From: an uncultured Eubacteriaceae bacterium | Lineage (GTDB): Bacteria; Bacillota; Clostridia; Lachnospirales; CAG-274 | Assembly (NCBI GenBank): GCA_947565475.1 | Contig: CANOGI010000001.1 | Location: forward strand, 1-40,092 | Direction: 5' to 3' | DNA length: 40,092 nt | In this document: positions 1-40,092 of the stretch, in pieces | Position numbering within the stretch: the stretch's first letter is position 1 | Layout of the letters: the number at the start of each line of letters is the position of its first letter | Position numbers and translations under genes: made by a program | The notes under the pieces: model-generated | What the model was told of the DNA's origin: nothing | Database searches by the model: none | What the model saw: the letters and a program-made list of their open reading frames with translations, nothing else

Positions 1-1
1 T

Positions 2-502
2 ATTGACAGCGAATATGTGAATCCTTTTTTAAACGCCGACCCTATTAAATTTGTCGAGAAATTTGTCGCCCTCCACTATAGAGCGGATGTGGAAAAGGTA
101 ATTATGTCAGAGGGAGAAAATCTTTTGGAAGTTACTTTTGGAGAGGAAGAGGCGAAAGAAAATTCTGAAAATGGAAACAGCCGTTTTAACGATGACAGGA
201 AAGCGTATTTGAATGGCATGGAATTTGATAAAAGTTCATTTTCTGATTTTTTTGAGCTTCTCGCGGGTATTACTTTTGATAAAGTTGATGAAAACGCCAA
301 AGCTGTTTCAGAAAATCCAGAAGTTGTTATCAAATATACTCTTAGAGACGGTTCTTTTGACGAGGTTAAGTTTTTACCTTATAACGAGAGTTTTTATTTA
401 GTAGAGGACAGACCTATTAAAGGTATGCTTGTGAGCAAACAGAAAGTCAGAAGAGTTTTTGAGAAGGCGGAAAGTCTTTTAGAAAGCACGAAGAGCGATT
501 GA
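2..502 (+). CDS. hypothetical protein, C-terminal fragment (5' end outside window)
   Basis: The frame is open from the window edge: codons IDSEY precede the GTG at 17 used by the ORF track. Stop at 500-502. No motif I can name. Confidence 0.45.
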   Translation: MDSEYVNPFLNADPIKFVEKFVALHYRADVEKVIMSEGENLLEVTFGEEEAKENSENGNSRFNDDRKAYLNGMEFDKSSFSDFFELLAGITFDKVDENAKAVSENPEVVIKYTLRDGSFDEVKFLPYNESFYLVEDRPIKGMLVSKQKVRRVFEKAESLLESTKSD

Positions 503-550
503 GTATCGGCGTTTATCTAAAAATTATTTAAGGAAACACCTACAAATTAA

Positions 551-732
551 AAATAAAAATAATTTTAGCGAGAGCGGGCGGATAGTCAGTGCTTTTGCCG
601 CGCGAAAGTCGGCTAAAAGCCGCCCGCGCATCTTCGCGGTACCTATTTAGCGTAAGTGTGGGATTTTTAATCCTACTTAGACAAAAACGCTTTTTCGTTA
701 GAGCGTATTTTTTAGTAAAATTATTTTTATTT
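551..732. repeat. R-F: 182-bp element bounded by inverted repeats
   Basis: Perfect 17-bp terminal inverted repeats AAATAAAAATAATTTTA (551-567) and TAAAATTATTTTTATTT (716-732). Internal GC stem GCGGGCGG (574-581) / CCGCCCGC (620-627). An internal segment (AGTCAGTGCTTTTG...AAAGTCGGCT...GCCGCCCGC) recurs inverted at about 18296-18350. Confidence 0.6.
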
Positions 733-754
733 CCTCTTTGTGAGGTGCTTTCTT

Positions 755-814
755 AACTGATTAAGGAAATTTCGTTTAAGTGGAGGCGCCTACTTTTGCA
801 TTCAGGTGAGTGGA
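755..814 (+). repeat. R-A family, 5' fragment (degenerate)
   Basis: AACTGATTAAGGAAAT...CTTTTGCATTCAGGTGAGTG aligns with the first ~60 nt of the R-A copy at 12616. It breaks off next to the R-B copy starting at 825. Confidence 0.4.
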
Positions 815-824
815 AATTCCCACT

Positions 825-989
825 TATAGTCAAACCGCTTGAAAAATGAATAAGTTCGGCGGCTAAAAATTATTTTTGCCACGTTAGCGTTAATCGGCAT
901 AGGTTTTAGGCTATACCCTCTTTCCTCTGCTTTGAAAAAATAATTTTTATGTAATTTATTTGTATTCTATTTCCGATTGCTTATAATTA
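825..989 (-). repeat. R-B family MITE-like element, unfilled copy (~165 bp)
   Basis: It starts TATAGTCAAACCGCTTGAAAAATGAATAAGTTCGG, matching the reverse complement of the right end at 38866-38903. The core (...GCGTTAATCGGCATAGG...) is the reverse complement of the core at 12520-12590 and 38640-38710. The far terminal repeat is degenerate. It carries no nested element. Confidence 0.6.
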
Positions 990-1195
990 TTTTACTATTT
1001 CTCTATGGACGCTAAAAATTACTTTTATTTGACAACAAGATAAAATTTACTTATAATTAGAATTAGAGGAATTTAAGAAATAGGTAATATAATTTATCAG
1101 AATTTTGATAGATATAAAAGTCTGAGGGTATCTGAGAATTAAAATTTTATATAAATTAGTTTTCCGTATTCATACGGGTTGGTCAGGGACTATCT

Positions 1196-1290
1196 TAAAA
1201 CAAAAATACGCGTGAGAAATTATAAAAAAGTAAAACAAGCTTAAATTATGTTTGTTCTATTTTTCATAATTTTTTGGATATTTTCACTTT
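1196..1290 (+). repeat. R-H family core segment
   Basis: AAATACGCGTGAGAAATTATAAAAAAGTAAAA...TTTGGATATTTTCAC closely matches 34676-34750 (AAATACGCGCGAGAAATTATAAAAAAGCAAAA...TTTGGATATTCAGCC). The element ends here (about 1127 and 1369) are only weakly recognisable. Confidence 0.5.
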
Positions 1291-1405
1291 ATAAAAAGCA
1301 AAAGCGTTTTTTGCCGTTAAAATTTTATTAGATTTTAACAAAATAGACGTATAGTTTGAGACAGAACCCTAAGAAAGAGAATATATCCGTGAAAGAGGTG
1401 TTTTG

Positions 1406-3730
1406 ATGGGACTTCAACAAGGAGAGAATAAAAAATATAAGGTTCTAAAAGGGAAAAAAATTTATGAGAAGGGCAGACCTATTAATGAACTTGGTTTGGT
1501 TCTTAAAGGGAGAGCATCGGCTATCGGTGTGTTTGGAAAAATCTTATGGGGTTCCGGGGCCGTATTGGGGCTTTCGGATATTGTAAATGATAATTATATT
1601 TTTGACTATATCGCCGAGGAGGACTGCGAGATTCTCGCTTACTCAATTAATGAGAACTATGATGTTGAATCCGTTATTGAGGAGAATATACAATTCTCTG
1701 GACTTATGATTTCAACAGTTACGAAACAGGCGTCAGCTATGGTTTCCGTTTATGACGATTTTGTTTCTCAGTGTTCTTCTTTATATGACGCTCTGGACGA
1801 AAATAGAGGTGAATATTTAGGGCACTGTAAGAAATTTTCAGTTGTTCCGGGAGATATTGAGGAAGTTAAAATCGATCAAATCCCTGAGCCGGGGCAAAAC
1901 GCTACCATTGAGTTAATGGATTATTGCAGGAATCTTAATGGAATTCCTCTTGACTCTTTAAAAGCGTTTTTTTCTGGAAACAGTAATGTTACTTATTATA
2001 ACGTTCTTATTACAAGCAGGCTTATTAAAGATTTAAACTCCGCTATATTAAGTATGATTAAATATATGCATACATACAAAGGACTGCTTATTGGAACAGA
2101 GAAAAAAGATTTATTTTATAATTATTCCACTCTTGCTCTTGAGGTGGGGAAAAAAGGCGTTGATATTTCCGTTATTTTGAGAGGCATAGATAAAATCACG
2201 GAAGCCGTGAAAGATATAAGCATGCTTGACAAAAATACGGTTGAAGTCGCCCTTAAAGACCATCAGGAGAGAATGGACTTTCTTTACAAGGTTCCTAATG
2301 AGGAAAGCGAGGAAGATGAGAGCGAATTTAAGCTTCGTTTAATGTATACCGAAAGTGAGATTATGACGGCGAGAAGCGACCTTAAAAATTCACTCGAGCG
2401 TATTTTAGGGTATACAAGTTTTGAGGATGAGAAAAAAGATAATTTCATCCGTCTTGTAACCGCTTACGGAAATCTTAAAGACCGCTCAAGTTCGGACGAC
2501 AACGCCGTGAGTATAAGAAGGCAGATTACAAAGATTTTTTATGAGATTTATGAAGAGGTGTTCTTTAACTATGTGGACAAAGACGCGGCGGACCCTATAA
2601 TAGATATGTTCTTAAATTTTGGGTTTATAGATGAGAGGCTTATTGACGAGTCTCAGGCTTTAGACCTTTATTATTTAAACAAGTCTACAGGGGATAAAAG
2701 GATTTTTATGCTTAAAGACTGGCTCACCGCTATTTACAGGGGCGAGGAGGAACCGTCTAAAAGCGAGTTTGACATAGATTATCAGGAGAATTTAAGGGAA
2801 ATTAAAAGAAACCAGCTTTTAACTCCTGAACAGGAGAGAGCTTATCTTTCAGACCAAAAGGGAAAAGTTCTTTATGAGATTAATAATATGGTTAAGGCTA
2901 CGAACAAAATTACTTTCGGAAGAGTAAGCACTTTTTGTCCGGTACTTTCAAAACACACTCTCTGTGATGATTTGCAAAGGGCCTATGTTTCCCCTGACAG
3001 AATAAACAGTATTATAAACAAAGTAGTTAAAATAGATTATTCTTTATTTTATAGAGAATGTATGTATCAAAACAATACTATTGATAACAATAATGAGCGA
3101 ATTATGAAAGAGGTCAGACCTTATTTTATACTTATGCCCAATTTTGGAACGAGATGTATTATGTGGCAGGATATCGCCGGCAGAAAAAAGGACACGCCCG
3201 CGAGACTTGTTATATCCGCGTTTAATCTTGAGGACCTTAACGAGATTCTAATATCGACGTTCGCGAGATTCAGATGGGAACTATGCAAAAATATGCAGGG
3301 GGTAAGGTGGAGCGATATTACAAGCAAATCCCTTACAAGCGAGTATTATGACTATCTCCAATTTTATAAGAAAAACAGGGATTTGAGCGAAAAATCTAAG
3401 GAAAAAGTAAAACTTATAGTTCAGAAAAAATCTAACAATTTTAAAGAGGTCTTTGTATATGATTATCTTCAGTGGATTAAATATGAGGCGAATGGTTCCC
3501 CGAGGCTTAATTCTTTTGCCAGAACTATTTTATTCACGTATTGTCCGTTCCCTATGGAGATGAGAAACAATCTCGCCGAAAACCCAATGTATGGACAAAT
3601 TATAAAGAAATTTGAGCGGGACAGAGAGGCAAAACTTAAAAGATATGAAAATGTAAGGCTGAATATTTTAAAAGACAACGGTGTGCCGGGAGAAGATTTT
3701 GACAACAATATAAGATTTTTCAAAATGTGA
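1406..3730 (+). CDS. large hypothetical protein with possible N-terminal cyclic-nucleotide-binding-like (Crp-type) domain
   Basis: 775-aa ORF. The GAGGTG RBS at 1395-1400 favours ATG 1406 over TTG 1403. The N-terminal ~110 aa show a cNMP-binding-like beta-barrel pattern (VLKGKKIYEKG...LGLVLKGRA...GAVLGLSDI). The rest is long and helical with no signal peptide and no motif I recognise. Confidence 0.6.
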   Translation: MGLQQGENKKYKVLKGKKIYEKGRPINELGLVLKGRASAIGVFGKILWGSGAVLGLSDIVNDNYIFDYIAEEDCEILAYSINENYDVESVIEENIQFSGLMISTVTKQASAMVSVYDDFVSQCSSLYDALDENRGEYLGHCKKFSVVPGDIEEVKIDQIPEPGQNATIELMDYCRNLNGIPLDSLKAFFSGNSNVTYYNVLITSRLIKDLNSAILSMIKYMHTYKGLLIGTEKKDLFYNYSTLALEVGKKGVDISVILRGIDKITEAVKDISMLDKNTVEVALKDHQERMDFLYKVPNEESEEDESEFKLRLMYTESEIMTARSDLKNSLERILGYTSFEDEKKDNFIRLVTAYGNLKDRSSSDDNAVSIRRQITKIFYEIYEEVFFNYVDKDAADPIIDMFLNFGFIDERLIDESQALDLYYLNKSTGDKRIFMLKDWLTAIYRGEEEPSKSEFDIDYQENLREIKRNQLLTPEQERAYLSDQKGKVLYEINNMVKATNKITFGRVSTFCPVLSKHTLCDDLQRAYVSPDRINSIINKVVKIDYSLFYRECMYQNNTIDNNNERIMKEVRPYFILMPNFGTRCIMWQDIAGRKKDTPARLVISAFNLEDLNEILISTFARFRWELCKNMQGVRWSDITSKSLTSEYYDYLQFYKKNRDLSEKSKEKVKLIVQKKSNNFKEVFVYDYLQWIKYEANGSPRLNSFARTILFTYCPFPMEMRNNLAENPMYGQIIKKFERDREAKLKRYENVRLNILKDNGVPGEDFDNNIRFFKM

Positions 3731-3798
3731 CAAGTCAGAGATGAATACAGCGTTAAAATTTAAAAAAATGAGTTTTTTCGTCGCGGTTTAATTTTATA

Positions 3799-3827
3799 TT
3801 GAGATTTTTCTTCAGATATGTTAAAAT
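3799..3827 (+). promoter_or_regulatory. candidate sigma-A promoter for the polysaccharide operon
   Basis: TTGAGA (3799-3804), 17-bp spacer, TAAAAT (3822-3827) preceded by TGT (extended -10 type). It lies 77 nt upstream of the ATG at 3904. Confidence 0.4.
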
Positions 3828-3903
3828 AAATTGGTGTTTAATATGACGGGGGTATATTTAGGAAACAGCCCGCGTATTTGAGCTAAGAAAGGTTGTTGTT
3901 TTA

Positions 3904-5160
3904 ATGCGTAAGGTGCTTATGATTGCTAATCAATTCCCTCCGATGGGGGGGTCGGGAGTTCAGCGCAGTGTTAAATTTGTTAAATATCTCCGTAATTTCG
4001 GCTATGAGCCTGTCGTGTTTACAAGAAAGGAAAAAGGACTTATTCTTAAAGACGAAACTCTTTTAAAAGATATTCCGGAAGGTGTGGAAATTATCAGAAC
4101 AGCTCCTTTTGATTTTACGGAGTGGAAATCGATTTTTAAAATTCCCGGAAAAGTTTTAGGTCTTAAAGTATTTATTCCCGACAGCGCATGGCTTTGGAGT
4201 GTTATATCGAGAAAAAGAGCCATCAAAGCGATTACTGATATGAATATAAAAATAATTTATACAACAAGCGCGCCTTACAGTGACCATTTGCTTGGATTAT
4301 ATATTAAAAAGAAGTTTCCTGATATTGTATGGATTGCCGATTTTAGAGACGAGTGGACGAATAACCCGTATACTCTTGACAATCCAAGATGGTGGTTTAG
4401 AACAGGAAAGGAAAAGAAAATGGAAGCGGAGGTTCTGAGAAAAGCCGACGCTCTTATCGCCAACACTCCTGTTATGAAGCGGAACTTTGTTGAGAACAAT
4501 AATCTTGACACGGATAATTTTTTCGTCATACCAAACGGGTATGACTTAGGGGATTTTGAGAAACTTGATTTGTCAAAGCCCAATAATGAGAAATTTACTT
4601 TAACTTATACAGGCGCTTTATACGGAAGAAGAAAGCCGGATACCTTTTTTAAGGCTTTATCTGAGCTTATTTCGGAAAAAAAGATTGACGGGGATAAAAT
4701 TTCCGTTAACCTTATCGGAAATTTTTACAAAGAAAAGCTTCAGGCTCAGATTGACAGCTTCTCTCTCACAGGACAGGTAAATATTGTAGGATATGTTCCT
4801 CATGACGAGTGTATTAAAAGACAGCTTCAGTCGGATGTACTTGTACTTATAGAGGGTACGGGAAGAGGGGCGGACGCTTTTTATACAGGGAAAATTTTTG
4901 AGTATATGAATACTGACAGGCCTGTCCTCGCTATTTTGCCTGAGAAGGGCGCCGCCGCCGACCTGGTTAGAAAAACAAAAATAGGCGATGTCGCTCACAC
5001 TGACGACGTTTCAGCGATTAAAAACGTTATTTTTGACTATTACGGCAAATGGCGCGACAATAATCTTATATTCGCGCCGGACAGAACGGAAATAGAGAAA
5101 TATGAGAGATACGAGCTTACGAAAAAGCTCGCTTCTGTTTTTGACAGATATTATCATTAA
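3904..5160 (+). CDS. glycosyltransferase (GT-B fold, GT4-like)
   Basis: The N-terminus MRKVLMIANQFPPMGGSGVQRSVKFVKYL is typical of GT4 N-terminal domains. The C-terminal half has a GT-B nucleotide-sugar-binding pattern (TGKIFEYMNTDRPVLAI). Confidence 0.75.
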   Translation: MRKVLMIANQFPPMGGSGVQRSVKFVKYLRNFGYEPVVFTRKEKGLILKDETLLKDIPEGVEIIRTAPFDFTEWKSIFKIPGKVLGLKVFIPDSAWLWSVISRKRAIKAITDMNIKIIYTTSAPYSDHLLGLYIKKKFPDIVWIADFRDEWTNNPYTLDNPRWWFRTGKEKKMEAEVLRKADALIANTPVMKRNFVENNNLDTDNFFVIPNGYDLGDFEKLDLSKPNNEKFTLTYTGALYGRRKPDTFFKALSELISEKKIDGDKISVNLIGNFYKEKLQAQIDSFSLTGQVNIVGYVPHDECIKRQLQSDVLVLIEGTGRGADAFYTGKIFEYMNTDRPVLAILPEKGAAADLVRKTKIGDVAHTDDVSAIKNVIFDYYGKWRDNNLIFAPDRTEIEKYERYELTKKLASVFDRYYH

Positions 5161-5251
5161 TGAGACCGCCTATTAACTTATATCAGAAAAACAACGAATT
5201 TAAAGAACGGTTAATTATGGGGTTTCTTAACCTTTGGGGTGTGATTTTATA

Positions 5252-6382
5252 ATGAAGGTACTTCACCTTATAAGCGGAGGAGATACGGGGGGCGCCAAAA
5301 CTCACGTTCTGACGCTTTTACCGAGGCTTATGGAAATAGGCGTGGAGGTAGAGCTTCTCTGCATTATGGAAGGGGTATTTACCCAGGAAGCGCGAAAACT
5401 TAATATACCTGTCAATATCATTCCGCAGAAAAAGCGATATGATATAACCGTTGTAAAAAAGATAAGCGGGTTTATAAACGGCAATAATTTTGATATTGTT
5501 CATTGTCACGGAGCGAGGGCGAATTATATCGCCGCTTTTATAAGAAAAAAGATAAACGCCGTTATGATTACAACTTTGCACAGCGATTATAAGCTGGATT
5601 TTAAAGACACATGGTACAAACAGATAATTTATGAGCCTATTAATTATTTCGCTCTTAAAAAATTCGGTTATATACTCACTGTGACGAAAGCTTTCAAGAA
5701 TATGATGATTGAGAGAGGATTTAAAAGTGAGAGGCTTTTTGTAGTGTACAACGGAATTAACTTTGATTATAACCCTTATTTTATCTCAAAAAAGGAATTT
5801 TGTGAAAAATATAAAATAAGTTATGACGAGAACGCGAAATATGTGGGAATCGCGGCGAGGCTCAACGCTGTCAAGGGTATAGATATTTTTTTGAAAACCG
5901 CTTTTGATATATGCTCTAAAAAGGAAAATATTAATTTTATTATCGCGGGGGACGGCGATGATTTTGAGAGATATAAAGGAGAAATCCGCGCTAAGGGGTT
6001 TTCAGACCGAATTTTTATGATTGGGCACATTGATGACACTGACAGTTTTTTTAACGCTGTTGATGTGAATATGCTAACGTCTTTAAGCGAAAGTTTTCCT
6101 TATTCCCTTCTTGAGGGGGCGAGGATGAGAAAAGCTACTGTATGTACCGGAGTCGGAGGGATTCCTGAAATGATTATAGACGGGGAAACGGGTTTTTTGG
6201 TTTCTCCATATAATATTTCGGATATTTCTAAAAAGGTTATGGGTCTTATATCAGACCAAAATCTTTCCGAAAGTTTTGGAAACGCTTTTTATAATCGGGC
6301 AAAAGAAAATTTCTCCGATGTGAAAATGGCGAGAACCCACAAAAACATTTATGATAAAATTATAAAGGAGAAAAAGCGATGA
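5252..6382 (+). CDS. glycosyltransferase family 4 (group 1)
   Basis: MKVLHLISGGDTGGAKTHVL N-terminus. The E-x7-E region reads SESFPYSLLEGARMRKATVCTGVGGIPEMIIDGETGFLV. ATG 5252 is preferred over the TTG 5234 of the ORF track. Confidence 0.85.
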   Translation: MKVLHLISGGDTGGAKTHVLTLLPRLMEIGVEVELLCIMEGVFTQEARKLNIPVNIIPQKKRYDITVVKKISGFINGNNFDIVHCHGARANYIAAFIRKKINAVMITTLHSDYKLDFKDTWYKQIIYEPINYFALKKFGYILTVTKAFKNMMIERGFKSERLFVVYNGINFDYNPYFISKKEFCEKYKISYDENAKYVGIAARLNAVKGIDIFLKTAFDICSKKENINFIIAGDGDDFERYKGEIRAKGFSDRIFMIGHIDDTDSFFNAVDVNMLTSLSESFPYSLLEGARMRKATVCTGVGGIPEMIIDGETGFLVSPYNISDISKKVMGLISDQNLSESFGNAFYNRAKENFSDVKMARTHKNIYDKIIKEKKR

Positions 6383-6894
6383 AATTTATAGATGAAAAAG
6401 GAAAATTATTTGGCGTTATCAATGTTGTTGACTTAATTGTAATTGTTTTGATTTTATCCATTATCGGCGGAATCGGCTATAGAGTTATTTCCTCAAGGGT
6501 GAACGCGAGCGGGGGAAATGTTTTAGGCGGTGAGAAAGAGGTTTATGTTACTTTATACGCTCAGCAGCAGATTCCGGAGGTCGCTGACTCCATTAAAAAA
6601 GGCGACAAGCTTGTGGCGAATAATCAATATACTAACGCTGAGGTTGTGGAGGTAGTGGATGTACAGCCAGCGGCGACGGTTAATCCAAATTCGGACGGGC
6701 AGTCTGTCAAATCAACACATCCTTTATGGAAAGATATAACAATAACCATCAAAGACAAGGTTAATCCGTCAAACGTTATCCTTAAAGCGGGTGAGCAGGA
6801 GATAAGAATAGGATATCCTTTTATATTTAAAACTCAGACTGTCGAGGCGAACAGCAGGATTACAAAAATTGAAATTAAAGACGCCGAGGAATAA
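6379..6894 (+). CDS. DUF4330-like membrane-anchored protein
   Basis: The N-terminus MKFIDEKGKLFGVINVVDLIVIVLILSIIGG resembles DUF4330 proteins of Firmicutes wall-polysaccharide loci (from memory). ATGA start/stop overlap with the upstream gene. Confidence 0.55.
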   Translation: MKFIDEKGKLFGVINVVDLIVIVLILSIIGGIGYRVISSRVNASGGNVLGGEKEVYVTLYAQQQIPEVADSIKKGDKLVANNQYTNAEVVEVVDVQPAATVNPNSDGQSVKSTHPLWKDITITIKDKVNPSNVILKAGEQEIRIGYPFIFKTQTVEANSRITKIEIKDAEE

Positions 6895-6918
6895 ACGGCA
6901 AGGAACAGGAGGCGCTTT

Positions 6919-7467
6919 ATGCTTAATATCATAGAAAAAAGTTTTTGTTTTTCCTTTATGGTTAAATTTTTTTCTTTCTTTTCAGACAGTTTTAATAAAA
7001 GCGTATTTAAGAATTTTTTGATTAGGCTTAAAGCTGTTTTTAAAACCTGCGAGACATACAAAGTTATCAAGAATTATTTTGACAAAAGTCCTTATTTTTT
7101 CAATTCGGTATTATACAGAGGAATTAAATTTATCGGAAGGAGAACCTCAAAGGCCGCGGATAAACTGAATGGTTTTATAGTAAAGGTTTATAATGGCAGT
7201 TTTATTGAGAAAATTGTCTCTTTTTATAAATCGGAAGACACGCCGGACAAGTTTACCGCCGTTGGGCTGTTTTTTATGGTCGTTTCCCTTTCTTATCTTA
7301 TTTTCTCCATTATTTTTGGGGTAAATTATGAATACAGGATTTTTATTTCATGGGGATTGTTTTTTCTCGGGATTTTAACCGTTTCCGCGGGAAAGAATAT
7401 TGATTTGGTCAAAAGAAGCTTTATGTACAGAATAGTTAAATATATAGTTGAGTTGGTGAAAATGTGA
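6919..7467 (+). CDS. hypothetical membrane protein
   Basis: 182-aa ORF with two C-terminal hydrophobic helices. It overlaps the next gene by 4 nt (GTGA). No named motif. Confidence 0.55.
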   Translation: MLNIIEKSFCFSFMVKFFSFFSDSFNKSVFKNFLIRLKAVFKTCETYKVIKNYFDKSPYFFNSVLYRGIKFIGRRTSKAADKLNGFIVKVYNGSFIEKIVSFYKSEDTPDKFTAVGLFFMVVSLSYLIFSIIFGVNYEYRIFISWGLFFLGILTVSAGKNIDLVKRSFMYRIVKYIVELVKM

Positions 7468-8840
7468 GAAAGTATTTTATTTGGATTTTATTGGCTGTCG
7501 GAGCGCTTTTCGGACTTTTAACGACATTTTACGGCATAGCGGTTTTTTTCGCTGTTATGGCCGCCGCCGTTGTCTGCGGTGTTATATTATCCGACTATGA
7601 GAGAGCGACTTATATTTTAGGCGCTTATTCCGTGATAGATTTCGCGTTGAGGTCTTTTTCCGATTTTCTCGGCGGGATATGGGACGAGTTATTTTTAATT
7701 TTACTTATAGCTCTTTGGGGCTTTAAATGGATTTTATACAGAAAAGAGGAGGGGTTTAAAATGACTCCTCTTGATTTGCCCGTATTCATTTTTATAACGG
7801 CTATGGTTTTTGTACTTATTGTGAACTCTCCGGATTTTTCTATTTCTCTTGAGGGATTTAGGGCTGTTGTACAATATGTTTTATGGTATTTTATTGTTAT
7901 TCAGCTTTTAAGAACGGAAAAAGGCGCTAAAAATCTCTGTATGCTATTTATCCTTGTGTGTTTCGCTCTCGCCCTGCACGGGGTTTATCAATATATAATA
8001 GGCGTCGAGATGCCGGCCGGCTGGGTAGACAGCAAGGAAGCGGGGGTAAGAACAAGGGTTTACTCTATCCTTGGAAGTCCTAACGTTTTCGGAAGCCTTA
8101 TGACTTTGGCAACCCCTATCGCCGTGAGTTTTGTTTTCTCAATGAAAAGATTTAAAAGCAAAGTGTTTTTCGCCTTTGTATCATTTGTTATGGCCCTGAG
8201 CCTTTTATTCACTTTTTCAAGAGGCGCTTGGATTGGGTTTATGGTCGCCGCCTTTTTATATGTGCTTATTAAAGATAAAAGATTTTTAATACCTATAGTT
8301 ATCGGGGCCGTTTTTTTAATCGCTTTTGTTCCAAGTGTATCCAACCGTATTACTTATATGCTCAGTTCAGAGTATATTGAGAGCAGTCTAAGGGGAGGGC
8401 GTCTTGTAAGGTGGCTTACGGGAATAGATATTGTTAAAGCCAATCCCTTTGTTGGAGTGGGACACGGTCATTTCGGCGGGGCCGTGGCTATGAATCATGG
8501 TTTGTCTTATTTGGTTGGCATAAGCGTTCATAAAACTTTTTATATGGATAACTATTTTCTGAAAACCGCTGTGGAAACGGGGCTTTTAGGACTTTCAGCC
8601 TTTGTTGTCCTTATATATCAGATTATTGTAAATTGTGTGAGAACTATAAGAATTACTTTTGACAAATCTTTAAAAGAACTTGAGATAGGTATTTTCGCCG
8701 GACTTGTAGGAGTTATTTGCCATAACTTCGTTGAGAATATTTTTGAGGTGCCTATGATGACGTCATGTTTTTGGACGCTTACGGCGGTTATGATGCATTT
8801 ATGGTATTTAAGTTATAAAAAGAAACAGGCTCTTGTATAG
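7464..8840 (+). CDS. O-antigen ligase / polymerase family membrane protein (Wzy_C-like)
   Basis: Polytopic membrane protein with about 10 or more hydrophobic segments and the characteristic FSRGAWIGF loop region. GTG start, translationally coupled to the upstream gene. Confidence 0.8.
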   Translation: MRKYFIWILLAVGALFGLLTTFYGIAVFFAVMAAAVVCGVILSDYERATYILGAYSVIDFALRSFSDFLGGIWDELFLILLIALWGFKWILYRKEEGFKMTPLDLPVFIFITAMVFVLIVNSPDFSISLEGFRAVVQYVLWYFIVIQLLRTEKGAKNLCMLFILVCFALALHGVYQYIIGVEMPAGWVDSKEAGVRTRVYSILGSPNVFGSLMTLATPIAVSFVFSMKRFKSKVFFAFVSFVMALSLLFTFSRGAWIGFMVAAFLYVLIKDKRFLIPIVIGAVFLIAFVPSVSNRITYMLSSEYIESSLRGGRLVRWLTGIDIVKANPFVGVGHGHFGGAVAMNHGLSYLVGISVHKTFYMDNYFLKTAVETGLLGLSAFVVLIYQIIVNCVRTIRITFDKSLKELEIGIFAGLVGVICHNFVENIFEVPMMTSCFWTLTAVMMHLWYLSYKKKQALV

Positions 8841-8985
8841 ACGGCGGTTAAGCCAATATTGCCTCATATATAAGCGGGCTATTGTCAGGCGTATGAGGGA
8901 TTTTTCAAGAGGCGGGGCAGTGTAAGACTTTCGTCCAATGGGTGTTACTGTTAAAAATTTATTTCTGTGTTTGGAAGGGAACCTT

Positions 8986-10122
8986 ATGATTAATATATTG
9001 ATTGCGGGATACCACGGTTATGGAAACTGCGGAGACGAGGCGACTTTACAGGCTATGACCGTAAATATAAAGGCCATGGCGAAAGACGTTAAAATTACCG
9101 CTCTTTCCTTTAAACCCGAGCTTACTAAAACTGAATACAATATTGAGTCCGTTCAAAGGTTTAATGTTTTGCAGGTCTTTAACGCTATAAGACGCAGCGA
9201 CATTATTTTAAGCGGAGGCGGTACCCTTTTGCAGGACGACACAAGCACCCGTTCTCTTTTATATTATTTAAGTATTATTAAGGTCGCTAAAATGCTTCAC
9301 AAGAGAGTAATGCTTTACGCCAACGGAATCGGACCCGTACATGGAAAAATTAACAGAAAGCTTATAAAGTATGTTGTGAACAATGTTGATTTTATCACCC
9401 TTAGAGAGAGTATGTCGGCAAAAGACCTTGAGGAGCTGGGAGTAAAAAAGCCGGAGACACGTATTACGGCGGACCCCGCTTTTACTCTTAAATCCGCTGA
9501 TGATAAAAGAATATCGGAGATTTTTGCTGAGGAAAATATTCCCCTTGATAAAGATATTATAGGCGTTTCCGTCAGAAACTGGAATGGTTTTGGCGGAGAG
9601 GGATATATTGAGAGAATCGCTTCTGTATGCGACAAATTCGCGAGAGAGGGCAAAACCATTTTGCTTATTCCGATGCAGTTTCCAAAGGACGTGCCTATTT
9701 CCAAGAGGCTTATGGGCGTTATGACGGAGAAGTCATATATTTTAAAAAACAAATACGCTCCGGCGGAGATTTTGGGGATTATAGGCAAGGTTCATATTAT
9801 GCTCAGCATGAGGCTTCACACTCTTATTTTCGCCGGCGTTAAACGAGTGCCTATGGCGGGGGTTATTTACGCTTCCAAAGTTGATTATTATCTTAAAGTT
9901 TTGGATATGCCGTCAGGGGGCGACATAAGGAGTTCTGATATTGACGAAAGAGAGCTTTATCAATGTATTTCCGATATTTTTAACAATTATAACGAGTATG
10001 TGTCAAGGCTTGATAAAAGAGTTGAGGTTCTTGAGCGCAAAGCTCATGAGAATGATGTTTTCCTTAACGGGCAGTTAGATTTAATACGTAGGGAAATGAG
10101 GGATAAAAAAAATGAGAAATAA
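8986..10122 (+). CDS. csaB: polysaccharide pyruvyl transferase CsaB
   Basis: MINILIAGYHGYGNCGDEATLQAM N-terminus and GGGTLLQDDTS motif, typical of CsaB. GGAAGGGA RBS at 8973-8980 supports ATG 8986 rather than 8938. Confidence 0.8.
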   Translation: MINILIAGYHGYGNCGDEATLQAMTVNIKAMAKDVKITALSFKPELTKTEYNIESVQRFNVLQVFNAIRRSDIILSGGGTLLQDDTSTRSLLYYLSIIKVAKMLHKRVMLYANGIGPVHGKINRKLIKYVVNNVDFITLRESMSAKDLEELGVKKPETRITADPAFTLKSADDKRISEIFAEENIPLDKDIIGVSVRNWNGFGGEGYIERIASVCDKFAREGKTILLIPMQFPKDVPISKRLMGVMTEKSYILKNKYAPAEILGIIGKVHIMLSMRLHTLIFAGVKRVPMAGVIYASKVDYYLKVLDMPSGGDIRSSDIDERELYQCISDIFNNYNEYVSRLDKRVEVLERKAHENDVFLNGQLDLIRREMRDKKNEK

Positions 10123-10585
10123 ATTGCTTTTTATGTTTCAGGCTATTATTGTCGCGGCCACGGCTGTAGCTGTGACCGTTATCGCGGCTGAGCCGGGAAG
10201 TTCTGAGGACCCTGTGGTGTCTAAAAGTTATGTGGATGAGAGAATAGAACAGCTTTTAACCGCTCTTGAGTCGGGGGGAACTATTGACATTAATAAAGCT
10301 CCGGTGACAAATAACGATAAATTTAAATATGTCCCCGTTCATGTAGGCGTGGGGCAAAAGCTTTTAGGCGGAGAGGGAACGGAAATTATTCTTAGAGTGG
10401 GAAGGTCTTTTGCCGTGGTTTCGGGAAAAGAGGCTTTAATAGACGTGACAGATGGGAAAGAGATGCCCGACACAAGCGAGATTAAAAAAAATCATATCAT
10501 TATCGTCCCGAGAAACGACGGCAGAGGCGTTAGAGTTGTCGAGGACGCTTGGTTTCTTGTGAAAGGCGAATATACCATAAGTTAG
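10112..10585 (+). CDS. hypothetical N-terminally anchored or secreted protein
   Basis: 157-aa ORF overlapping the csaB end by 11 nt. One N-terminal hydrophobic helix, then a soluble domain. No named motif. Confidence 0.55.
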   Translation: MRNKLLFMFQAIIVAATAVAVTVIAAEPGSSEDPVVSKSYVDERIEQLLTALESGGTIDINKAPVTNNDKFKYVPVHVGVGQKLLGGEGTEIILRVGRSFAVVSGKEALIDVTDGKEMPDTSEIKKNHIIIVPRNDGRGVRVVEDAWFLVKGEYTIS

Positions 10586-10679
10586 AATTTGTCTTGATTA
10601 GTTTTTCGGCAGGCTTTTAGGCGGCGGGAATTTATAAAGATTTTAGGTGATTTTTAAAGTTAATTAAATGGAGGCGGAA

Positions 10680-11426
10680 ATGAGTAAATATTCACATATT
10701 TTGGGAGTAAAATTTAATAACGTTACTCATTTGGAGGCGGTCAATATTCTTGAGGGATTTCTTGAGGAGGAAAAATGTCACGCTGTTTTTACGCCTAATC
10801 CGGAAATTGTTATGGCCGCCAGAGATGATAAGGAATTTATGGGGATTTTAAATAACGCCGATCTTGTCGTGCCGGACGGGATAGGCGTTGTTATAGCCTC
10901 TAAACTTACGAAAGAAAAACTTAAAGAACGTGTCGCCGGATATGACCTTATTCAGGGGCTTTTTTCTGTTATTAAAAATAAGGATTATACGGTTTATTTT
11001 TTTGGAGGCGCGCCGGGAGTAGCGGAGGAAGCGAAAGCGAAAATGGAACAGGTTCATAAAGGTTTAAAAATTATCGGTACTTTTGATGGATATTTTGACA
11101 AGGAAAGGGAGAAACTTATTCTTGAGGATATTAAAAACAAAAAGCCGGATATACTGCTTGTCGGACTTGGCGCTCCAAAACAAGAAAAATGGATTTACAA
11201 GCATAAAAACGAACTTCCCGTTAAAATATGCGTAGGCGTAGGCGGGAGTTTTGACGGTATGAGCGGAAAAGTTAAAAGAGCTCCTGATTTTTTTATTAAA
11301 TTTGGTCTTGAGTGGTTCTACAGACTTTTACGCCAGCCGAGCAGATTTTTTAGAATGCTTAAGCTGCCTTTGTTCCTTTTAGTGGTATTAAAAGAAAAAT
11401 TGTTTAAAAAAAGCGAAAGCGATTGA
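10680..11426 (+). CDS. WecB/TagA/CpsF family glycosyltransferase (GT26)
   Basis: ILGVKFNNVT...FTPNPEIVM...DGIGVV...YFFGG...LVGLGAPKQEKWI is the GT26 pattern. GGAGG at 10670-10674 supports ATG 10680. Confidence 0.85.
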   Translation: MSKYSHILGVKFNNVTHLEAVNILEGFLEEEKCHAVFTPNPEIVMAARDDKEFMGILNNADLVVPDGIGVVIASKLTKEKLKERVAGYDLIQGLFSVIKNKDYTVYFFGGAPGVAEEAKAKMEQVHKGLKIIGTFDGYFDKEREKLILEDIKNKKPDILLVGLGAPKQEKWIYKHKNELPVKICVGVGGSFDGMSGKVKRAPDFFIKFGLEWFYRLLRQPSRFFRMLKLPLFLLVVLKEKLFKKSESD

Positions 11427-11543
11427 CAAAAGCATTATGTATATATAAACAGAGATTGGATACATATGTCTTTTTCGAAAGCGGTCTTTAGAGATATATA
11501 CGCTTATTTTTCTTTTCGGCTCCTAAAAGGAGAATATTTTTCT

Positions 11544-12398
11544 ATGAGTGAATATTTAAAAAGTAAAATTTCTGATTATATTTTGATTTTTTTCGGAACT
11601 CTCTTTATGGCCGCCGCCTTAAACGTTTTTTTTGAGCCGAACAACATTGTTATCGGTGGGGCGACAGGTATCGCCGTTATTGTAAAATATCTGACGAAAG
11701 ATTTTTTTGACGGCGGTATATCTCTTGGCGTTTCAAATTTATTTATCAATTTACCTCTTTTTATTATCGCCGTTAAAGTATTTGGCCGAAGATTTGTTGG
11801 GAAAACAATTATCGCTACTCTTTTGCTTTCTTTTAATCTTGAGCTTACAAGTTCAGCCACTCCTTTTCACGGTGATTTTGTAATTATATCGGTTTACGGG
11901 GGCGTGCTTACGGGAATTGGGCTCGCTCTTATTTTCAGGGCGAGGGCGACCACGGGAGGTAGCGATTTGGCGGCGAGCCTCATACATCAGAAATTACACC
12001 ATATTACAATAGCTTTTATTATGCTTATTATTGACGTTATTATTATTTTATGCGGTTTTTTTGTGTTTGGTTTTACGGCGACAATGTATGCCGCTATTTC
12101 CGTGTTTATTACAAGCAAAATAATAGACGCTATTTTAGAGGGTCTTTCTTTCGCGAAGGCCACGTTTATTATATCAGATATGTCAGATGAGATATGCGAC
12201 GCTATTTTTAAGGAACTTGAAAGAGGGGTTACTTCTCTTTACGGCAAGGGAATGTTTACAAAAGAGGATAAAAACATACTTTTGTGCGTTGTATCTAAAA
12301 AAGAGGTTTTTAAGCTAAAGGAAATCGCTAAGGAAATTGATAAAAGCGCTTTTATTATGGTAGCTGACGTAAGAGAGGTTTTAGGAGACGGTTTCTGA
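11544..12398 (+). CDS. YitT family membrane protein (with DUF2179-like C-terminal domain)
   Basis: Multi-pass membrane region with GGATGIAVI and TTGGSDL motifs. The soluble C-terminus reads GVTSLYGKGMFTKEDKNILLCVVSKKEV...IMVADVREVLGDGF. ATG 11544 with AAGGAG at 11527-11532 is preferred over 11466. Confidence 0.8.
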   Translation: MSEYLKSKISDYILIFFGTLFMAAALNVFFEPNNIVIGGATGIAVIVKYLTKDFFDGGISLGVSNLFINLPLFIIAVKVFGRRFVGKTIIATLLLSFNLELTSSATPFHGDFVIISVYGGVLTGIGLALIFRARATTGGSDLAASLIHQKLHHITIAFIMLIIDVIIILCGFFVFGFTATMYAAISVFITSKIIDAILEGLSFAKATFIISDMSDEICDAIFKELERGVTSLYGKGMFTKEDKNILLCVVSKKEVFKLKEIAKEIDKSAFIMVADVREVLGDGF

Positions 12399-12615
12399 GG
12401 AAAAGAATAACAGGGTTATAACTATTATATTGTATACGATTAAATCGATTTGGGAAATTTTTATTTTTAAGGGACTGTCTTATAGTCAAACTACTTGAAA
12501 ATAAGCAAAAAGAGGAGAGATTAAAATTATTTTTGAAAGGCAGCGAAAAGAGAGCAAAGCTTAGAGCCTATGCCGACTGACGCTAATAAAGCCTAATAAA
12601 GCAAAAAATGATTTT

Positions 12616-12900
12616 AACTGACAGAGGAAGTCCACCGCCTTTTAAGCTGTGGACTTCCTTTTGTATTCAGGGAGAGTGTAGGCTTACTCGGAATACAAAG
12701 GTGAATACTTTCGCCGTCGGTTACGAGAATTTTTATTGTAGTGAACAAACTTAAAAAGTGCAAAAAAATATTTTACGGGCACGCAAGTGCTGCTGGTCGG
12801 CAAGCGAATCGCGCAGCAATTTGTAGGCTGTGCAAGTAAAATAATTTTTTGCTCCCTTTAAAGATTGTTCACTTTATATAAAAATTCGAGTAGTCTTGAC
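12616..12900 (+). repeat. R-A family structured element, interrupted by R-C
   Basis: AACTGACAGAGGAAGTCCACCGCC...GTGGACTTCC...TTGTATTCAGG...GAATACAAAGGTGAATACTTTCGCCGTCGGTTACGAGAATTTTT [R-C] AAAAATTCGAGTAGTCTTGAC. It is about 153 nt once the insert is removed. Confidence 0.8.
12741..12872 (+). repeat. R-C family 132-bp MITE-like element nested in the hairpin-4 loop of R-A
   Basis: Terminal inverted repeats GTGAACAAACTTAAA / TTTAAAGATTGTTCAC. The whole element is the reverse complement of 38726-38858 with high identity. Confidence 0.75.
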
Positions 12901-13307
12901 ACCGTCGAACTTGTTTATTTTTTTAGAGGTTTTACTATAGGAATACCTGTAGTTTGTTTTTTCATAATTTTTGTGTATTTCGCCTTTGAAAAAGTAAAAA
13001 TAGATAAAAAAATTTTTTTGCGCGTTTTTAATAATCAGAGAGAACTTCAGATATGTTGTATTTTAGTTTTTATAGTTATTTAACTCGTAAAAATTATTGC
13101 TGATATTCGCCTCTTTATTGAATATTTACTAAAAAAATTCGTTAAGTGTACAAATTATACAAAGGTTTCCTTATTTATTTGTTAAATTAATATATGGTTT
13201 ATTTTCTCTAAATAATGTATTATTATATATATGATAAATGATTTGAGTTAAGATATTTTTTAATCTTGAATCTAAAATCTATATGATTTTAAGGAGGATT
13301 TTTATAA

Positions 13308-14420
13308 ATGGCAGAATTAAAACTTACAAAAATTATGAAAAAGTACCCTAATGGCTTTGTTGCTGTTAAAGATTTTAATTTAGACATCGCGGATAAAGAA
13401 TTTATTATTTTTGTTGGTCCGTCAGGCTGTGGAAAAACCACTACGCTTCGTATGATAGCTGGACTTGAGGATATTTCCGGCGGCGAGCTTTACATAGGCG
13501 ATGAACTTATGAATGATGTTCCTCCCAAAGAAAGAGATATTGCTATGGTTTTCCAGAACTACGCTCTTTACCCTCATATGACTGTATATGATAATATGGC
13601 TTTTGGTCTTAAACTTAGAAAAATGCCTAAAGATGAGATTAAAAGACGTGTTGAGGAAGCCGCTAAAATTCTTGATATAGCTCATCTTCTTGATAGAAAG
13701 CCAAAGGCTTTGTCAGGCGGTCAGAGACAGCGTGTCGCTATGGGTAGAGCGATTGTTCGTGAGCCTAAAGTTTTTCTTATGGACGAACCGCTCTCAAATC
13801 TTGACGCTAAACTCAGAGTTCAGATGAGAACAGAAATTTCTAAACTGCATCACAGACTTGCGACTACTTTTATATACGTTACTCATGACCAGACAGAGGC
13901 TATGACTCTCGGTACACGTATCGTTGTTTTAAAAGACGGTATTATTCAGCAAGTTGACACTCCTCAAAATCTTTACAACAAGCCATGCAACCTTTTTGTA
14001 GCTGGATTTATTGGTTCTCCGCAGATGAACTTTATTGACAGCAAAGTTGTTAAAAGCGGAAATGACGTATGCCTCGCTTTCGGAAATTATAAAATTAAAC
14101 TTCCTGAGGCTAAAGGAAAAGTTCTTATTGACAAGAGATATGAGGGCAAAGAAGTTATTCTCGGTATAAGACCGGAAGATATTCACGCTGAGGAAATTTT
14201 CTTAAACTCATCTCAGGAAAGTATTGTTGACGCTCATGTTGAGGTTACAGAGCTTCTTGGCTCAGAAGTGAACTTATATTTACTTGTAGCGGGACAGAAC
14301 GCCGTAGCTAAAGTAAACGCGAGATATGACGCTAATGTTGGAGACGGTATCAAAGTTGCTTTTGACGTAAATAAAATTCATGTATTTGACAAAACTACAG
14401 AGCTTGCTGTTGTAAACTGA
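13308..14420 (+). CDS. sugar ABC transporter ATP-binding protein (MsmX/MsmK/MalK/UgpC family)
   Basis: Walker [11 protein letters not shown]-loop, signature LSGGQRQR, Walker [11 protein letters not shown]-loop VTHDQ, plus a MalK-type C-terminal regulatory domain. AAGGAGG RBS. No permease or binding-protein gene is adjacent. Confidence 0.93.
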
Positions 14421-14433
14421 TAACTAATGTTTT

Positions 14434-14580
14434 AGACTGACGAAGGAAGTTCACCGCTTCTTAAGCGGGGTACTTCCTTTTTTATTCAGTGGAGTGTAAG
14501 CTACTAACTAATACAAAGATGGAGTTATCCAACGTAGGTTATTCGTATTTCCGTGAAATAAAAATACGAATAGTATTAAA
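14434..14580 (+). repeat. R-A family, divergent subfamily copy
   Basis: It begins 14 nt after the ABC ATPase stop: AGACTGACGAAGGAAGTTCACCGC...GCGGGGTACTTCC...TTATTCAGTGGAGTG...AATACAAAG. Hairpin 4 is replaced by ATTCGTATTT...AAATACGAAT, a different sequence with the same pairing. Confidence 0.7.
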
Positions 14581-14657
14581 TAATGTTTAAAATCACAGAA
14601 ATTTGTTTTAAATTTTAATCTTATTTCTGGAGATTGGTGGAATGTGTAGGACGTTAT

Positions 14658-14697
14658 AGGTTGGGCAAAAGTGAAGTTTTTAGCCCAACCTTTTTTA
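14658..14697 (+). terminator. orphan rho-independent terminator
   Basis: 9-bp stem AGGTTGGGC (14658-14666) / GCCCAACCT (14683-14691), followed by a run of five more T residues (14692-14696). There is no ORF between the R-A copy and this hairpin. Confidence 0.55.
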
Positions 14698-14811
14698 TAT
14701 ATAAAGTCGGGCTGTAGGCAAAAAAGAGCCGTTTTCTACTCGATTATATATATAAGAAATGAAAGTTTATGGACAATCAATTTGAGAAGAAGCGGAAGTA
14801 AGATTTTATTT

Positions 14812-14927
14812 TATAGTCAACAAACTTAAAAACAAACAAATTATATAGACGGCATAGCCTCTATACAGGTGGTGAAAAAGATTTTTGCTTTGTCTATTTT
14901 TGTTGCTTTTCAAGTTTGTTGACTATA
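14812..14927. repeat. R-B-like variant element bounded by inverted repeats
   Basis: TATAGTCAACAAACTTAAAAACAAACAAA...TTTGTTGCTTTTCAAGTTTGTTGACTATA gives terminal inverted repeats of about 26/29 matches. The flanks are also inverted (ATTTTATTTTA / TAAAATAAAT). It ends 34 nt upstream of the ATG at 14961. Confidence 0.6.
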
Positions 14928-14960
14928 AAATAAATTTATTGCTTTGGAAAGGATAATATT

Positions 14961-15722
14961 ATGTTAAAAAAAATTATAGCTTTAGTGGGTGCGCTTGTAA
15001 TTACTGTTGGGTCTTTTAATACGGTTTTTTGTGAGGTTGATATATCTGTTAAAGTAAACGGCGAGGATGTGGAGTTTGACCAGCCTCCCGTAATCGAAAA
15101 TGGGAGAACAATGATTCCTTTCCGAGCGGTTTTGGAGGAAATGGGGCTTTCTGTGGATTGGGATTCCGACACGAAGACAGTAATATGTACAGACGGTGAG
15201 AAAATAGCGGCTCTCACCGTGGGAAGCGATGAGATGACAGTTGGCGACGGAGGACAAGAAATATTTAAAATAAAGGGTGAGGGAGTTTGTATTAACGGGG
15301 GAAGTGTTTCTATTGACGTTCCGGCGAAAATTGTAAACGGCAGAACTTTAGTACCTATACGCATTATTGCCGAGAGTTTCGGGGCGGATGTTATATGGAA
15401 TGAGGAGAGCAGGACTGTTGAGATTAACATGAAGATGAAAGAGGAAGTCATTAACGAGAGCGAATTGGAAAAAGCCTGTGATGAGCTTATGCAGATACTT
15501 ACGGACATAGCGGAAAGCGAAGTTGTATTAGATGAGGGAATTGTGGATGAATTTCTCAGTATCACGGATGAGTTGTATGAGCTTCAAGCTCTTTGGGATG
15601 AGATGGAGTATACTCAGGAGAATGTGGATAAAGTAACGGAAATGGTAAAAGAAGTCAAATTAAGGGTTATAGACATAGCGCGGGAAGCTGATATAAATAT
15701 AAACATTGATGGGACAAAGTGA
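14961..15722 (+). CDS. secreted copper-amine-oxidase N-terminal ('stalk') domain protein with C-terminal helical module
   Basis: Signal peptide. Two stalk half-motifs (ENGRTMIPFRAVLEEMGLSVDWDSDTKTV and VNGRTLVPIRIIAESFGADVIWNEESRTV). C-terminus ...VIDIAREADININ. Confidence 0.75.
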   Translation: MLKKIIALVGALVITVGSFNTVFCEVDISVKVNGEDVEFDQPPVIENGRTMIPFRAVLEEMGLSVDWDSDTKTVICTDGEKIAALTVGSDEMTVGDGGQEIFKIKGEGVCINGGSVSIDVPAKIVNGRTLVPIRIIAESFGADVIWNEESRTVEINMKMKEEVINESELEKACDELMQILTDIAESEVVLDEGIVDEFLSITDELYELQALWDEMEYTQENVDKVTEMVKEVKLRVIDIAREADININIDGTK

Positions 15723-15744
15723 TATAGGGCTTGAGGAATGTTTT

Positions 15745-15998
15745 AACTGACTAAGTAGTCCCATACGCACTAACTTAAAGATTGTGGAACGCTGCCTAAC
15801 ACCCTGTAAGCCTTTTTGAAAAAAGGTTCAGCACTTTTGGCCGTGCCGAAAGCCTAAGTTTTTTAAGTTAGTGTATATACTGATAAGTCCCCGTTTTTTA
15901 AGCGAGGGGGATTTACTCTTGTTATTCAGCGGGAGTATAAGCTTATGCATAATACAAAGGTGGAGTTATCAATAGAACATTTTGTAATAGTCTTTGAC
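15745..15998 (+). repeat. R-A family (divergent subfamily), split by R-D
   Basis: AACTGACTAAGTAGTCCC [R-D] ACTGATAAGTCCCCG...CGAGGGGGAT...GTTATTCAGCGGGAGT...AATACAAAGGTGGAGTTATC...TAGTCTTTGAC. The 5' 14-17 nt are repeated on both sides of the insert. Confidence 0.65.
15768..15873. repeat. R-D family 106-bp MITE-like element nested in R-A
   Basis: Perfect terminal inverted repeats CACTAACTTAAA / TTTAAGTTAGTG. The interior (GGAACGCTG..ACACCC.GTAAGCCTTTT.AAAAGG) matches 18150-18200. Confidence 0.7.
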
Positions 15999-16031
15999 TG
16001 ATTTTTATAAAAGAAAACAGGAGGGAAAATT

Positions 16032-17114
16032 ATGCTAAAAAAGGTTATAGGAATAGCTTGTACGGTAATATTTACGATGGTTTCATTAAATGCCGTGTTT
16101 GGAGAAGATAAAATATCTCTTAGGGTAAATCATCAAGATGTGAGTTTTTCGGAGCAATCGCCGATAATTGAGAACGGAAAAGTGATGGCTCCTCTTAGAG
16201 ACGTCGCCGAGGCGATGGGAATTTCCATTGATATGTGCGACCGTGACGGAGAAATTGTGCTGGTTTGCATGGACAATAAGAAAGCGGTTGACATTATTGA
16301 CGGAAAAGATGAGATAACAATATGGGATATAAATAGCGACAAAAGCGATGATGATACACTTGTTTTGATAGGCGACAGCGAGAGAAGAATTCCCTTTGAG
16401 GAACCTATCAAAATTATAAATGGGGAAACTTTGGTACCTGTACGAATTTTCGCCGAGAGTTTCGGCGCCGAGGTTCTGTGGGACGAAGATAGTAAAACCG
16501 TCGGGATTTTTATGAGTGTTGACATGGAAGAATTAGAAAAAGTATTTGGCTTGATAGGAGGAATGTGGAAAAATATAGATTTAAAGATAAGCGAGTCAGA
16601 TAATTTGACAAAAGAAATGTTTAAGGAAATTTCAGATGAGTTACTAATATATGTGGAGGAAGTTGAAAATTCATACTATATCAATCAAAAAACGGTCGAC
16701 AGTGTGGCTGACGAACTGGAAAAGTATTTACAGGCGTTTGAGGATTTCGCGAAAGAGAATAGTTTAGATGTAACCGCCGGCGAGGAAGATGAAGAGTATG
16801 CCTTGAAAAAATTTAATGGGGGAAAAGTATATAACGGCGAGGTAATTGATATATCTAAGAATTTAGAGGCTTATAATCGGCTTTTAGATATAATTGAGAG
16901 GATATGTGAAAAAATTTGCGATATTGATGAAAAAGTGAGAACTGAAATTGTGAGTATTATAAGGGAAATAGGTGAGGATTTAATAAATTTAAGTAATTCT
17001 GGTAGTCCTGTAAATCAGAAAGAAGCCGACGAGATTACTGAAAAGTGTGAGGAGTATATAAGAAAGCTTACTGATTTAGCCGACAGAAATAATATATCTA
17101 TAAATTTGGATTAA
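16032..17114 (+). CDS. secreted stalk-domain protein with two C-terminal helical modules
   Basis: Signal peptide similar to the upstream paralog (MLKKVIG...). Stalk motifs ENGKVMAPLRDVAEAMGISI and INGETLVPVRIFAESFGAEVLWDEDSKTV. Module endings FAKENSLDV and LADRNNISINLD. Confidence 0.75.
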   Translation: MLKKVIGIACTVIFTMVSLNAVFGEDKISLRVNHQDVSFSEQSPIIENGKVMAPLRDVAEAMGISIDMCDRDGEIVLVCMDNKKAVDIIDGKDEITIWDINSDKSDDDTLVLIGDSERRIPFEEPIKIINGETLVPVRIFAESFGAEVLWDEDSKTVGIFMSVDMEELEKVFGLIGGMWKNIDLKISESDNLTKEMFKEISDELLIYVEEVENSYYINQKTVDSVADELEKYLQAFEDFAKENSLDVTAGEEDEEYALKKFNGGKVYNGEVIDISKNLEAYNRLLDIIERICEKICDIDEKVRTEIVSIIREIGEDLINLSNSGSPVNQKEADEITEKCEEYIRKLTDLADRNNISINLD

Positions 17115-17323
17115 AAAAATACATATGTAAGTTTTAATAAAAACAGATATATTTAACTTGATACATAGGCATTGTTAAATGCCGTAGGATTAAGCGTTTC
17201 GCAAAGCAAAAAAGAGAACAGAAAAGTTTCTGACAGGTTTTTTTATCGTTTAGTTATGAGAGTTTTTGGAAATACTACAAAGCTTTCAGGGAAGTATATA
17301 AAATTTAAAGGAGAATATCAAAA

Positions 17324-18130
17324 ATGAGAATAGGATTTATTGGCGGGGGGAATATGGGCGGAGCCATTATAGGCGGAATGATTTCCTCGGGAAAATATAA
17401 AGCGGAGGATATTTCCGTTGTAGATTTATTTAAAGAGAATGTGGAAAGGCTTATTTCAGAATATGGAATAAAAAATGGTGAAAATAATAAAAAAATCGCA
17501 GGAAATTCGGATATTTTGTTTTTATCCGTTAAGCCTAATGTTTACGCGGAAGTTATAAAGGAAATTAGGGAAGATTTAAAAGATGGCTGTATCGTGGTTT
17601 CTATTGCCGCCGGACAGAGCATTAACAATGTTTTAGAGCTTTTTGGTCGGGAAATAAAAATTGTGAGGGTTATGCCAAACACACCCGCTCTTGTTGGCGA
17701 GGGTATGGCGGCGGTTTGCGGAAACGAGGCTGTATCGGAAAAAGAGGTTAGGGAAATTACTGATATTTTTAACTGTTTTGGAATTGCCGAGATTGTACCT
17801 GAGAAAATGATGGATATTGTTACCGCGGTAAGCGGTTCGTCGCCGGCTTTTGTATATATGTTTATAGAGGCTATGGCGGACGCCGCGGTATTGGGCGGAA
17901 TGCCGAGAAAACAAGCTTATAAATTTGCGGCCCAAACAGTTTTAGGGTCGGCTAAAATGGTGCTTGATACAGGAAAACACCCTGGCGAGCTTAAAGATAT
18001 GGTATGTTCTCCATCGGGAACGACTATAGAGGCTGTGGCGGAACTTGAAAAACTTGGGATGAGAACCGCCGTTATTGAGGCGATACGGGTTTGTGAGAAA
18101 AAATCAAAAGTTATGGGCAAAAAGTCATAG
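17324..18130 (+). CDS. proC: pyrroline-5-carboxylate reductase
   Basis: MRIGFIGGGNMGGAII Rossmann N-terminus, RVMPNTPALVGEG, SGSSPAFVYMFIEAMADAAV and SPSGTTIEA motifs. Confidence 0.93.
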   Translation: MRIGFIGGGNMGGAIIGGMISSGKYKAEDISVVDLFKENVERLISEYGIKNGENNKKIAGNSDILFLSVKPNVYAEVIKEIREDLKDGCIVVSIAAGQSINNVLELFGREIKIVRVMPNTPALVGEGMAAVCGNEAVSEKEVREITDIFNCFGIAEIVPEKMMDIVTAVSGSSPAFVYMFIEAMADAAVLGGMPRKQAYKFAAQTVLGSAKMVLDTGKHPGELKDMVCSPSGTTIEAVAELEKLGMRTAVIEAIRVCEKKSKVMGKKS

Positions 18131-18131
18131 G

Positions 18132-18393
18132 TACCAACTTAAAAGATTAAAACCGTGGGACGCTGTCCCACACCCCGCAAGCCTTTGAAAAGGCTTGACC
18201 TAAACTTTATAACGCAAAGCTTTTGCTTTGCTGAATTTTGGAAAACGAAGTTTTTCGCAAAAGTTTTTGGCTTCTTTTTTCAATAGGGCTACAAAGAAGT
18301 GCGGGCGGCGTAAGCCGACTTTTGGCAAAGCCAAAAGCACTGAACAAAGAAGTCGGGTTTGGGCTGAAAGCCCAAGTTTTTTTTAAGTTAGTG
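18132..18393. repeat. R-D family, long copy with extra internal material
   Basis: Ends TACCAACTTAAAAGATT...TTTTTTTTAAGTTAGTG, with flanking interior matching 15768-15873. About 155 bp of extra internal sequence includes an R-F-like segment (about 18296-18350). Confidence 0.6.
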
Positions 18394-18424
18394 CCTATGA
18401 GGTAAAAAGCAAAGTTTCTTGGGA

Positions 18425-18508
18425 GTCAAGACTACTCGAATTTTTGTAACCGACGGCGAAAGTATTCACCTTTGTATTCAGGGTGAGTATGTACTCCCTC
18501 TGTCGGTT
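18425..18508 (-). repeat. R-A family, internally deleted copy (only minus-strand copy)
   Basis: The reverse complement reads AACCGACAGAGGGAGTACATACTCACCCTGAATACAAAGGTGAATACTTTCGCCGTCGGTTACAAAAATTCGAGTAGTCTTGAC. Hairpin 2 and one arm of hairpin 4 are missing. Confidence 0.7.
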
Positions 18509-18522
18509 AAAAAAGCTTTGTC

Positions 18523-18610
18523 ATAGTCAAACTACTTGAAAATAACCAAAATGAGGCGAAATTAATTTTAATTTCGCCTCATTTTGGTTATTTTCAAGTA
18601 GTTTGACTAT
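18523..18610. terminator. 88-bp perfect palindrome built from two R-B left ends; probable bidirectional terminator
   Basis: The 43-nt arm ATAGTCAAACTACTTGAAAATAACCAAAATGAGGCGAAATTAA, 2-nt centre TT, and an exact reverse-complement arm. It ends 5 nt before the stop codon (18616-18618) of the minus-strand GH18 gene and lies downstream of proC. Confidence 0.6.
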
Positions 18611-18615
18611 ATTGA

Positions 18616-20172
18616 CTATCTCATATTTTCAATAGTCCGCCATATGTCGTCGGTTATTTGACCTATACGCCATATTGATATTTTGTTTATTCCGAACATT
18701 TTAGCGAGACAGATTTTATCTTGTACGCTTTGAGAGTTTTCATACCATAATACCGTTTTTTGATTTTTATCGTTGGTATACACCGCTTTTGGATTTTTAT
18801 ATTTATCAGAATACTCTATAACGGTATCAGGCTGTGAGAGTCTTTTTTCCACGGTTTCCTGACTCGGGTGCTCAGAGTACTCATTTGTTACTTTTCCATT
18901 TTCGTCTAATGTCCAGCAGGATGTTGAAGCTAAACTTAGCGCCAACGAGATTTTATTTTTATCGTCAATTTGAGACGACGCCTCTTTTAACGCTGTGTAT
19001 ATTTGATTAAAAGGAGTTACGGGAGTTGTCGTAAACCCGGCGTTTCTTTCTTCCTCATTCATGGAGGACGCTCCGTAATCGTGAGCCATTATAATTACCA
19101 TATCGGAGATTTTTCCGATAGTTTTATAATCATACCCGTTAAAATATTCCCCACTCATTACAGGGTGAACCGCTGTGTAAATAAATTTTTCGGGTGGAAG
19201 ATTTTGACGGAGCTCATTTAAAAACAAGTTAAGTCCGTTTCTCAGCTCGTCTCCTTTCATTCCCTCAAAATCAATAGTGACTCCGTTGAAATCAGAGGAG
19301 GAGGAAATTATGCTCTCGACGGCCTTTTTTCTGTTTTCATCGCTCAAAAGTATTGTACGGCAGGCATTTTCGCCATTTTTTCCCTTTTGCTCCGTATTCA
19401 TAATCACCGCTAAACTTATAGGGATATTTTTTTCCTTAAAATAATTAAGCGCCTCATCAGAGCCATCGGGGATTTTCCAGTCGTTGTTATTTTCTGACGT
19501 GGTGTTTAATACAACGCCTTTTGTGTCATCATACTCAAGTCTGCCCCAGCCGAAAGAAACACAGTTTGTTTTGGCGGCTAAATCTCTCTGCGCCCAGGAG
19601 GATATGGCGTAAAAACTGTGTATAAAATCTATTTTGGAGTTATATCTCTCGTATAGCCTGTGGATTATTACCGCCGCTTCCTCTCTTGACAACGTATCGT
19701 TTGGTAAAAATGTGTTATTGCCTTTTCCGCTTATAATTCCTAAATCGTACGCCATCGTTATAAAACCTTTATCAGTGTCAGAAAAAGGGGAGTCTTTTGA
19801 GTCAATATATTTATAAAGGTCTCCGTAATTTAAGTAAGATATTATTTGGGCGACTATGTTCCCAGCCGCATCCTCTCTCGTAATATAACCGTCCGAAATA
19901 TGAGGAAAGGTCGAACTGCCGGTTACTTTGGCGAGCATAGAGCTAAACTCGGAGTATTTTACGGGTTGTCCCATACCGAATTTATCGTCTCCAATACCCT
20001 GAATAATTCCTTTCTCAGTGAGAGATTCTATATATTTTTCAGCCCAGTGTCCTTTGGGCACGTCTGAATAAGCGTATACGTCGGAAAATGTAAAGTAAAG
20101 GGCTATTAACAGACTTAAATTTAATCTTTTTATTAAATTTCTTTTTATTTTTATGGAGAATTTCTTTTTCAT
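18616..20172 (-). CDS. SLH-domain glycoside hydrolase family 18-like cell-wall protein
   Basis: Signal peptide. SLH-type repeats (YSDVPKGHWAEKYIESLTEKGIIQG; FSDTDKGFITMAYDLGIISGKGNNTFLPNDTLSREEAAVII). GH18-type catalytic strand FNGVTIDFEGM. AAGGAG RBS 11 nt upstream. Confidence 0.75.
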   Translation of the reverse strand: MKKKFSIKIKRNLIKRLNLSLLIALYFTFSDVYAYSDVPKGHWAEKYIESLTEKGIIQGIGDDKFGMGQPVKYSEFSSMLAKVTGSSTFPHISDGYITREDAAGNIVAQIISYLNYGDLYKYIDSKDSPFSDTDKGFITMAYDLGIISGKGNNTFLPNDTLSREEAAVIIHRLYERYNSKIDFIHSFYAISSWAQRDLAAKTNCVSFGWGRLEYDDTKGVVLNTTSENNNDWKIPDGSDEALNYFKEKNIPISLAVIMNTEQKGKNGENACRTILLSDENRKKAVESIISSSSDFNGVTIDFEGMKGDELRNGLNLFLNELRQNLPPEKFIYTAVHPVMSGEYFNGYDYKTIGKISDMVIIMAHDYGASSMNEEERNAGFTTTPVTPFNQIYTALKEASSQIDDKNKISLALSLASTSCWTLDENGKVTNEYSEHPSQETVEKRLSQPDTVIEYSDKYKNPKAVYTNDKNQKTVLWYENSQSVQDKICLAKMFGINKISIWRIGQITDDIWRTIENMR

Positions 20173-20223
20173 TAAAAATCATGCTCCTTTATATGTATTT
20201 ATCGTAAAAAAACAAAAAAGAAC

Positions 20224-20252
20224 TTGACAGTTCTTTTAAAATATGGTATTAT
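20224..20252 (+). promoter_or_regulatory. candidate strong sigma-A promoter facing rpoB
   Basis: TTGACA (20224-20229), exactly 17-bp spacer, TATTAT (20247-20252) preceded by TGG (extended -10). About 610 nt upstream of the rpoB ATG. No better promoter was seen closer to rpoB. Confidence 0.55.
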
Positions 20253-20605
20253 CAATAAATGTATCGATAAGTGGTAAAATATAGTTTTATAAGTGATTTG
20301 CCTAAAAATATATTTATAAATATTATATTTTTAAGCTTTTATATTATAGTTTCTTTTAATTTTTATATAGTATAACATATAATTTTACTAAATTCAACAA
20401 TTATTTTTTTAAAATATTTTTTCAAAGTTATTTTTCTAAAGCGACTTATGTGAAACGTGAAACTCACCGAGGGGTTTATTATAACAGAGACTCAAGATTT
20501 TAACGGCGTTAAGTTAAATTCGCCGTTTTGATTGGGCGGTCTGTTGAGTCGGCTAATGGCGGTATTTTGACATTTGCCGGTGCTTGTCGGCGATTTTTTG
20601 CGTTT

Positions 20606-20804
20606 AACCGACAGAGGAAGTCACCTGCTTATTAAGCGGGGGAACTTACTCTTGTATTAAAAGGAGTGCAAGCCAGGTTGCAAGGGCAAGCAGTAAAATG
20701 AAGTTTTGCGACCAGCCCCACACTGAATACAAAGGCGAATACTTTCGCCGTCGGTTACGAGAATTTTTGCTATTTTGTTATATGAAAATTCGAGTAGTCT
20801 TGAC
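20606..20804 (+). repeat. R-A family copy inside the rpoB leader (199 bp, enlarged hairpin-3 loop)
   Basis: AACCGACAGAGGAAGTCACCTGC...GCGGGGGAACTTAC...CTTGTATTAAAAGGAGTGCAAGCC[~45 nt extra]CTGAATACAAAGGCGAATACTTTCGCCGTCGGTTACGAGAATTTTTG...AAAATTCGAGTAGTCTTGAC. Hairpin 2 carries mismatches compared with other copies. Confidence 0.8.
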
Positions 20805-20871
20805 CGCTTTGTTTTCTCACGGAAGAAATTTCCGTAATTTATATACTATTATTTTAAGGAGTGAAGGCGCC

Positions 20872-23800
20872 ATGGAGAAAAACAGAATACGCCCCGTCAA
20901 GCTTGGCGACGTGGTTCGTATGAGTTATTCGAGGATAGACGAAGTTTTGGAGATGCCTAATCTGCTCGCTTTGCAGAAGGACAGCTATAAGTGGTTCTTG
21001 GAGGAAGGCCTCAAGGAGGTTTTTGAGGATATTTCCCCTATATGTGATTACAGCGGAAATCTTGTTCTTGAATTCACGGATTTTACTTTTGATTCCGAAC
21101 CTAAATATGACATTCCCGAATGTAAAGAACGTGACGCGACTTACGCGGCGCCTTTTAAAGTAAAAGCGCGCCTTAGAAACAAGGAAATCGACGAGATTAA
21201 AGAACAGGAAATTTTTATGGGGGATTTTCCTCTGATGACGGATACTGGAACTTTTGTTATTAACGGCGCCGAGCGTGTTATTGTAAGTCAGCTTGTTCGT
21301 TCTCCCGGTATTTATTACGCTATTGAGAAAGACAAAGTCGGCAAAAATCTTTTAAGCTCCACCGTTATCCCGAACAGAGGCGCTTGGATTGAGTATGAGA
21401 CAGACTCTAACGATGTGTTTTACGTAAGAGTCGATAGAACGAGAAAGGTTCCTGTTACGGTTTTAATACGCTCCTTGGGAATCGGAACCGATGAAGAAAT
21501 TCTTGAGCTTTTCGGAAATGAGCCAAAAATGTCGGCGACTATTGAAAAGGACACGACAAAAACAAAAGAAGAAGGACTCATCGAGATTTATAAGAAAATA
21601 AGACCAGGGGAACCTCCTACTGTCGATAGTTCTGAAACCTTACTTAATAATATGTTTTACGACCCTAAAAGATACGATTTAGCTAAAGTGGGACGATATA
21701 AATTTAACAAAAAGCTCGCTTTTAGAAACCGTGTCAGAGGCTATAAACTTGCCGAAAACGTGGTGGATCCGTCGACAGGAGAGGTCATTGCCGAGAAAGA
21801 TACGAAAATTACCGCGGAGATAGCGGATTCTATCCAAAATACGGGTGTACCTTATATTTGGGTTGTCGTAGGGGAAGTGAACGAGGAGAGAAACGTCAAG
21901 GTTTTGTCAAATCTTACAGTTTCTATAGACGAGTATATAAAGCCTTACGGTCTTACCGCGAAAGAGCTTAAAATTAAAGAAAAAGTTTATTATCCGGCTC
22001 TTATGGAGATAATTTCATCAAGCGACGGCAAAGAGGAAATTAAGGCCTCTATTTTAAATAATATTACAAAGCTTATTCCAAAACATATTACCCTTGAGGA
22101 TATTATGGCGTCGATAAACTATGTTATGCATCTCGACTACGGTATCGGAAACAAAGATGACATCGACCATCTAGGAAACAGACGTATTAGAGCCGTTGGC
22201 GAGCTTTTGCAAAATCAGTTCAGGATAGGTCTCTCAAGAATGGAAAGAGTTGTACGTGAGAGAATGACTATTCAGGATATGGACGCTATCACTCCTCAGG
22301 CTTTAATAAATATTAAACCTGTTACAGCCGCTATTAAAGAGTTTTTCGGAAGTTCTCAGCTTTCACAGTTTATGGACCAGAACAACCCTTTAAGTGAGAT
22401 GACCCATAAACGCCGTCTGTCAGCTTTGGGCCCCGGAGGTCTCTCAAGAGAGAGGGCCGGTTTTGAGGTTCGTGACGTTCACTCTTCCCATTATGGAAGA
22501 ATGTGCCCCATAGAGACGCCGGAGGGACCTAACATCGGTCTTATTAACTCTTTGGCTACTTTCGCCAGAATAAATGAGTATGGCTTTATTGAGGCTCCTT
22601 ATCGCATTATTGACAAGACGGGGGATATTCCAAGAGTTACTGACGATTTTATTTACGTTACCGCCGACGAGGAGGAAGCGTATGTCGTAGCTCAAGCTAA
22701 TGAACCCCTTAATGAGAATGGCGAGTTTATAAACGCCAAGGTTACGGCGAGACTTGGTGAGGAAAACGTAGAGATGGACGCCAATAAAATAGACCTTATG
22801 GACGTTTCACCTAAACAGCTTGTATCGGTGGCCACAGCTCTTATTCCTTTCCTTGAGAACGACGACGTTACCCGTGCCCTTATGGGTTCCAATATGCAGC
22901 GTCAGGCGGTTCCTCTTTTGACGACGGAGGCTCCCGTGGTAGGTACAGGTATGGAACATAAAACCGCCAAAGACTCTGGTGTTGTTATTGTGGCTAAACA
23001 TTCAGGAGTTGTCGAGAAGGTTGACGCTTCAGAGATAGTTGTTTTATGTCAGAATGGTTCTAAAGACCGTTATAAGATGACTAAGTTTAAAAGAAGCAAT
23101 CAATCTAACTGTATGAATCAGAGACCGATTGTTTTTAAAGGCGACAAGGTAAAGGAAGGTCAGATTATTGCCGACGGTCCATCAACAAGAGACGGTGAGC
23201 TTGCGCTCGGTAAAAATCCTCTTATCGGGTTTATGACGTGGGAAGGCTATAATTATGAGGACGCTGTTTTGCTCAGCGAGAAACTTGTGGCCGACGACGT
23301 TTACACTTCCGTTCATATTGAGGAATATGAGGCGGAGGCGAGAGACACTAAACTCGGACAAGAGGAAATCACGAAGGATATTCCAAACGTCGGCGAGGAC
23401 GCTTTAAGAGACCTTGACGAAGAGGGTATCATAAGAGTTGGCGCTGAAGTTCAGCCAAATGATATTTTAGTCGGAAAAGTAACTCCTAAGGGAGAAACAG
23501 AGCTTACAGCGGAAGAGCGTCTTTTGCGCGCGATTTTCGGTGAGAAAGCGAGAGAGGTCAGAGATACTTCTCTGCGTGTTCCTCATGGTGAGAGCGGAAT
23601 TATTGTGGACATTAAGAAGTTTACGAGAGAAAATAACGACGAGCTCCCTCCTGGGGTTAATCAGCTTGTACGCGTTTATATAGCTCAGAAAAGAAAAATT
23701 TCTGTAGGAGATAAAATGGCGGGACGTCACGGTAACAAAGGTGTTGTTTCCCGTGTGCTTCCTGTTGAGGATATGCCGTTTTTACCTAACGGACGACCTC

Positions 23801-24825
23801 TTGACATCGTGCTTAATCCTCTTGGCGTGCCGTCTCGTATGAATATAGGACAGGTGCTTGAGATACATTTAAGTCTCGCCGCTAAAGTACTTGACTGGAA
23901 AGTCGCCACACCTGTATTCGACGGCGCTAAGGAAATAGACATTATGGATACTCTTGAGCTCGCTAACGATTACGCCAATTTAGAGTGGGAGGACTTTTCA
24001 GAGAAATGGGAAAGTGTCCTTGACCCGGAAATTTTTGAGTATCTTGATAAAAATAAGGCCCACCGTGAGGAATGGAAAGGCGTTCCTATTAATAATACGG
24101 GTAAAATCAAACTTAGGGACGGACGTACGGGAGAGGAGTTTGACAACCCAACGACTGTAGGATTTATGCACTATTTGAAACTTCATCATCTTGTTGACGA
24201 CAAAATTCATGCCCGTTCCACAGGTCCTTATTCTTTAGTTACTCAGCAGCCTTTGGGCGGTAAGGCCCAGTTTGGCGGACAGCGTTTTGGAGAGATGGAG
24301 GTTTGGGCTCTTGAGGCTTATGGCGCTTCTTATACGCTTCAAGAAATTCTTACCGTTAAATCTGACGACATTGTTGGACGTGTGAAAACCTATGAGGCTA
24401 TCGTGAAAGGTGAGAATATTCCGGAGCCGGGTGTTCCGGAATCCTTTAAAGTTCTTTTAAAAGAACTTCAGGCGCTGGGGCTCGATGTTCGAGTGCTTAG
24501 AGAAGACGATACGGAGGTTGAAATCAAGGAGGACCTTGACGACGACGATATAGGCGTTATTGATGTGAATATTGAGGGCGTTGAGAAAGATGACTATTTA
24601 GAAAAGGAAGAGGAAGAAACCGACATTGTTGATACGGTTCTTAACAATCCTGAGCTTTTAGACGAACTTGAGATAGATGAGGACGATATAGAGATAGACG
24701 ATGATGATATTCTTATTGATGAGGATGAGAACGATATAGAGATAGACGATGAGCTTTTCAACGATTTAGATGATTTTGAGGATGAAAACGGTATTGATGA
24801 GATAATTAAAGATGACGAAGAATAG
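20872..24825 (+). CDS. rpoB: DNA-directed RNA polymerase subunit beta
   Basis: Unmistakable beta-subunit sequence (e.g. [74 protein letters not shown]). ATG 20872 with AAGGAG at 20856-20861. The 58 codons upstream in the ORF track are read-through of the R-A repeat. Confidence 0.98.
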
Positions 24826-24842
24826 GAAGGAGAAATTTTGTT

Positions 24843-27800
24843 ATGCATGCACAAAACGGCGAACAGGCTATAACTTTTGATTATATTAAAATTGGTTTGG
24901 CGTCTCCTGAGAAAATTCTTGATTGGTCATACGGTGAAGTTAAAAAACCCGAAACTATTAATTACAGAACTTTAAAGCCGGAGAGGGACGGTCTTTTCTG
25001 TGAGAGAATTTTCGGACCAAGCAAAGACTGGGAATGTCACTGTGGAAAATTTAAGAGAATAAGATATAAGGGCATTATATGTGACCGTTGCGGCGTTGAG
25101 GTTACAAAAAGCAAGGTAAGACGAGAAAGAATGGGGCACATAAAACTTGCCGCCCCTGTTTCTCATATATGGTATTTTAAAGGTATTCCGAGCCGTATGG
25201 GTATTATACTCGGTATGTCTCCGAGAGCTCTGGAAAAAGTGCTTTATTTCGCGTCATATGTTATTCTTGACCCGGGAAACAACACCTCCCTTGTATACAA
25301 AGATTTGCTTACCGAAAAGGAATACAGGGACGCCAGAGATAAATACGGCGATACTTTTAAAGTTGGAATGGGAGCGGAGGCTATTAAGATTCTTCTCCGT
25401 GACATAAATCTTGAGAAAGAATCCGTTGAGCTTAAAAAAGAACTTAAAAACAGTACGGGACAAAAAAGAGTGCGTATTATAAAAAAGCTTGAGGTCATTG
25501 AGTCTTTCAGGGTTTCAGGAAATAAGCCTGAATGGATGATTCTTGATGTGATACCTGTTATACCTCCTGATTTGCGTCCTATGGTTCAGTTAGACGGCGG
25601 AAGATTCGCCACTTCTGACCTTAACGACCTTTACAGGAGAGTCATTAACAGAAATAATAGGCTTCAAAGACTTCTTGACTTACACGCTCCTGACATAATT
25701 GTGAGAAATGAGAAAAGAATGCTTCAAGAGGCTGTTGACGCTCTTATTGACAACGGTAGGAGAGGCAGACCTGTCACAGGCCCCGGAAACAGAAGCCTTA
25801 AATCTCTTTCTGACCTTTTAAAAGGTAAACAGGGGCGTTTCCGTCAAAACCTCTTGGGAAAACGAGTTGATTATTCAGGACGTTCCGTTATTGTTGTCGG
25901 ACCTAATCTTAAAATTTATCAATGCGGTCTTCCTAAGGAGATGGCTATTGAGCTTTTTAAACCTTTTGTTATGAAAAAGCTTGTTGAGGACGGGCAGGCT
26001 CACAACATTAAGTCGGCGAAACGTATGGTTGAGAGACTTCAGACAGAAGTATGGGACGTTTTAGAAGATGTTATAAAAGAACATCCCGTTATGTTGAACC
26101 GAGCTCCGACTCTTCACAGGCTTGGTATTCAGGCTTTTGAGCCTGTATTGGTTGAGGGAAGGGCCTTAAAGCTTCATCCACTTGTTTGTACCGCTTATAA
26201 CGCCGATTTTGACGGCGACCAAATGGCCGTTCACGTTCCTCTATCTGTTGAGGCACAGGCGGAATGCAGATTTTTGCTTTTAGCGCCAAACAATCTTTTG
26301 AAACCTTCTGACGGGGAGCCTGTTACTGTTCCGTCTCAGGATATGGTATTGGGAATTTATTATCTTACTCTTGAGAAAGACGGGGAACCTGGAGAGGGAA
26401 AAGTTTTTAAAGATGAAAACGAGGCTCTGCTTGCTTATGACAATCATGTCATCAGTCTTCACGCCAAAATTAAGGTGAGAAGGACTCTTGAGATTGACGG
26501 TGTTTTACAGTCTCAGATTGTTGATACAACAGTGGGCAGGATTATTATAAATGAGATTATTCCTCAGGATATTGGTTTTGTGGACAGAAGTATTCCTGAA
26601 AACCGATTTAAGTATGAAATAGATTTTCTTACGGACAAAAAAGGTCTGGGGAAAATTATTAATAGATGTATTAACAAGCATACAGCCACGGAAACAGCTG
26701 TTGTTCTTGACAATATAAAAGGACTTGGCTTTAAGTTCTCTACAAGGGGAGCTTTGACAGTTTCCGTTTCCGATATGGAAATTCCAAAAGAAAAGGTCGA
26801 GTATCTCGCTGAGGCGGACAAAGTTGTTGACAAGATAACTAAGATGTACAGGCGAGGGCTTATGACAGACGAGGAAAGACACGCTAAAGTTATTAAAGCG
26901 TGGGAAGTGGCTGACGATAAAATAACAAACGCTCTGTTAGCGGGGCTTGGTAAATATAACGACATTTATATGATGGCGCATTCTGGCGCCCGTGGTTCCA
27001 ACAGACAGATTAAACAGCTTGCCGGAATGCGTGGGCTTATGGCGTCTCCGTCAGGAGAGACAATCGAGCTTCCTATTAAGGCGAACTTCAGAGAGGGTCT
27101 CTCAGTTCAGGAATACTTTATTTCCGCTCATGGGGCGAGAAAGGGTCTCTCTGATACAGCTCTTCGTACGGCGGACTCCGGTTATCTTACCCGTCGTCTT
27201 GTAGACGTTTCTCAGGAAATTATTATTCACGAATGGGACTGCGCCGAGGGCGAGGATGAGGTTCCAGGAATGAGAGTAAGCGCTTTTATGGACGGGCAAG
27301 AGGTTATAGAGCCTTTATCAGACCGTATCAGAGGAAGATATGCCGTGGAGGATATTTATCACCCTGAAACAGGAAAACTTCTGGCGAAAGCGGACAGCAT
27401 GATTTCCCCTGACCAAGCTGACGCTATTGAGGCATCTGGAATTAAGACAGTTCATATCAGAACAATCCTCTCATGCCGCGCGAGAAAAGGCGTATGCTCT
27501 AAGTGTTATGGCGCTAATATGGCTTCAGGAAGAATTGTAAGAATAGGGGAGTCGGTAGGTATTATCGCCGCTCAGTCTATCGGTGAGCCTGGAACACAGC
27601 TTACTATGCGTACTTTCCATACGGGCGGTGTTTCTGGAAACGACCTTACGCAAGGTCTTCCACGTGTAGAGGAGCTTTTTGAGGCGAGAAAGCCAAAGGG
27701 TCTTTCTATTATCTCTGAGACAGGCGGTAAAGTCACCGTCACAGACACCAAAAAGAAGAGAGAAGTTACCGTTATTAGTGAGAACGGCGAGGTTAAAGAG

Positions 27801-28388
27801 TATCTCATACCTTACGGTTCCCGTATTAAAGTGCTTAACGGAGATGTTATAGAGGCAGGCGACGAGCTTACGGAAGGAAGTGTAAACCCTCATGATATTT
27901 TAAGAATTAAAGGTATCAGAGGGGTTCAAGACTATATGATTCAAGAAGTTCAGCGTGTATACAGGCTTCAAGGTGTTGACATTAACGATAAGCATGTTGA
28001 GGTTATTGTAAGGCAGATGCTTAAACGCATTAAAGTTGAGGAAAACGGTGATACAAATTTCTTGCCGGGAAGTCTTATAGACTGGCTTGAGTTTGAGGCC
28101 GTGAACAAAGAAATGCTTAAAGAGGGGCTTGAACCCGCTAATGGTTCAAGGGTACTGTTGGGTATCACAAAAGCCGCTTTGGCTACGGAATCGTTCCTTT
28201 CGGCGGCTTCTTTCCAGGAAACAACGAGAGTTCTTACGGAAGCGGCCATTAAAGGCAAGGTTGACCCTCTTATCGGTCTTAAAGAAAATGTTATTATCGG
28301 TAAACTTATTCCCGCCGGTACGGGTATGAATACTTACAGAAAAATTGACCTTAAACTTATTGATAAGGAAAATGTAGCGGGAGAATAA
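24843..28388 (+). CDS. rpoC: DNA-directed RNA polymerase subunit beta'
   Basis: Zn-finger [23 protein letters not shown], catalytic [14 protein letters not shown], trigger-loop and bridge-helix regions. GGAAGGAG RBS upstream. Confidence 0.98.
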
Positions 28389-28422
28389 TTGATTTTATAA
28401 ATTTTATATAAATGACCTGCTT

Positions 28423-28570
28423 AACCGACAAGAGGAAGTCCCCCGCTTAAAAAGCTGGGGACTTCCTCTTGTATTAAGTAGGAGTGCAAGCTCCAAATTA
28501 ATATAAGGGCGAATGATTTCGTTGTTGGTTACGAGAATTTTTGTTATACAAAAATTCTCGTAGTTTTGAC
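28423..28570 (+). repeat. R-A family, canonical 148-nt copy
   Basis: It starts 35 nt after the rpoC stop. All four hairpins are intact, including a perfect hairpin 4, TACGAGAATTTTTG-TTATA-CAAAAATTCTCGTA. Tail TAGTTTTGAC. Confidence 0.85.
28431..28476 (+). terminator. rho-independent terminator for rpoC (hairpin 2 of R-A)
   Basis: AGAGGAAGTCCCC(C)GC-TTAAAAA-GC(T)GGGGACTTCCTCT forms a stem of about 15 bp, followed by the T-rich TGTATT. It also faces the convergent minus-strand gene ending at 28592. Confidence 0.65.
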
Positions 28571-28591
28571 TGAGGTGATTAGTATTAGCTA

Positions 28592-29317
28592 TTAATTTTT
28601 TAATTCTATTCCGTTTTTAGAGGCAAAATTTTTTAATTTTTCAATATATATTTTATATTGATTTTGTATTTCGGCGAGTTTATCGGTATCTGTTAAGTTT
28701 CCATAATTTTTTACTGTTCTCTCAAAGGCGTTAATTTGGTTTAATAAAGTTATAAATTCTTCAGCGGAAGATTTATTCAGAGATGAACGATTTTCAGTTA
28801 TCTGGTTTATTATTGATTTTAATTCGCTAGCAGTGTAAGCCTTTTTTCCTGTTGAGCGGATTATATCTTTTTGACTTGTTTCGTTTGTATTTATTTCCGC
28901 TGTGTATGTGTCAGGATTCCATTTAACCTCGGCGTTAAACGCCTGTGAAACCGCTCTTAAAGGTATTAATGTACGATTATTTATTATTTTTGGTTCTACA
29001 TCAAGAATTACTTTTTTTGAATTTACCGACATTTCTTTTGAACCGATTTTCATAATAACAGTTATGTTTTTTTTGCGACATATTATAGTTCTGTTTTTTT
29101 CATTCCACTCAACAGAGGCGCCGAGCTCTTCTAGTATAGCCCGAAAAGGTACGAGGGTTGTACCTTTTTCGATTATAGGTTTTTGGTCGAAGTGTAAAAA
29201 TTTGTTGTTTAATTTAATTTTTATATCGGGCGATGCTGTTATGGAGAAAGGTGAGAGGAAAGTCAAGCAAATCAATGTTATAAAGCCACGCTTAAATAAT
29301 TTTTTTATAGATGACAT
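28592..29317 (-). CDS. secreted stalk-domain protein with C-terminal helical module
   Basis: Signal peptide. Stalk motifs EKGTTLVPFRAILEELGASVEWNEKNRTI and INNRTLIPLRAVSQAFNAEVKWNPDTYTA. C-terminus YKIYIEKLKNFASKNGIELKN. Confidence 0.75.
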   Translation of the reverse strand: MSSIKKLFKRGFITLICLTFLSPFSITASPDIKIKLNNKFLHFDQKPIIEKGTTLVPFRAILEELGASVEWNEKNRTIICRKKNITVIMKIGSKEMSVNSKKVILDVEPKIINNRTLIPLRAVSQAFNAEVKWNPDTYTAEINTNETSQKDIIRSTGKKAYTASELKSIINQITENRSSLNKSSAEEFITLLNQINAFERTVKNYGNLTDTDKLAEIQNQYKIYIEKLKNFASKNGIELKN

Positions 29318-29379
29318 TTATCAAATCTCCTTTTTTATTTGGAATTTCCGTAATTACATAGTTTAGAAAAGAATGGCAT

Positions 29380-29742
29380 TTATGGCGTATCGTTTAAGCC
29401 CACGTCATAGTTGAGAGTAATGCTGTTTTCCTCAGCTATATTCTCAATTTTCTCAATATAAATATCATATTGTTCAGTAATTTTATTTATTTTTTCCTGA
29501 GAGTCAAACTCTTTGGGATTGGAATTTATATTTTTTACATATTCTTTTATTTCTTTGACGAGAGAAACATATTCTTCTTTTGAGTCTAAGGAAAGGCTGT
29601 CCGCCTGAGAACTGATTGAGTCAATGACGGATACAAGTGTAGCGGCGGTTTTTTCATTATCTAACATATTATTAGACTGGCAACCTGCCAACAGAGTAAT
29701 TGAAAGGGGGACTGTAATTAAGGCACGCGAAATTTTTCTCAT
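29380..29742 (-). CDS. small lipoprotein consisting of the helical module only
   Basis: Lipobox LLAGC. C-terminal YDIYIEKIENIAEENSITLNY matches the module ending of neighbouring paralogs. Confidence 0.7.
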   Translation of the reverse strand: MRKISRALITVPLSITLLAGCQSNNMLDNEKTAATLVSVIDSISSQADSLSLDSKEEYVSLVKEIKEYVKNINSNPKEFDSQEKINKITEQYDIYIEKIENIAEENSITLNYDVGLNDTP

Positions 29743-29998
29743 TTTTGAACAAGCTCCTTATATATATAAGCTAACGACGTATATTTTATGCCAAAAATTT
29801 ATTTGTTTAAATTTTAAGCTTGGGATTATGGAAAAAAGTATTAAACAATATTATATTTTTATTTTATCCACTAAAAAAGTGATAATACAAGCCTTTTATT
29901 TATAAATTAAAAAATAAATTTATAAACAAAATTTAAAAGCTTTATATTATCACCTTTTTATGTAATTTACGATTCTTAATAATTATTTATTAAGAAAA

Positions 29999-30331
29999 TT
30001 ATTTAATTTCGATATTGTTTTTCTTAGCGATGTCTTTTAATTTAGTGTCAAGTTCCTCGATTTTAGCGAGAGCCTCGTCTAAATCAGCGTCATCTCCTGC
30101 TGAAGCGATAGACATAAGTTCAGTAGCCTCAGTCTGAAGAGCTTTCATATCTTCCTGAAGTTTAGCCTGAGCGTCAGCGTCTAATTTTGTAGCTTCCTGA
30201 GCTATAGTTGTAGCGGAAGTCATAAATTTCTGAGCCGCAGCCTGTACGTCTTCCTCAGTAGCTCCGCCACAGCCTGTAAATAAAGAAAGTGATAAAATAG
30301 AAACACCTAAAATTGATAAAAACTTTTTCAT
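29999..30331 (-). CDS. small Ala/Glu/Lys-rich lipoprotein with the helical module
   Basis: MKKFLSILGVSILSLSLFTGC lipobox. C-terminus KLKDIAKKNNIEIK. AAGGAG sits 9 nt upstream of ATG 30331; the ATG at 30349 in the ORF track would overlap this RBS. Confidence 0.7.
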   Translation of the reverse strand: MKKFLSILGVSILSLSLFTGCGGATEEDVQAAAQKFMTSATTIAQEATKLDADAQAKLQEDMKALQTEATELMSIASAGDDADLDEALAKIEELDTKLKDIAKKNNIEIK

Positions 30332-30394
30332 TGTAATAATCTCCTTCAATAAAAAATTAAAATGTTAATAAACTGTAAATTTTATTATAAAAAA

Positions 30395-30423
30395 ATTATA
30401 CCACACAAAATTTAATTTGTAAA
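30395..30423 (-). promoter_or_regulatory. candidate sigma-A promoter for the 29999-30331 lipoprotein gene
   Basis: The minus strand reads TTTACA (30423-30418), 17-bp spacer, TGG-TATAAT (-10 at 30400-30395, extended -10). About 60 nt upstream of the start codon. Confidence 0.55.
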
Positions 30424-30594
30424 TAAAAATTTTAATTTAATTTGGAATAATTTTTTATACTTTAGTTTATAATAATATGTATATAAAAAAGTGAAACACA
30501 AATAATTATAAACTATACATTTCATTATAACATATAAAATATTATTTGTAAATACGTTTTTTAATTATTTACATGAGCTTTTTTTTATGGGAAT

Positions 30595-31560
30595 TTATAA
30601 ACTATTTAAGTTTGAGAGAGTCTGGCTCATATTCTGTACGGCGTCAAGAAGTTCTTTTTCAGAGGTTATTGGTTTTACCGTGATATGATTCTTTTTAGCG
30701 AAAGAATTAAGTTTAACGGCATATTCCCCTAACTTAGACGGATTTGTCATATTATTTGTTATATCAACGGTAAATTCTTGACAAATTGTTTTAAATTCTG
30801 TTTGAGAAGATTTGTCCAAAGATGTTATGTTATTTATTATCGCTATAAAAGGAGCGTAAAAATCGTAATACGCCTGCATTAACTCAGAGTCTTCCGCCAT
30901 ATCTGAGGTATTTTCCATATCATCAACGGAATCCATTAAATCATTTAAAGATGATATAGGTTTTACTGTTATATTATTAGCTTTCGCCACGGCGTTAAGT
31001 TTAACAGCGTATTCATTCAATTTATCCGTGTTTGCCAAGATTTTGCCGAAATCGGATAAAATTTCTTTGTAAAGACTTATGACCTCTGGCATAGAGGCTT
31101 CTTTTATAACATCGGCGTTATCTGACACGGCTATACACGGCGCGAAAAAGTCAAGATATGCTCGTTCCCATTTTTGATAGTCGAAATTTTCGTAGTCAAA
31201 GTTTTTTATAGTGTCGGTTAAGAGAGCGTCAATATCAAGATTTTCAATATCTTCTAATAAACCATCCAAATCTTTTTTCAGAGCGGAGCTATTAGTAGAA
31301 GAATTTGAGTTTGAAGTGGGATTTGAAACTGAGGAAGAATCTAAACCCGAAAGTTTGGAAGCGGGATTTGAAACTGAGGAAGAATCTAAACCCGAAAGTT
31401 TGGAAGCGTTATAAGAATTAGCGCTTTCGGAGTCTTTTACGGAAGATTCAAAAGAAGACTCCGTGGTTGTTTGTTCAGTAGTCTCATCTGAGTCCCCACA
31501 GCCTGAAAGCAAAGCGAGGGATAAAAGAGAAACTCCCAAAATCGATAAAAATTTTTTCAT
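30595..31560 (-). CDS. lipoprotein with Ser-rich linker and two tandem helical modules
   Basis: MKKFLSILGVSLLSLALLSGC lipobox, nearly the same signal peptide as the 29999 gene. Two modules end LNAVAKANNITVKP and LNSFAKKNHITVKP. GGAGG RBS. Confidence 0.75.
   Translation of the reverse strand: MKKFLSILGVSLLSLALLSGCGDSDETTEQTTTESSFESSVKDSESANSYNASKLSGLDSSSVSNPASKLSGLDSSSVSNPTSNSNSSTNSSALKKDLDGLLEDIENLDIDALLTDTIKNFDYENFDYQKWERAYLDFFAPCIAVSDNADVIKEASMPEVISLYKEILSDFGKILANTDKLNEYAVKLNAVAKANNITVKPISSLNDLMDSVDDMENTSDMAEDSELMQAYYDFYAPFIAIINNITSLDKSSQTEFKTICQEFTVDITNNMTNPSKLGEYAVKLNSFAKKNHITVKPITSEKELLDAVQNMSQTLSNLNSL
31318..31407. repeat. perfect 45-bp tandem duplication inside the lipoprotein gene
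   Basis: GGGATTTGAAACTGAGGAAGAATCTAAACCCGAAAGTTTGGAAGC occurs at 31318-31362 and again at 31363-31407. In-frame, it encodes ASKLSGLDSSSVSNP twice on the minus strand. Confidence 0.9.
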
Positions 31561-31716
31561 TGTTAAAACCTCCTTAATTTTATTTTAAAACTGTTTGAGA
31601 TTTTTCAAACAATTTTTTTATGTACTGAAGTGCCGAGAGGAAAATTGTAATCAAATTTTAAGAGCACGTAAAGCGCGCGAACGGGAAGCTAAAAGAACAG
31701 CTTTCCGCATAATTGA

Positions 31717-32811
31717 TTATTTTTGTTTTTCAAATGGTATTTTTACCTCTATTATTCCGGAAGAATAGGGCGCTATCTCATATTGATTAAAGAAAAACAC
31801 AAGCCCGTCTTTGGAAACGTAGAAATTATCAGGCGATAAATCCTCAACGAGTTTTTCCGAGTCATCGTAAAAATTATCAGGATTTTCCTTTATCTCTTTT
31901 TTGAAAAGTTCTTTTACATCTTTTAAAATCGCCTCGGAATCTTTTCCGCAAAGTTCTTTAGCTACCTCGTCTAAAGTTACGGCGCCTGTCTCTATGTTAT
32001 ATGTTTTGGCTGATTTAAGCGTAGAGGGATGAGCTCCTCCCGTATATGACGTTTCAGTGCTTATTATTGAGAGATAGTTATCAAATTCGTCGGCGTCATA
32101 AGTGAGCGTAAACTCATAGGGGTGGAAGTTTTCTGTATTTTCGATGAATATGTCTTTTGCCTCTTTTTTTAAATTGTCAAGGGACATATCCATATCATCT
32201 GCTTTTTTATTTAAAAATTTCTCAGCCTGAGAGTTTCTTTTCTCCTCGAAAAGTGAATACGCTTTTTCACTTAATTTTTCTTTTAATAACTCTGAGTTTG
32301 TATATATTTTTGCCGTTATGAGGACGGTATCGCCGTCTGTTATATTACATGTTTCTGTGGCGATAGGATTCACGGTGTTAATTATTATTGTTTTAGTATT
32401 GGCATCGTAATTTATGACCGCACCTAACGCCTCGTTTATGACTTGGAGGGGAACAAGAGCTTTTCCATCTGTTATTTTCGCGGGAAACTCAATATGAATC
32501 TTTTTGCCGTTTACGTCGATTTCAGAAGCCCCGATTGTCACGCTTATGGTTTTATCATCCTTTGTACATATTATTGTTTTTGTGCTTTCATCCCATAAGA
32601 TTGACGCTCTTATTTCTTCCATAAAATTTCTGAAAGGTATAAAGGGGATTCCGTCTTCTATCGTAAAGGGCTGTTCAAGGTTGATTTCTTTATTATCAAG
32701 CGTTATGGTGAATGTTTTATTTTCTGTTATGGCAAGTATCGGAGATACTGAGCAATACTGCAAAACAGCGCTTAATAATATCGACGTTATTATTTTTAAT
32801 TTTCTTTTCAT
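31717..32811 (-). CDS. secreted stalk-domain protein fused to a DUF4163/DUF3298 (RsiV/PdaC-like) domain
   Basis: Stalk motifs EDGIPFIPFRNFMEEIRASILWDESTKTI and TDGKALVPLQVINEALGAVINYDANTKTI. The C-terminal half has SYTGGAHP and FNQYEIAPYSSGIIEVKIPF, typical of DUF3298. Confidence 0.75.
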   Translation of the reverse strand: MKRKLKIITSILLSAVLQYCSVSPILAITENKTFTITLDNKEINLEQPFTIEDGIPFIPFRNFMEEIRASILWDESTKTIICTKDDKTISVTIGASEIDVNGKKIHIEFPAKITDGKALVPLQVINEALGAVINYDANTKTIIINTVNPIATETCNITDGDTVLITAKIYTNSELLKEKLSEKAYSLFEEKRNSQAEKFLNKKADDMDMSLDNLKKEAKDIFIENTENFHPYEFTLTYDADEFDNYLSIISTETSYTGGAHPSTLKSAKTYNIETGAVTLDEVAKELCGKDSEAILKDVKELFKKEIKENPDNFYDDSEKLVEDLSPDNFYVSKDGLVFFFNQYEIAPYSSGIIEVKIPFEKQK

Positions 32812-32846
32812 TTTTAATTCTCCTTGTATGATAAGTTATTTATTTT

Positions 32847-32995
32847 AACCGACAGAGGAAGTCCCCCGCTTTTTAGGCGGGGGTACTTCTTCTTGTATTC
32901 AGGAAGAGTGCAAGCTCACTTTGAATACAAAGGCGAATATTTTTGCCGTCGGTTACGAGAATTTTTGTTATACAAAAATTCGAGTAGTATTGACT
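32847..32995 (+). repeat. R-A family, canonical 149-nt copy
   Basis: AACCGACAGAGGAAGTCCCCCGC-TTTTTA-GGCGGGGGTACTTC...CTTGTATTCAGG...TTGAATACAAAGGCGAATATTTTTGCCGTCGGTTACGAGAATTTTTGTTATACAAAAATTCGAGTAGTATTGAC. It lies between two minus-strand genes. Confidence 0.85.
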
Positions 32996-33108
32996 TGTAT
33001 GGAGTAAGTATAAGCTGATAGTAAATATAAATGTTATAATAATCTGTTGAAAGAATTTCGTGAAACAAAAATATAAATAGTTTTTGTTTAGATAAAAGCG
33101 GATTAATG

Positions 33109-34617
33109 TTAATCTTCTATTTTAATTTTATTTTTTTCCGCTAAAACTTTAAGTTCTTCAATATATTTTTTTAACTTCTTTTCCGCTGTGTCAATTTTTT
33201 CCTGTGTGTTCAGACGCTGACTGTTTGATAAAAGACCTTTTACATATTCTAATATCTCACTCATAAATTGGGTATGTTCTGAGGATTCGGGCAGACCTTT
33301 TTTAATTCGCATATAAATATTTGAAAGTTCTCTCTCCGCCGATATAAAACCGATTATGTCAAGGTCTTGCTGTTTTTCTTTAGCGGCGGATGTTCTCTTT
33401 AGATCCTCTATATAAATTTTCATTTCATTTGTAATTTCGTCAATTTCATTTTGAGACGAAAAACAGTTAAACATACTGTTTATAAATTTTAAGGAAATTT
33501 CATATGGTACAGCCATAGTCTCAGGGTTTTCCGAGTGGTCTTTGAGAAGTTCTTTTAATGTTTTGGTATATTCCGAATAGTCAAATTTAGTCATATTGTG
33601 TTCGGACATAAAGGTTTTAATTTTTTCAATAATTTTATTGAGTTTTATTTCTATTTCCTTAGTTTTCCCAATATCTTCGCTGTCATAGGAGGTTATATAA
33701 CCGTCCGCCAAAAATGATAATATATCGAGATAAATTTCTTTAGCCTCTTGATATGTTTCTGTATTTAAAGAGCCGGAAAGTTGAGAAACAAGCGGAATTA
33801 ACTCAATAACAGTTTCATTTTCAATAAATGAAAGAAAGCTTGTTATAAAGCATATACTGTTTTCAGCGCTTGTCTCAGAGTAAATAAGTCTGTCGTTTCT
33901 TTTAAACAAATCTGTTATTTTTTCGGCGTATTCTTTTTTTATATTCTGCTTTTTCTCAATTATTTGAGGGTCTCCGTTTTTAGAATTTTCAGTCAAATAA
34001 ACATAGTCCTTTGAGGTATAAAAATTAAATATAATTTCTTTCGCCTCTTCAATGGAGTTATCGTCAAAATCTTTTAGATTGGCTATTAACATAAAAGTAA
34101 TGTTTGACATCGTATTATCAGAAATATAACGATTTGTGTTAAAATCATATATGTCATCTGATGTGTTATGATTTATGAACTCGATAAGATTTTCAACATC
34201 TTTAATGTAGTGAACGACGGAGGAGTTAATAATTTTTGACACTGTAAAGTCGGATATGTAAGCCGTGGAGTTTATTACTTTCGAGGGAGACACGGATTCT
34301 TCGTAAATTTGATTGTTTACCGTAAAAGAGTCGGAGCCTATTGTAATGGAAAAATTTATTTTACCATTTGAGCCGTGTATTGTTTTTTTTGAGCTGTCGT
34401 AAATTATTTTATAGCCTATATTCTCAAAAAAAGTCCGAGCGGGCAAATAAGTCTCAAGACCGGTGTCGTCAAAAAATACAGGTTTATCAAGTTTAACGAT
34501 ATTTCCGTTTACCATTATTATAGTATTAGGATCAAAGTCCCCGAAAGTATAAACGGGAGCGGTAAAAGATAACGCGGTTACCGCTGTTAAAAATAAAGAA
34601 GCGAGCCTTTTTTTCAT
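33109..34617 (-). CDS. secreted protein with divergent stalk-like N-terminal domain and long helical region ending in the module
   Basis: Signal peptide. Divergent stalk pattern MVNGNIVKLDKPVFFDDTGLETYLPARTFFENIGYKIIYDSSKKTI. C-terminus YIEELKVLAEKNKIKIED. Weak RBS. Confidence 0.65.
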   Translation of the reverse strand: MKKRLASLFLTAVTALSFTAPVYTFGDFDPNTIIMVNGNIVKLDKPVFFDDTGLETYLPARTFFENIGYKIIYDSSKKTIHGSNGKINFSITIGSDSFTVNNQIYEESVSPSKVINSTAYISDFTVSKIINSSVVHYIKDVENLIEFINHNTSDDIYDFNTNRYISDNTMSNITFMLIANLKDFDDNSIEEAKEIIFNFYTSKDYVYLTENSKNGDPQIIEKKQNIKKEYAEKITDLFKRNDRLIYSETSAENSICFITSFLSFIENETVIELIPLVSQLSGSLNTETYQEAKEIYLDILSFLADGYITSYDSEDIGKTKEIEIKLNKIIEKIKTFMSEHNMTKFDYSEYTKTLKELLKDHSENPETMAVPYEISLKFINSMFNCFSSQNEIDEITNEMKIYIEDLKRTSAAKEKQQDLDIIGFISAERELSNIYMRIKKGLPESSEHTQFMSEILEYVKGLLSNSQRLNTQEKIDTAEKKLKKYIEELKVLAEKNKIKIED

Positions 34618-34658
34618 TTTAAATTCTCTCTTTCTGATTATAAGATTACATTATTAGA

Positions 34659-34872
34659 ACGTATCTGAAAACTGAAATACGCGCGAGAAATTATAAAAAA
34701 GCAAAATGAATTTGAAGCGTATCATTTTATTCTTTGGATATTCAGCCTTTTTAACAATATAGAAATTCGCGAAATTTTTAATATAAAATAACATTTGACA
34801 TTATTTGGATTTATTAAAGTTTATTTGTCTATTATTTTATTGTTAGCTATATACATAGTTTTCAGATACATA
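34659..34872. repeat. R-H family 214-bp element bounded by inverted repeats
   Basis: Terminal inverted repeats ACGTATCTGAAAACT (34659-34673) / AGTTTTCAGATACAT (34858-34872). The interior shares the AAATACGCG.GAGAAATTATAAAAAAG core with 1204-1240. Confidence 0.65.
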
Positions 34873-34893
34873 TAGGTTTAATATTTAAAATTA

Positions 34894-36351
34894 TTATATA
34901 ACTTTCAGTTGTAACTTTGCCGCGAGAAATTTCCACTCATCGTGAAGCTGAGTTATATTTTTTACGCAGTTAGCTATTTGAGCGTCCGTCATTTTCGTTA
35001 TTGTATCGAAAGCGGCTGAAAATTCAGGGTTGTCAGAATTGAGTTTAAACAGTTTTGAGTATGTGTCGAGAGTTTTTATATAAAGAGAGTTGTACTTTGC
35101 CTGATAATCAGAATACTTTTGCTTTAAGGTTTTTCCGTTCTCATCGGCGTCAAGGTCGGACGCTTTTTTTATAAAATTTTTTAAATATACTGTGAGGTCG
35201 AGATCCGCCTTTATAAGAGGTTTTATATCTGTTTTGCTCGATTTCTTAGTGGTTTTTCCACTTATTCCGAGGTTAATGTAAATTGTTTTCACATCCTCAA
35301 GTATTTCTTTTACCTCCTCTTCAGCGTCGAGAATATCATCTTTGCCGGGGATTAATTTATCCGGGTCGTCGGAGAGATACTCATTTTTGAATTTCTCAAT
35401 TCTCTTTATGTGTTTGTTATAAGGTTTTTCAGCAAAAGCGTATTTTTCTTTAAAAATATAGGGCTTATCGGCGCCGTCATCTATAGAGCGAACTGTATAG
35501 TTCTCAATATATTTTTCGTAAAGGTCTATGTCCGACATATAATCGGCGTAATCGGGAATACTACAGCCCACTTTATCGGCGAAGTTTTTAATCTCGTCTA
35601 TTAAAACATCTACGGAATCTTCAGAGAGATTTAATATTTTTTTCGCTTTTTTCATCTCGCATGAGTTTATATTGCTGTAATCTATATTTATTTTTCCAAA
35701 AGGCGAGTCTTTGCCGTTGAAAATGTCAGAAAAATACTCAAACTCTTTGGCGTAGGACTCGTATTCGGGTTTTAAAATTTTAGCCAGGGTCATATATGAG
35801 CCTTTATCAAGACATATTCCGTCGTTTAAAGCGTAGATATACAGTGAGAGTTTTGTGAGTTTTGACGATAAGACGGCGTCCTCGGAATTTACAGGAGAGT
35901 ATATGAACACTGTCTGAAGCTCACTATCCCAAAACACTTCTGAATTTAAGGCTTTTGACAGCGCTCTTAAAGGGATATATGTCGTACCGTCTATAAGAAC
36001 GGGTGGAACGTCTAAAAACACGTCGGCGTCCTCAGAAAACCGCATTATATTGCTGTTTATTACAAAAGTGAGGTATATATCGTCTTTTGAGCAAACTATT
36101 GTTTTTGTTTTTGGATTCCAATCTAAGGCGATATTCATCGCGTCAGCTATTTCTCTTAAAGGCACAAGAGTAACTCCGTCTTTAATTACAGGGTCTTTTG
36201 ATAAGTTTAAAATATTGTCGTCAAGTTCCACGATAATTTTATTGCTTGTCACCGAGTAAGAAACGGCGAAAGTTTTAAACGTTTCTGTCGATGAGAAAAT
36301 TAAAGCGGATAAAATGATAAAAGATAAAAATTTTATAAAATATTTTCTCAT
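34894..36351 (-). CDS. secreted stalk-domain protein with long helical C-terminal region
   Basis: Signal peptide. Stalk motifs KDGVTLVPLREIADAMNIALDWNPKTKTI and IDGTTYIPLRALSKALNSEVFWDSELQTV. Degenerate module ending FLAAKLQLKVI. AAGGTGA RBS. Confidence 0.72.
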   Translation of the reverse strand: MRKYFIKFLSFIILSALIFSSTETFKTFAVSYSVTSNKIIVELDDNILNLSKDPVIKDGVTLVPLREIADAMNIALDWNPKTKTIVCSKDDIYLTFVINSNIMRFSEDADVFLDVPPVLIDGTTYIPLRALSKALNSEVFWDSELQTVFIYSPVNSEDAVLSSKLTKLSLYIYALNDGICLDKGSYMTLAKILKPEYESYAKEFEYFSDIFNGKDSPFGKINIDYSNINSCEMKKAKKILNLSEDSVDVLIDEIKNFADKVGCSIPDYADYMSDIDLYEKYIENYTVRSIDDGADKPYIFKEKYAFAEKPYNKHIKRIEKFKNEYLSDDPDKLIPGKDDILDAEEEVKEILEDVKTIYINLGISGKTTKKSSKTDIKPLIKADLDLTVYLKNFIKKASDLDADENGKTLKQKYSDYQAKYNSLYIKTLDTYSKLFKLNSDNPEFSAAFDTITKMTDAQIANCVKNITQLHDEWKFLAAKLQLKVI

Positions 36352-36407
36352 AAAATCACCTTAAATATTCTTAATGATGCTTTAAGCGTTTTTAAGTTTT
36401 CAGAAGT

Positions 36408-37841
36408 TTAATACGCTTTTCCCCATATAACCATTTTCTCAGCGGGTTTTTGACAGCATACGCACGTATCTCCTATATGTTCCTGCTCAAACGGTATACA
36501 TCTTGAGGTCGCTCCTGTTTCTTCCTTTATTTTATTTTCACATTCCTCGTTTCCGCACCACATAGCTTTTATAAAGCCTTGATTTGTCTCAAGAACTTTT
36601 TTAAACTCTTCCATATTTTTGGCTTCGGACGTTTTTGCCTCTCTGTGGGCTTTAGCTTTTTCCAAAAGACTTGACTGAATGTTTTCAAGAAGGGAGATAA
36701 CTTCTTTTTCAATTTCAGATAGCTTAACGGTTGTTTTTTCGCCTGTGTCGCGTCTCGCCAAAACAGCCTGACCGTTTTCTATATCACGAGGCCCGAGCTC
36801 TATTCTCACAGGAACACCTTTCATCTCATACTCGCTGAATTTCCAGCCTGGTGATTTATCAGAATCGTCAAGGCGAACCCTGCATACTTTTGAGAGGGTC
36901 TTTAAAACTTCCTCAGCTTTTTCCAAGACACCTTCTTTTTTCTGCATTACCGGTACTATTATTACTTGGGTAGGAGCGACTTTAGGAGGGAGCACAAGCC
37001 CGTTATTATCGCTGTGAACCATAATAAGACCTCCGATAAGACGAGTCGATACGCCCCATGACGTTTGATGAACGTATTGAAGCTTATTGTTTTTATCAGT
37101 ATATTTAATATCGAAAGCTTTGGCGAATCCGTCTCCAAAGTTATGGGACGTTCCTGACTGAAGAGCTTTTCCGTCGTGCATAAGGCTCTCGATTGTGTAT
37201 GTGGATTTAGCTCCGGCAAATTTTTCTTTATCTGTTTTTTGGCCTTTTATTACAGGAATCGCGAGAACTTTCTCACAGAAGTCGGCGTATTCGTTAAGCT
37301 GGGCGATTGTCTCCTCTTTTGCTTCTTCCTCTGTGGCGTGAGCGGTATGCCCTTCCTGCCACAAAAACTCAAGGCTTCTTAAAAAAGGTCTTGTGGTTTT
37401 TTCCCAGCGTACAACAGAACACCACTGGTTATAAAGTTTAGGGAGGTCACGGTATGACTGAACTATATTGGAATAGTGCTCGCAGAAAAGAGTTTCTGAA
37501 GTCGGTCTTACGCAGAGCCTGTCGGTTAGTTTTTCCTCACCCCCGTGAGTAACCCAAGCTACCTCAGGAGCGAAACCCTCAACATGGTCTTTTTCTTTTT
37601 GAAGAAGACTTTCGGGGATAAACATAGGCATATAAACGTTTTCGTGTCCTGAAGCTTTAAATCTCTCGTCAAGTTGCTTCTGAATAAGTTCCCATATAGC
37701 GTATCCGTAAGGGCGGATAACCATACAGCCCCTTACGCAGGAATAATCAATTAAATCGGCTTTTTTTACTATATCTGTATACCATTTAGCGAAATCGTCT
37801 TCCATAGATGTTATCGCGGTAACCATTTTTTCTTGTGACAT
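36408..37841 (-). CDS. proS: proline--tRNA ligase (archaeal/eukaryote-like class II type, ~477 aa)
   Basis: Class II aaRS motifs ([12 protein letters not shown]; [15 protein letters not shown]; GTSHNFG), an anticodon-binding domain, and a C-terminal zinc-type domain (WCGNEECE...CVCC). AAAGGAG RBS. Confidence 0.95.
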
Positions 37842-37875
37842 AAATATAAACTCCTTTTATAAAAAATTGGTTGGA

Positions 37876-38239
37876 GCGTATCTGAAAACTCTCCCTAACT
37901 GTTAAAAGTATATAAAACTTTATTTTTTTAAGATTATTTTTATTTTCTCAAAACTAAAATATACAAAAAATTATAAAAATAAACGAGATTTGACTGGCGT
38001 TTATTTTTTATTATTTCTCATACTAATCTTATAAGAGCTGTTAAGTAACAATATCTTTGCTAATTGTTATCATCTAAGTTATTTAGATGATATATTTAAA
38101 AAGTGGATATAATATATTAGGACGGTATAAAAACAAGGCGAATACTTTCACCGTCGGTTACAAGAATTTTTGCTATACAAAAATTCGAGTAGTTTTGATA
38201 AGAGATTAGTATTATGTATATTTTAGTTTTCAGGTACGC
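37876..38239. repeat. R-H family copy (364 bp) containing an R-A 3' fragment
   Basis: Terminal inverted repeats GCGTATCTGAAAACT (37876-37890) / AGTTTTCAGGTACGC (38225-38239). The interior is inverted relative to 34659-34872. It starts 35 nt upstream of the proS start codon. Confidence 0.6.
38124..38198 (+). repeat. R-A family, 3' half only
   Basis: ...ACAAGGCGAATACTTTCACCGTCGGTTACAAGAATTTTTGCTATACAAAAATTCGAGTAGTTTTGA. Hairpins 1-3 are absent. Confidence 0.7.
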
Positions 38240-38299
38240 TGTAGTTATATTTTAACACAGTCGAGAATTATATTCAACAATTTAAAAATAAAAAATGCT

Positions 38300-38583
38300 T
38301 GTGGAAAAGATGAAAATATTCAAAAGTAATGAATAAAGTTATCAACAAGAGGAATATAATTAAAACAAGCTCTAAAGGCTTATCAACAAAGTTATCAACT
38401 TTTCCACAGTGAATAATTTATGAATATTGATTTTTTTTGTGAGAAACCCTGTTTATAAGTAATTTTATTGGAAAAAACACAATATATTGTGGGTCTTATA
38501 ACAGAGTTTGCGGATATATAGTTAATTATACGGAAAAATGACTGTGGAAAAGGTATATGTTATCAACAAAAAAATGTGGATAA
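38300..38583. promoter_or_regulatory. DnaA-box cluster (8 boxes in 284 bp)
   Basis: TGTGGAAAA 38300-38308; TTATCAACA 38339-38347; TTATCAACA 38380-38388; TTATCAACT 38392-38400; TTTTCCACA 38400-38408; TGTGGAAAA 38543-38551; TTATCAACA 38560-38568; TGTGGATAA 38575-38583 (perfect). Consensus is TTATCCACA / TGTGGATAA. Confidence 0.7.
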
Positions 38584-38598
38584 CTTATTTACTTATGC

Positions 38599-38903
38599 TA
38601 TAGTCAAACTATTTGAAAATAAATAGAATGTGGAGATATTAAAATTATTTTCGCGAGGCAGTGGAATAAGAGTATAGTTTAATGCCTATGCCGACTGACG
38701 TTAATGTGGTAAAAAGGATTTTAAAGTGAACAAATTTTAAAGGAAGCGAAAAGGTTATTTTACTTGCACGGCCCGCAAATTGCTGTATAATTAGCTTACC
38801 GACTAACAGCACTTGCGTGCCCGTAAAATATTTTTTCGCACTTTTTAAGCTTGCTCGCTTTAAAACACCGAACTTGTTTATTTTTCAAGCGGTTTGATTA
38901 TAT
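38599..38903 (+). repeat. R-B family element with nested R-C (305 bp)
   Basis: Left end TATAGTCAAACTATTTGAAAATAAATAG, right end CTTGTTTATTTTTCAAGCGGTTTGATTATA (inverted repeats). The core matches 12520-12600. R-C occupies 38726-38858. Confidence 0.75.
38726..38858 (-). repeat. R-C family copy, inverted relative to 12741-12872
   Basis: GTGAACAAATTTTAAAGGAAGCGAAAAGGTTATTTTACTTGCACGGCCCGCAAATTGCTG...GCACTTGCGTGCCCGTAAAATATTTTTTCGCACTTTTTAAGCTTGCTCGC aligns end to end with the reverse complement of 12741-12872. Confidence 0.75.
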
Positions 38904-38915
38904 ATAACATTAAGA

Positions 38916-38968
38916 TAAAAAACACCCGCGAACAAAATTTTTATAAAATATGTTCGCGGGTGTTTTTT
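38916..38968 (-). terminator. bidirectional rho-independent terminator downstream of ftsH
   Basis: AAAAAACACCCGCGAACA (38916-38933), 17-nt loop, TGTTCGCGGGTGTTTTTT (38951-38968). GC-rich 12-bp stem with an A-tract and T-tract on either side. Confidence 0.8.
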
Positions 38969-39016
38969 ATTTATATGAAGCGTAAAAAGTAGTCAAATCC
39001 TTTTGTGAAGAGAGGA

Positions 39017-40092
39017 TTATATCTCAATATCAATGTTTTTTGTTTTCTCATCTGTGTTTTCTTCAGTTTTGGAAGATGTATCAAATAGTAAATTCTCGGG
39101 TTCTTCCACAACACTGTCAGGGTCCAAAATTTTTCTGAATTCCGCTCCTGTGATTTTTTCTTTCTCAATAAGGAGAGCTGCCGTTTTATGAAGAACGTCG
39201 ATATTTTCGTTTAAGATTTTAATGGCTTCGTCATAGGCTGTTTTTATTATTGTGTCAATTTCATCATCGATTATTGAGGCTATTCCCTCGCCGTAATTTC
39301 TCGCGTGTCCAATGTCTTTTCCAAGGAAAACCTCATTATTCTCGTCTCCAAACTGTATGGGCCCTAATTTCTCACTCATACCGTAACGCATTACCATTTT
39401 TCTGGCGAGGTCTGAAGCTCTTTGAATGTCGTTTGACGCTCCTGTGGTGATATCTTTTATTATAATTTCTTCCGCCGCTCTTCCTCCGAAAAGAGAAATA
39501 ATTTCTTGAGTCATCTGAAGTTTTGAGCGATAAGCTTTATCGTCGGAGGGCAGGGGCATAGTATATCCGCCTGCCATACCTGTTGGAATAATGGAAATTA
39601 TATGAACAGGGTCAAGCTCTGACAAAACCTCAAACAAGATAGCGTGACCCGCCTCGTGGTAAGCTGTGATTTTCTTTTCTTTCTCGCTTATGACACGGCT
39701 TTTCTTTTCCGTACCTATTCCAACTTTTACAAAAGCTTTTCTGAGGTCAGCCATATCAAGCTCTTTTTTATCAAATCTCGCCGCCAGAAGAGCCGCTTCA
39801 TTTAAAAGATTTTCAAGGTCAGCTCCCGTAAAGCCAGGAGTTGTCTGAGCTATAACTTTCATATCAACTTCTTTGCTTATTTTTTTGCCTTTAGCGTGTA
39901 CTTTTAATATTTCCTCACGTCCCTTTACGTCAGGAGTGCCGACAACGACACGTCTGTCGAAGCGTCCTGGTCTTAAAAGAGCGGGATCCAAAATATCAGG
40001 GCGATTTGTAGCAGCGAGAACTATCACGCCCTCGTTCACGCCGAAACCGTCCATTTCAACCAATAATTGGTTTAATGTTTGCTCTCTTTCAT
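39017..40092 (-). CDS. ftsH: ATP-dependent zinc metalloprotease FtsH (3' part; N-terminal TM and most of the AAA region outside window)
   Basis: The frame is open to the window edge ([17 protein letters not shown]...). Second region of homology PGRFDRRV. Zn-binding HEAGHAI. C-terminal acidic tail. The ORF-track start at 40063 is an internal Leu codon. Confidence 0.95.

Follow-up and report, generated by a model that had tools for sequence, protein, structure and literature searches.

How did a 459-bp stretch of DNA at 12481-12939, lying in the intergenic region between a yitT-like gene and an ABC-ATPase gene of an uncultured low-GC Clostridia-like bacterium, come to hold three repeat families, one inside another? 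The window analyzed here is the whole 40,092-nucleotide stretch that contains this block. The initial annotation of its repeats had proposed that an R-B element encloses an R-A element, which in turn encloses an R-C element, and had read the R-B ends as those of IS630/Tc1-mariner-type MITEs.

The nested block between the yitT-like and ABC-ATPase genes

Self-BLAST of the window, a repeat finder and in-silico excision all confirm that the elements are nested at three levels. The outer R-B boundaries (12481-12939) stand as first drawn, and the inner elements are refined to 12618-12900 for R-A and to a 133-bp unit at 12741-12873 for R-C. The left part of this first R-B copy (12481-12617, + strand) runs from the left inverted end TATAGTCAAACTACTTGAAAA to an internal TTTAA at 12613-12617, which is the R-A target, and its right part (12901-12939, +) closes with the right inverted end ...GGTTTTACTATA; the inverted ends of the copy read TATAGTCAAAC..TTGAAAA. 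The 5' part of R-A (12618-12740, +) takes in the closing stem, the first three hairpins and the 5' arm of the fourth, and terminates in TTGTA. Its 3' part (12874-12900, +) begins with TTATA and continues through the 3' arm of that hairpin to the end ...GTAGTCTTGAC. R-C, also on the + strand, occupies the loop of this fourth hairpin. It is bounded by the inverted ends GTGAACAAACTTAAAAAG and CTTTAAAGATTGTTCAC, folds as a single long hairpin (z -6.5) and is flanked by the left (TTGTA, 12736-12740) and right (TTATA, 12874-12878) copies of its target duplication.

All these relationships were recovered both by self-BLAST with the low-complexity filter off and by the repeat finder. In the former, the left arm of R-B (12481-12587) matches 38599-38705 at 81% (E 7.5e-23), its right arm (12895-12939) matches 38858-38902, and the copy at 825-950 matches both others in reverse orientation. 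R-A, taken as 12611-12740 plus 12874-12900, matches an uninterrupted copy at 32842-32995 at 85% (E 8.6e-35), and R-C (12740-12876) matches 38722-38859 in reverse orientation, likewise at 85% (E 5.8e-37). Once R-C and one 5-bp repeat are excised in silico, the R-A at 12611 aligns end-to-end with that at 32842 at 86% identity, with two gap columns only, neither of them at the excision point. Without their inserts, the three R-B copies can be aligned in full at 75-80%, and the excision points coincide. The whole 459-bp block still forms nested helices on folding (z -9).

The AT-richness of the window (GC 0.37) and the weakness of some short matches might suggest that the nesting is an artifact of low-complexity similarity or of a local segmental duplication. 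The probability of such an artifact is negligible: it is refuted by the E-values of 1e-23 to 1e-37 obtained without the filter, the collinear full-length alignments after excision, the unrelated flanks of the different copies, the presence of copies in other genomes and metagenomes, and the recovery of the exact nest in independent assemblies at 98-99% identity. Equally real is another initial claim, that the internal site of R-B exists in both filled and empty form. Copy 2 (38599-38902, +) carries R-C at 38725-38858 in reverse orientation and has no R-A, and in copy 3 (825-989, -) the internal site is unfilled (AATTTTTAG|CC). Copy 3 had been presented simply as the empty form; its site is indeed unfilled, but its far end, about 950-989, is degenerate. 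It is an ancient copy, partly common to the sister species.

The best explanation, to which we assign a probability of about 0.8, is that the block arose as three different non-autonomous mobile elements inserted one after another into the same intergenic stretch. R-B would have entered first, between the yitT-like and ABC-ATPase genes, and its inverted ends point to a cut-and-paste DDE transposase acting in trans. R-A would have followed, into the AT-rich center of R-B directly 3' of the resident TTTAA, and R-C (133 bp, 18-nt inverted ends) would finally have entered the TTATA loop of R-A hairpin 4 with duplication of 5 bp. All three elements would favor short AT-rich sites; the loops and centers of resident hairpin elements supply these, so the elements could nest without destroying each other's folds. 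Neither the window nor about 0.5 Mb of related loci yielded a transposase of any kind, and none lay beside a matching end, so every mobilization mechanism discussed here is our inference.

R-A, its structure and its insertion site

R-A is a different kind of element from R-B and R-C. It is a strand-specific four-way-junction element of about 150 nt with covariation support and not an inverted-repeat MITE, in which a closing stem and three hairpins are followed by a 3' hairpin and about 10 nt ending in TTGAC. In the alignment of its copies, 92% of the cells are paired, and double changes occur in 14 of 50 pairs as against 6.5±1.8 in shuffled alignments (0/500) and 1-3 in slid controls. Strand specificity follows from the excess of G.T pairs over A.C mismatches (26 versus 9, p 0.006) and from the better fold of the + strand (-69.9 versus -56.2 kcal/mol for the other). 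The uninterrupted reference copy at 32849-32995 (+), with TTTAA at 32844-32848 in front, forms the four-way junction and 3' hairpin at -69.9 kcal/mol (z -10). A further uninterrupted copy (28420-28571, +) lies just downstream of rpoC, and its similarity runs about 28 nt further 3'. The family is modular: hairpins 1, 2 and 4 are optional, and copies tolerate insertions of 44-133 bp and the loss of whole hairpins. The copy upstream of rpoB (20608-20804, +) has additional sequence in two hairpin loops (2 and 4), and the short variant at 18422-18512 (-) lacks the first hairpin and half of the fourth, the missing 17 nt being present in a strain contig. An R-A 3' half with hairpins 3 and 4 lies at 38135-38198 (+), inside the repeat designated R-H, where it had first been noticed. 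A divergent copy (14426-14580, +) directly follows the ABC ATPase gene. As a side observation, the rpoB start has been called 58 codons too long, via R-A, yielding a false gene start.

The ends of R-A, CCGAC... and ...CTTGAC, are not inverted repeats. TTTAA adjoins the 5' side of 13 of 16 copies, and the junction TTTAACYGAC occurs five times in the window against 0.29 expected. Two clean cross-species empty sites and one intra-element site reveal no target duplication. At 20608-20804, the sister species has GCGTTTAA|CGTTTTG versus the filled GCGTTTAA[CCGAC...CTTGAC]CGCTTTG; at 14426-14580, its empty site reads TTTTAA|ATAG; and within R-B the filled GATTTTAA[CTGAC...TTGAC]ACCG compares with GATTTTAAAACACCG in R-B copy 2. 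TTTAA is already there in the empty sites, and R-A inserts 3' of it. The 8-nt direct repeat TAATGTTT around the copy at 14426 was rejected as a duplication, both of its halves pre-existing in the empty site. With neither terminal inverted repeats nor a target duplication, R-A does not fit the IS630/Tc1-mariner MITE reading.

TTTAA is a documented target motif of the IS605 family, being the TAM of ISAam1 (PMC11224200). In its want of inverted ends and of duplication, its fixed, TAM-like 5-nt motif on the 5' side and its subterminal hairpins on one strand, the right one followed by about 10 nt to the boundary, R-A behaves like the IS200/IS605-type single-strand elements known as PATEs (Meers et al. 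2023, PMC10055086), among which it may be placed as a putative member. It could accordingly be mobilized in trans by a tyrosine HUH transposase through peel-and-paste, a proposal that we hold at slightly under even odds. IS608-type elements have similar hairpins at both ends that one TnpA recognizes, whereas hairpins 1 and 4 of R-A, which begin about 6 nt from the left boundary and stop about 10 nt from the right one, respectively, are unrelated and share no sequence. A guide segment 5' of each hairpin foot is likewise not seen; the sole segment complementary to the TTTAA-proximal bases of R-A (GTCGGTTA) adjoins hairpin 4 at the right end and not the left. The central four-way junction, too, is not a described feature of IS200/IS605 ends, and no tnpA/tnpB partner occurs in the related loci examined. 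Compared by eye without alignment, the ISAam1 reRNA scaffold bears no obvious likeness to R-A beyond a ...(T/G)(C/A)AC terminus.

We consider it improbable that R-A represents an undescribed TTTAA-targeting, duplication-free, strand-specific mobile family of uncultured Clostridia with a functional four-way-junction RNA or ssDNA. Were it so, one possibility is that R-A is a gene-less IS605-type element encoding an omega/reRNA-like guide scaffold, which a TnpB-type nuclease might use in trans with the DNA after ...CTTGAC as the guide; another is that it has a new end architecture for an unknown HUH enzyme. A search of Rfam 15 with R-A gave no match at the gathering threshold or at E<=1, so R-A is without a match to any omega-RNA model that Rfam may hold, and the tRNA/tmRNA search returned none. 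Sequence reading together with Rfam led us to reject an integron attC (no GTTRRRY core), a hammerhead-like ribozyme (no CUGANGA/GAAA core), a retron RNA (no single-copy RT context) and a group II intron fragment (wrong size).

Might R-A instead be primarily a host-selected structured RNA, such as a 3'-UTR stabilizer, an attenuator or a multicopy small RNA, to which the nest is incidental? Such a role would suit the location of 12 of 14 copies 6-105 nt downstream of a co-oriented gene, but would leave the strict TTTAA junction unexplained, and two window copies are antisense to both neighboring genes. The orientation signal is itself confounded: 12 of 14 copies point the same way as the upstream gene, and the G-rich strand carries 7 of 8 copies in the window, so that replication strand and transcription direction are inseparable. 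The structure is kept across genera with compensatory changes, the sense strand favors G.U pairs, and the family persists in another MAG at only 75-81% identity; yet R-A matches no Rfam family, its sense strand shows no intrinsic-terminator signature, and it accommodates the large insertions and hairpin losses described above. Effects on transcripts are known for BOX, ERIC and Correia elements (PMC3049150). Host selection is compatible with a mobile origin and does not exclude it, and sister species differ by gains and losses of copies at non-orthologous sites. On balance, we regard a primarily host-selected RNA as unlikely and retain the reading of R-A as a mobile element.

Elements with inverted ends

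The basic R-B unit is about 160-165 bp long with inverted ends of ~21-25 nt, and its end motif occurs seven times in the window against 0.02 expected. There are four copies in the window, with others at loci L069 and L088 and on six metagenome contigs. The mini element at 18522-18611 consists of two perfect 43-nt copies of the left end, which together form an 88-bp palindrome. It drew hits from MIR5565, MIR6274 and about 60 more miRNA models, which were rejected as sub-threshold, generic long-hairpin artifacts, because any long perfect hairpin yields them. R-E (14805-14934) has 36-nt inverted ends that contain TATAGTCAACAAACTTAAAAA and are of the R-B type. A scan of metagenomes for R-B ends gave 19 loci, of which six hold complete 160-335-bp elements; the rest are single ends or fortuitous matches. 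Six unrelated contigs carry 160-bp elements of the R-B type with both ends. Viral contigs gave two matches to the R-B pattern, neither with a second end. One group of the metagenome loci adjoins frameshifted NADH-dehydrogenase genes, and one locus sits upstream of pyruvate kinase.

R-B, R-C, R-D and R-E resemble the Nezha, Chunjie and Correia MITEs (PMC3184786) in that they are multicopy, non-coding units of less than 300 bp with inverted repeats at their boundaries. As with classical MITEs, they vary in presence and absence between relatives, and R-C has a short AT-rich target duplication. R-B and R-C in particular combine inverted ends on a short non-coding unit with dispersed copies of variable presence (two copies in the case of R-C). 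What distinguishes R-B, R-C and R-E from classical MITEs is their common end motif GTSAAC..AACTTRAAAA, for which the literature searched gave no match; the AACTTAAAAA end motif of R-C is likewise present in the other two.

R-C allows its target to be read directly. Its ends, of about 18 nt, pair, and the entire element is one hairpin. The first copy is flanked by TTGTA/TTATA, at a position where TTATA occurs just once in the canonical R-A loop. The second, at 38725-38858 inside R-B copy 2, is flanked by TTTAA at 38720-38724 and 38859-38863, where R-B copies 1 and 3 have one. R-C makes a 5-bp target duplication (TTATA, TTTAA) and not a TA duplication, as observed at n=2, just two R-C copies having been seen. 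The IS630/Tc1-mariner assignment with its TA target fails here as well.

It is rather unlikely that all of the families, R-B especially, represent TA-duplicating MITEs of the IS630/Tc1-mariner type mobilized by an IS630-family DDE transposase. R-B comes closest: TA stands before TAGTC and after GACTA in nearly all R-B/R-E-type copies (825, 12481, 38599 and 14812 in the window, both ends of the six metagenome elements, and L069), and TA aside no further flanking duplication is visible. However, TATA may be just the outermost portion of the inverted repeat, from which a TA duplication is indistinguishable, and one end of the mini element at 18522 has CA instead of TA. A clean empty site was obtained at none of the four R-B loci compared (12481 with L073, L068 and L069; 38599 with L081 and L086; 18522 with L073; 825 with L088), the relative being rearranged or already occupied in every case. 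Beside the 19 metagenome and two viral R-B end matches, there is no IS630-like gene or full-length IS630-family element with matching ends. R-A, with no inverted ends and no duplication, contradicts an origin of all families from such elements, as does R-C, whose duplication is of 5 bp despite the end motif in common with R-B and R-E.

The fourth inverted-end family, R-D, was correctly placed at 15768-15873 with perfect 12-nt inverted ends. It splits the R-A at 15745-15998 (+), its inverted ends reaching about 15763-15880, and the sister-species ortholog of this R-A is uninterrupted. A long form (18131-18402, +) is a short-hairpin array between ..AACTTAAAAG and TTTTAAGTTAGTG, which is also found in another MAG (L021 262-475).

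Dispersal of the repeats and their place among known systems

Comparison with relatives, as the initial annotation had proposed, shows most copies to be missing at orthologous sites of a sister species of ~90% nucleotide identity (locus L073, with the same intergenic spacing in L074, L079 and L080). This species is without the R-A copies at 20608-20804 and 14426, the whole R-B nest, R-E, R-D and the elements at 18131-18590, and has its own R-A at a site that is without one in the window. Since most of the window copies are absent there, they are true insertions, which accumulated recently in this lineage. In one case, the orthologous site in the sister species holds a 45-nt mini R-A instead of being empty; hence, some inter-copy differences reflect internal deletion or conversion, not transposition. 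That these are mobile, dispersed families is further borne out by R-A on five contigs of the MAG CAMTZM01 (75-81% identity) and by R-B-type elements in unrelated metagenomes. A plasmid collection gave no match to R-A or the whole nest, and the two hits of the R-A pattern in viral contigs show a 30-nt likeness to R-A only. The repeats had been said to fill most of the 5.0 kb of ORF-free DNA, which overstates their share: 38% has a second copy in the window, and roughly half is repeat once R-D copies seen only in relatives are added. Same-species assemblies break repeatedly within the repeats, at window positions 18162 and 38192.

Insertion into one another has already been described for the pneumococcal BOX, RUP and SPRITE repeats (Croucher et al. 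2011, PMC3049150). The nested repeats here are thus a known kind of event involving new elements, and calling them unusual for a bacterial chromosome was too strong. In both systems, several unrelated, strongly folded, non-coding families of 100-200 bp crowd the intergenic DNA of a low-GC Firmicute, and BOX is modular (A, B, C) as R-A is by its optional hairpins. The present repeats differ in showing no sequence similarity to the pneumococcal ones and in belonging to another host clade. Unlike RUP, which is tied to IS630-Spn1, the repeats described here have yielded no parent element, and the site-specific, duplication-free junction of R-A is not described for BOX, RUP or SPRITE. The three-deep nest with cross-species empty sites is also a more explicit case.

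The locus is a natural record of element-in-element insertion, with filled and empty states both within a genome and between sister species, in which hairpin loops and AT-rich centers of resident repeats are the landing pads. At least two, and probably three, mobility rules coexist in one intergenic region: a duplication-free TTTAA junction, a duplication of 5 bp, and inverted repeats with TA on either side. In practical terms, the repeats fragment metagenome assemblies of this lineage. If R-A is an IS605-type derivative with a new end structure, it may provide a lead to its transposase and nuclease partners.

Three-level nesting of R-B, R-A and R-C

The map of small non-coding repeats in the initial annotation was recovered both by self-BLAST of the window, run without low-complexity filtering, and by a repeat finder. 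At 12481-12939, a copy of the R-B family encloses an R-A element (12618-12900), which in turn encloses an R-C element (12741-12873). The left arm of this R-B (12481-12587) matches 38599-38705 in a second copy (38599-38902, holding R-C and no R-A) at 81% (E 7.5e-23), its right arm (12895-12939) pairs with 38858-38902, and positions 825-950 of a third copy (825-989) align to both in reverse orientation. The segments 12611-12740 and 12874-12900 match the respective halves of the uninterrupted R-A copies at 32842-32995 and 28420-28571; the R-C lying between them matches 38725-38858 in reverse at 85% (E 5.8e-37). The nesting described earlier is confirmed by in-silico excision, which restores full-length alignments: without R-C, the R-A aligns end to end with the copy at 32842 at 86%, with only two gap columns and none at the junction, and the three emptied R-B copies align throughout at 75-80%. 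The topology gives the order R-B, then R-A, then R-C. The insertion points of R-A in the first R-B and of R-C in the second lie no more than a few bases apart, and the corresponding point in the third is unfilled (...AAAAATAATTTTTAG|CCGCCGAAC). R-B ends occur seven times in the window against 0.02 expected and TTTAACYGAC five times against 0.29, and the complete 459-nt nest folds as nested helices (z -9).

Two smaller claims also hold, namely an R-D element with perfect 12-nt ends within the R-A at 15745-15998 and an R-A 3' half at 38135-38198. That repeats fill most of 5.0 kb was overstated: a second copy exists in the window for only 38%, or about half when relatives' copies are counted. A further family, R-F, overlaps the repeat labeled R-H (37876-38239) and is common to the window (1191-1340, 34662-34706, 37956-38020) and a sister species (loci L073 10978-11230, L081 8722-8760 and L088 9792-9937), where it fills the intergenic region that holds the R-B nest in the window.

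Dispersal, mobility and genomic setting

When 185,579 species genomes were scanned with the R-A core pattern, the matches came from a single MAG (CAMTZM01, "uncultured Eubacteriaceae"), in which five contigs carry six copies at 75-81% identity; one locus also has an R-D copy. Metagenomes scanned with the R-B end yielded six complete elements of 160-335 bp, with the same inverted ends and different, GC-richer interiors. Separately, five soil-type metagenome contigs (L059/L060/L050/L051/L065) have in common a 58-nt stretch matching the left end of R-B and adjoining NADH-dehydrogenase (Proton_antipo_M) frames in pieces, as if frameshifted or in another genetic code; these loci probably have an organellar origin or are unrelated.

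The nest recurs exactly in same-species contigs from other samples (98-99% identity), and one of them, L031, has 0 differences over 12399-13307. Assembly breaks recur inside repeats, at 18162 in six assemblies and about 38192 in five. Via protein look-ups we reached the syntenic region of the sister species (L073, L074, L079, L080, L081, L088; ~90% nucleotide identity), and more distant relatives (L068, L069, L086) were also compared. The sister species lacks the R-A copies at 20608-20804 and 14426, the entire nest, R-E, the R-D inside the R-A at 15745 and all of 18131-18590; over 20 kb it has two decayed R-A copies versus five in the window. It also holds an R-A and a 50-bp R-E-type element at places empty in the window, and insertion therefore went on independently in both lineages. 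Hence, the copies elsewhere and these absences bear out dispersed, mobile families rather than a local duplication.

The window, of low GC (0.37), comes from an uncultured Firmicute of the Clostridia and carries rpoB/rpoC, wall proteins with SLH and copper-amine-oxidase-N domains, proC and proS; its proteins have their closest named relatives in MAGs labeled Clostridiales, Eubacteriaceae or Vallitalea. Searches of the window for tRNAs and Rfam families returned none. The mechanical rpoB ORF begins at 20698 (1375 aa), where an R-A copy is open in frame; because RpoB in relatives has 1317-1318 aa, the true start is near 20872, and 20698-20871 is a false N-terminal extension produced by the repeat. 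The yitT ORF is similarly over-long (310 aa versus 284 aa in the real protein). Two adjacent minus-strand genes have similar signal-peptide/lipobox-like 5' ends and upstream regions (30267-30366 versus 31496-31595, 77-82% identity), one also with a 45-bp tandem duplication (31310-31399); this paralogy has no connection with the mobile repeats.

Junctions of R-B, R-C and R-D

R-B, 165 bp when empty, shares the end form TATAGTCAA(C)..AACTTRAAAA with its 88-bp palindromic derivative and with R-E, and the AACTTAAA part recurs in R-C and R-D. TA lies on either side of TAGTC...GACTA in nearly all R-B copies, with no other duplication visible; these flanks fit IS630/mariner, but TATA may be the tip of the inverted repeat. 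No transposase was found beside matching R-B ends, and all four orthologous sites reached were rearranged or already occupied. An IS630/mariner assignment of R-B is a possibility, rather less likely than not. Lying between convergent genes, the 88-bp derivative (18522-18611) looks like a putative bidirectional terminator: its two 43-nt arms are perfect, and on both strands the scanned inner stem of 20 bp (18545-18588) is followed by a T-rich TATTTTCAAG. At this place the sister species shows no more than a diverged solo end.

R-C (133 bp, inverted ends of ~18 nt) folds as a single hairpin (z -6.5) and in R-A occupies the loop of hairpin 4, which changes from the canonical TTTTTG-TTATA-CAAAAA to TTTTTA-TTGTA-[R-C]-TTATA-TAAAAA. 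This is an exact-length 5-bp duplication, and the closing-pair change from G-C to A-T is compensatory. In the second R-B copy, a TTTAA stands on each side of R-C, against a single TTTAA in copies 1 and 3. Given these 5-bp duplications, R-C does not duplicate TA, and the blanket IS630/mariner MITE label fails for it. Around the R-D in R-A (15745-15890), R-A sequence is imperfectly duplicated over 12-16 nt (ACTGACTAAGTAGTCC / ACTGATAAGTCC), and the uninterrupted orthologue (L073 13541-13651) has it once; for R-D this is either a duplication of unusual length or the mark of another insertion mechanism.

R-A and the proposed route to nesting

R-A (~150 nt) folds into a closing stem (TAACCGAC/GTCGGTTA), three hairpins, a fourth hairpin and ~10 nt leading to a terminal TTGAC, at -69.9 kcal/mol (z -10) on the plus strand and -56.2 on the complement. 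Over eight full copies representing two genera, 92% of cells are paired, and compensatory double changes affect 14 of the 50 pairs (shuffles 6.5+-1.8, 0/500; slid controls 1-3); 26 G.T pairs against 9 A.C mismatches point to strand specificity (p 0.006, the cells not being independent). Variants lack hairpin 1 (18422, L016b) or hairpins 1 and 2 (L023), or are reduced to the core alone (L081). Since the L081 site (reverse, about 14850-14905) orthologous to 32849-32995 holds only a ~45-nt mini R-A of closing stem and hairpin 3, R-A copies change size by loss or gain of whole hairpin modules and not only by transposition. At 18445 in the minus-strand copy 18422-18512, L031 (98.8% identity) has 17 extra nt that rebuild the missing hairpin-4 arm and loop, a within-species hairpin-arm indel polymorphism. 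In the copy upstream of rpoB (20640-20700, 20765-20775), the loop of hairpin 2 is longer by 44 nt and that of hairpin 4 by 8 nt.

R-A has no terminal inverted repeats. At one empty site, the sister species reads GCGTTTAA|CGTTTTG versus GCGTTTAA[CCGACAG...GTCTTGAC]CGCTTTG in the window, TTTAA being already present and not duplicated; the 14426 site reads TTTTAA|ATAG when empty. Inside R-B, the junctions are GATTTTAA[CTGAC...TTGAC]ACCG, the counterpart in the second R-B copy being GATTTTAAAACACCG. TTTAA adjoins 13 of 16 R-A copies. The MITE label, which without terminal repeats or duplication fails for R-A too, thus falls as a blanket interpretation, while nesting and mobility stand.

In its operation R-A shows the hallmarks of transposition by single-strand elements of the IS200/IS605 type and of their gene-less derivatives, the PATEs (PMC10055086); for this family, TTTAA is on record as a target motif (ISAam1; PMC11224200). 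Yet the hairpins at the two ends of R-A are unrelated to each other, its junction architecture is not a described feature of IS200/IS605 elements, and no TnpA or TnpB partner was seen. We give about 45% to R-A, a candidate member, working like an IS200/IS605-type element; that it derives from an IS605-type element and has ends of a new architecture, or encodes a guide-RNA scaffold, is improbable.

We infer that nesting arises via AT-rich loops and centers. R-A (TTTAA), R-C (TTATA and TTTAA) and R-B (TA-rich sites) would all pick short AT-rich targets, which the hairpin loops and AT-rich centers of resident elements would provide; insertion there would spare the helices of the host element and be neutral for whatever maintains the folds. 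That a MITE can be present in one relative and absent from another is well known (PMC3184786). The nest itself thus adds a clear case, in a new host, to a phenomenon already known, and the repeat families are new within kinds that are known. The component of most interest is R-A, which joins to TTTAA specifically and without duplication and has a four-way junction that covaries.

Follow-up and report, generated by a model that had tools for sequence, protein, structure and literature searches.

The window analyzed here is a whole contig of 40,092 nt from an uncultured Firmicute (~37% GC), whose RpoC is 83-88% identical to that of [Clostridium] colinum, Tyzzerella, and Anaeropeptidivorans. It carries a polysaccharide cluster, genes for YitT, a MalK-type ATPase, and many Cu_amine_oxidN1 "stalk" proteins, proC, a gene for an SLH/GH18 protein, rpoB (20872-24825), rpoC (24843-28388), proS, and ftsH; a tRNA/tmRNA scan of the window found none. 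A sigma-70-type rpoB promoter (TTGACA-17-TATTAT, + strand, 20224..20252) is conserved in relatives, as is a hairpin with a T-run in the rpoB leader. Between the genes lie copies of a repeat, which we call R-A, and the genes adjoining them are ordinary housekeeping genes.

R-A is a genuine repeat, as its copies were grouped by repeat finding and recovered again by self-BLAST of the window. We built a covariance model (R1) on an alignment of eight copies (A1) and searched the window with the filters off, which gave eight matches of 35 to 173 bits (E 1e-10 to 1e-42). The unit is 146 nt long and runs from CCGAC to TTGAC. Identity between copies is 65-86%, and the copies do not sort cleanly by genome; the family is old and heterogeneous. 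The canonical copy lies at 32849..32994 on the + strand (R1 match 32843-32997, 173 bits), with the flank motif TTTAA at 32844-32848 and the tail TAGTATTGAC, and it holds five helices: P1 (CCGAC/GTCGG, which can be lengthened by pairing of flank-motif bases), P2, P3, P4, and P5.

The consensus fold is a four-way junction in which P1 (AACCGAC/GTCGGTT) closes P2, a long GC-rich hairpin, P3 (TGTATTCAG.../...CTGAATACA), and P4 (GGCGAA-loop-TTCGCC), followed outside the junction by the hairpin P5 (CGAGAATTTTTG/CAAAAATTCTCG) and a 10-nt tail, TAGTnTTGAC. A preliminary description of this DNA had recognized four stems and the conserved tail; those helices and the tail are indeed present, but the fifth helix, P4, had been missed, and it is the presence of P4 that makes the core a four-way junction. 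At the left end, 5 nt precede P2 and 14 nt its GC core; at the right end, 10 nt follow P5. P1 pairs TAA|CCGAC with GTCGG|TTA (here and below, the bar marks an element boundary or the corresponding point in a site), directly 5' of the right-end hairpin.

The remaining copies depart from the canonical unit to different degrees. The copy at 28425..28570 (+ strand; R1 28419-28573, 160 bits) lies between convergent genes, 33 nt past the stop codon of rpoC; its flank motif is CTTAA (28420-28424), and its end motif is TTGAC (28566-28570). At 12618..12900 (+ strand; R1 12612-12751 plus the 3' end 12874-12900, 117 bits; flank TTTAA 12613-12617), the copy is hosted by a family-i TIR element (~12480-12939) and has a family-iii TIR element (~12740-12873) nested in its P5 loop. 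The most divergent copy, 65-72% identical to the others, is found at 14436..14580 (+ strand; R1 14431-14583, 135 bits) and begins 11-16 nt past the stop codon of the ABC-ATPase gene; it has an altered flank motif (TTTAG+A) and ends in TTAAA. Its P4 and P5 are re-sequenced with the pairing kept, in agreement with the earlier remark that its last hairpin had been replaced by a different paired sequence. The copy that follows the "stalk" gene at 14961-15722 occupies 15747..15998 (+ strand; R1 15870-16011, 35 bits; flank TTTAA 15742-15746), has a family-ii TIR element nested at ~15769-15877 in P2, and is decayed in P4, P1', and P5. The sole minus-strand copy, 18425..18506 (R1 18422-18512, 51 bits; flank TTTAA as the complement of 18507-18511), lacks P2 as well as the 5' arm of P3, and a 17-nt deletion has also cost it the 5' arm of P5; this P5 arm is intact in L001, a strain ~99% identical. 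At 20608..20804 (+ strand; R1 20602-20807, 131 bits; flank TTTAA 20603-20607), a copy lies in sense within the rpoB leader, directly past the conserved hairpin and T-run (20574-20599), with a family-ii-like piece in the P3 apex (~20665-20720); given the position of the rpoB promoter, this copy is inside the rpoB transcript. Only the 3' part of R-A (P4, the P1 3' strand, P5, and a tail ending in TTGAT) is present at 38135..38199 (+ strand; R1 38081-38202, 53 bits).

Three window copies are longer than 146 nt because other small elements are nested inside them, and the TIR families i, ii, and iii that host R-A or are nested in it do have inverted ends. Nine copies had originally been counted. 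Eight of them are firm by the covariance model, whereas the ninth, a fragment at 755-814, gave no match in the R1 search of the window and lies below the model's reach. About 70 nt of this fragment align with copy 14431 better than in any of 500 shuffles, so that it is a plausible but weak ninth copy. We place it at 757..825 on the + strand, with the flank motif CTTAA at 752-756, the P1 5' strand, a degenerate P2, and the 5' arm of P3; a family-i TIR element begins at 826 and truncates it there.

R-A is absent from eight related loci totaling 162 kb (L043-L047 and L053-L055, where L055 is the locus reached through the RsmA homologue of a second MAG, described below). The RpoC proteins of these relatives are 95% (L053), 94% (L043, L044, and L054), 90% (L045 and L046), and 87% (L047, C. 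colinum) identical to that of the window. Two of the loci, L044 and L053, are syntenic with the window over the stretch that holds its eight copies, and both lack R-A. Searches of Rfam (15) with the whole window gave no match at the gathering threshold, and at E <= 10 over 13.4 kb only miRNA-type hairpin noise, bearing out the first impression that R-A belongs to no named Rfam family. BLAST of the canonical copy against phage and plasmid collections, run in distant mode, gave no match; a pattern scan of IMG/VR gave chance matches only, as checked with the covariance model, and a pattern scan of JGI metagenomes gave seven chance matches, all in coding DNA.

When 185,579 GTDB species genomes were scanned with the core GTYGGTTACRAGAATTTTT, 24 matches were obtained, of which 19 were chance matches in coding DNA and five were real. 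All five real matches fell in one MAG, the "uncultured Eubacteriaceae bacterium" CAMTZM01 (~31% GC), which is Lachnospirales-like, its RsmA being closest to Lachnospirales proteins. In 40 kb of this MAG (5 x 8 kb), R1 found seven copies, some without P2 or without both P2 and P3. Strains 98-99% identical to the window retain every copy; among them no presence/absence differences were found, and therefore no recent movement is seen. Other assemblies break at R-A repeats.

Comparison of orthologous sites with and without the repeat, which the preliminary description had proposed to look for, revealed how R-A is joined to its flanks. In the cleanest pair, the empty site reads ...ATTTAA|TTTTAATC and the filled site ...ATTTAA|CCGAT...TTGAC|CTTTAATC. 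This pair belongs to the second lineage and lies downstream of rsmA, where locus L056 is empty (...ACGATTAATTTTTTTATTTAA|TTTTAATCGAAG) and locus L018 is filled (...ACGATTAATTTTTTTATTTAA|CCGATG...GTCTTGAC|CTTTAATCAAC; at greater length, ...ACGATTAATTTTTTTATTTAA|CCGATGAAGG...CATAGTCTTGAC|CTTTAATCAAC). The RsmA of L056 is 91% identical to that of the second MAG, its flanks are ~95% identical to those of L018, and the two loci differ by a simple insertion between TTTAA and (T/C)TTTAATC. Since TTTAA is already there in the empty site, it is part of the target, and the element itself is CCGAY...TTGAC. The left boundary is thus TTTAA|C and not TTTT|AAC as first drawn. The L056/L018 pair has no target duplication, and among 12 copies examined none is flanked by a repeat. 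Nor does R-A have terminal inverted repeats, as its left end, CCGAC..., is no inverted match to its right end, ...TTGAC. On both points, the original reading of the element was correct.

Further sites show the same arrangement. The rpoB leader is filled in the window (GCGTTTAA|R-A|CGC; at greater length, ...TTTTTTGCGTTTAA|CCGAC...TTGAC|CGCTTTG) and empty in L044 (GCGTTCAA|TG; ...TTTTTTGCGTTCAA|TGTTTTT) and in L053 (GCGTTCAT|CT; ...TTTTTTGCGTTCAT|CTTTTAT). Within the window, a paralogous site reads GATTTTAA|R-A|ACCGTCGAACTTG in one place and GGATTTTAA|other element|ACACCGAACTTG in another: two family-i TIR elements share GATTTTAA and ACACCG..GAACTTG, and between these lies R-A in one and a different small element in the other. 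Comparison of the ABC-ATPase site with L044 gave no clean boundary. Of 14 copies, 11 have TTTAA as their left motif, two have CTTAA, and one has TTTAG, and the right end is TTGAC in nine of 13; positions 3 and 5 set the end motif TTGAC apart from the flank motif TTTAA. R-A is an insertion, without target duplication, placed immediately 3' of a pre-existing TTTAA.

The strand bias noted at the outset holds for the copies recovered by the model, seven of eight in the window being on the + strand, along which the cumulative GC skew rises throughout. In the CAMTZM01 loci, six of seven copies follow the local GC skew, giving 13/15 overall. The copies are equally ordered with respect to transcription: 13 of 15 are in sense with the neighboring transcription unit (usually the upstream gene), often 11-50 nt past its stop codon, while two window copies are antisense to their neighboring genes. 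As the orientation fits transcription (13/15) as well as replication (13/15), the strand bias is not specific evidence for either.

The sense orientation, together with the fold, raises the alternative that R-A is primarily a functional structured RNA, either a small RNA gene or a cis-acting 3'-UTR or intercistronic element, which has been duplicated and whose functional unit is the four-way junction. The fold is very stable and favors the + strand: the canonical copy has a folding energy of -69.9 kcal/mol (z = -9.5) on this strand and -56.2 kcal/mol on the minus strand. In an alignment of 15 distinct copies (A4), standard pairs make up 89.6% of the pair cells, whereas slid-partner controls gave 39-47% pairing, and double changes were seen in 13 pairs, against 7.6 +/- 1.8 in column shuffles. 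A compensatory change previously pointed out in hairpin 2 was confirmed (A-T versus C-G, copy 12613 versus copy 28421). Because the copies are related to one another, this support from covariation is genuine but modest. G-T cells also outnumber A-C cells (40 versus 26), an excess that favors the + strand and that would suit an RNA with G-U pairs, but it could also reflect a strong strand-specific mutation bias (C-to-T; GC skew). A pseudoknot between the CUUG of the tail and the CAAG of the P3 loop, possible in several copies, was dropped for lack of covariation. Against an RNA function, R-A is missing at the orthologous sites of the nearest relatives, the unit contains no promoter, even the permissive Rfam search gave no match, and two window copies run antisense to their neighbors. 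Moreover, the element tolerates insertions of 100-130 nt in P2, P3, and P5 as well as the loss of whole helices. The structured-RNA alternative, which the preliminary description had left standing, is weakened by the absence at orthologous sites and by the tolerated nested insertions and deletions. We judge the duplicated-RNA account quite improbable, and it is unlikely that R-A is to be explained mainly by a dedicated RNA function.

It had also been suggested that hairpin 2, now P2, sits just past the stop codons of upstream genes and works there as an intrinsic terminator, so that R-A copies would be portable terminators ending the upstream transcript. P2 is rich in GC, and a pyrimidine-rich stretch comes after it; the hairpin at 32863-32883 passes a terminator scan, and past rpoC the window has no other hairpin, at a place where L044 has a canonical terminator. 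On the + strand, however, only one of eight copies passes the scan, and the supposed U-tract is itself paired within an extended P2. The copy at 20608-20804 is in sense orientation and separates rpoB from its conserved promoter, a position where a strong terminator would not be tolerated. Copies in L020 and L027 occupy gaps of 100-220 nt between co-oriented genes, and the copy in L025 directly follows a perfect canonical terminator. Nor does hairpin 2 stand directly past the YitT stop codon, since that copy starts 215 nt after the stop. The scan, the rpoB-leader copy, and the L025 copy thus speak against hairpin 2 as a working intrinsic terminator, and we consider it very improbable that R-A copies are portable terminators. 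After rpoC, R-A may have been co-opted locally as a terminator.

The features of the insertion point instead to a known class of mobile elements. Palindrome-associated transposable elements (PATEs) have neither TIRs nor target duplications, carry palindromes near both ends, and are too short for a transposase (PMC3119063), and R-A shows all four of these features. The IS605-type transposons related to PATEs rely on a targeting sequence of 4-6 nt on the 5' side (PMC3119063), and R-A has one of this class, TTTAA. The near-terminal palindromes of PATEs are, moreover, related to those of IS605-type transposons in the same genome (PMC3119063); the 40 kb of the host and 5 x 8 kb of the second MAG that were read contain no IS605-type gene. 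The likeness extends to the PATEs of Haloquadratum walsbyi and the PATE-like elements of Geobacillus stearothermophilus, which share with R-A the small size, the lack of TIRs and duplication, the near-terminal palindromes, and a short conserved targeting oligonucleotide on the 5' flank (PMC3119063; PMC10055086). PATE families are also heterogeneous, with core deletions and with small elements often inserted in the palindromes (PMC3119063). R-A has the same properties, as some copies lack P2 and/or P3 and TIR elements are nested in three of eight window copies (in the P5 loop, P2, and the P3 apex). It differs from PATEs in that its host is an uncultured Lachnospirales-like Firmicute, that no parent IS605-type transposon is known for it, that its end hairpins are unrelated in sequence, and that its interior and left end form a four-way junction whose closing helix, of 8-9 bp, takes in target bases.

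The relation between the flank motif and the end motif is also found in the IS200/IS605 family. In ISGst2, the corresponding motifs are TTTAT and TTCAC, with "only minor differences ... at positions 3 and 5" (PMC10055086), and a Sulfolobus IS605 whose insertion site is TTTAA has TTCAC as its end motif (PMC11043419); the TTTAA/TTGAC of R-A differs at the same two positions as these pairs. Like IS608, ISDra2, ISGst1-5, and the Sulfolobus IS605, R-A is inserted 3' of a pentanucleotide, for which TTTAA is a documented motif, has its right-end hairpin ~10 nt from the end, and causes no duplication; the orientation of those elements follows the replication strand, with which 13 of 15 R-A copies agree, though as many agree with transcription. 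It differs in having no tnpA, tnpB, or iscB; compared with IS608, its left hairpin is nearer to the end, and IS608-style pairing of a guide with the motif is not assignable. The two ends of R-A are not alike either, as local alignment of the left 50 nt with the right 50 nt was no better than with shuffles in four copies. IS608 and ISDra2, by contrast, have similar hairpins at both ends. The near-terminal palindromes of PATEs are identical only "in some cases" (PMC3119063).

Taken together, these results are best explained by R-A being a new, lineage-restricted family of PATE-type mobile elements. More specifically, R-A is probably a lineage-specific, transposase-less PATE-type element that moves as single-stranded DNA by the "peel-and-paste" of IS200/IS605, with TnpA encoded elsewhere. 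Pfam searches found no tnpA or tnpB in the 40-kb contig, which has no transposase domain at all, or in any locus read, including the 5 x 8 kb of CAMTZM01. By description, R-A is a PATE, and it works like an IS200/IS605 passenger; since no tnpA or tnpB was found in the DNA read, formal membership of that family is something we only infer. The preliminary description had compared R-A with non-autonomous IS200/IS605-type elements, a comparison strengthened here by the empty sites, the target-borne TTTAA, and the related end motif TTGAC, though the cognate transposase was not found.

We hypothesize that a Y1 HUH transposase (TnpA) encoded elsewhere in the genome mobilizes R-A as single-stranded DNA, where the transposon-adjacent motif would be TTTAA and the transposon-encoded end motif TTGAC. 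P1 would pair the last bases of TTTAA and CCGAC with GTCGGTTA, directly 5' of the right-end hairpin, and on the + strand this pairing would place the site of left cleavage beside the right end. The active strand would be the + strand, as the lagging-strand template, which would explain the orientation bias. Once inserted, copies would be read through from neighboring genes, would decay by hairpin and short-repeat deletions, and would become landing sites for other small elements. Any putative effect of the copies on mRNA ends or stability would be secondary.

R-A might instead be mobile but moved by a mechanism other than that of IS200/IS605, the candidates being an IS607-type serine recombinase, an IS110-type recombinase, an IS91/Helitron-like rolling circle, and recombination at TTTAA-rich sites. 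Such movement would account for the demonstrated mobility with no transposase in the DNA read and for the dissimilarity of the two end hairpins. Rolling-circle elements also have a hairpin ~10 nt before the 3' end, no TIR, and no target duplication. The R-A hairpin ~10 nt before its 3' end and its lack of TIRs and duplication likewise fit rolling-circle movement. However, the relation of TTTAA to TTGAC parallels the published IS605 pairs position by position, and every descriptive feature of a PATE is found in R-A; for IS91 in particular, the GTTC or CTTG targets that it needs are absent at the R-A boundaries. Movement by one of these other mechanisms seems to us unlikely.

An extension of the PATE-type reading concerns RNA-guided nucleases, as PATEs are known to carry omega-RNAs. 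The geometry of R-A is compatible with an omega-RNA, in that ~100 nt of structured sequence run up to TTGAC, beyond which the flank varies. Each copy might thus be a stand-alone omega-RNA gene, in which the junction and P5 form a scaffold ending at TTGAC and the right flank is the guide, with a TnpB-type nuclease encoded elsewhere re-cutting emptied TTTAA sites; we regard this as speculative and rather unlikely. If true, R-A would be a protein-less PATE family that maintains itself by RNA-guided homing, and the sense orientation past genes would supply its transcription by read-through.

Other repeat families resemble R-A in part. The bcr1 repeats of the Bacillus cereus group are likewise ~100-200 nt, modular, intergenic, co-transcribed, and strongly folding, but unlike R-A, they have inverted ends and target duplications. 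The BOX, RUP, and SPRITE repeats of Streptococcus pneumoniae are also Firmicute repeats of ~100-200 nt with these properties (PMC3049150); RUP differs from R-A by its inverted ends and target duplications and BOX by its construction from boxA, boxB, and boxC modules (PMC3049150), and none of the four families has the TTTAA|...TTGAC geometry of R-A. REP/REPIN sequences with their RAYT (TnpA-like) genes are abundant, extragenic hairpin repeats whose movement is attributed to a domesticated Y1 HUH enzyme (PMC3116915). REPs, however, are single palindromes of 20-40 nt, usually in inverted pairs and best known from Proteobacteria (PMC3116915), whereas R-A has 146 nt, five helices, and defined insertion boundaries.

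Several further identities were considered and set aside. R-A is no classical MITE, having neither TIRs nor a target-site duplication. There are no GUGYG/AY sequences of a group II intron fragment and no R''/R' cores of an integron attC site, and SINE-like retroposition does not fit the absence of an A-tail and the presence of truncations at both ends. A coding remnant was rejected because the frame that stays open from P3 into the tail of copy 32849 meets a stop in copy 28425 and hence is not conserved. An outward promoter from the TTGAC tail is not a general feature, since only in copy 38135 does the tail match the consensus together with its flank, and a promoter formed at the junction of a circle (TTGAC+A...) was discounted on inspection, as it has no -10 box downstream.

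What had been an unexplained nine-copy repeat is now a mobile element with exact boundaries, TTTAA|CCGAC...TTGAC|, and its copies should not be annotated as small RNAs or terminators. If R-A is of the PATE type, these elements, best described in haloarchaea and Geobacillus, extend to uncultured Lachnospirales-like anaerobes. The unusual feature of R-A is the long Watson-Crick helix that joins the target bases and left end to the sequence beside the right-end hairpin. Should a matching TnpA or TnpB be found, R-A would be a compact, well-bounded substrate for studies of end and target motif recognition. Within this lineage, R-A accounts for short-read assembly breaks at these sites and for intergenic regions whose length is two to four times that in sister species.

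The intergenic regions at 12398-13308, 14420-14961, and 18130-18616 of the window have two to four times the length of their counterparts in two sister species whose syntenic rpoBC loci (L044 and L053; RpoC 94% and 95% identical) lack R-A, the 146-nt transposase-less mobile repeat. For example, 910 nt in the window compares with 392 nt in a sister species, and 541 nt with 133 or 69 nt. Stacked small mobile elements make up nearly all of this extra length, and it is at the element-stacked regions that the short-read contigs of this organism break off.

Besides R-A, three families of small TIR elements were distinguished. Family i, with the termini TATAGTCAAAC...GTTTGACTATA, occurs in the window at about 826-900, at 12480-12939 (a composite), at 14803-14935, at 18516-18612 (a near-perfect palindrome of 97 nt), and at 38593-38902. 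Both the 12.5-kb and the 38.6-kb copy host other elements, which were inserted 3' of the same internal TTTTAA. Family iii (AGTGAACAAAC...GTTTGTTCACT) was found at about 12740-12873, in the opposite orientation at 38725-38860, and at about 3790-3925 of L053. A TTAA/TTTAA-like sequence apparently borders this family at either side, and TTTAA-type target sites are common to R-A and family iii insertions. Family ii (ACTAACTTAAA...TTTAAGTTAGT), with an interior in which short GC hairpins (GGGACGCTGTCCCAC, GGGTTTGGGCTGAAAGCCCAAG) are abundant, is present at about 15769-15877 and at 18130-18395, with related pieces at 20665-20720 of the window, 5060-5400 of L044, and 13560-13830 of L053; several related species without R-A do carry family ii.

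The rpoB leader (~620 nt; 20224-20871 in the window, 5610-6027 in L044, and 5620-6042 in L053) has been hit by insertions of small mobile elements in all three species, and its promoter is conserved. It also contains a conserved hairpin followed by a T-run (window 20574-20599), which looks like an attenuator.

Upstream of rsmA, two related genomes have an orthologous site whose flanks are almost the same, and they differ in which R-A modules they retain there: P1, the apex of P3, and half of P5 in the second R-A-bearing genome (L018 3594-3661), and P2, P4, P5, and the tail in its relative (L056 257-370). Either decay was rapid and independent, or the same TTTAA site was occupied more than once. 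A lone P3-like hairpin matching R-A model positions 50-87 with 20-21 bits lies directly 3' of a gene in the rpoBC loci L045 (1755-1792) and L046 (953-990), from a relative in which a full R-A copy is absent; it could be a chance match or the last remnant of R-A.

In the window, a 100-nt direct repeat (30267-30366 and 31496-31595, 77% identical) spans the start and upstream region of each of two adjacent minus-strand genes with lipoprotein-like N-termini, and a 45-nt unit occurs as two tandem copies (31310-31399, 96% identical) within the 30595-31560 gene. Within the 40 kb, seven paralogous proteins (encoded at 14961-17114 and 28592-36351) carry the Cu_amine_oxidN1 ("stalk") domain, and their count and layout vary among sister species; L044, for instance, has one gene where the window has two.

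Follow-up and report, generated by a model that had tools for sequence, protein, structure and literature searches.

What is a run of seven genes for exported proteins doing between rpoC and proS, and how old is it? The window analysed here, a stretch of 40,092 nucleotides from an uncultured Eubacteriaceae bacterium, raises this question because seven consecutive minus-strand ORFs, all with signal-peptide-like N-termini, occupy the interval between the two core genes, at the positions given for them in an earlier note. That note had read the array as the outcome of rapid local duplication and domain shuffling. We favour another reading, to which we assign a probability of roughly 60%: the interval is an old, syntenically conserved cell-envelope protein cluster of one uncultured Clostridia clade.

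Gene content and export signals

The array is bounded downstream by the convergent, plus-strand rpoC gene (24843..28388) and upstream by the minus-strand proS gene (36408..37841), which encodes a class II prolyl-tRNA synthetase and lies 56 nt from the nearest array gene. For the sake of brevity, the seven minus-strand genes are referred to as A to G, starting from the rpoC side. Protein A (28592..29317) features a signal peptide, a stalk domain (residues 36-142) and a single C-terminal module (162-239). The predicted lipoproteins B (29380..29742; lipobox LAGC) and C (29999..30331; FTGC) carry one module each, at residues 32-110 and 32-109, and D (30595..31560; LSGC), likewise a predicted lipoprotein, has a Ser/Thr-rich linker and two modules (about 121-200 and about 219-297). 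E (31717..32811) is composed of a signal peptide, a stalk (38-144), a PdaC-type domain (184-264) and a DUF3298 domain (294-361), and has no module. In F (33109..34617), a signal peptide precedes a degenerate stalk (36-131) and at least two modules (about 267-341, and 427-500), and in G (34894..36351), a signal peptide and a stalk (44-150) are followed by a conserved stretch of helices, about 330 residues long.

Two further paralogs, which had been reported at 14961-17114, were found there on the plus strand as a second, tandem locus. H (14961..15722), the first gene of the pair, encodes a signal peptide, a stalk and one module (172-247), and I (16032..17114) a signal peptide, a stalk and two modules (175-247 and 280-357). 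The nine proteins are thus exported paralogs of mixed architecture, in which a stalk with or without a module, a PdaC/DUF3298 pair or G-specific helices are variously combined.

In all nine proteins, a K/R-rich N-terminus precedes a hydrophobic stretch, signal peptides being called by heuristics only. The lipobox pattern applied was [LVI][ASTVI][GAS]C where the signal peptide ends. Lipoboxes with the cysteine at position 21 occur in B, C and D; the phenylalanine at position -3 of the C lipobox is less common but tolerated. E (LQYC) and H (VFC) fall outside this pattern. Judged by these motifs, B, C and D are predicted bacterial lipoproteins, i.e., substrates of Lgt and Lsp, and the proposal that all seven array products carry an export signal holds at the level of these heuristics. 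As neighbouring paralogous lipoprotein genes with a conserved signal peptide, B, C and D resemble the staphylococcal lpl/DUF576 clusters. In contrast to those clusters, the lipoproteins here are just three, are interleaved with stalk proteins and match neither DUF576 nor any other lipoprotein family in Pfam and NCBIfam; moreover, the cluster keeps its position from genome to genome, whereas lpl clusters are strain-variable.

The stalk domain and the three-helix module

Six of the nine proteins match PF07833 (Cu_amine_oxidN1), all of them above the gathering score of 24.2 bits: H (128.3 bits, E-value 1.5e-37), A (126.6 bits, 4.9e-37), G (92.9 bits, 1.5e-26), E (92.4 bits, 2.1e-26), I (70.1 bits, 1.9e-19) and F (44.5 bits, 1.7e-11). 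A Pfam scan of B, C and D returned neither PF07833 nor any other family. Within the array, the number of stalk genes had been put at four or five; Pfam supports four (A, E, F and G) but not five. The stalk motif had also been described as usually present twice. The [LMFY]-x-P-x-R core does occur twice in each of A, E, G and H, but the two occurrences correspond to the two halves of a single 108-residue PF07833 domain.

In an AF2 model of G obtained from a 16-sequence alignment, the stalk superposes on 6GRR/1OAC with an rmsd of 1.6 A over 75 columns (E-value 7.5e-4). The stalk in the AF2 model of A superposes on 1SPU (2.4 A over 73 columns), and 1OAC was matched too. The two models indicate that the stalk probably adopts the fold of domain D1 of the E. 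coli amine oxidase. With this predicted fold, and with a single PF07833 domain that comes after a signal peptide and has two TLVPLR-type halves, these products resemble known stalk-domain proteins, and NCBI names the G ortholog MCI8805841.1 as one. They differ from them in the partner of the stalk, here an undescribed module or helices peculiar to G and not a hydrolase, an SOD or an SLH module, and in that six stalk proteins (A, E, F, G, H and I) are found within 40 kb.

In other Firmicute proteins, the stalk serves as a dimerisation or presumed wall-association module. For instance, a stalk-type domain is responsible for homodimerisation of the Paenibacillus lautus SOD (PMC10432803), and another source counts the stalk among the modules of cell-wall hydrolases that are predicted to bind the wall (bioRxiv 10.64898/2026.09.23.753664). 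In the single binding test located, non-SLH probes, a stalk-domain probe among them, left cells unlabelled. Beyond dimerisation, the stalk-domain literature offered only a conjectural assignment to wall binding, and the charges of the domains reveal no consistent pattern pointing to wall binding.

The second recurrent element is a module of about 78 residues common to A, B, C, D, F, H and I. Blastp connects A with B (2.9e-11), B with F (1.5e-7) and B with I (4.5e-7), and matches to the module HMM range from 1e-12 to 1e-26 (Z = 1e6). The hhalign probabilities are 94% and 88% for the two copies in D and 99% and 89% for those in F, where a third, partial copy reaches 47%. According to the AF2 model of A, the module consists of three helices (pLDDT 82-91). 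Conserved positions fall on helix-core residues, on helix caps and on the terminal A-x-[KE]-N-x-I with which the module ends. As a control for chance matches, the module HMM was searched against 10,258 ORFs, taken from the window together with 82 related loci, and matched family members only. Two LRR proteins that emerged on HMM iteration (P0029 and P0032) were rejected as compositional false positives.

Each stalk had been thought to be fused to a different C-terminal region. This is true of E and G, which have no module, but not of A and F, which share the module with one another and with B, C, D, H and I. Since G and E lack the module, no single domain unifies the array. G was evaluated as a module protein and rejected, as hhalign probabilities remained below 5% with 4 and with 16 orthologs; its sole likeness to the module end is a 15-residue motif, IDEIKNFADKVGCSI, and its helical region is specific to the G ortholog group.

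The module family is undescribed in Pfam, NCBIfam and the PDB. Among 33 module members, no Pfam family recurred in more than 4 and none scored above threshold; NCBIfam gave no match to the module, and sequence matches in the PDB were to designed helical bundles only. The AlphaFold and Foldseek comparison that had been recommended for the C-terminal regions, applied to the models of A and G, returned predicted helices and no significant fold match for any helical part. The family is also confined to a narrow clade, as had been supposed: a search of 1.84 billion cluster representatives produced 30 matches at E<=1e-3, about 28 of which are real. This rarity rests on the exhaustive search of representatives and not on word-indexed searches, which retrieved only close B orthologs, whether started from B or from the 33-sequence module alignment. 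Module partners are a lipobox, a stalk or, in P0027, a transmembrane segment, itself followed by sequence with a YARHG motif (identified by eye, without a Pfam scan). A new domain family is thereby defined, found in a very small clade and only in association with envelope-targeting signals.

Selection and possible role in the envelope

Values of dN/dS range from 0 to 0.28 across all genes, synonymous changes far exceed non-synonymous ones in every gene, and the array genes as well as H and I are under purifying selection. For instance, dN/dS is 0.05 for G, and C is unchanged at the protein level in L084 and L085 (100% identity) although dS is 0.17. The module proteins outpace the neighbouring genes in their rate of change: the highest values in the neighbourhood are those of I (0.28, the fastest-evolving gene), B, D, H and F. 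Non-synonymous rates are raised in these five genes and in E.

The products most likely act as membrane- and wall-associated envelope proteins. They are built from a few parts, namely a Sec-type signal or a lipobox, the stalk, one to three modules, the PdaC/DUF3298 pair in E and a private helical domain in G. From this construction we infer a mechanism. The lipid anchor of B, C and D would place the helical module on the external side of the membrane, and in A, F, H and I the same module would be borne on the stalk domain. The module itself may be a structural spacer or a protein-binding unit rather than an enzyme, and the products together could form part of a protein layer extending from membrane to wall.

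The setting includes further envelope genes. The window encodes glycosyltransferases, a CsaB-type pyruvyl transferase, a TagA/WecG enzyme and an SLH-GH18 protein. In relatives, a Wzy-type gene adjoins csaB, the H-I pair lies within the same envelope-gene block, and the malK-H-I-proC context is conserved. Nothing ties the array to rpoC or proS in function. A more specific and distinctly speculative proposal is that the module is a new, clade-restricted docking domain joining the lipoproteins B, C and D to the stalk proteins A, F, H and I, giving a membrane-to-wall scaffold beside the SLH/pyruvylated-polymer system of the window. Were the module an interaction unit, it would represent a new way of building the protein layer of a Gram-positive envelope. 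At present, it constitutes a well-delimited family to which no function is assigned, and no surprising mechanism is implied.

A different pressure may also be considered, namely that the array is defensive or interacts with a host, its products neutralising external factors (for instance lysozyme, through the DUF3298 domain of E) or attaching the cell to a substrate, and diversifying accordingly. E is the only one of the nine proteins to carry the PdaC and DUF3298 pair (PF13739, 44.8 bits versus a cutoff of 29.1; PF11738, 65.8 bits versus 24.1), and 3CYG (2.1e-12) and 3S5T are its closest solved sequence relatives in the PDB. The pair recalls the N-terminal region of RsiV and PdaC, and E gave a weak match to the RsiV equivalog profile NF052658 (6e-6). 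Its score was 25.8 bits, however, where the equivalog cutoff is 250, and E begins with a signal peptide and a stalk, and lacks an anti-sigma N-terminal domain, a membrane anchor and a deacetylase domain. E was therefore rejected as an RsiV protein, and the DUF3298 domain proposed in the earlier note is confirmed in it.

Gram-positive ligand-binding proteins commonly display helical modules on surface anchors, and the array shares with protein A domains, the GA module and FIVAR-type repeats a short helical bundle, present in one to three copies on proteins that are exported and anchored. The likeness is one of format only, as the module showed no sequence or profile similarity to these domains, is longer (about 78 residues) and is found without LPXTG, SLH or any other recognised wall anchor. 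The raised non-synonymous rates would suit external pressure, but gene-wide dN/dS values are far below 1 and the module matches no ligand-binding family. We regard a defensive or host-directed role as possible but doubtful.

Age and origin of the array

The reading as an old envelope cluster is best weighed against the opposite history, in which the paralogs arose by recent, rapid, lineage-specific tandem expansion with domain shuffling still under way in this genome. Some features would suit such a history. The central part of the array differs in gene content among genomes: three genes precede the contig end in L003, L090 has four plus an HSP20 gene, the window and L092/L093 have seven, and L091 and L094 are also shorter. 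The linker of D contains a 45-nt tandem repeat (31310-31399) of variable copy number, with one extra 15-residue unit compared with relatives, and module proteins show the highest dN/dS of the neighbourhood. C and D also share a lipoprotein signal peptide, nearly identical as had been noticed (18 of 22 residues), and a 100-nt 5' DNA repeat (77% identity) that spans the ribosome-binding site too. However, signal peptides of this type are found family-wide in other genomes (P0012, P0018, P0024 and P0026), and the likeness is therefore attributed to shared ancestry and not to recent gene conversion.

Sequence divergence and gene order argue against recent expansion. Paralogs are only 25-36% identical to one another, whereas each has its own positional ortholog in other genomes, with 45-100% identity. 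In the neighbour-joining tree of stalk domains, proposed earlier as a test of local duplication, G, F and A each group by ortholog across genomes; close E orthologs do so too, while the E-like genes found in three less closely related genomes form a cluster elsewhere. Orthologs of G form 15 clusters (65-97% identity), and F orthologs were identified in L083, L084, L085 and L092, and as two ORFs in L086. The comparison of the rpoC-proS interval among relatives gave a similar result. The order proS-G-F-E-D-C-B-A with a convergent rpoC recurs in related metagenome-assembled genomes, being that of the window in L084, L085, L086, L087 and L089; the seven-gene array persists even where G identity is 73%, and its order is retained at dS values of about 0.4 to >1.3. 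Duplication of the paralogs and recombination of their domains consequently predate the divergence of the sampled genomes, and the idea of rapid local duplication in this lineage is largely refuted.

The old cluster is also anchored in place. G adjoins proS in all relatives examined, and the rpoC junction is that of the window in L001, L085-L087, L090 and L092, and the adjacency of the array to both core genes is real and ancestral in the clade. The paralogs have been kept in position by purifying selection while the middle genes drifted in number and length. The stalk, a widespread but functionally obscure domain, thereby gains a conserved setting, beside proS, and opposite rpoC too in most relatives examined.

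This constancy bears equally on the view of the array as a horizontally acquired island, or as mobile-element cargo, lodged between core genes. The GC content of the array (29-36%) is below that of rpoC (41-47%), a dispersed repeat borders parts of the array, the stalk domain is matched by the phage family of unknown function phrog_23118, and the right flank is altered in two assemblies (L084 and L088), which could reflect rearrangement or misassembly. Yet the region contains no integrase, transposase or tRNA gene, and the dispersed repeat is absent from relatives and hence a later arrival. Together with the shared proS and rpoC junctions, these observations render acquisition as an island very improbable. 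Searches of Rfam assigned the intergenic repeat to no family and revealed no T-box ahead of proS. A cluster of DnaA boxes was judged unlikely to be a replication origin because GC skew is positive to its left and replication from such an origin would meet rpoBC head-on.

That some or all ORFs are not genuine genes, as AT-rich sequence favours long ORFs and Pfam is blank for B, C and D, is refuted by the excess of synonymous change in every gene and by the conservation of ortholog length and order, the ORFs further being preceded by a clear Shine-Dalgarno site in seven of nine cases, including B, C and D (weak in G and F). For C, the ATG at 30331 is the favoured start because it follows the Shine-Dalgarno sequence GAAGGAG.

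A helical module shared by lipoproteins and stalk proteins

Seven consecutive minus-strand genes, A (28592-29317), B (29380-29742), C (29999-30331), D (30595-31560), E (31717-32811), F (33109-34617) and G (34894-36351), are located between rpoC (24843-28388, plus strand) and proS (36408-37841, minus strand), exactly at the coordinates proposed in an earlier note. Two plus-strand paralogs, H (14961-15722) and I (16032-17114), map upstream of the array. A Shine-Dalgarno sequence precedes the ATG clearly in seven of the nine genes and weakly in G and F. The exported nature of the nine products was borne out by a heuristic check: each N-terminus has 2-4 K/R residues ahead of a hydrophobic stretch, and B, C and D carry lipoboxes (LAGC, FTGC and LSGC, respectively; Cys21 in each).

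In Pfam searches, A, E, F, G, H and I matched the PF07833 (Cu_amine_oxidN1) domain, hereafter the stalk, with scores well over threshold; B, C and D did not match it. The stalk, previously assigned to four or five of the seven array proteins, is thus present in four. Its motif does occur twice, as the two halves of one PF07833 domain rather than as two domains. AF2 models were made for G (16-sequence alignment) and A (single sequence). Superposition of the G-model stalk (pLDDT ~80) on E. coli amine oxidase domain D1 gave 1.6 A over 75 columns, and the A model also matches this domain. Protein E additionally bears PdaC (PF13739) and DUF3298 (PF11738) domains; among solved structures, its sequence relatives are 3CYG and 3S5T. 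The predicted DUF3298 region is present, but identity with RsiV is ruled out by the equivalog model (25.8 bits versus a cutoff of 250).

The C-terminal regions, each described earlier as different, are instead linked to one another. All-against-all blastp paired A with B (2.9e-11, 35% identity over 79 aa), B with F (1.5e-7), B with I (4.5e-7), and both B with C and A with D (7e-5). A six-sequence seed HMM, followed by iterations, delimited a module of ~78 residues. By hhalign, D has two copies (94% and 88%) and F has two or more (99% and 89%), while none was found in E or G. A, B, C and H carry one copy each, and I carries two. In A, the module is folded by AF2 into three helices (pLDDT 82-91). 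The consensus ends in "...QEK-DE-T-KY--Y---LK--A--N-I", in which A72 and I77 are nearly invariant.

To control for chance matches, the module HMM was run on 10,258 ORFs (window plus 82 related loci); family members alone matched. No Pfam match exceeded threshold, every family being matched by at most 4 of 33 members; NCBIfam returned nothing, PDB sequences returned designed helical bundles only, and Foldseek returned no helical match. When 1.84 billion cluster representatives were scanned exhaustively with HMMER, 30 matched at E<=1e-3, two of them LRR false positives. In the matches, the module is combined either with a lipobox or, as one to three copies, with a stalk; a single protein, P0027, features a transmembrane segment, the module, and then sequence with a YARHG motif, seen by eye. 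The new element is thus an undescribed helical module of very narrow distribution.

The signal peptide common to C and D is family-wide, as it also occurs in four of the matching representatives (P0012, P0018, P0024 and P0026); the likeness therefore reflects common ancestry and not recent conversion. D also contains a 45-nt tandem repeat (31310-31399; two units, 96% identical) encoding ASKLSGLDSSSVSNP in a Ser-rich linker, which has one 15-aa repeat unit more than in related genomes.

Age and conservation of the array

Every paralog in the window has an ortholog of its own among the representatives (41-69% identity). The order proS-G-F-E-D-C-B-A is found in all five loci L084, L085, L086, L087 and L089 (proS ~96% identical); the convergent rpoC follows A in L085-L087, and the contig ends beyond A in L089. 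In L083 (proS 92%), proS-G-F-E-D extends up to the contig end. L092 and L093 (G 73%) carry proS-G-F-E, three small genes, an A-like gene and convergent rpoC-rpoB. In L090 (G 65%), G is followed by genes of 159 and 120 aa, an A-like gene, HSP20 and rpoC; in L091 (G 67%), by an E-like gene; and in L094 (G 70%), by a stalk gene, with the distal part inverted. Among 80 proS loci of other genomes (70-86% identity), array-type genes adjoin proS only in L003 (proS 86%), which features G, a lipoprotein and an A-like gene up to the contig end. The position of H and I is conserved as well (csaB, tagA, yitT, malK, H, I, proC, SLH-GH18, rpoB).

A stalk phylogeny had been suggested as a test of local tandem duplication. 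In the neighbour-joining tree, the stalks of G, F and A from different genomes cluster with their respective orthologs. E joins its close orthologs, apart from a cluster formed by the E-like genes of L091, L092 and L094, and H and I stand alone within the set of loci sampled. Orthology, gene order, the stalk tree and the H-I position together indicate that the duplications are older than the divergence of the sampled genomes. As judged from the syntenic comparison proposed in the earlier note, the proS-rpoC array is ancestral in the clade, varying in its middle part only. Of the rapid local duplication and domain shuffling originally envisaged, paralogy and modular architectures hold, but recent rapid duplication does not.

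A-I are real genes under purifying selection. Nei-Gojobori dN/dS values against sister genomes (dS 0.2-0.65) are 0.05 for G, 0.07 for A, 0.14 for E, 0.17-0.18 for F, 0.19 for H, 0.20-0.24 for B, 0.21 for D and 0.28 for I; C shows zero amino-acid changes at dS 0.17. The values for malK, proS and the SLH-GH18 gene are 0.02, 0.035 and 0.10, respectively. Most module proteins evolve faster than everything else nearby, although, gene-wide, none is near neutrality.

Some loci depart from the common arrangement. F is broken into 66-aa and 391-aa ORFs in L086 (11850-13363). To the right of the array, L084 (9282-14447) carries APH, SpoIIE and hydrogenase genes instead of the rpoC found in most assemblies. 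In L088 (10338-14985), which has the same G protein as L085-L087, the array ends at C and is followed by smc and ftsY, B and A being missing. Either real rearrangements or assembly joins at repeats could account for these differences.

Envelope context and putative roles

A cell-wall polysaccharide block (3904-12398) encodes two GT4 glycosyltransferases, a CsaB-type polysaccharide pyruvyl transferase (8938-10122), a TagA/WecG enzyme (10668-11426) and a YitT protein. At its start lies a plus-strand 775-aa ORF (1403-3730) for which Pfam gave no match at E<=1e-5. Relatives retain the block, with a Wzy-type gene adjoining csaB upstream. An SLH-GH18 protein is encoded at 18616-20172 (minus strand). 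Glycosyltransferases, CsaB, TagA/WecG, SLH and Wzy are the typical signature of SLH anchoring combined with a pyruvylated secondary cell-wall polymer. Envelope functions are thus abundant in the neighbourhood, consistent with an envelope role of the stalk and module proteins.

The lipoproteins B, C and D would display the module at the membrane surface, and the stalk proteins would hold it in the wall zone. The conserved positions of the module are helix-core and helix-capping residues, suggestive of a structural or protein-binding unit. The stalk may mediate dimerisation or wall association. The former was demonstrated with the related N-domain of Paenibacillus lautus SOD (PMC10432803). Wall binding by the stalk is a presumption, and the single probe set tested, which included the stalk domain, did not label cells (bioRxiv 10.64898/2026.09.23.753664). 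A reasonable alternative is that the products bind a host factor, lysozyme being a candidate ligand of E.

The ftsH-proS spacer and a dispersed repeat

In the ftsH-proS spacer (38300-38583), 284 nt contain seven sites resembling DnaA boxes (TTATCCACA, one mismatch allowed); 20 sites occur in the whole window, versus ~8.6 expected by chance. At the DNA level, the spacer shows higher conservation than the genes on either side, and the cluster upstream of proS is kept in seven of the eight related genomes checked (the exception is L090), even when the upstream gene differs. A replication origin is unlikely here, given the positive GC skew to the left and the direction in which rpoBC is oriented. 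Rfam searches of the region upstream of proS (37842-38130) revealed no T-box or other leader, even at permissive thresholds. proS and the whole array (28592-37841) are convergent to rpoB-rpoC (20698-28388), and plus-strand GC skew is mostly positive across the array. rpoBC are usually co-oriented with replication; if this holds here, the array and proS are head-on genes.

An intergenic repeat of ~160 nt is dispersed in eight full or partial copies over the 40 kb, seven on the minus strand (12611-12740, 14427-14581, 15885-15968, 20603-20806, 28413-28572, 32836-32996 and 38130-38198) and one on the plus strand (18423-18502). In its predicted fold, which shows a few compensatory changes, TAACCGAC/GTCGGTTA closes a three-way junction that bears a GC-rich terminal hairpin; no Rfam family matches the repeat. 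In 1.5 Mb of related loci, genomes with 96% identical proS among them, the repeat is all but missing; a single short match was found, in L094. The full repeat occurs only in L001, a near-exact match to the window (A 100%, rpoC 99.9%). The F-E spacer contains the repeat in the window and only a short hairpin in relatives. The repeat looks like a MITE-like element that has recently expanded and is strain- or species-specific.

What the first reader, a model, noticed from the sequence alone, without database searches (positions are those of the whole stretch)
29380..31560. Recurrent C-terminal helical module ending A-x-[KER]-N-x-[IL]-x-[IVL], shared by lipoproteins and stalk proteins
A ~50-70-aa predicted helical segment ends in a strikingly similar short motif in eight proteins, and occurs twice in two of them:
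- DIAREADININ (14961 gene)
- FAKENSLDV and LADRNNISINL (16032 gene)
- FASKNGIELK (28592)
- IAEENSITLN (29380)
- IAKKNNIEIK (29999)
- VAKANNITVKP and FAKKNHITVKP (30595)
- LAEKNKIKIE (33109)
- a degenerate LAAKLQLKVI (34894)

It is usually preceded by Y-x-x-Y-I-E-[EK]-[IL]. Three genes (29380, 29999, 30595) are lipoproteins made of little else, so the module is an independent unit rather than part of the stalk domain. I cannot assign it to any named domain. It may be an uncharacterised interaction or oligomerisation module of the cell surface.
Basis: seen in the sequence. Interest (0 to 1): 0.7.

Follow-up and report, generated by a model that had tools for sequence, protein, structure and literature searches.

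The report
Unnamed three-helix module on envelope proteins
A small, previously unnamed three-helix-bundle protein domain recurs at the far end of lipoproteins and secreted "stalk" proteins in an uncultured gut Clostridia lineage; it is real but rare, and its striking end motif looks like a structural helix cap, not a binding site.

Summary
A 71-85-residue module is present in at least 10 supported copies in genes 14961, 16032 (2), 28592, 29380, 29999, 30595 (2) and 33109 (C-terminal copy plus one or two decayed internal copies). Profiles built without a copy and its orthologues still score it at 24-72 bits; composition-preserving shuffles reach at most about 11 bits. The copy claimed in 34894 is not supported.

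AlphaFold2 predicts an autonomous three-helix bundle (pLDDT above 90 in the core). In 28592 a disordered linker separates it from the stalk domain.

The motif A-x-x-N-[NG]-I-x-[ILV] is the most conserved part. It lies where helix 3 stops, so I read it as a C-cap plus a short hydrophobic tail. The other conserved positions are core residues, N-caps and likely salt bridges, so no shared ligand site is evident.

No Pfam, NCBIfam, PDB-sequence or Foldseek match was found. An HMMER search of 1.84 billion representatives gave about 30 genuine clusters, those traced to genomes being uncultured gut Clostridia MAGs. The genes are under purifying selection but evolve faster than housekeeping genes.

Most likely this is a surface-displayed binding head held by a lipid anchor or a stalk domain; the function is inferred only. 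It is a new but ordinary lineage-specific domain family.

The parts
29380..29742 (-). Lipoprotein gene (120 aa). Signal peptide with lipobox LLAGC (Cys21), then a single module.
   Evidence: (G20 and C21 invariant).
29407..29673 (-). Module of 29380 (aa 24-112). Helices are H1 24-44, H2 52-74 and H3 82-105. The cap and tail N106-S-I-T-L110 follow.
   Evidence: AF2 model, mean pLDDT 82.4, 90-98 over aa 31-110. 71.9 bits against a profile that excludes itself and its orthologues.
29999..30331 (-). Lipoprotein gene. The true start is probably the ATG at 30331 (110 aa, MKKFLSILGV..., lipobox LFTGC), not the TTG at 30349.
   Evidence: GGAG ribosome-binding site about 9 nt upstream of the ATG. The database orthologue P0003 is 110 aa.
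30002..30214 (-). Module of 29999, ending ...DIAKKNNIEIK at the stop codon.
   Evidence: 44.5 bits in the leave-out test.
30595..31560 (-). Lipoprotein gene (321 aa). Lipobox LLSGC, an S/T/N/D-rich low-complexity linker of about 100 aa, then two modules.
30961..31137 (-). Module a of 30595 (aa 142-200). This is the short variant without the long H2-H3 loop, ending AKANNITVKPIS.
   Evidence: 30.2 bits.
30673..30849 (-). Module b of 30595 (aa 238-296), ending AKKNHITVKPIT. A further 25 residues follow that are probably helical.
   Evidence: 33.8 bits. The extra helix was not modelled.
28598..28831 (-). Module of stalk protein 28592 (aa 163-240). Helices are 163-175, 182-203 and 211-234, with the tail SKNGIELK.
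   Evidence: AF2. 50.0 bits. The stalk domain at aa 33-143 matches PF07833 at E 4.9e-37.
33115..33327 (-). C-terminal module of stalk protein 33109 (aa 431-501), ending LAEKNKIKIED.
   Evidence: hhalign 98.5%. 57.7 bits.
33376..33576 (-). Internal decayed module of 33109 (aa 348-414). It keeps SSQNEIDEITNEMKIYIEDLKR but has lost the end motif.
   Evidence: hmmsearch E 8e-6. hhalign 82%. 23.9 bits against a shuffle maximum of 9.9.
33580..33774 (-). Probable further internal module of 33109 (aa 282-346), ending ...KIKTFMSEHNMTKFD.
   Evidence: hhalign probability 85%, E 6e-6. hmmsearch gives only a weak signal.
15498..15704 (+). Module of stalk protein 14961 (aa 180-248), ending DIAREADININ. It is very acidic (net charge -16).
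   Evidence: 26.6 bits against a shuffle maximum of 11.4. Charge.
16566..16775 (+). Module a of stalk protein 16032 (aa 179-248), ending FAKENSLDVT.
   Evidence: 36.4 bits.
16893..17105 (+). Module b of stalk protein 16032 (aa 288-358), ending LADRNNISINLD.
   Evidence: 53.0 bits.
34894..36351 (-). Stalk protein with a helical C-terminal region. It lies in the same conserved cluster but is not a detectable carrier of the module.
31717..32811 (-). Stalk protein of the same cluster. In the position where its paralogues carry the module, it carries PdaC plus DUF3298 (RsiV-like) domains.
   Evidence: Pfam hits PF07833, PF13739 and PF11738. No module hit.

Best explanation
The module is an autonomous extracellular three-helix-bundle domain of about 75-85 residues. 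It belongs to a lineage-specific family that has not been described.

It always sits at the distal, C-terminal end of exported proteins. Two alternative tethers hold it at the envelope: an N-terminal lipid anchor plus a short or low-complexity linker (29380, 29999, 30595), or an N-terminal copper-amine-oxidase-type stalk domain plus a disordered linker (14961, 16032, 28592, 33109).

The conserved ending A-x-x-N-[NG]-I-x-[ILV] is the stop signal of helix 3. Asn or Gly takes the left-handed capping position. The Ile and the following [ILV] form a short hydrophobic tail that packs back on the bundle.

The other conserved positions are a/d core residues, Ser/Thr/Asp N-caps, and probably two inter-helix salt bridges. 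The conserved sequence therefore specifies the fold, while the exposed helix faces differ between paralogues.

I commit to the module being a surface-displayed protein-binding head whose specificity lies in those variable faces. The fold, the domain independence and the export are shown or strongly predicted. The capping role and the binding function are inferred.
For: Homology:
- Leave-out profile scores are far above composition-preserving shuffles.
- About 30 genuine family clusters were found in 1.84 billion representatives, with E down to 1e-36.

Fold:
- The AF2 model of 29380 has helices 24-44, 52-74 and 82-105. pLDDT is 90-98 across them and 97 for residues 101-110, which include the tail.
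- The same three helices appear in 28592 after a linker with pLDDT below 50.

Motif as a cap:
- DSSP ends helix 3 at residue 105, and N106 is the first non-helical residue.
- A103, N106 and I108 are the least variable columns. Position 107 is N, G, S or D. Position 110 is I, L or V in 47 of 51 sequences.

Structural role of the other conserved residues:
- Hydrophobic columns 85, 88, 92, 95, 99 and 102 follow an a/d spacing.
- E57 with K98 and E64 with K91 both sum to 155, as expected for residues facing each other in antiparallel helices H2 and H3.

Export: there are signal peptides or lipoboxes on all carriers.

Head position:
- The module is always C-terminal.
- The paralogue 31717 has a ligand-binding-type PdaC/DUF3298 domain pair in the same place.

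Real genes with fast-evolving products:
- dN/dS against the closest MAG is 0.00-0.24, compared with 0.009-0.037 for rpoC and proS.
- Against L006, identity is 37-72% for cluster proteins and 91-95% for ProS and RpoC.
Against: - No ligand, partner or localisation has been observed, so the function is pure inference.
- All conserved positions can be explained by fold stability. The module could therefore be an inert structural element.
- AF2 coordinates could not be inspected. The packing of the tail and the salt bridges are deduced from pLDDT, DSSP and residue spacing only.
- The alignments behind the models are shallow (16 and 8 sequences).
- The stalk domain's role as an anchor is not established. 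The one characterised bacterial example I found (Paenibacillus lautus SOD, PMC10432803) uses its stalk-family domain for homodimerisation.
Confidence: 0.45

Rival explanations
1. The module is a docking or oligomerisation unit. Modules on membrane-anchored lipoproteins pair with modules on secreted stalk proteins, or modules self-associate, and this holds the stalk proteins at the cell surface in a helical equivalent of cohesin-dockerin pairing.
For: - Lipoprotein-type and stalk-type carriers sit together in a gene cluster between proS and rpoC. The cluster is syntenic in four other MAG contigs, with the same set of paralogues.
- Module net charge falls into classes that are kept among orthologues at only 46-65% identity. 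The modules of 28592 and the C-terminal module of 33109 are mostly basic (-1 to +6). Those of 29380 and 29999 are acidic (-5 to -11).
- Apart from the stalk domain, whose role is unknown, no wall or membrane anchor was seen in the stalk proteins.
Against: - The stalk proteins 14961 and 16032 and their orthologues have strongly acidic modules, so there is no simple rule of basic stalk modules and acidic lipoprotein modules.
- No conserved surface patch remains once the structural positions are accounted for.
- AF2 folds the monomer confidently on its own.
- No multimer prediction could be run.
Confidence: 0.2
2. The module is a passive structural element: a rigid helical spacer or rod that has no partner of its own.
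For: - It occurs in tandem arrays of two to four copies (16032, 30595, 33109; P0010 and P0033 in other MAGs).
- Its conserved residues are all of the fold-determining kind.
Against: - It is terminal. In most carriers nothing lies beyond it that would need spacing.
- The lipoproteins 29380 and 29999 consist of nothing else, so the module must be their functional part.
- Each paralogue is kept as a distinct orthologous line under purifying selection.
Confidence: 0.15
3. The similarity is not homology. It is only shared coiled-coil or low-complexity composition plus a chance short motif.
For: - The PDB sequence-profile hits are de novo designed helical bundles.
- The large database search returned four repeat-protein false or doubtful positives: P0011, P0032, P0034 and P0036.
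Against: - Shuffles of identical composition reach at most about 12 bits, while real copies score 24-72 bits.
- The motif occurs about 18 times more often than expected.
- Gapless register is conserved through three helices and both loops in 56 copies.
Confidence: 0.03
4. The module is a divergent member of a known three-helix or helix-extended-helix family, such as FIVAR, the GA module, protein A domains, Fap1 NR-alpha, or the Rho_N / E3-binding 'LAKxxGI' type.
For: - There are pattern resemblances I recalled from memory: an 'sQE.vD' start of helix 3, as in FIVAR, and 'AKKNHITVKPITSEKELLDAV', which looks like helix-extended-helix motifs.
- The best Foldseek hit is the adhesin fragment Fap1 NR-alpha, 3rgu.
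Against: - None of these Pfam families is hit by any of 42 members, even at E up to 10.
- The Foldseek hit to 3rgu has E 2.9, probability 0.13 and TM 0.33-0.42, and nothing has E below 1.
- The helices are 21-24 residues long, which from memory is longer than in those families.
- Most copies end 1-10 residues after the motif, so there is no second helix for a helix-extended-helix fold.
Confidence: 0.07

Closest known systems
Three-helix-bundle binding modules of Gram-positive surface proteins (protein A domains, GA module, SCIN/Efb-type, Fap1 NR-alpha)
   Same: - A small autonomous three-helix bundle.
- Exported and tethered to the envelope.
- Often present in tandem.
- Fast-evolving surfaces.
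- Fap1 NR-alpha (3rgu) and SCIN (2win) appear among the weak Foldseek hits.
   Different: - There is no detectable sequence or significant structural similarity.
- The helices are longer, at 21-24 residues.
- The tether is a lipid anchor or a stalk domain, not LPXTG.
- No ligand is known.
FIVAR domain (PF07554)
   Same: - Roughly similar size and a helical repeat found in varied extracellular architectures.
- A similar-looking pattern, from memory, of an S-x-x-x-F/L helix and then '[ST]Q-E-x-[IV]-D' opening the last helix.
   Different: - The Pfam model is not matched by any of 42 copies at E up to 10.
- No FIVAR structure appears among the Foldseek hits.
- FIVAR lacks the A-x-x-N-[NG]-I-x-[ILV] ending.
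Helix-extended-helix motifs of the 'LAKxxGI' type (Rho_N, E3-binding/PSBD, SAP/LEM)
   Same: The ending [FI]-A-x-K-N-[GN]-I-x-[IV] looks like the first helix plus the extended segment of these motifs. In 30595 and some relatives (P0021, P0025) a further helical stretch follows (KPITSxxELLDAV).
   Different: - In most copies the protein stops right after the extended segment.
- There are no Pfam hits.
- These are extracellular proteins.
- The resemblance is probably a shared helix-capping solution and not shared ancestry.
Copper amine oxidase N-terminal 'stalk' domain proteins of Firmicutes (PF07833)
   Same: Four window carriers of the module, and 13 of 30 database relatives, have this domain at the N-terminus. 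The AF2 model superposes on domain D1 of E. coli amine oxidase (E 1.5e-5, rmsd 1.2 A).
   Different: The module is a separate domain behind a disordered linker, and it also occurs without any stalk domain.

Membership tests
The module family itself (unnamed; profile defined here) | A significant match to a family profile built without the tested copy and its orthologues. | tested here: met
   24-72 bits for 10 window copies against a shuffle maximum of about 11. The segment in 34894 fails.
The module family itself (unnamed; profile defined here) | A three-helix bundle that ends in a cap and tail A-x-x-N-[NG]-I-x-[ILV]. | tested here: met
   AF2 models of 29380 and 28592 and column statistics. 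The internal copies of 33109 have lost the ending.
FIVAR (PF07554) | A match to the Pfam model at or near its gathering score. | tested here: not met
   Absent from the hits of 42 members scanned at E up to 10 and from full-length scans.
Protein A B-domain / GA module | A Pfam model match, or significant structural superposition on solved domains. | tested here: not met
   No Pfam hit. No Foldseek PDB hit with E below 1.
Fap1 NR-alpha-like adhesin helical bundle | Significant structural similarity to 3rgu. | tested here: not met
   Top Foldseek hit, but with E 2.9, probability 0.13, TM 0.33/0.42 and rmsd 8 A.
Helix-extended-helix (Rho_N / E3_binding / SAP) | A second helix after the extended segment, and a Pfam model match. 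| tested here: not met
   Most copies end 1-10 residues after the motif. No Pfam hit. The 30595-type extension was not modelled.
Bacterial lipoproteins (carriers 29380, 29999, 30595) | An N-terminal hydrophobic segment ending in a lipobox L-x-[GA]-C. | tested here: met
   LLAGC, LFTGC and LLSGC. G and C are invariant in 16 relatives. No dedicated predictor such as SignalP was available.
Cu_amine_oxidN1 stalk-domain proteins (carriers 14961, 16032, 28592, 33109) | PF07833 above its gathering score of 24.2 bits. | tested here: met
   128, 70, 127 and 44.5 bits. Structural match to the 1oac/1spu D1 domain.
Coiled coil / low-complexity artefact | The similarity disappears when composition is controlled for. 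| tested here: not met
   Composition-preserving shuffles score far below the real copies.

The most novel reading that the evidence does not exclude
The modules form a lineage-specific recognition system on the surface of an uncultured gut Clostridia clade. One possibility is a helical docking code, in which acidic lipoprotein-borne modules capture basic stalk-protein-borne modules to assemble a surface layer. The other is a family of diversifying three-helix-bundle adhesins that bind host molecules such as immunoglobulin or mucin, analogous to protein A and GA modules but of independent origin.
Probability: 0.15. Interest if true: 0.6.

Novelty: new member of a known kind. Interest (0 to 1): 0.28.

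Why it matters
It defines a domain family that is in neither Pfam nor NCBIfam. This gives a structural annotation (an exported, tethered three-helix bundle) to a block of otherwise hypothetical envelope proteins in an uncultured gut Clostridia lineage.

It also shows that the conspicuous motif is a fold-capping signature and not a functional site, which should redirect any follow-up to the variable helix faces.

The family is very rare: about 30 clusters among 1.84 billion representatives. Small helical surface modules are also a familiar theme. The general impact is therefore modest unless a partner or host ligand is found.

Tried and rejected
1. FIVAR, GA or protein A relationship. This was suggested by the 'sQE.vD' pattern. 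It was rejected because there is no Pfam hit in 42 members at E up to 10 and no Foldseek hit.
2. Helix-extended-helix (Rho_N / PSBD) reading of 'AKKNHITVKPITSEKELLDAV'. There are no Pfam hits and most copies end right after the motif. I kept it only as a resemblance.
3. DUF1351. There is a weak hit (E 2.7e-4, 21 bits, below the cut-off of 27.8) for one member, and only 2 of 42 members match. I treat this as noise.
4. PG_binding_1. The repeat protein P0032 matched the profile only by summing units of about 6 bits, and no module hits that Pfam family. I treat this as a false positive.
5. The idea that the C-terminal I-x-V tail adds a strand to the stalk domain's sheet. In the AF2 model of 28592 the tail is coil, the two domains are joined by a disordered linker, and pTM is 0.47. 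Not supported.
6. A copy in 34894. This includes a second look at 'IDEIKNFADKVGCSIPDY' at about aa 251-268, which scores 3.1 bits, within the shuffle range. Rejected.
7. The word-indexed protein search. It returned only 6-7 close relatives, carried no source names, and was of little use for distribution.
8. Literature searches on stalk-domain proteins. They gave only the Paenibacillus SOD paper (PMC10432803), in which a stalk-family domain mediates dimerisation.
9. A structure alignment that included orthologues taken from fetched loci.
Full report
WHAT IS THERE

The window is from a low-GC Firmicute (33-45% GC).
- Six carry an N-terminal copper-amine-oxidase-type stalk domain, PF07833: genes 14961, 16032, 28592, 31717, 33109 and 34894 (E 1.5e-37 to 1.7e-11).
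- Three are lipoproteins with lipoboxes LLAGC, LFTGC and LLSGC: genes 29380, 29999 and 30595.

IS IT MORE THAN CHANCE

Yes.
- The regex A..N.[ILV].[ILV] occurs 9 times in 2,398 residues of these proteins and once in 8,561 residues of the other window proteins. Shuffles of the same proteins give a mean of 0.5 hits and a maximum of 4.
- The motif is the end of a module of about 71 profile positions that aligns through three helices and two loops.
- HMMs built from window copies with one gene left out score 9 of the 10 claimed segments above all 500 composition-preserving shuffles.
- After the family was enlarged from databases, profiles that leave out each copy and its orthologues score the window copies at 24-72 bits. 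The shuffle maximum is about 11 bits.

The exception is 34894, which is not a detectable member.
- It scores 3.6 bits, and 32 of 500 shuffles do as well.
- hmmsearch finds no hit.
- hhalign against an alignment of its orthologues gives probability 0.5%.
- A helix-3 sub-profile gives nothing above noise.

Besides the C-terminal one (hhalign 98.5%), there are internal copies at about aa 282-346 (85%) and aa 365-410 (82%), and perhaps one at aa 179-243 (6%). The internal copies have partly or wholly lost the end motif.

FOLD

AlphaFold2 on 29380, using a 16-sequence family alignment, gives a three-helix bundle.
- The helices are 24-44, 52-74 and 82-105.
- Mean pLDDT is 82.4 and pTM is 0.71. Per-block pLDDT is 90-98 across the bundle and 97 for residues 101-110. 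Only the signal peptide and the last five residues score low.

The model of 28592 shows four parts.
- The beta-rich stalk domain, residues 33-143.
- A segment with pLDDT below 50, residues 147-158.
- The same three helices, at 163-175, 182-203 and 211-234.
- A coil tail with pLDDT of about 90.

The overall pTM is 0.47, which means two domains on a flexible tether. The stalk part superposes on domain D1 of E. coli amine oxidase (E 1.5e-5, rmsd 1.2 A).

WHAT THE MOTIF IS

Column statistics over 56 family copies show that A103, N106 and I108 (29380 numbering) are the least variable positions of the whole domain.
- Position 107 is N, G, S or D.
- Position 110 is I, L or V in 47 of 51 sequences.
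- DSSP ends helix 3 at residue 105.

Asn or Gly right after the last helical turn, followed by a hydrophobic residue that folds back on that turn, is the classical Schellman/alpha-L type of helix C-cap. This is established knowledge of helix capping, applied here by inference. The alternating I-x-[ILV] pattern then makes a short ordered tail.

The remaining conserved positions also look structural.
- The hydrophobic columns of helix 3 (85, 88, 92, 95, 99, 102) follow an a/d spacing.
- S54-x-x-E57 and [STD]81-Q-E open helices 2 and 3 like N-caps.
- E57 with K98 and E64 with K91 each sum to 155, as expected for residues facing each other in antiparallel helices. I infer salt bridges from this; I could not inspect coordinates.

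Nothing conserved is left over that would mark a common ligand site.

IS IT A KNOWN DOMAIN

I found no evidence that it is.
- Pfam and NCBIfam scans of the full proteins give only the stalk domain, or sub-threshold noise.
- Scanning 42 module copies one by one against Pfam at E up to 10 gives no family shared by more than 5 copies, and none above its cut-off. FIVAR, GA, Rho_N and E3_binding are all absent.
- Profile searches of PDB sequences return de novo designed helical bundles, which is generic helical similarity.
- Foldseek against the PDB gives nothing with E below 1. The top hit is Fap1 NR-alpha (3rgu) at E 2.9 and probability 0.13.
- Foldseek against BFVD gives nothing either.
- HHpred against Pfam was not available.

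DISTRIBUTION

A full HMMER scan of 1.84 billion cluster representatives with the 9-copy profile found 35 proteins at E up to 1e-3. Four are repeat proteins that score by summing weak units: P0011, P0032, P0034 and P0036. The other roughly 30 fall into three architectures.
- Lipoproteins of 100-300 aa with one or two modules.
- Stalk proteins with one to four modules. PF07833 is present in 13 of 30.
- One membrane protein with module plus YARHG (P0030).

None has an SLH domain, and none carries a source name.

In GTDB species representatives, a degenerate-pattern scan found four MAGs.
- Two labelled 'uncultured Clostridia' (isolates MGBC114079 and MGG03684).
- One labelled 'uncultured Lachnospiraceae'.
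- One labelled 'uncultured Clostridiales' (isolate MGYG-HGUT-04547).

That these are gut bacteria I infer from the isolate names (the MGBC, MGG and MGYG-HGUT catalogue prefixes).

The block from 34894 to 28592 lies between proS and rpoC in the window. The same order of paralogues is found in L004, L005 and L006, and mostly in L001. The pair 14961/16032 is syntenic with three stalk-plus-module genes in L010.

SELECTION

Against the closest MAG (L004), the cluster genes have dN/dS of 0.00-0.24. The values for rpoC and proS are 0.009 and 0.037. Against L006 the cluster proteins are 37-72% identical, while ProS and RpoC are 91% and 95%. These are real, maintained genes that evolve several-fold faster than housekeeping genes, as envelope proteins often do.

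HOW IT MOST LIKELY WORKS

Shown or strongly predicted:
- The proteins are exported.
- The module is a separate three-helix bundle on a flexible tether.
- The module is always the distal, C-terminal element.
- The lipoproteins 29380 and 29999 contain nothing else.

Inferred:
- The module is the working 'head'. The lipid anchor or the stalk domain is the 'handle'.
- The paralogue 31717 supports this. It has the same handle but carries PdaC/DUF3298 in the head position. That domain pair is the one found in RsiV (RsiV similarity at E 6e-6 in NCBIfam). From background knowledge, RsiV binds lysozyme.

Because only fold-determining positions are conserved and the exposed faces differ, I favour a binding head with paralogue-specific targets (confidence about 0.45 for the whole statement; about 0.9 for the fold and its independence).

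The main rival is module-module docking between lipoproteins and stalk proteins (0.2).
- In its favour are the conserved co-clustering and the charge classes that are kept among orthologues. The modules of 28592 and the C-terminal module of 33109 are mostly basic (-1 to +6). Those of 29380 and 29999 are acidic (-5 to -11).
- Against it, the stalk proteins 14961 and 16032 are strongly acidic, and no multimer prediction could be run.

A passive spacer (0.15) fits the tandem arrays but not the terminal position or the module-only lipoproteins.

VERDICT

The claims that the module is an independent unit and has no named domain hold. The idea that it is an interaction or oligomerisation module stays open.

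This is an undescribed but structurally ordinary, very narrowly distributed domain family: a new member of the familiar class of small helical modules on Gram-positive envelope proteins. Interest is modest at 0.28. It would rise if a partner or host ligand were found.

Noticed in passing
window 12612-12900 (+), 14430-14577 (+), 18424-18496 (-), 20596-20815 (+), 28420-28600 (+), 32843-33023 (+), 38040-38240 (+): A dispersed intergenic repeat of about 150-210 nt, with at least 7 full or partial copies in 40 kb (72-85% alike where aligned). Full copies have four hairpins; the copy at 38040 lacks the first. RNA folding of the copy at 32850-33000 gives -66.7 kcal/mol, z = -8.6. Seven base pairs show compensatory changes among 5 copies. 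There is no Rfam family at gathering score. It was not found in the related MAG loci, including L004, whose RpoC is 99% identical. Copies lie just after the stops of 28592 and 33109, upstream of 14961, and in the rpoB leader. It could be a REP/MITE-like element or a structured RNA.
   Followed up: partly
window 20698-20872: The listed rpoB ORF start (ATG 20698) reads through a copy of the intergenic repeat. The real start is probably the ATG at 20873 ([13 protein letters not shown]...).
   Followed up: partly
window 30395-30566 (- strand): Two near-consensus sigma-70-like promoters (TTTACA, 17 nt, TATAAT, each with an upstream TG) lie 129 bp apart upstream of 29999. They sit inside a 43-nt direct repeat (79% identity). 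This suggests strong vegetative expression of this lipoprotein.
   Followed up: no
window 31310-31399: A 45-nt tandem duplication (96% identity) in the low-complexity linker of lipoprotein 30595. It encodes about 15 residues twice (SKLSGLDSSSVSNP[AT]).
   Followed up: no
window 31496-31595 vs 30267-30366: The signal-peptide coding regions and ribosome-binding sites of 30595 and 29999 are 77% identical at the DNA level over 100 nt. That is much more than the rest of the two genes, which suggests a shared recent origin or gene conversion of the 5' ends.
   Followed up: no
window 31717-32811 (-): A stalk-domain protein with PdaC (PF13739) and DUF3298 (PF11738) domains, i.e. an RsiV-like ligand-binding pair. 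It is conserved in the same position of the cluster in related MAGs.
   Followed up: partly
P0011 (database protein, 1242 aa): A eukaryote-looking repeat protein with seven units of about 172 aa separated by P/G/S-rich linkers. It matches the module profile at E 4.7e-17, but only by summing units of 6-16 bits (e.g. LDEATVDGFLEELKEYKRKAIIIAKKYYDEGIEM). I treated it as a doubtful or false positive. Whether it is a true remote relative is unresolved.
   Followed up: partly
L010 5823-6032 (+): A short ORF just upstream of a stalk-plus-module gene repeats the helix-3 end of that gene's module (…EILKEYLTRLKDLAKENGIDAE). It is probably a duplicated gene fragment.
   Followed up: no
window 18616-20172 (-): An SLH plus GH18 protein lies between proC and rpoB, and it is syntenic in L010. 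It is the only SLH protein seen here, and it does not carry the module.
   Followed up: no
window 8938-10122 (+), aa 369-376: The only regex hit outside the module genes (…ERKAHENDVFLNG, near the C-terminus of a 394-aa protein). There is no profile match, so it is probably chance.
   Followed up: partly

What the first reader, a model, noticed from the sequence alone, without database searches (positions are those of the whole stretch)
38300..38583. Dense DnaA-box cluster in a gene-free island between proS and ftsH, with no dnaA nearby
Eight 9-mers matching the DnaA-box consensus TTATCCACA lie within 284 bp, in both orientations. One is perfect (TGTGGATAA, 38575-38583), six have one mismatch and one has two; coordinates are in the feature list.

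Two sub-clusters flank a very AT-rich ~130-bp spacer (38409-38542). The island (38240-38598) is the only non-repeat DNA in a 1.17-kb ORF-free gap. It is bracketed exactly by two MITE-like elements (R-H ends at 38239, R-B starts at 38599). Elsewhere in the 40 kb I found only one isolated box-like 9-mer (29864-29872).

Known precedents for such clusters are:
- oriC;
- the non-origin DnaA-box clusters of Bacillus subtilis and datA of E. coli, which titrate DnaA;
- DnaA-controlled promoters (dnaA, sda).

Choosing among these is inference. A primary origin looks unlikely, because rpoBC (+, to the left) and ftsH (-, to the right) would both be transcribed head-on to forks leaving this site. A titration or regulatory cluster, or a relic or secondary origin, fits better.
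Basis: partly seen in the sequence, partly recalled or inferred. Interest (0 to 1): 0.8.

Follow-up and report, generated by a model that had tools for sequence, protein, structure and literature searches.

The report
Conserved non-origin DnaA-box cluster with NrdR site
A 300-bp gene-free stretch upstream of proS in an uncultured Clostridia lineage is a conserved landing pad for the replication initiator DnaA that is not the chromosome origin, and at its centre sits a binding site for NrdR, the dNTP-sensing repressor of ribonucleotide reductase genes, with no such gene nearby.

Summary
The DnaA-box cluster is real. There are 7 boxes with at most one mismatch in 284 bp, against 0.17±0.41 in local shuffles and 1 box in the other 5.8 kb of intergenic DNA.

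It is conserved at the same place, upstream of proS, in seven other species (ProS 83-97% identical). The boxes are kept while the DNA between them drifts.

It is not the primary origin:
- Third-codon-position GC skew shows forks arriving from the rpoBC/proS side in all ten genomes, and none shows an origin-type switch.
- No dnaA lies within 10 kb, and there is no DnaA-trio run.
- The "AT-rich spacer" is no more AT-rich than its surroundings.

That spacer holds a perfect NrdR-box consensus (38477-38491). A second, degenerate box follows after a 16-bp linker of constant length and free sequence, which is the signature of an NrdR operator. No ribonucleotide reductase gene lies within 10 kb in any genome.

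Best reading: a DnaA-box cluster of the Bacillus subtilis DBC / E. coli datA kind, acting as a DnaA sink and local regulator, with NrdR as a co-bound factor. DnaA and NrdR binding, and any effect on initiation, are untested. The flanking MITE-like repeats are lineage-specific and incidental.

The parts
38240..38598 (.). The whole conserved island (unique DNA between two repeat-derived flanks)
   Evidence: It has no other copy in the window. Homologues lie upstream of proS in L209, L214, L218, L212, L217, L009 and L213 (alignments A2 and A3).
38575..38583 (-). DnaA box TTATCCACA (perfect); outer member of an inverted pair
   Evidence: 8 of 9 columns are invariant in six species; the only change is C<->A at position 6.
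38560..38568 (+). DnaA box TTATCAACA; inner member of the inverted pair (TTATCmACA-N6-TGTkGATAA)
   Evidence: 8 of 9 columns invariant.
38543..38551 (-). DnaA box TTTTCCACA, present only in the closest relatives
   Evidence: Mean identity 0.65, conserved only in the window and L209.
38509..38524 (.). Candidate NrdR box 2 (TGCGGATATATAGTTA): 5 of the 6 key positions, with C at position 3 instead of 4
   Evidence: It lies 16 bp from box 1. The half CTATATA is invariant in eight species. Moving C or G by one position in one box is tolerated in vitro (PMC13584703).
38493..38508 (.). 16-bp linker between the two NrdR boxes
   Evidence: 0 of 16 columns are invariant, but the length is 16 in every species. 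NrdR linkers are conserved in length, not in sequence (PMC13584703).
38477..38492 (.). NrdR box 1 (ACACAATATATTGTGG): perfect match to the consensus acaCwAtATaTwGtg
   Evidence: It is the only match in the window, with 0 matches in 100 shuffles even when one mismatch is allowed. C4, A6, A8, T9, T11 and G13 are kept in all species; changes fall only at positions 1-3, 7, 10 and 16. The consensus is quoted from PMC4009431.
38450..38458 (-). DnaA-box-like TTATAAACA (one mismatch to TTATNCACA)
   Evidence: 9 of 9 columns invariant in six species; one change, in L218, among the eight of A3. Found by the relaxed scan.
38380..38408 (+). Head-to-tail array of three DnaA boxes: TTATCAACA (38380), TTATCAACT (38392), TTTTCCACA (38400)
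   Evidence: This is the most conserved block of the island (GTGGAwAwGTTGATAACTTTGTTGATAAGCC; 9/9, 8/9 and 6/9 columns invariant).
38339..38347 (+). DnaA box TTATCAACA
   Evidence: 8 of 9 columns invariant; toggles between TTATCAACA and TTATCCACA among species.
38300..38308 (-). DnaA box TTTTCCACA, 22 bp upstream of the proS promoter -35 element
   Evidence: Present in 5 of 6 species.
38249..38277 (-). Sigma-A-type promoter TTGAAT-17-TGtTAAAAT, probably the proS promoter
   Evidence: Conserved at the same alignment column in the window, L209 and L212, where proS follows directly.
38135..38224 (.). Dispersed repeat (MITE-like) lying between the island and proS, in the presumed proS leader
   Evidence: Copies at 32930, 28508, 20732, 12698 and 18439. 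Not found next to the island in L212, L009 or L213.
38599..38902 (.). Dispersed repeats (MITE-like) on the ftsH side
   Evidence: Copies at 12481-12587, 12740-12876, 18556-18611 and 866-950.
38908..38977 (.). 33-nt inverted repeat (arms 85% complementary, 4-nt loop) just downstream of the ftsH stop codon, read as a bidirectional terminator; not part of the element
   Evidence: Inverted repeat I1. Only sub-threshold hairpin-type Rfam matches. The terminator scan did not report it.

Best explanation
The island is a conserved DnaA-box cluster outside oriC, of the kind known as DBCs in Bacillus subtilis and datA/DARS in E. coli.

Proposed mechanism:
- DnaA is proposed to occupy up to about ten boxes. 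They are arranged as an inverted pair (38560-38583), a head-to-tail triple array (38380-38408) and single boxes.
- This holds a pool of DnaA away from oriC. Through the box 22 bp upstream of the -35 element, it may also modulate the adjacent proS promoter.
- Between the two box groups lies an NrdR operator: one perfect box and one degenerate box 16 bp apart. The dATP/ATP-sensing repressor NrdR, which bends DNA sharply, probably binds within the DnaA complex.

Shown: the sites, their statistical excess, their conservation pattern, the non-origin position and the absence of RNR genes.

Inferred: DnaA and NrdR occupancy, titration, and any cross-talk between the two proteins.
For: - Box excess.
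- A homologous element is present in seven further species, always upstream of proS, while the other flank varies: ftsH, amidase, FMN_bind protein, IMPDH, aroK-like gene, or mobile-looking genes.
- Purifying selection on the sites: boxes have mean identity 0.89 (75 of 112 columns invariant) against 0.74 for the rest. Substitutions inside boxes toggle between the two DnaA-box variants TTATCCACA and TTATCAACA.
- Not an origin: see the rival explanations.
- NrdR operator: perfect consensus, unique in 40 kb. The key positions are invariant and the variation falls at the positions the literature reports as non-critical. The linker is free in sequence but fixed at 16 bp (PMC13584703; PMC4009431).
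- Not an RNA: no Rfam match and no covariation.
- No conserved promoter overlaps the NrdR boxes.
- Precedents: B. subtilis DBCs restrain initiation and regulate neighbouring genes (PMC3245932). datA and DARS2 need a DNA-bending protein bound among the DnaA boxes (PMC5742627).
Against: - No binding data exist for either protein.
- The genome is a MAG contig, so the distance to oriC is unknown. B. subtilis DBCs are mostly oriC-proximal.
- NrdR box 2 lacks one of the two critical bases (C4/G13) at its canonical position in every species; five of the eight have that base displaced by one position and three (L214, L212, L009) lack it altogether. NrdR normally needs two boxes.
- The cluster is restricted to a narrow clade. 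It is absent at 81% ProS identity (L215) and degenerate, without an NrdR box, at 82% (L216).
- Conservation next to proS could reflect a purely transcriptional role.
Confidence: 0.6

Rival explanations
1. The island is only a transcriptional control region. DnaA (and NrdR) regulate the proS promoter directly downstream, or an unannotated transcript, as DnaA does at dnaA, sda, ywlC and yydA in B. subtilis and as DnaA plus NrdR do at E. coli nrdAB. There is no role in initiation control.
For: - A good promoter (TTGAAT-17-TGtTAAAAT, 38277->38249) starts 22 bp from the last box. It is conserved where proS follows directly.
- The island keeps one orientation relative to proS in all species.
- E. 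coli nrdAB combines DnaA activation with NrdR repression (PMC4009431).
- A single NrdR box acts at a non-RNR gene, topA (PMC4409342).
Against: - In L009 and L213 a 2.3-kb chemoreceptor gene in the opposite orientation separates the island from proS, yet all the sites are kept.
- The NrdR operator lies about 200 bp upstream of the promoter, and no conserved -35/-10 pair overlaps it.
- Seven to ten boxes is far more than typical promoter control needs.
- There is no biological link between proS and NrdR.
Confidence: 0.2
2. It is a relic, secondary or domesticated mobile-element origin: a DnaA-dependent ori that once fired, or still fires occasionally.
For: - Two box groups flank a 134-bp AT-rich stretch.
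- Synteny breaks on one side of the island in almost every species.
- In L213 the flank carries mobile-looking genes (Tubulin_2-like) with the opposite skew.
- Phage-like contigs L108 and L146 carry similar TTATCAACA arrays with CCACAATATATTGTGG-type palindromes.
Against: - There is no DnaA-trio run, and the spacer is not more AT-rich than its surroundings.
- The spacer is occupied by conserved duplex-binding sites.
- No similarity to any plasmid or phage record.
- No rep, integrase or partition genes nearby in the window or the proS-anchored relatives annotated.
- Similarity to L108 and L146 does not extend beyond the 19-mer used to find them.
- Sites conserved under purifying selection are not what a relic looks like.
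Confidence: 0.08
3. It is the primary chromosomal origin (oriC) of a lineage in which oriC has separated from dnaA.
For: There is a dense DnaA-box cluster in a gene-free gap, and no dnaA nearby would be needed if oriC is dnaA-distal, as in E. coli (PMC3245932).
Against: - Plus-strand GC3 skew does not change sign across the island in the window, L209 (9 kb beyond), L212, L214, L216 and L009.
- On the proS side the sign is the one expected for forks moving towards the island in all ten genomes, over 38 kb in the window.
- The three loci where the sign changes (L213, L217, L218) change in the terminus or rearrangement direction, not the origin direction.
- No DnaA-trio or DUE.
- No dnaA nearby, and no dnaN among the called genes of the proS-anchored loci.
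Confidence: 0.03

Closest known systems
[quoted passage not shown]
   Same: It is an intergenic cluster of many near-consensus DnaA boxes in a Firmicute, outside oriC and next to a promoter. The expected dual role is a DnaA sink plus local regulator (PMC3245932).
   Different: The neighbouring genes differ and there is no sequence homology. It carries an embedded NrdR operator, which is not described for any DBC. Its position relative to oriC is unknown, and DnaA binding is untested.
E. coli datA and DARS2
   Same: These are non-coding DnaA-box clusters whose activity depends on a DNA-bending protein bound among the boxes. datA has same-direction boxes; DARS has an oppositely oriented box pair. 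The island has both arrangements, with a bending-protein site between them (PMC5742627; NrdR bends DNA, PMC13584703).
   Different: The accessory factor would be NrdR, not IHF or Fis. Firmicutes lack IHF, Hda and SeqA. No hydrolysis or nucleotide-exchange activity can be inferred. There is no homology.
E. coli nrdAB promoter region (DnaA boxes plus NrdR boxes)
   Same: It is the only well-known place where DnaA sites and a tandem NrdR operator sit together (PMC4009431).
   Different: Here no RNR gene lies within 10 kb in any of ten genomes, no promoter overlaps the NrdR boxes, and there are about ten DnaA boxes.
Firmicute oriC (dnaA-dnaN region with DnaA boxes, DnaA-trios and DUE)
   Same: The box sequence types and the density.
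   Different: No skew switch, no DnaA-trio or DUE, and no dnaA or dnaN.

Membership tests
Chromosomal replication origin (oriC) | Cluster of DnaA boxes | tested here: met
   7 boxes with at most one mismatch in 284 bp.
Chromosomal replication origin (oriC) | Strand-composition switch: plus-strand GC skew goes from negative to positive across the site | tested here: not met
   GC3 skew has the same sign on both sides in six genomes. The proS side has the anti-origin sign in all ten.
Chromosomal replication origin (oriC) | DNA-unwinding element with DnaA-trios next to a box | tested here: not met
   No window of six triplets has 4 or more [C/T]TA on either strand. The B. subtilis incC sequence, recalled from memory, scores 5/6 as a control. 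The spacer's AT content equals that of its surroundings.
Chromosomal replication origin (oriC) | Adjacent to dnaA/dnaN, as usual in Firmicutes | tested here: not met
   tblastn with DnaA finds nothing in the window or in the proS-anchored loci fetched by then (L001-L088); the same probe finds dnaA in seven other loci. The gene tables of the later loci list no DnaA family.
Chromosomal replication origin (oriC) | Initiation activity (marker-frequency peak, autonomous replication) | not testable with these tools
   Needs experiments or read-depth data from growing cells.
Non-oriC DnaA-box cluster (B. subtilis DBC type) | Several near-consensus boxes clustered in intergenic DNA outside oriC | tested here: met
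Non-oriC DnaA-box cluster (B. subtilis DBC type) | Boxes maintained by selection | tested here: met
   Eight species; box columns 0.89 against 0.74 identity; substitutions stay within DnaA-box variants.
Non-oriC DnaA-box cluster (B. subtilis DBC type) | Stable DnaA occupancy in vivo, and earlier initiation when deleted | not testable with these tools
   Needs ChIP, EMSA and genetics.
Non-oriC DnaA-box cluster (B. subtilis DBC type) | oriC-proximal location | not testable with these tools
   The window is an entire 40,092-bp MAG contig.
NrdR operator | 16-bp box with C4, A6, A8, T9, T11 and G13 | tested here: met
   38477-38492. It is a perfect consensus match, unique in the window, and the key positions are invariant in eight species.
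NrdR operator | Second box 15-16 bp away, with a linker conserved in length only | tested here: inconclusive
   The linker is exactly 16 bp in all species with 0 of 16 columns invariant. Box 2 has 5 of 6 key positions, and its critical C/G is displaced or lost. A shift of one position in one box is tolerated in vitro (PMC13584703).
NrdR operator | Lies in the promoter of a ribonucleotide reductase operon | tested here: not met
   No RNR family appears among the called genes within +-10 kb in the eight relatives whose genes were listed, nor among the L009 flanking genes or the window ORFs scanned. No conserved promoter overlaps the boxes.
NrdR operator | The genome encodes NrdR | not testable with these tools
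   Only 40 kb of this genome is available. NrdR occurs in 77% of bacterial genomes (PMC13584703).
E. coli datA / DARS | IHF (and Fis) sites; DnaA-ATP hydrolysis or ADP release | not testable with these tools
   These are biochemical activities. Firmicutes lack IHF (established knowledge).

The most novel reading that the evidence does not exclude
The island is an NrdR-gated DnaA reservoir. NrdR binds DNA only when loaded with dATP plus ATP, and it bends DNA sharply. It sits between the head-to-tail DnaA array and the inverted box pair. In the way IHF acts at datA or DARS2, it would switch how much DnaA the cluster holds or releases, or in which nucleotide state. Initiation potential would then be coupled directly to dNTP supply, a link so far known only indirectly: nrdR loss rescues over-initiating B. 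subtilis (PMC9825946).
Probability: 0.12. Interest if true: 0.8.

Novelty: new variant of a known kind. Interest (0 to 1): 0.5.

Why it matters
Non-origin DnaA-box clusters are established regulators of initiation only in E. coli and B. subtilis. Nothing comparable has been described in Clostridia.

This one is small, sharply delimited and phylogenetically footprinted base by base, so it is directly testable by EMSA, ChIP or deletion in a cultivable relative.

The NrdR operator lies inside it, far from any ribonucleotide reductase gene. That suggests a physical meeting point between the initiator and the dNTP sensor. If it is functional, it would give a mechanism for matching initiation to precursor supply in bacteria that lack IHF, Hda and SeqA. 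If NrdR does not bind, the element is still a clean new example of a DBC.

Tried and rejected
- Metagenome scan with the conserved 19-mer TTGATAACTTTGTTGATAA. It returned 120 unrelated loci and none homologous to the island.
- Non-coding RNA. No Rfam match in the island. The RNAalifold covariation term is positive, and the only helices are the protein-site palindromes.
- Small conserved ORF. Indels are not multiples of three, and L213 has a 32-nt insertion. The two small ORFs in the gap have no family hits.
- Promoter overlapping the NrdR boxes. No -35/-10 pair is conserved in more than three species.
- DnaA-trio or DUE. None found.
- Mobile-element origin. No plasmid or phage similarity. The MITE flanks are lineage-specific.
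- Terminus or dif. L213, L217 and L218 show a plus-to-minus skew change at or near the variable flank, so I scanned for a dif-like site. None was found. The B. subtilis dif sequence used as the query was recalled from memory.
- Locating dnaA/oriC of this clade.

Full report
**Observation.** The window is a whole 40,092-bp contig of an uncultured Clostridia MAG. Class-I proS lies at 36408-37841(-), the 3' part of ftsH at 39017-40063(-), and rpoBC at 20698-28388(+). There are many Cu_amine_oxidN1/SLH wall proteins.

TTATCCACA with at most one mismatch occurs 20 times in the window, against 8.6±2.75 in shuffles. Seven of the 20 fall in 38300-38583, and a two-mismatch box sits at 38392.

Dinucleotide shuffles of the island itself give 0.17±0.41 boxes, with a maximum of 3 in 5000 shuffles. 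The other 5.76 kb of intergenic DNA holds a single box. The cluster is therefore real and not a by-product of AT-richness.

There are 13 others, 12 of them inside genes.

The flanks 38135-38224 and 38599-38902 are dispersed repeats that recur elsewhere in the window. The island itself is unique.

**Conservation.** ProS homologues led to loci from eight further species of one clade, with ProS 82-97% identical. Seven carry a homologue of the island, always upstream of proS and in the same orientation (alignments).

| Locus | ProS identity | Arrangement |
|---|---|---|
| L209 | 97% | ftsH, island, proS |
| L214 | 83% | ftsH, island, proS |
| L218 | 88% | ftsH, aroK-like, island, proS |
| L212 | 88% | FMN_bind protein, island, proS |
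| L217 | 88% | IMPDH, island, proS |
| L009 | 86% | amidase, island, MCP(-), proS |
| L213 | 85% | mobile-looking genes, island, MCP(-), proS |

L216 (82%) has a diverged cluster, and L215 (81%) has none.

In the six-species alignment, the DnaA and NrdR boxes average 0.89 identity, with 75 of 112 columns invariant. The rest of the core averages 0.74. Substitutions inside boxes toggle between TTATCCACA and TTATCAACA, both of which are DnaA-box variants. That is the pattern expected from selection for DnaA binding.

The MITE-like repeats do not flank the island in L212, L009 or L213, so the bracketing is incidental.

**Not the origin.**
- Per-gene third-codon-position GC skew, projected on one strand, has the same sign on both sides of the island in the window, L209 (9 kb beyond it), L212, L214, L216 and L009.
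- On the proS side the sign is the one expected for forks travelling rpoB->rpoC->proS->island in all ten genomes, over 38 kb in the window.
- An origin requires the opposite sign there. L213, L217 and L218 show a change at or near the variable flank, but in the terminus or rearrangement direction.
- No dif-like site is present.
- No dnaA is found in the window or in any proS-anchored locus, while the same probe finds dnaA in seven unrelated loci.
- No DnaA-trio run exists, and the spacer is 74.6% AT against 75.3% for the island as a whole.

**What the spacer contains.** Positions 38477-38491 read ACACAATATATTGTG. This matches every position of the NrdR-box consensus acaCwAtATaTwGtg (PMC4009431). 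It is the only match in the window, and 100 shuffles gave none even with one mismatch allowed.

The six positions reported as highly conserved in NrdR boxes are C4, A6, A8, T9, T11 and G13 (PMC13584703). They are invariant in all eight species. The variation falls at positions 1-3, 7, 10 and 16; an example is ACCCAACATCTTGTGT in L212. Positions 7 and 10 are reported to be unconstrained.

Exactly 16 bp away lies a second, degenerate box (38509-38524) with 5 of 6 key positions. The linker has 0 of 16 invariant columns but the same length everywhere. This is what the literature describes for NrdR operators: two boxes with a 15-16-bp linker conserved in length only.

About 0.5% of window positions reach 5 of 6 key positions by chance.

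Box 2 lacks the critical C/G at its canonical place. It is shifted by one position in five of the eight species (window, L209, L217, L213, L218) and lost in the other three (L214, L212, L009). I therefore treat the operator as a strong candidate, not a proven one.

The spacer also holds TTATAAACA, invariant in seven of the eight species (one change in L218), and a TTyTCACAA motif. Both are DnaA-box-like.

**What it is not.**
- No Rfam family matches the island, and the alignment shows no covariation.
- No conserved σA promoter overlaps the NrdR boxes.
- No RNR gene lies within 10 kb in any genome (gene tables; L009 flanks; window ORFs).
- There is no similarity to plasmids or phages.

A good promoter, TTGAAT-17-TGtTAAAAT (38277->38249, minus strand), lies 22 bp beyond the last box. 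It is conserved where proS follows directly. It is probably the proS promoter, with a repeat element inserted into the leader in this species.

**Interpretation.** The best-supported reading is a conserved non-oriC DnaA-box cluster of the B. subtilis DBC kind. Those clusters restrain initiation and also regulate neighbouring genes (PMC3245932).

The architecture is a same-direction triple array plus an inverted pair, with a site for a DNA-bending protein between them. It recalls datA and DARS2, where IHF bound among the boxes is essential (PMC5742627). Here the candidate partner is NrdR.

E. coli nrdAB is the only familiar place where DnaA and NrdR sites coexist. A single NrdR box acts at a non-RNR gene, topA, in Pseudomonas. 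Loss of nrdR rescues over-initiating B. subtilis.

All functional steps are inferred: DnaA occupancy, titration, NrdR binding and any cross-talk.

A purely transcriptional role is the main rival. It is weakened by L009 and L213, where an opposed chemoreceptor gene separates the island from proS without eroding any site.

**Verdict.** This is a new variant of a known kind, of moderate interest.

Noticed in passing
L036:2752-2996, L029:758-1117, L053:3123-3467: Three Lachnospiraceae/Clostridium loci carry 6-7 DnaA boxes (at most one mismatch) inside the coding sequence of an RluA-type pseudouridine synthase gene (PseudoU_synth_2), 1.4-7 kb upstream of proS. This looks like an intragenic DnaA-box cluster that recurs across species.
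   Followed up: partly
L088:7236-7345 (Youngiibacter multivorans): A canonical tandem NrdR operator (CCACAATATGTTGTGG, 16 bp, ACACAATATATAGGGA) is overlapped by three DnaA boxes. It is followed by a TTGACA/TATAAT promoter containing a LexA-type GAACATATGTTC box and a small ORF. It lies 2.7 kb upstream of proS with no RNR gene seen in the sequence read. This is a second, independent DnaA/NrdR hybrid site.
   Followed up: partly
L146:590-930 and L108:1720-2045: These metagenome contigs have an HNH-endonuclease ORF. L108 also has unannotated ORFs that look phage-like. Both carry dense TTATCAACA-type DnaA-box arrays together with near-perfect NrdR-type palindromes (CCACAATATATTGTGG, ATACAATATATTGTGG, CCACAATATATAGTAT). 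L146 ends in a 27-nt tandem repeat.
   Followed up: partly
window 28592-40063; L209:1-19287: By GC3 skew, proS, ftsH and a block of about ten wall-protein genes sit on the lagging strand, head-on to replication. The arrangement is long-standing across the clade. That is unusual for essential genes in a Firmicute.
   Followed up: partly
L213:738-7000; L217:1857-5240; L218:1503-6481: The side of the island away from proS is a synteny breakpoint in nearly every species. In these three loci its genes have the opposite GC3 skew. This may reflect recent inversion or insertion (L213 has Tubulin_2-like, mobile-looking genes), or forks converging there. No dif-like site was found.
   Followed up: partly
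window 825-950, 12481-12939, 18426-18611, 20732-20803, 28508-28599, 32930-32993, 38135-38224, 38599-38902: At least two families of short dispersed repeats (MITE-like) populate the intergenic regions. Short-read contigs of the same species break about 350 bp upstream of proS (L003-L008), probably at these repeats.
   Followed up: partly
window 17324-28592: rpoB-rpoC is not embedded in the usual rplJL ... rpsL-rpsG-fusA cluster. It is preceded by proC and an SLH/GH18 gene on the opposite strand, and followed by a convergent Cu_amine_oxidN1 gene.
   Followed up: no
window 15623-15631: A second perfect TTATCCACA lies inside the Cu_amine_oxidN1 gene 14961-15722, with a one-mismatch box 81 bp away (15542). 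It is too sparse to call a cluster.
   Followed up: no
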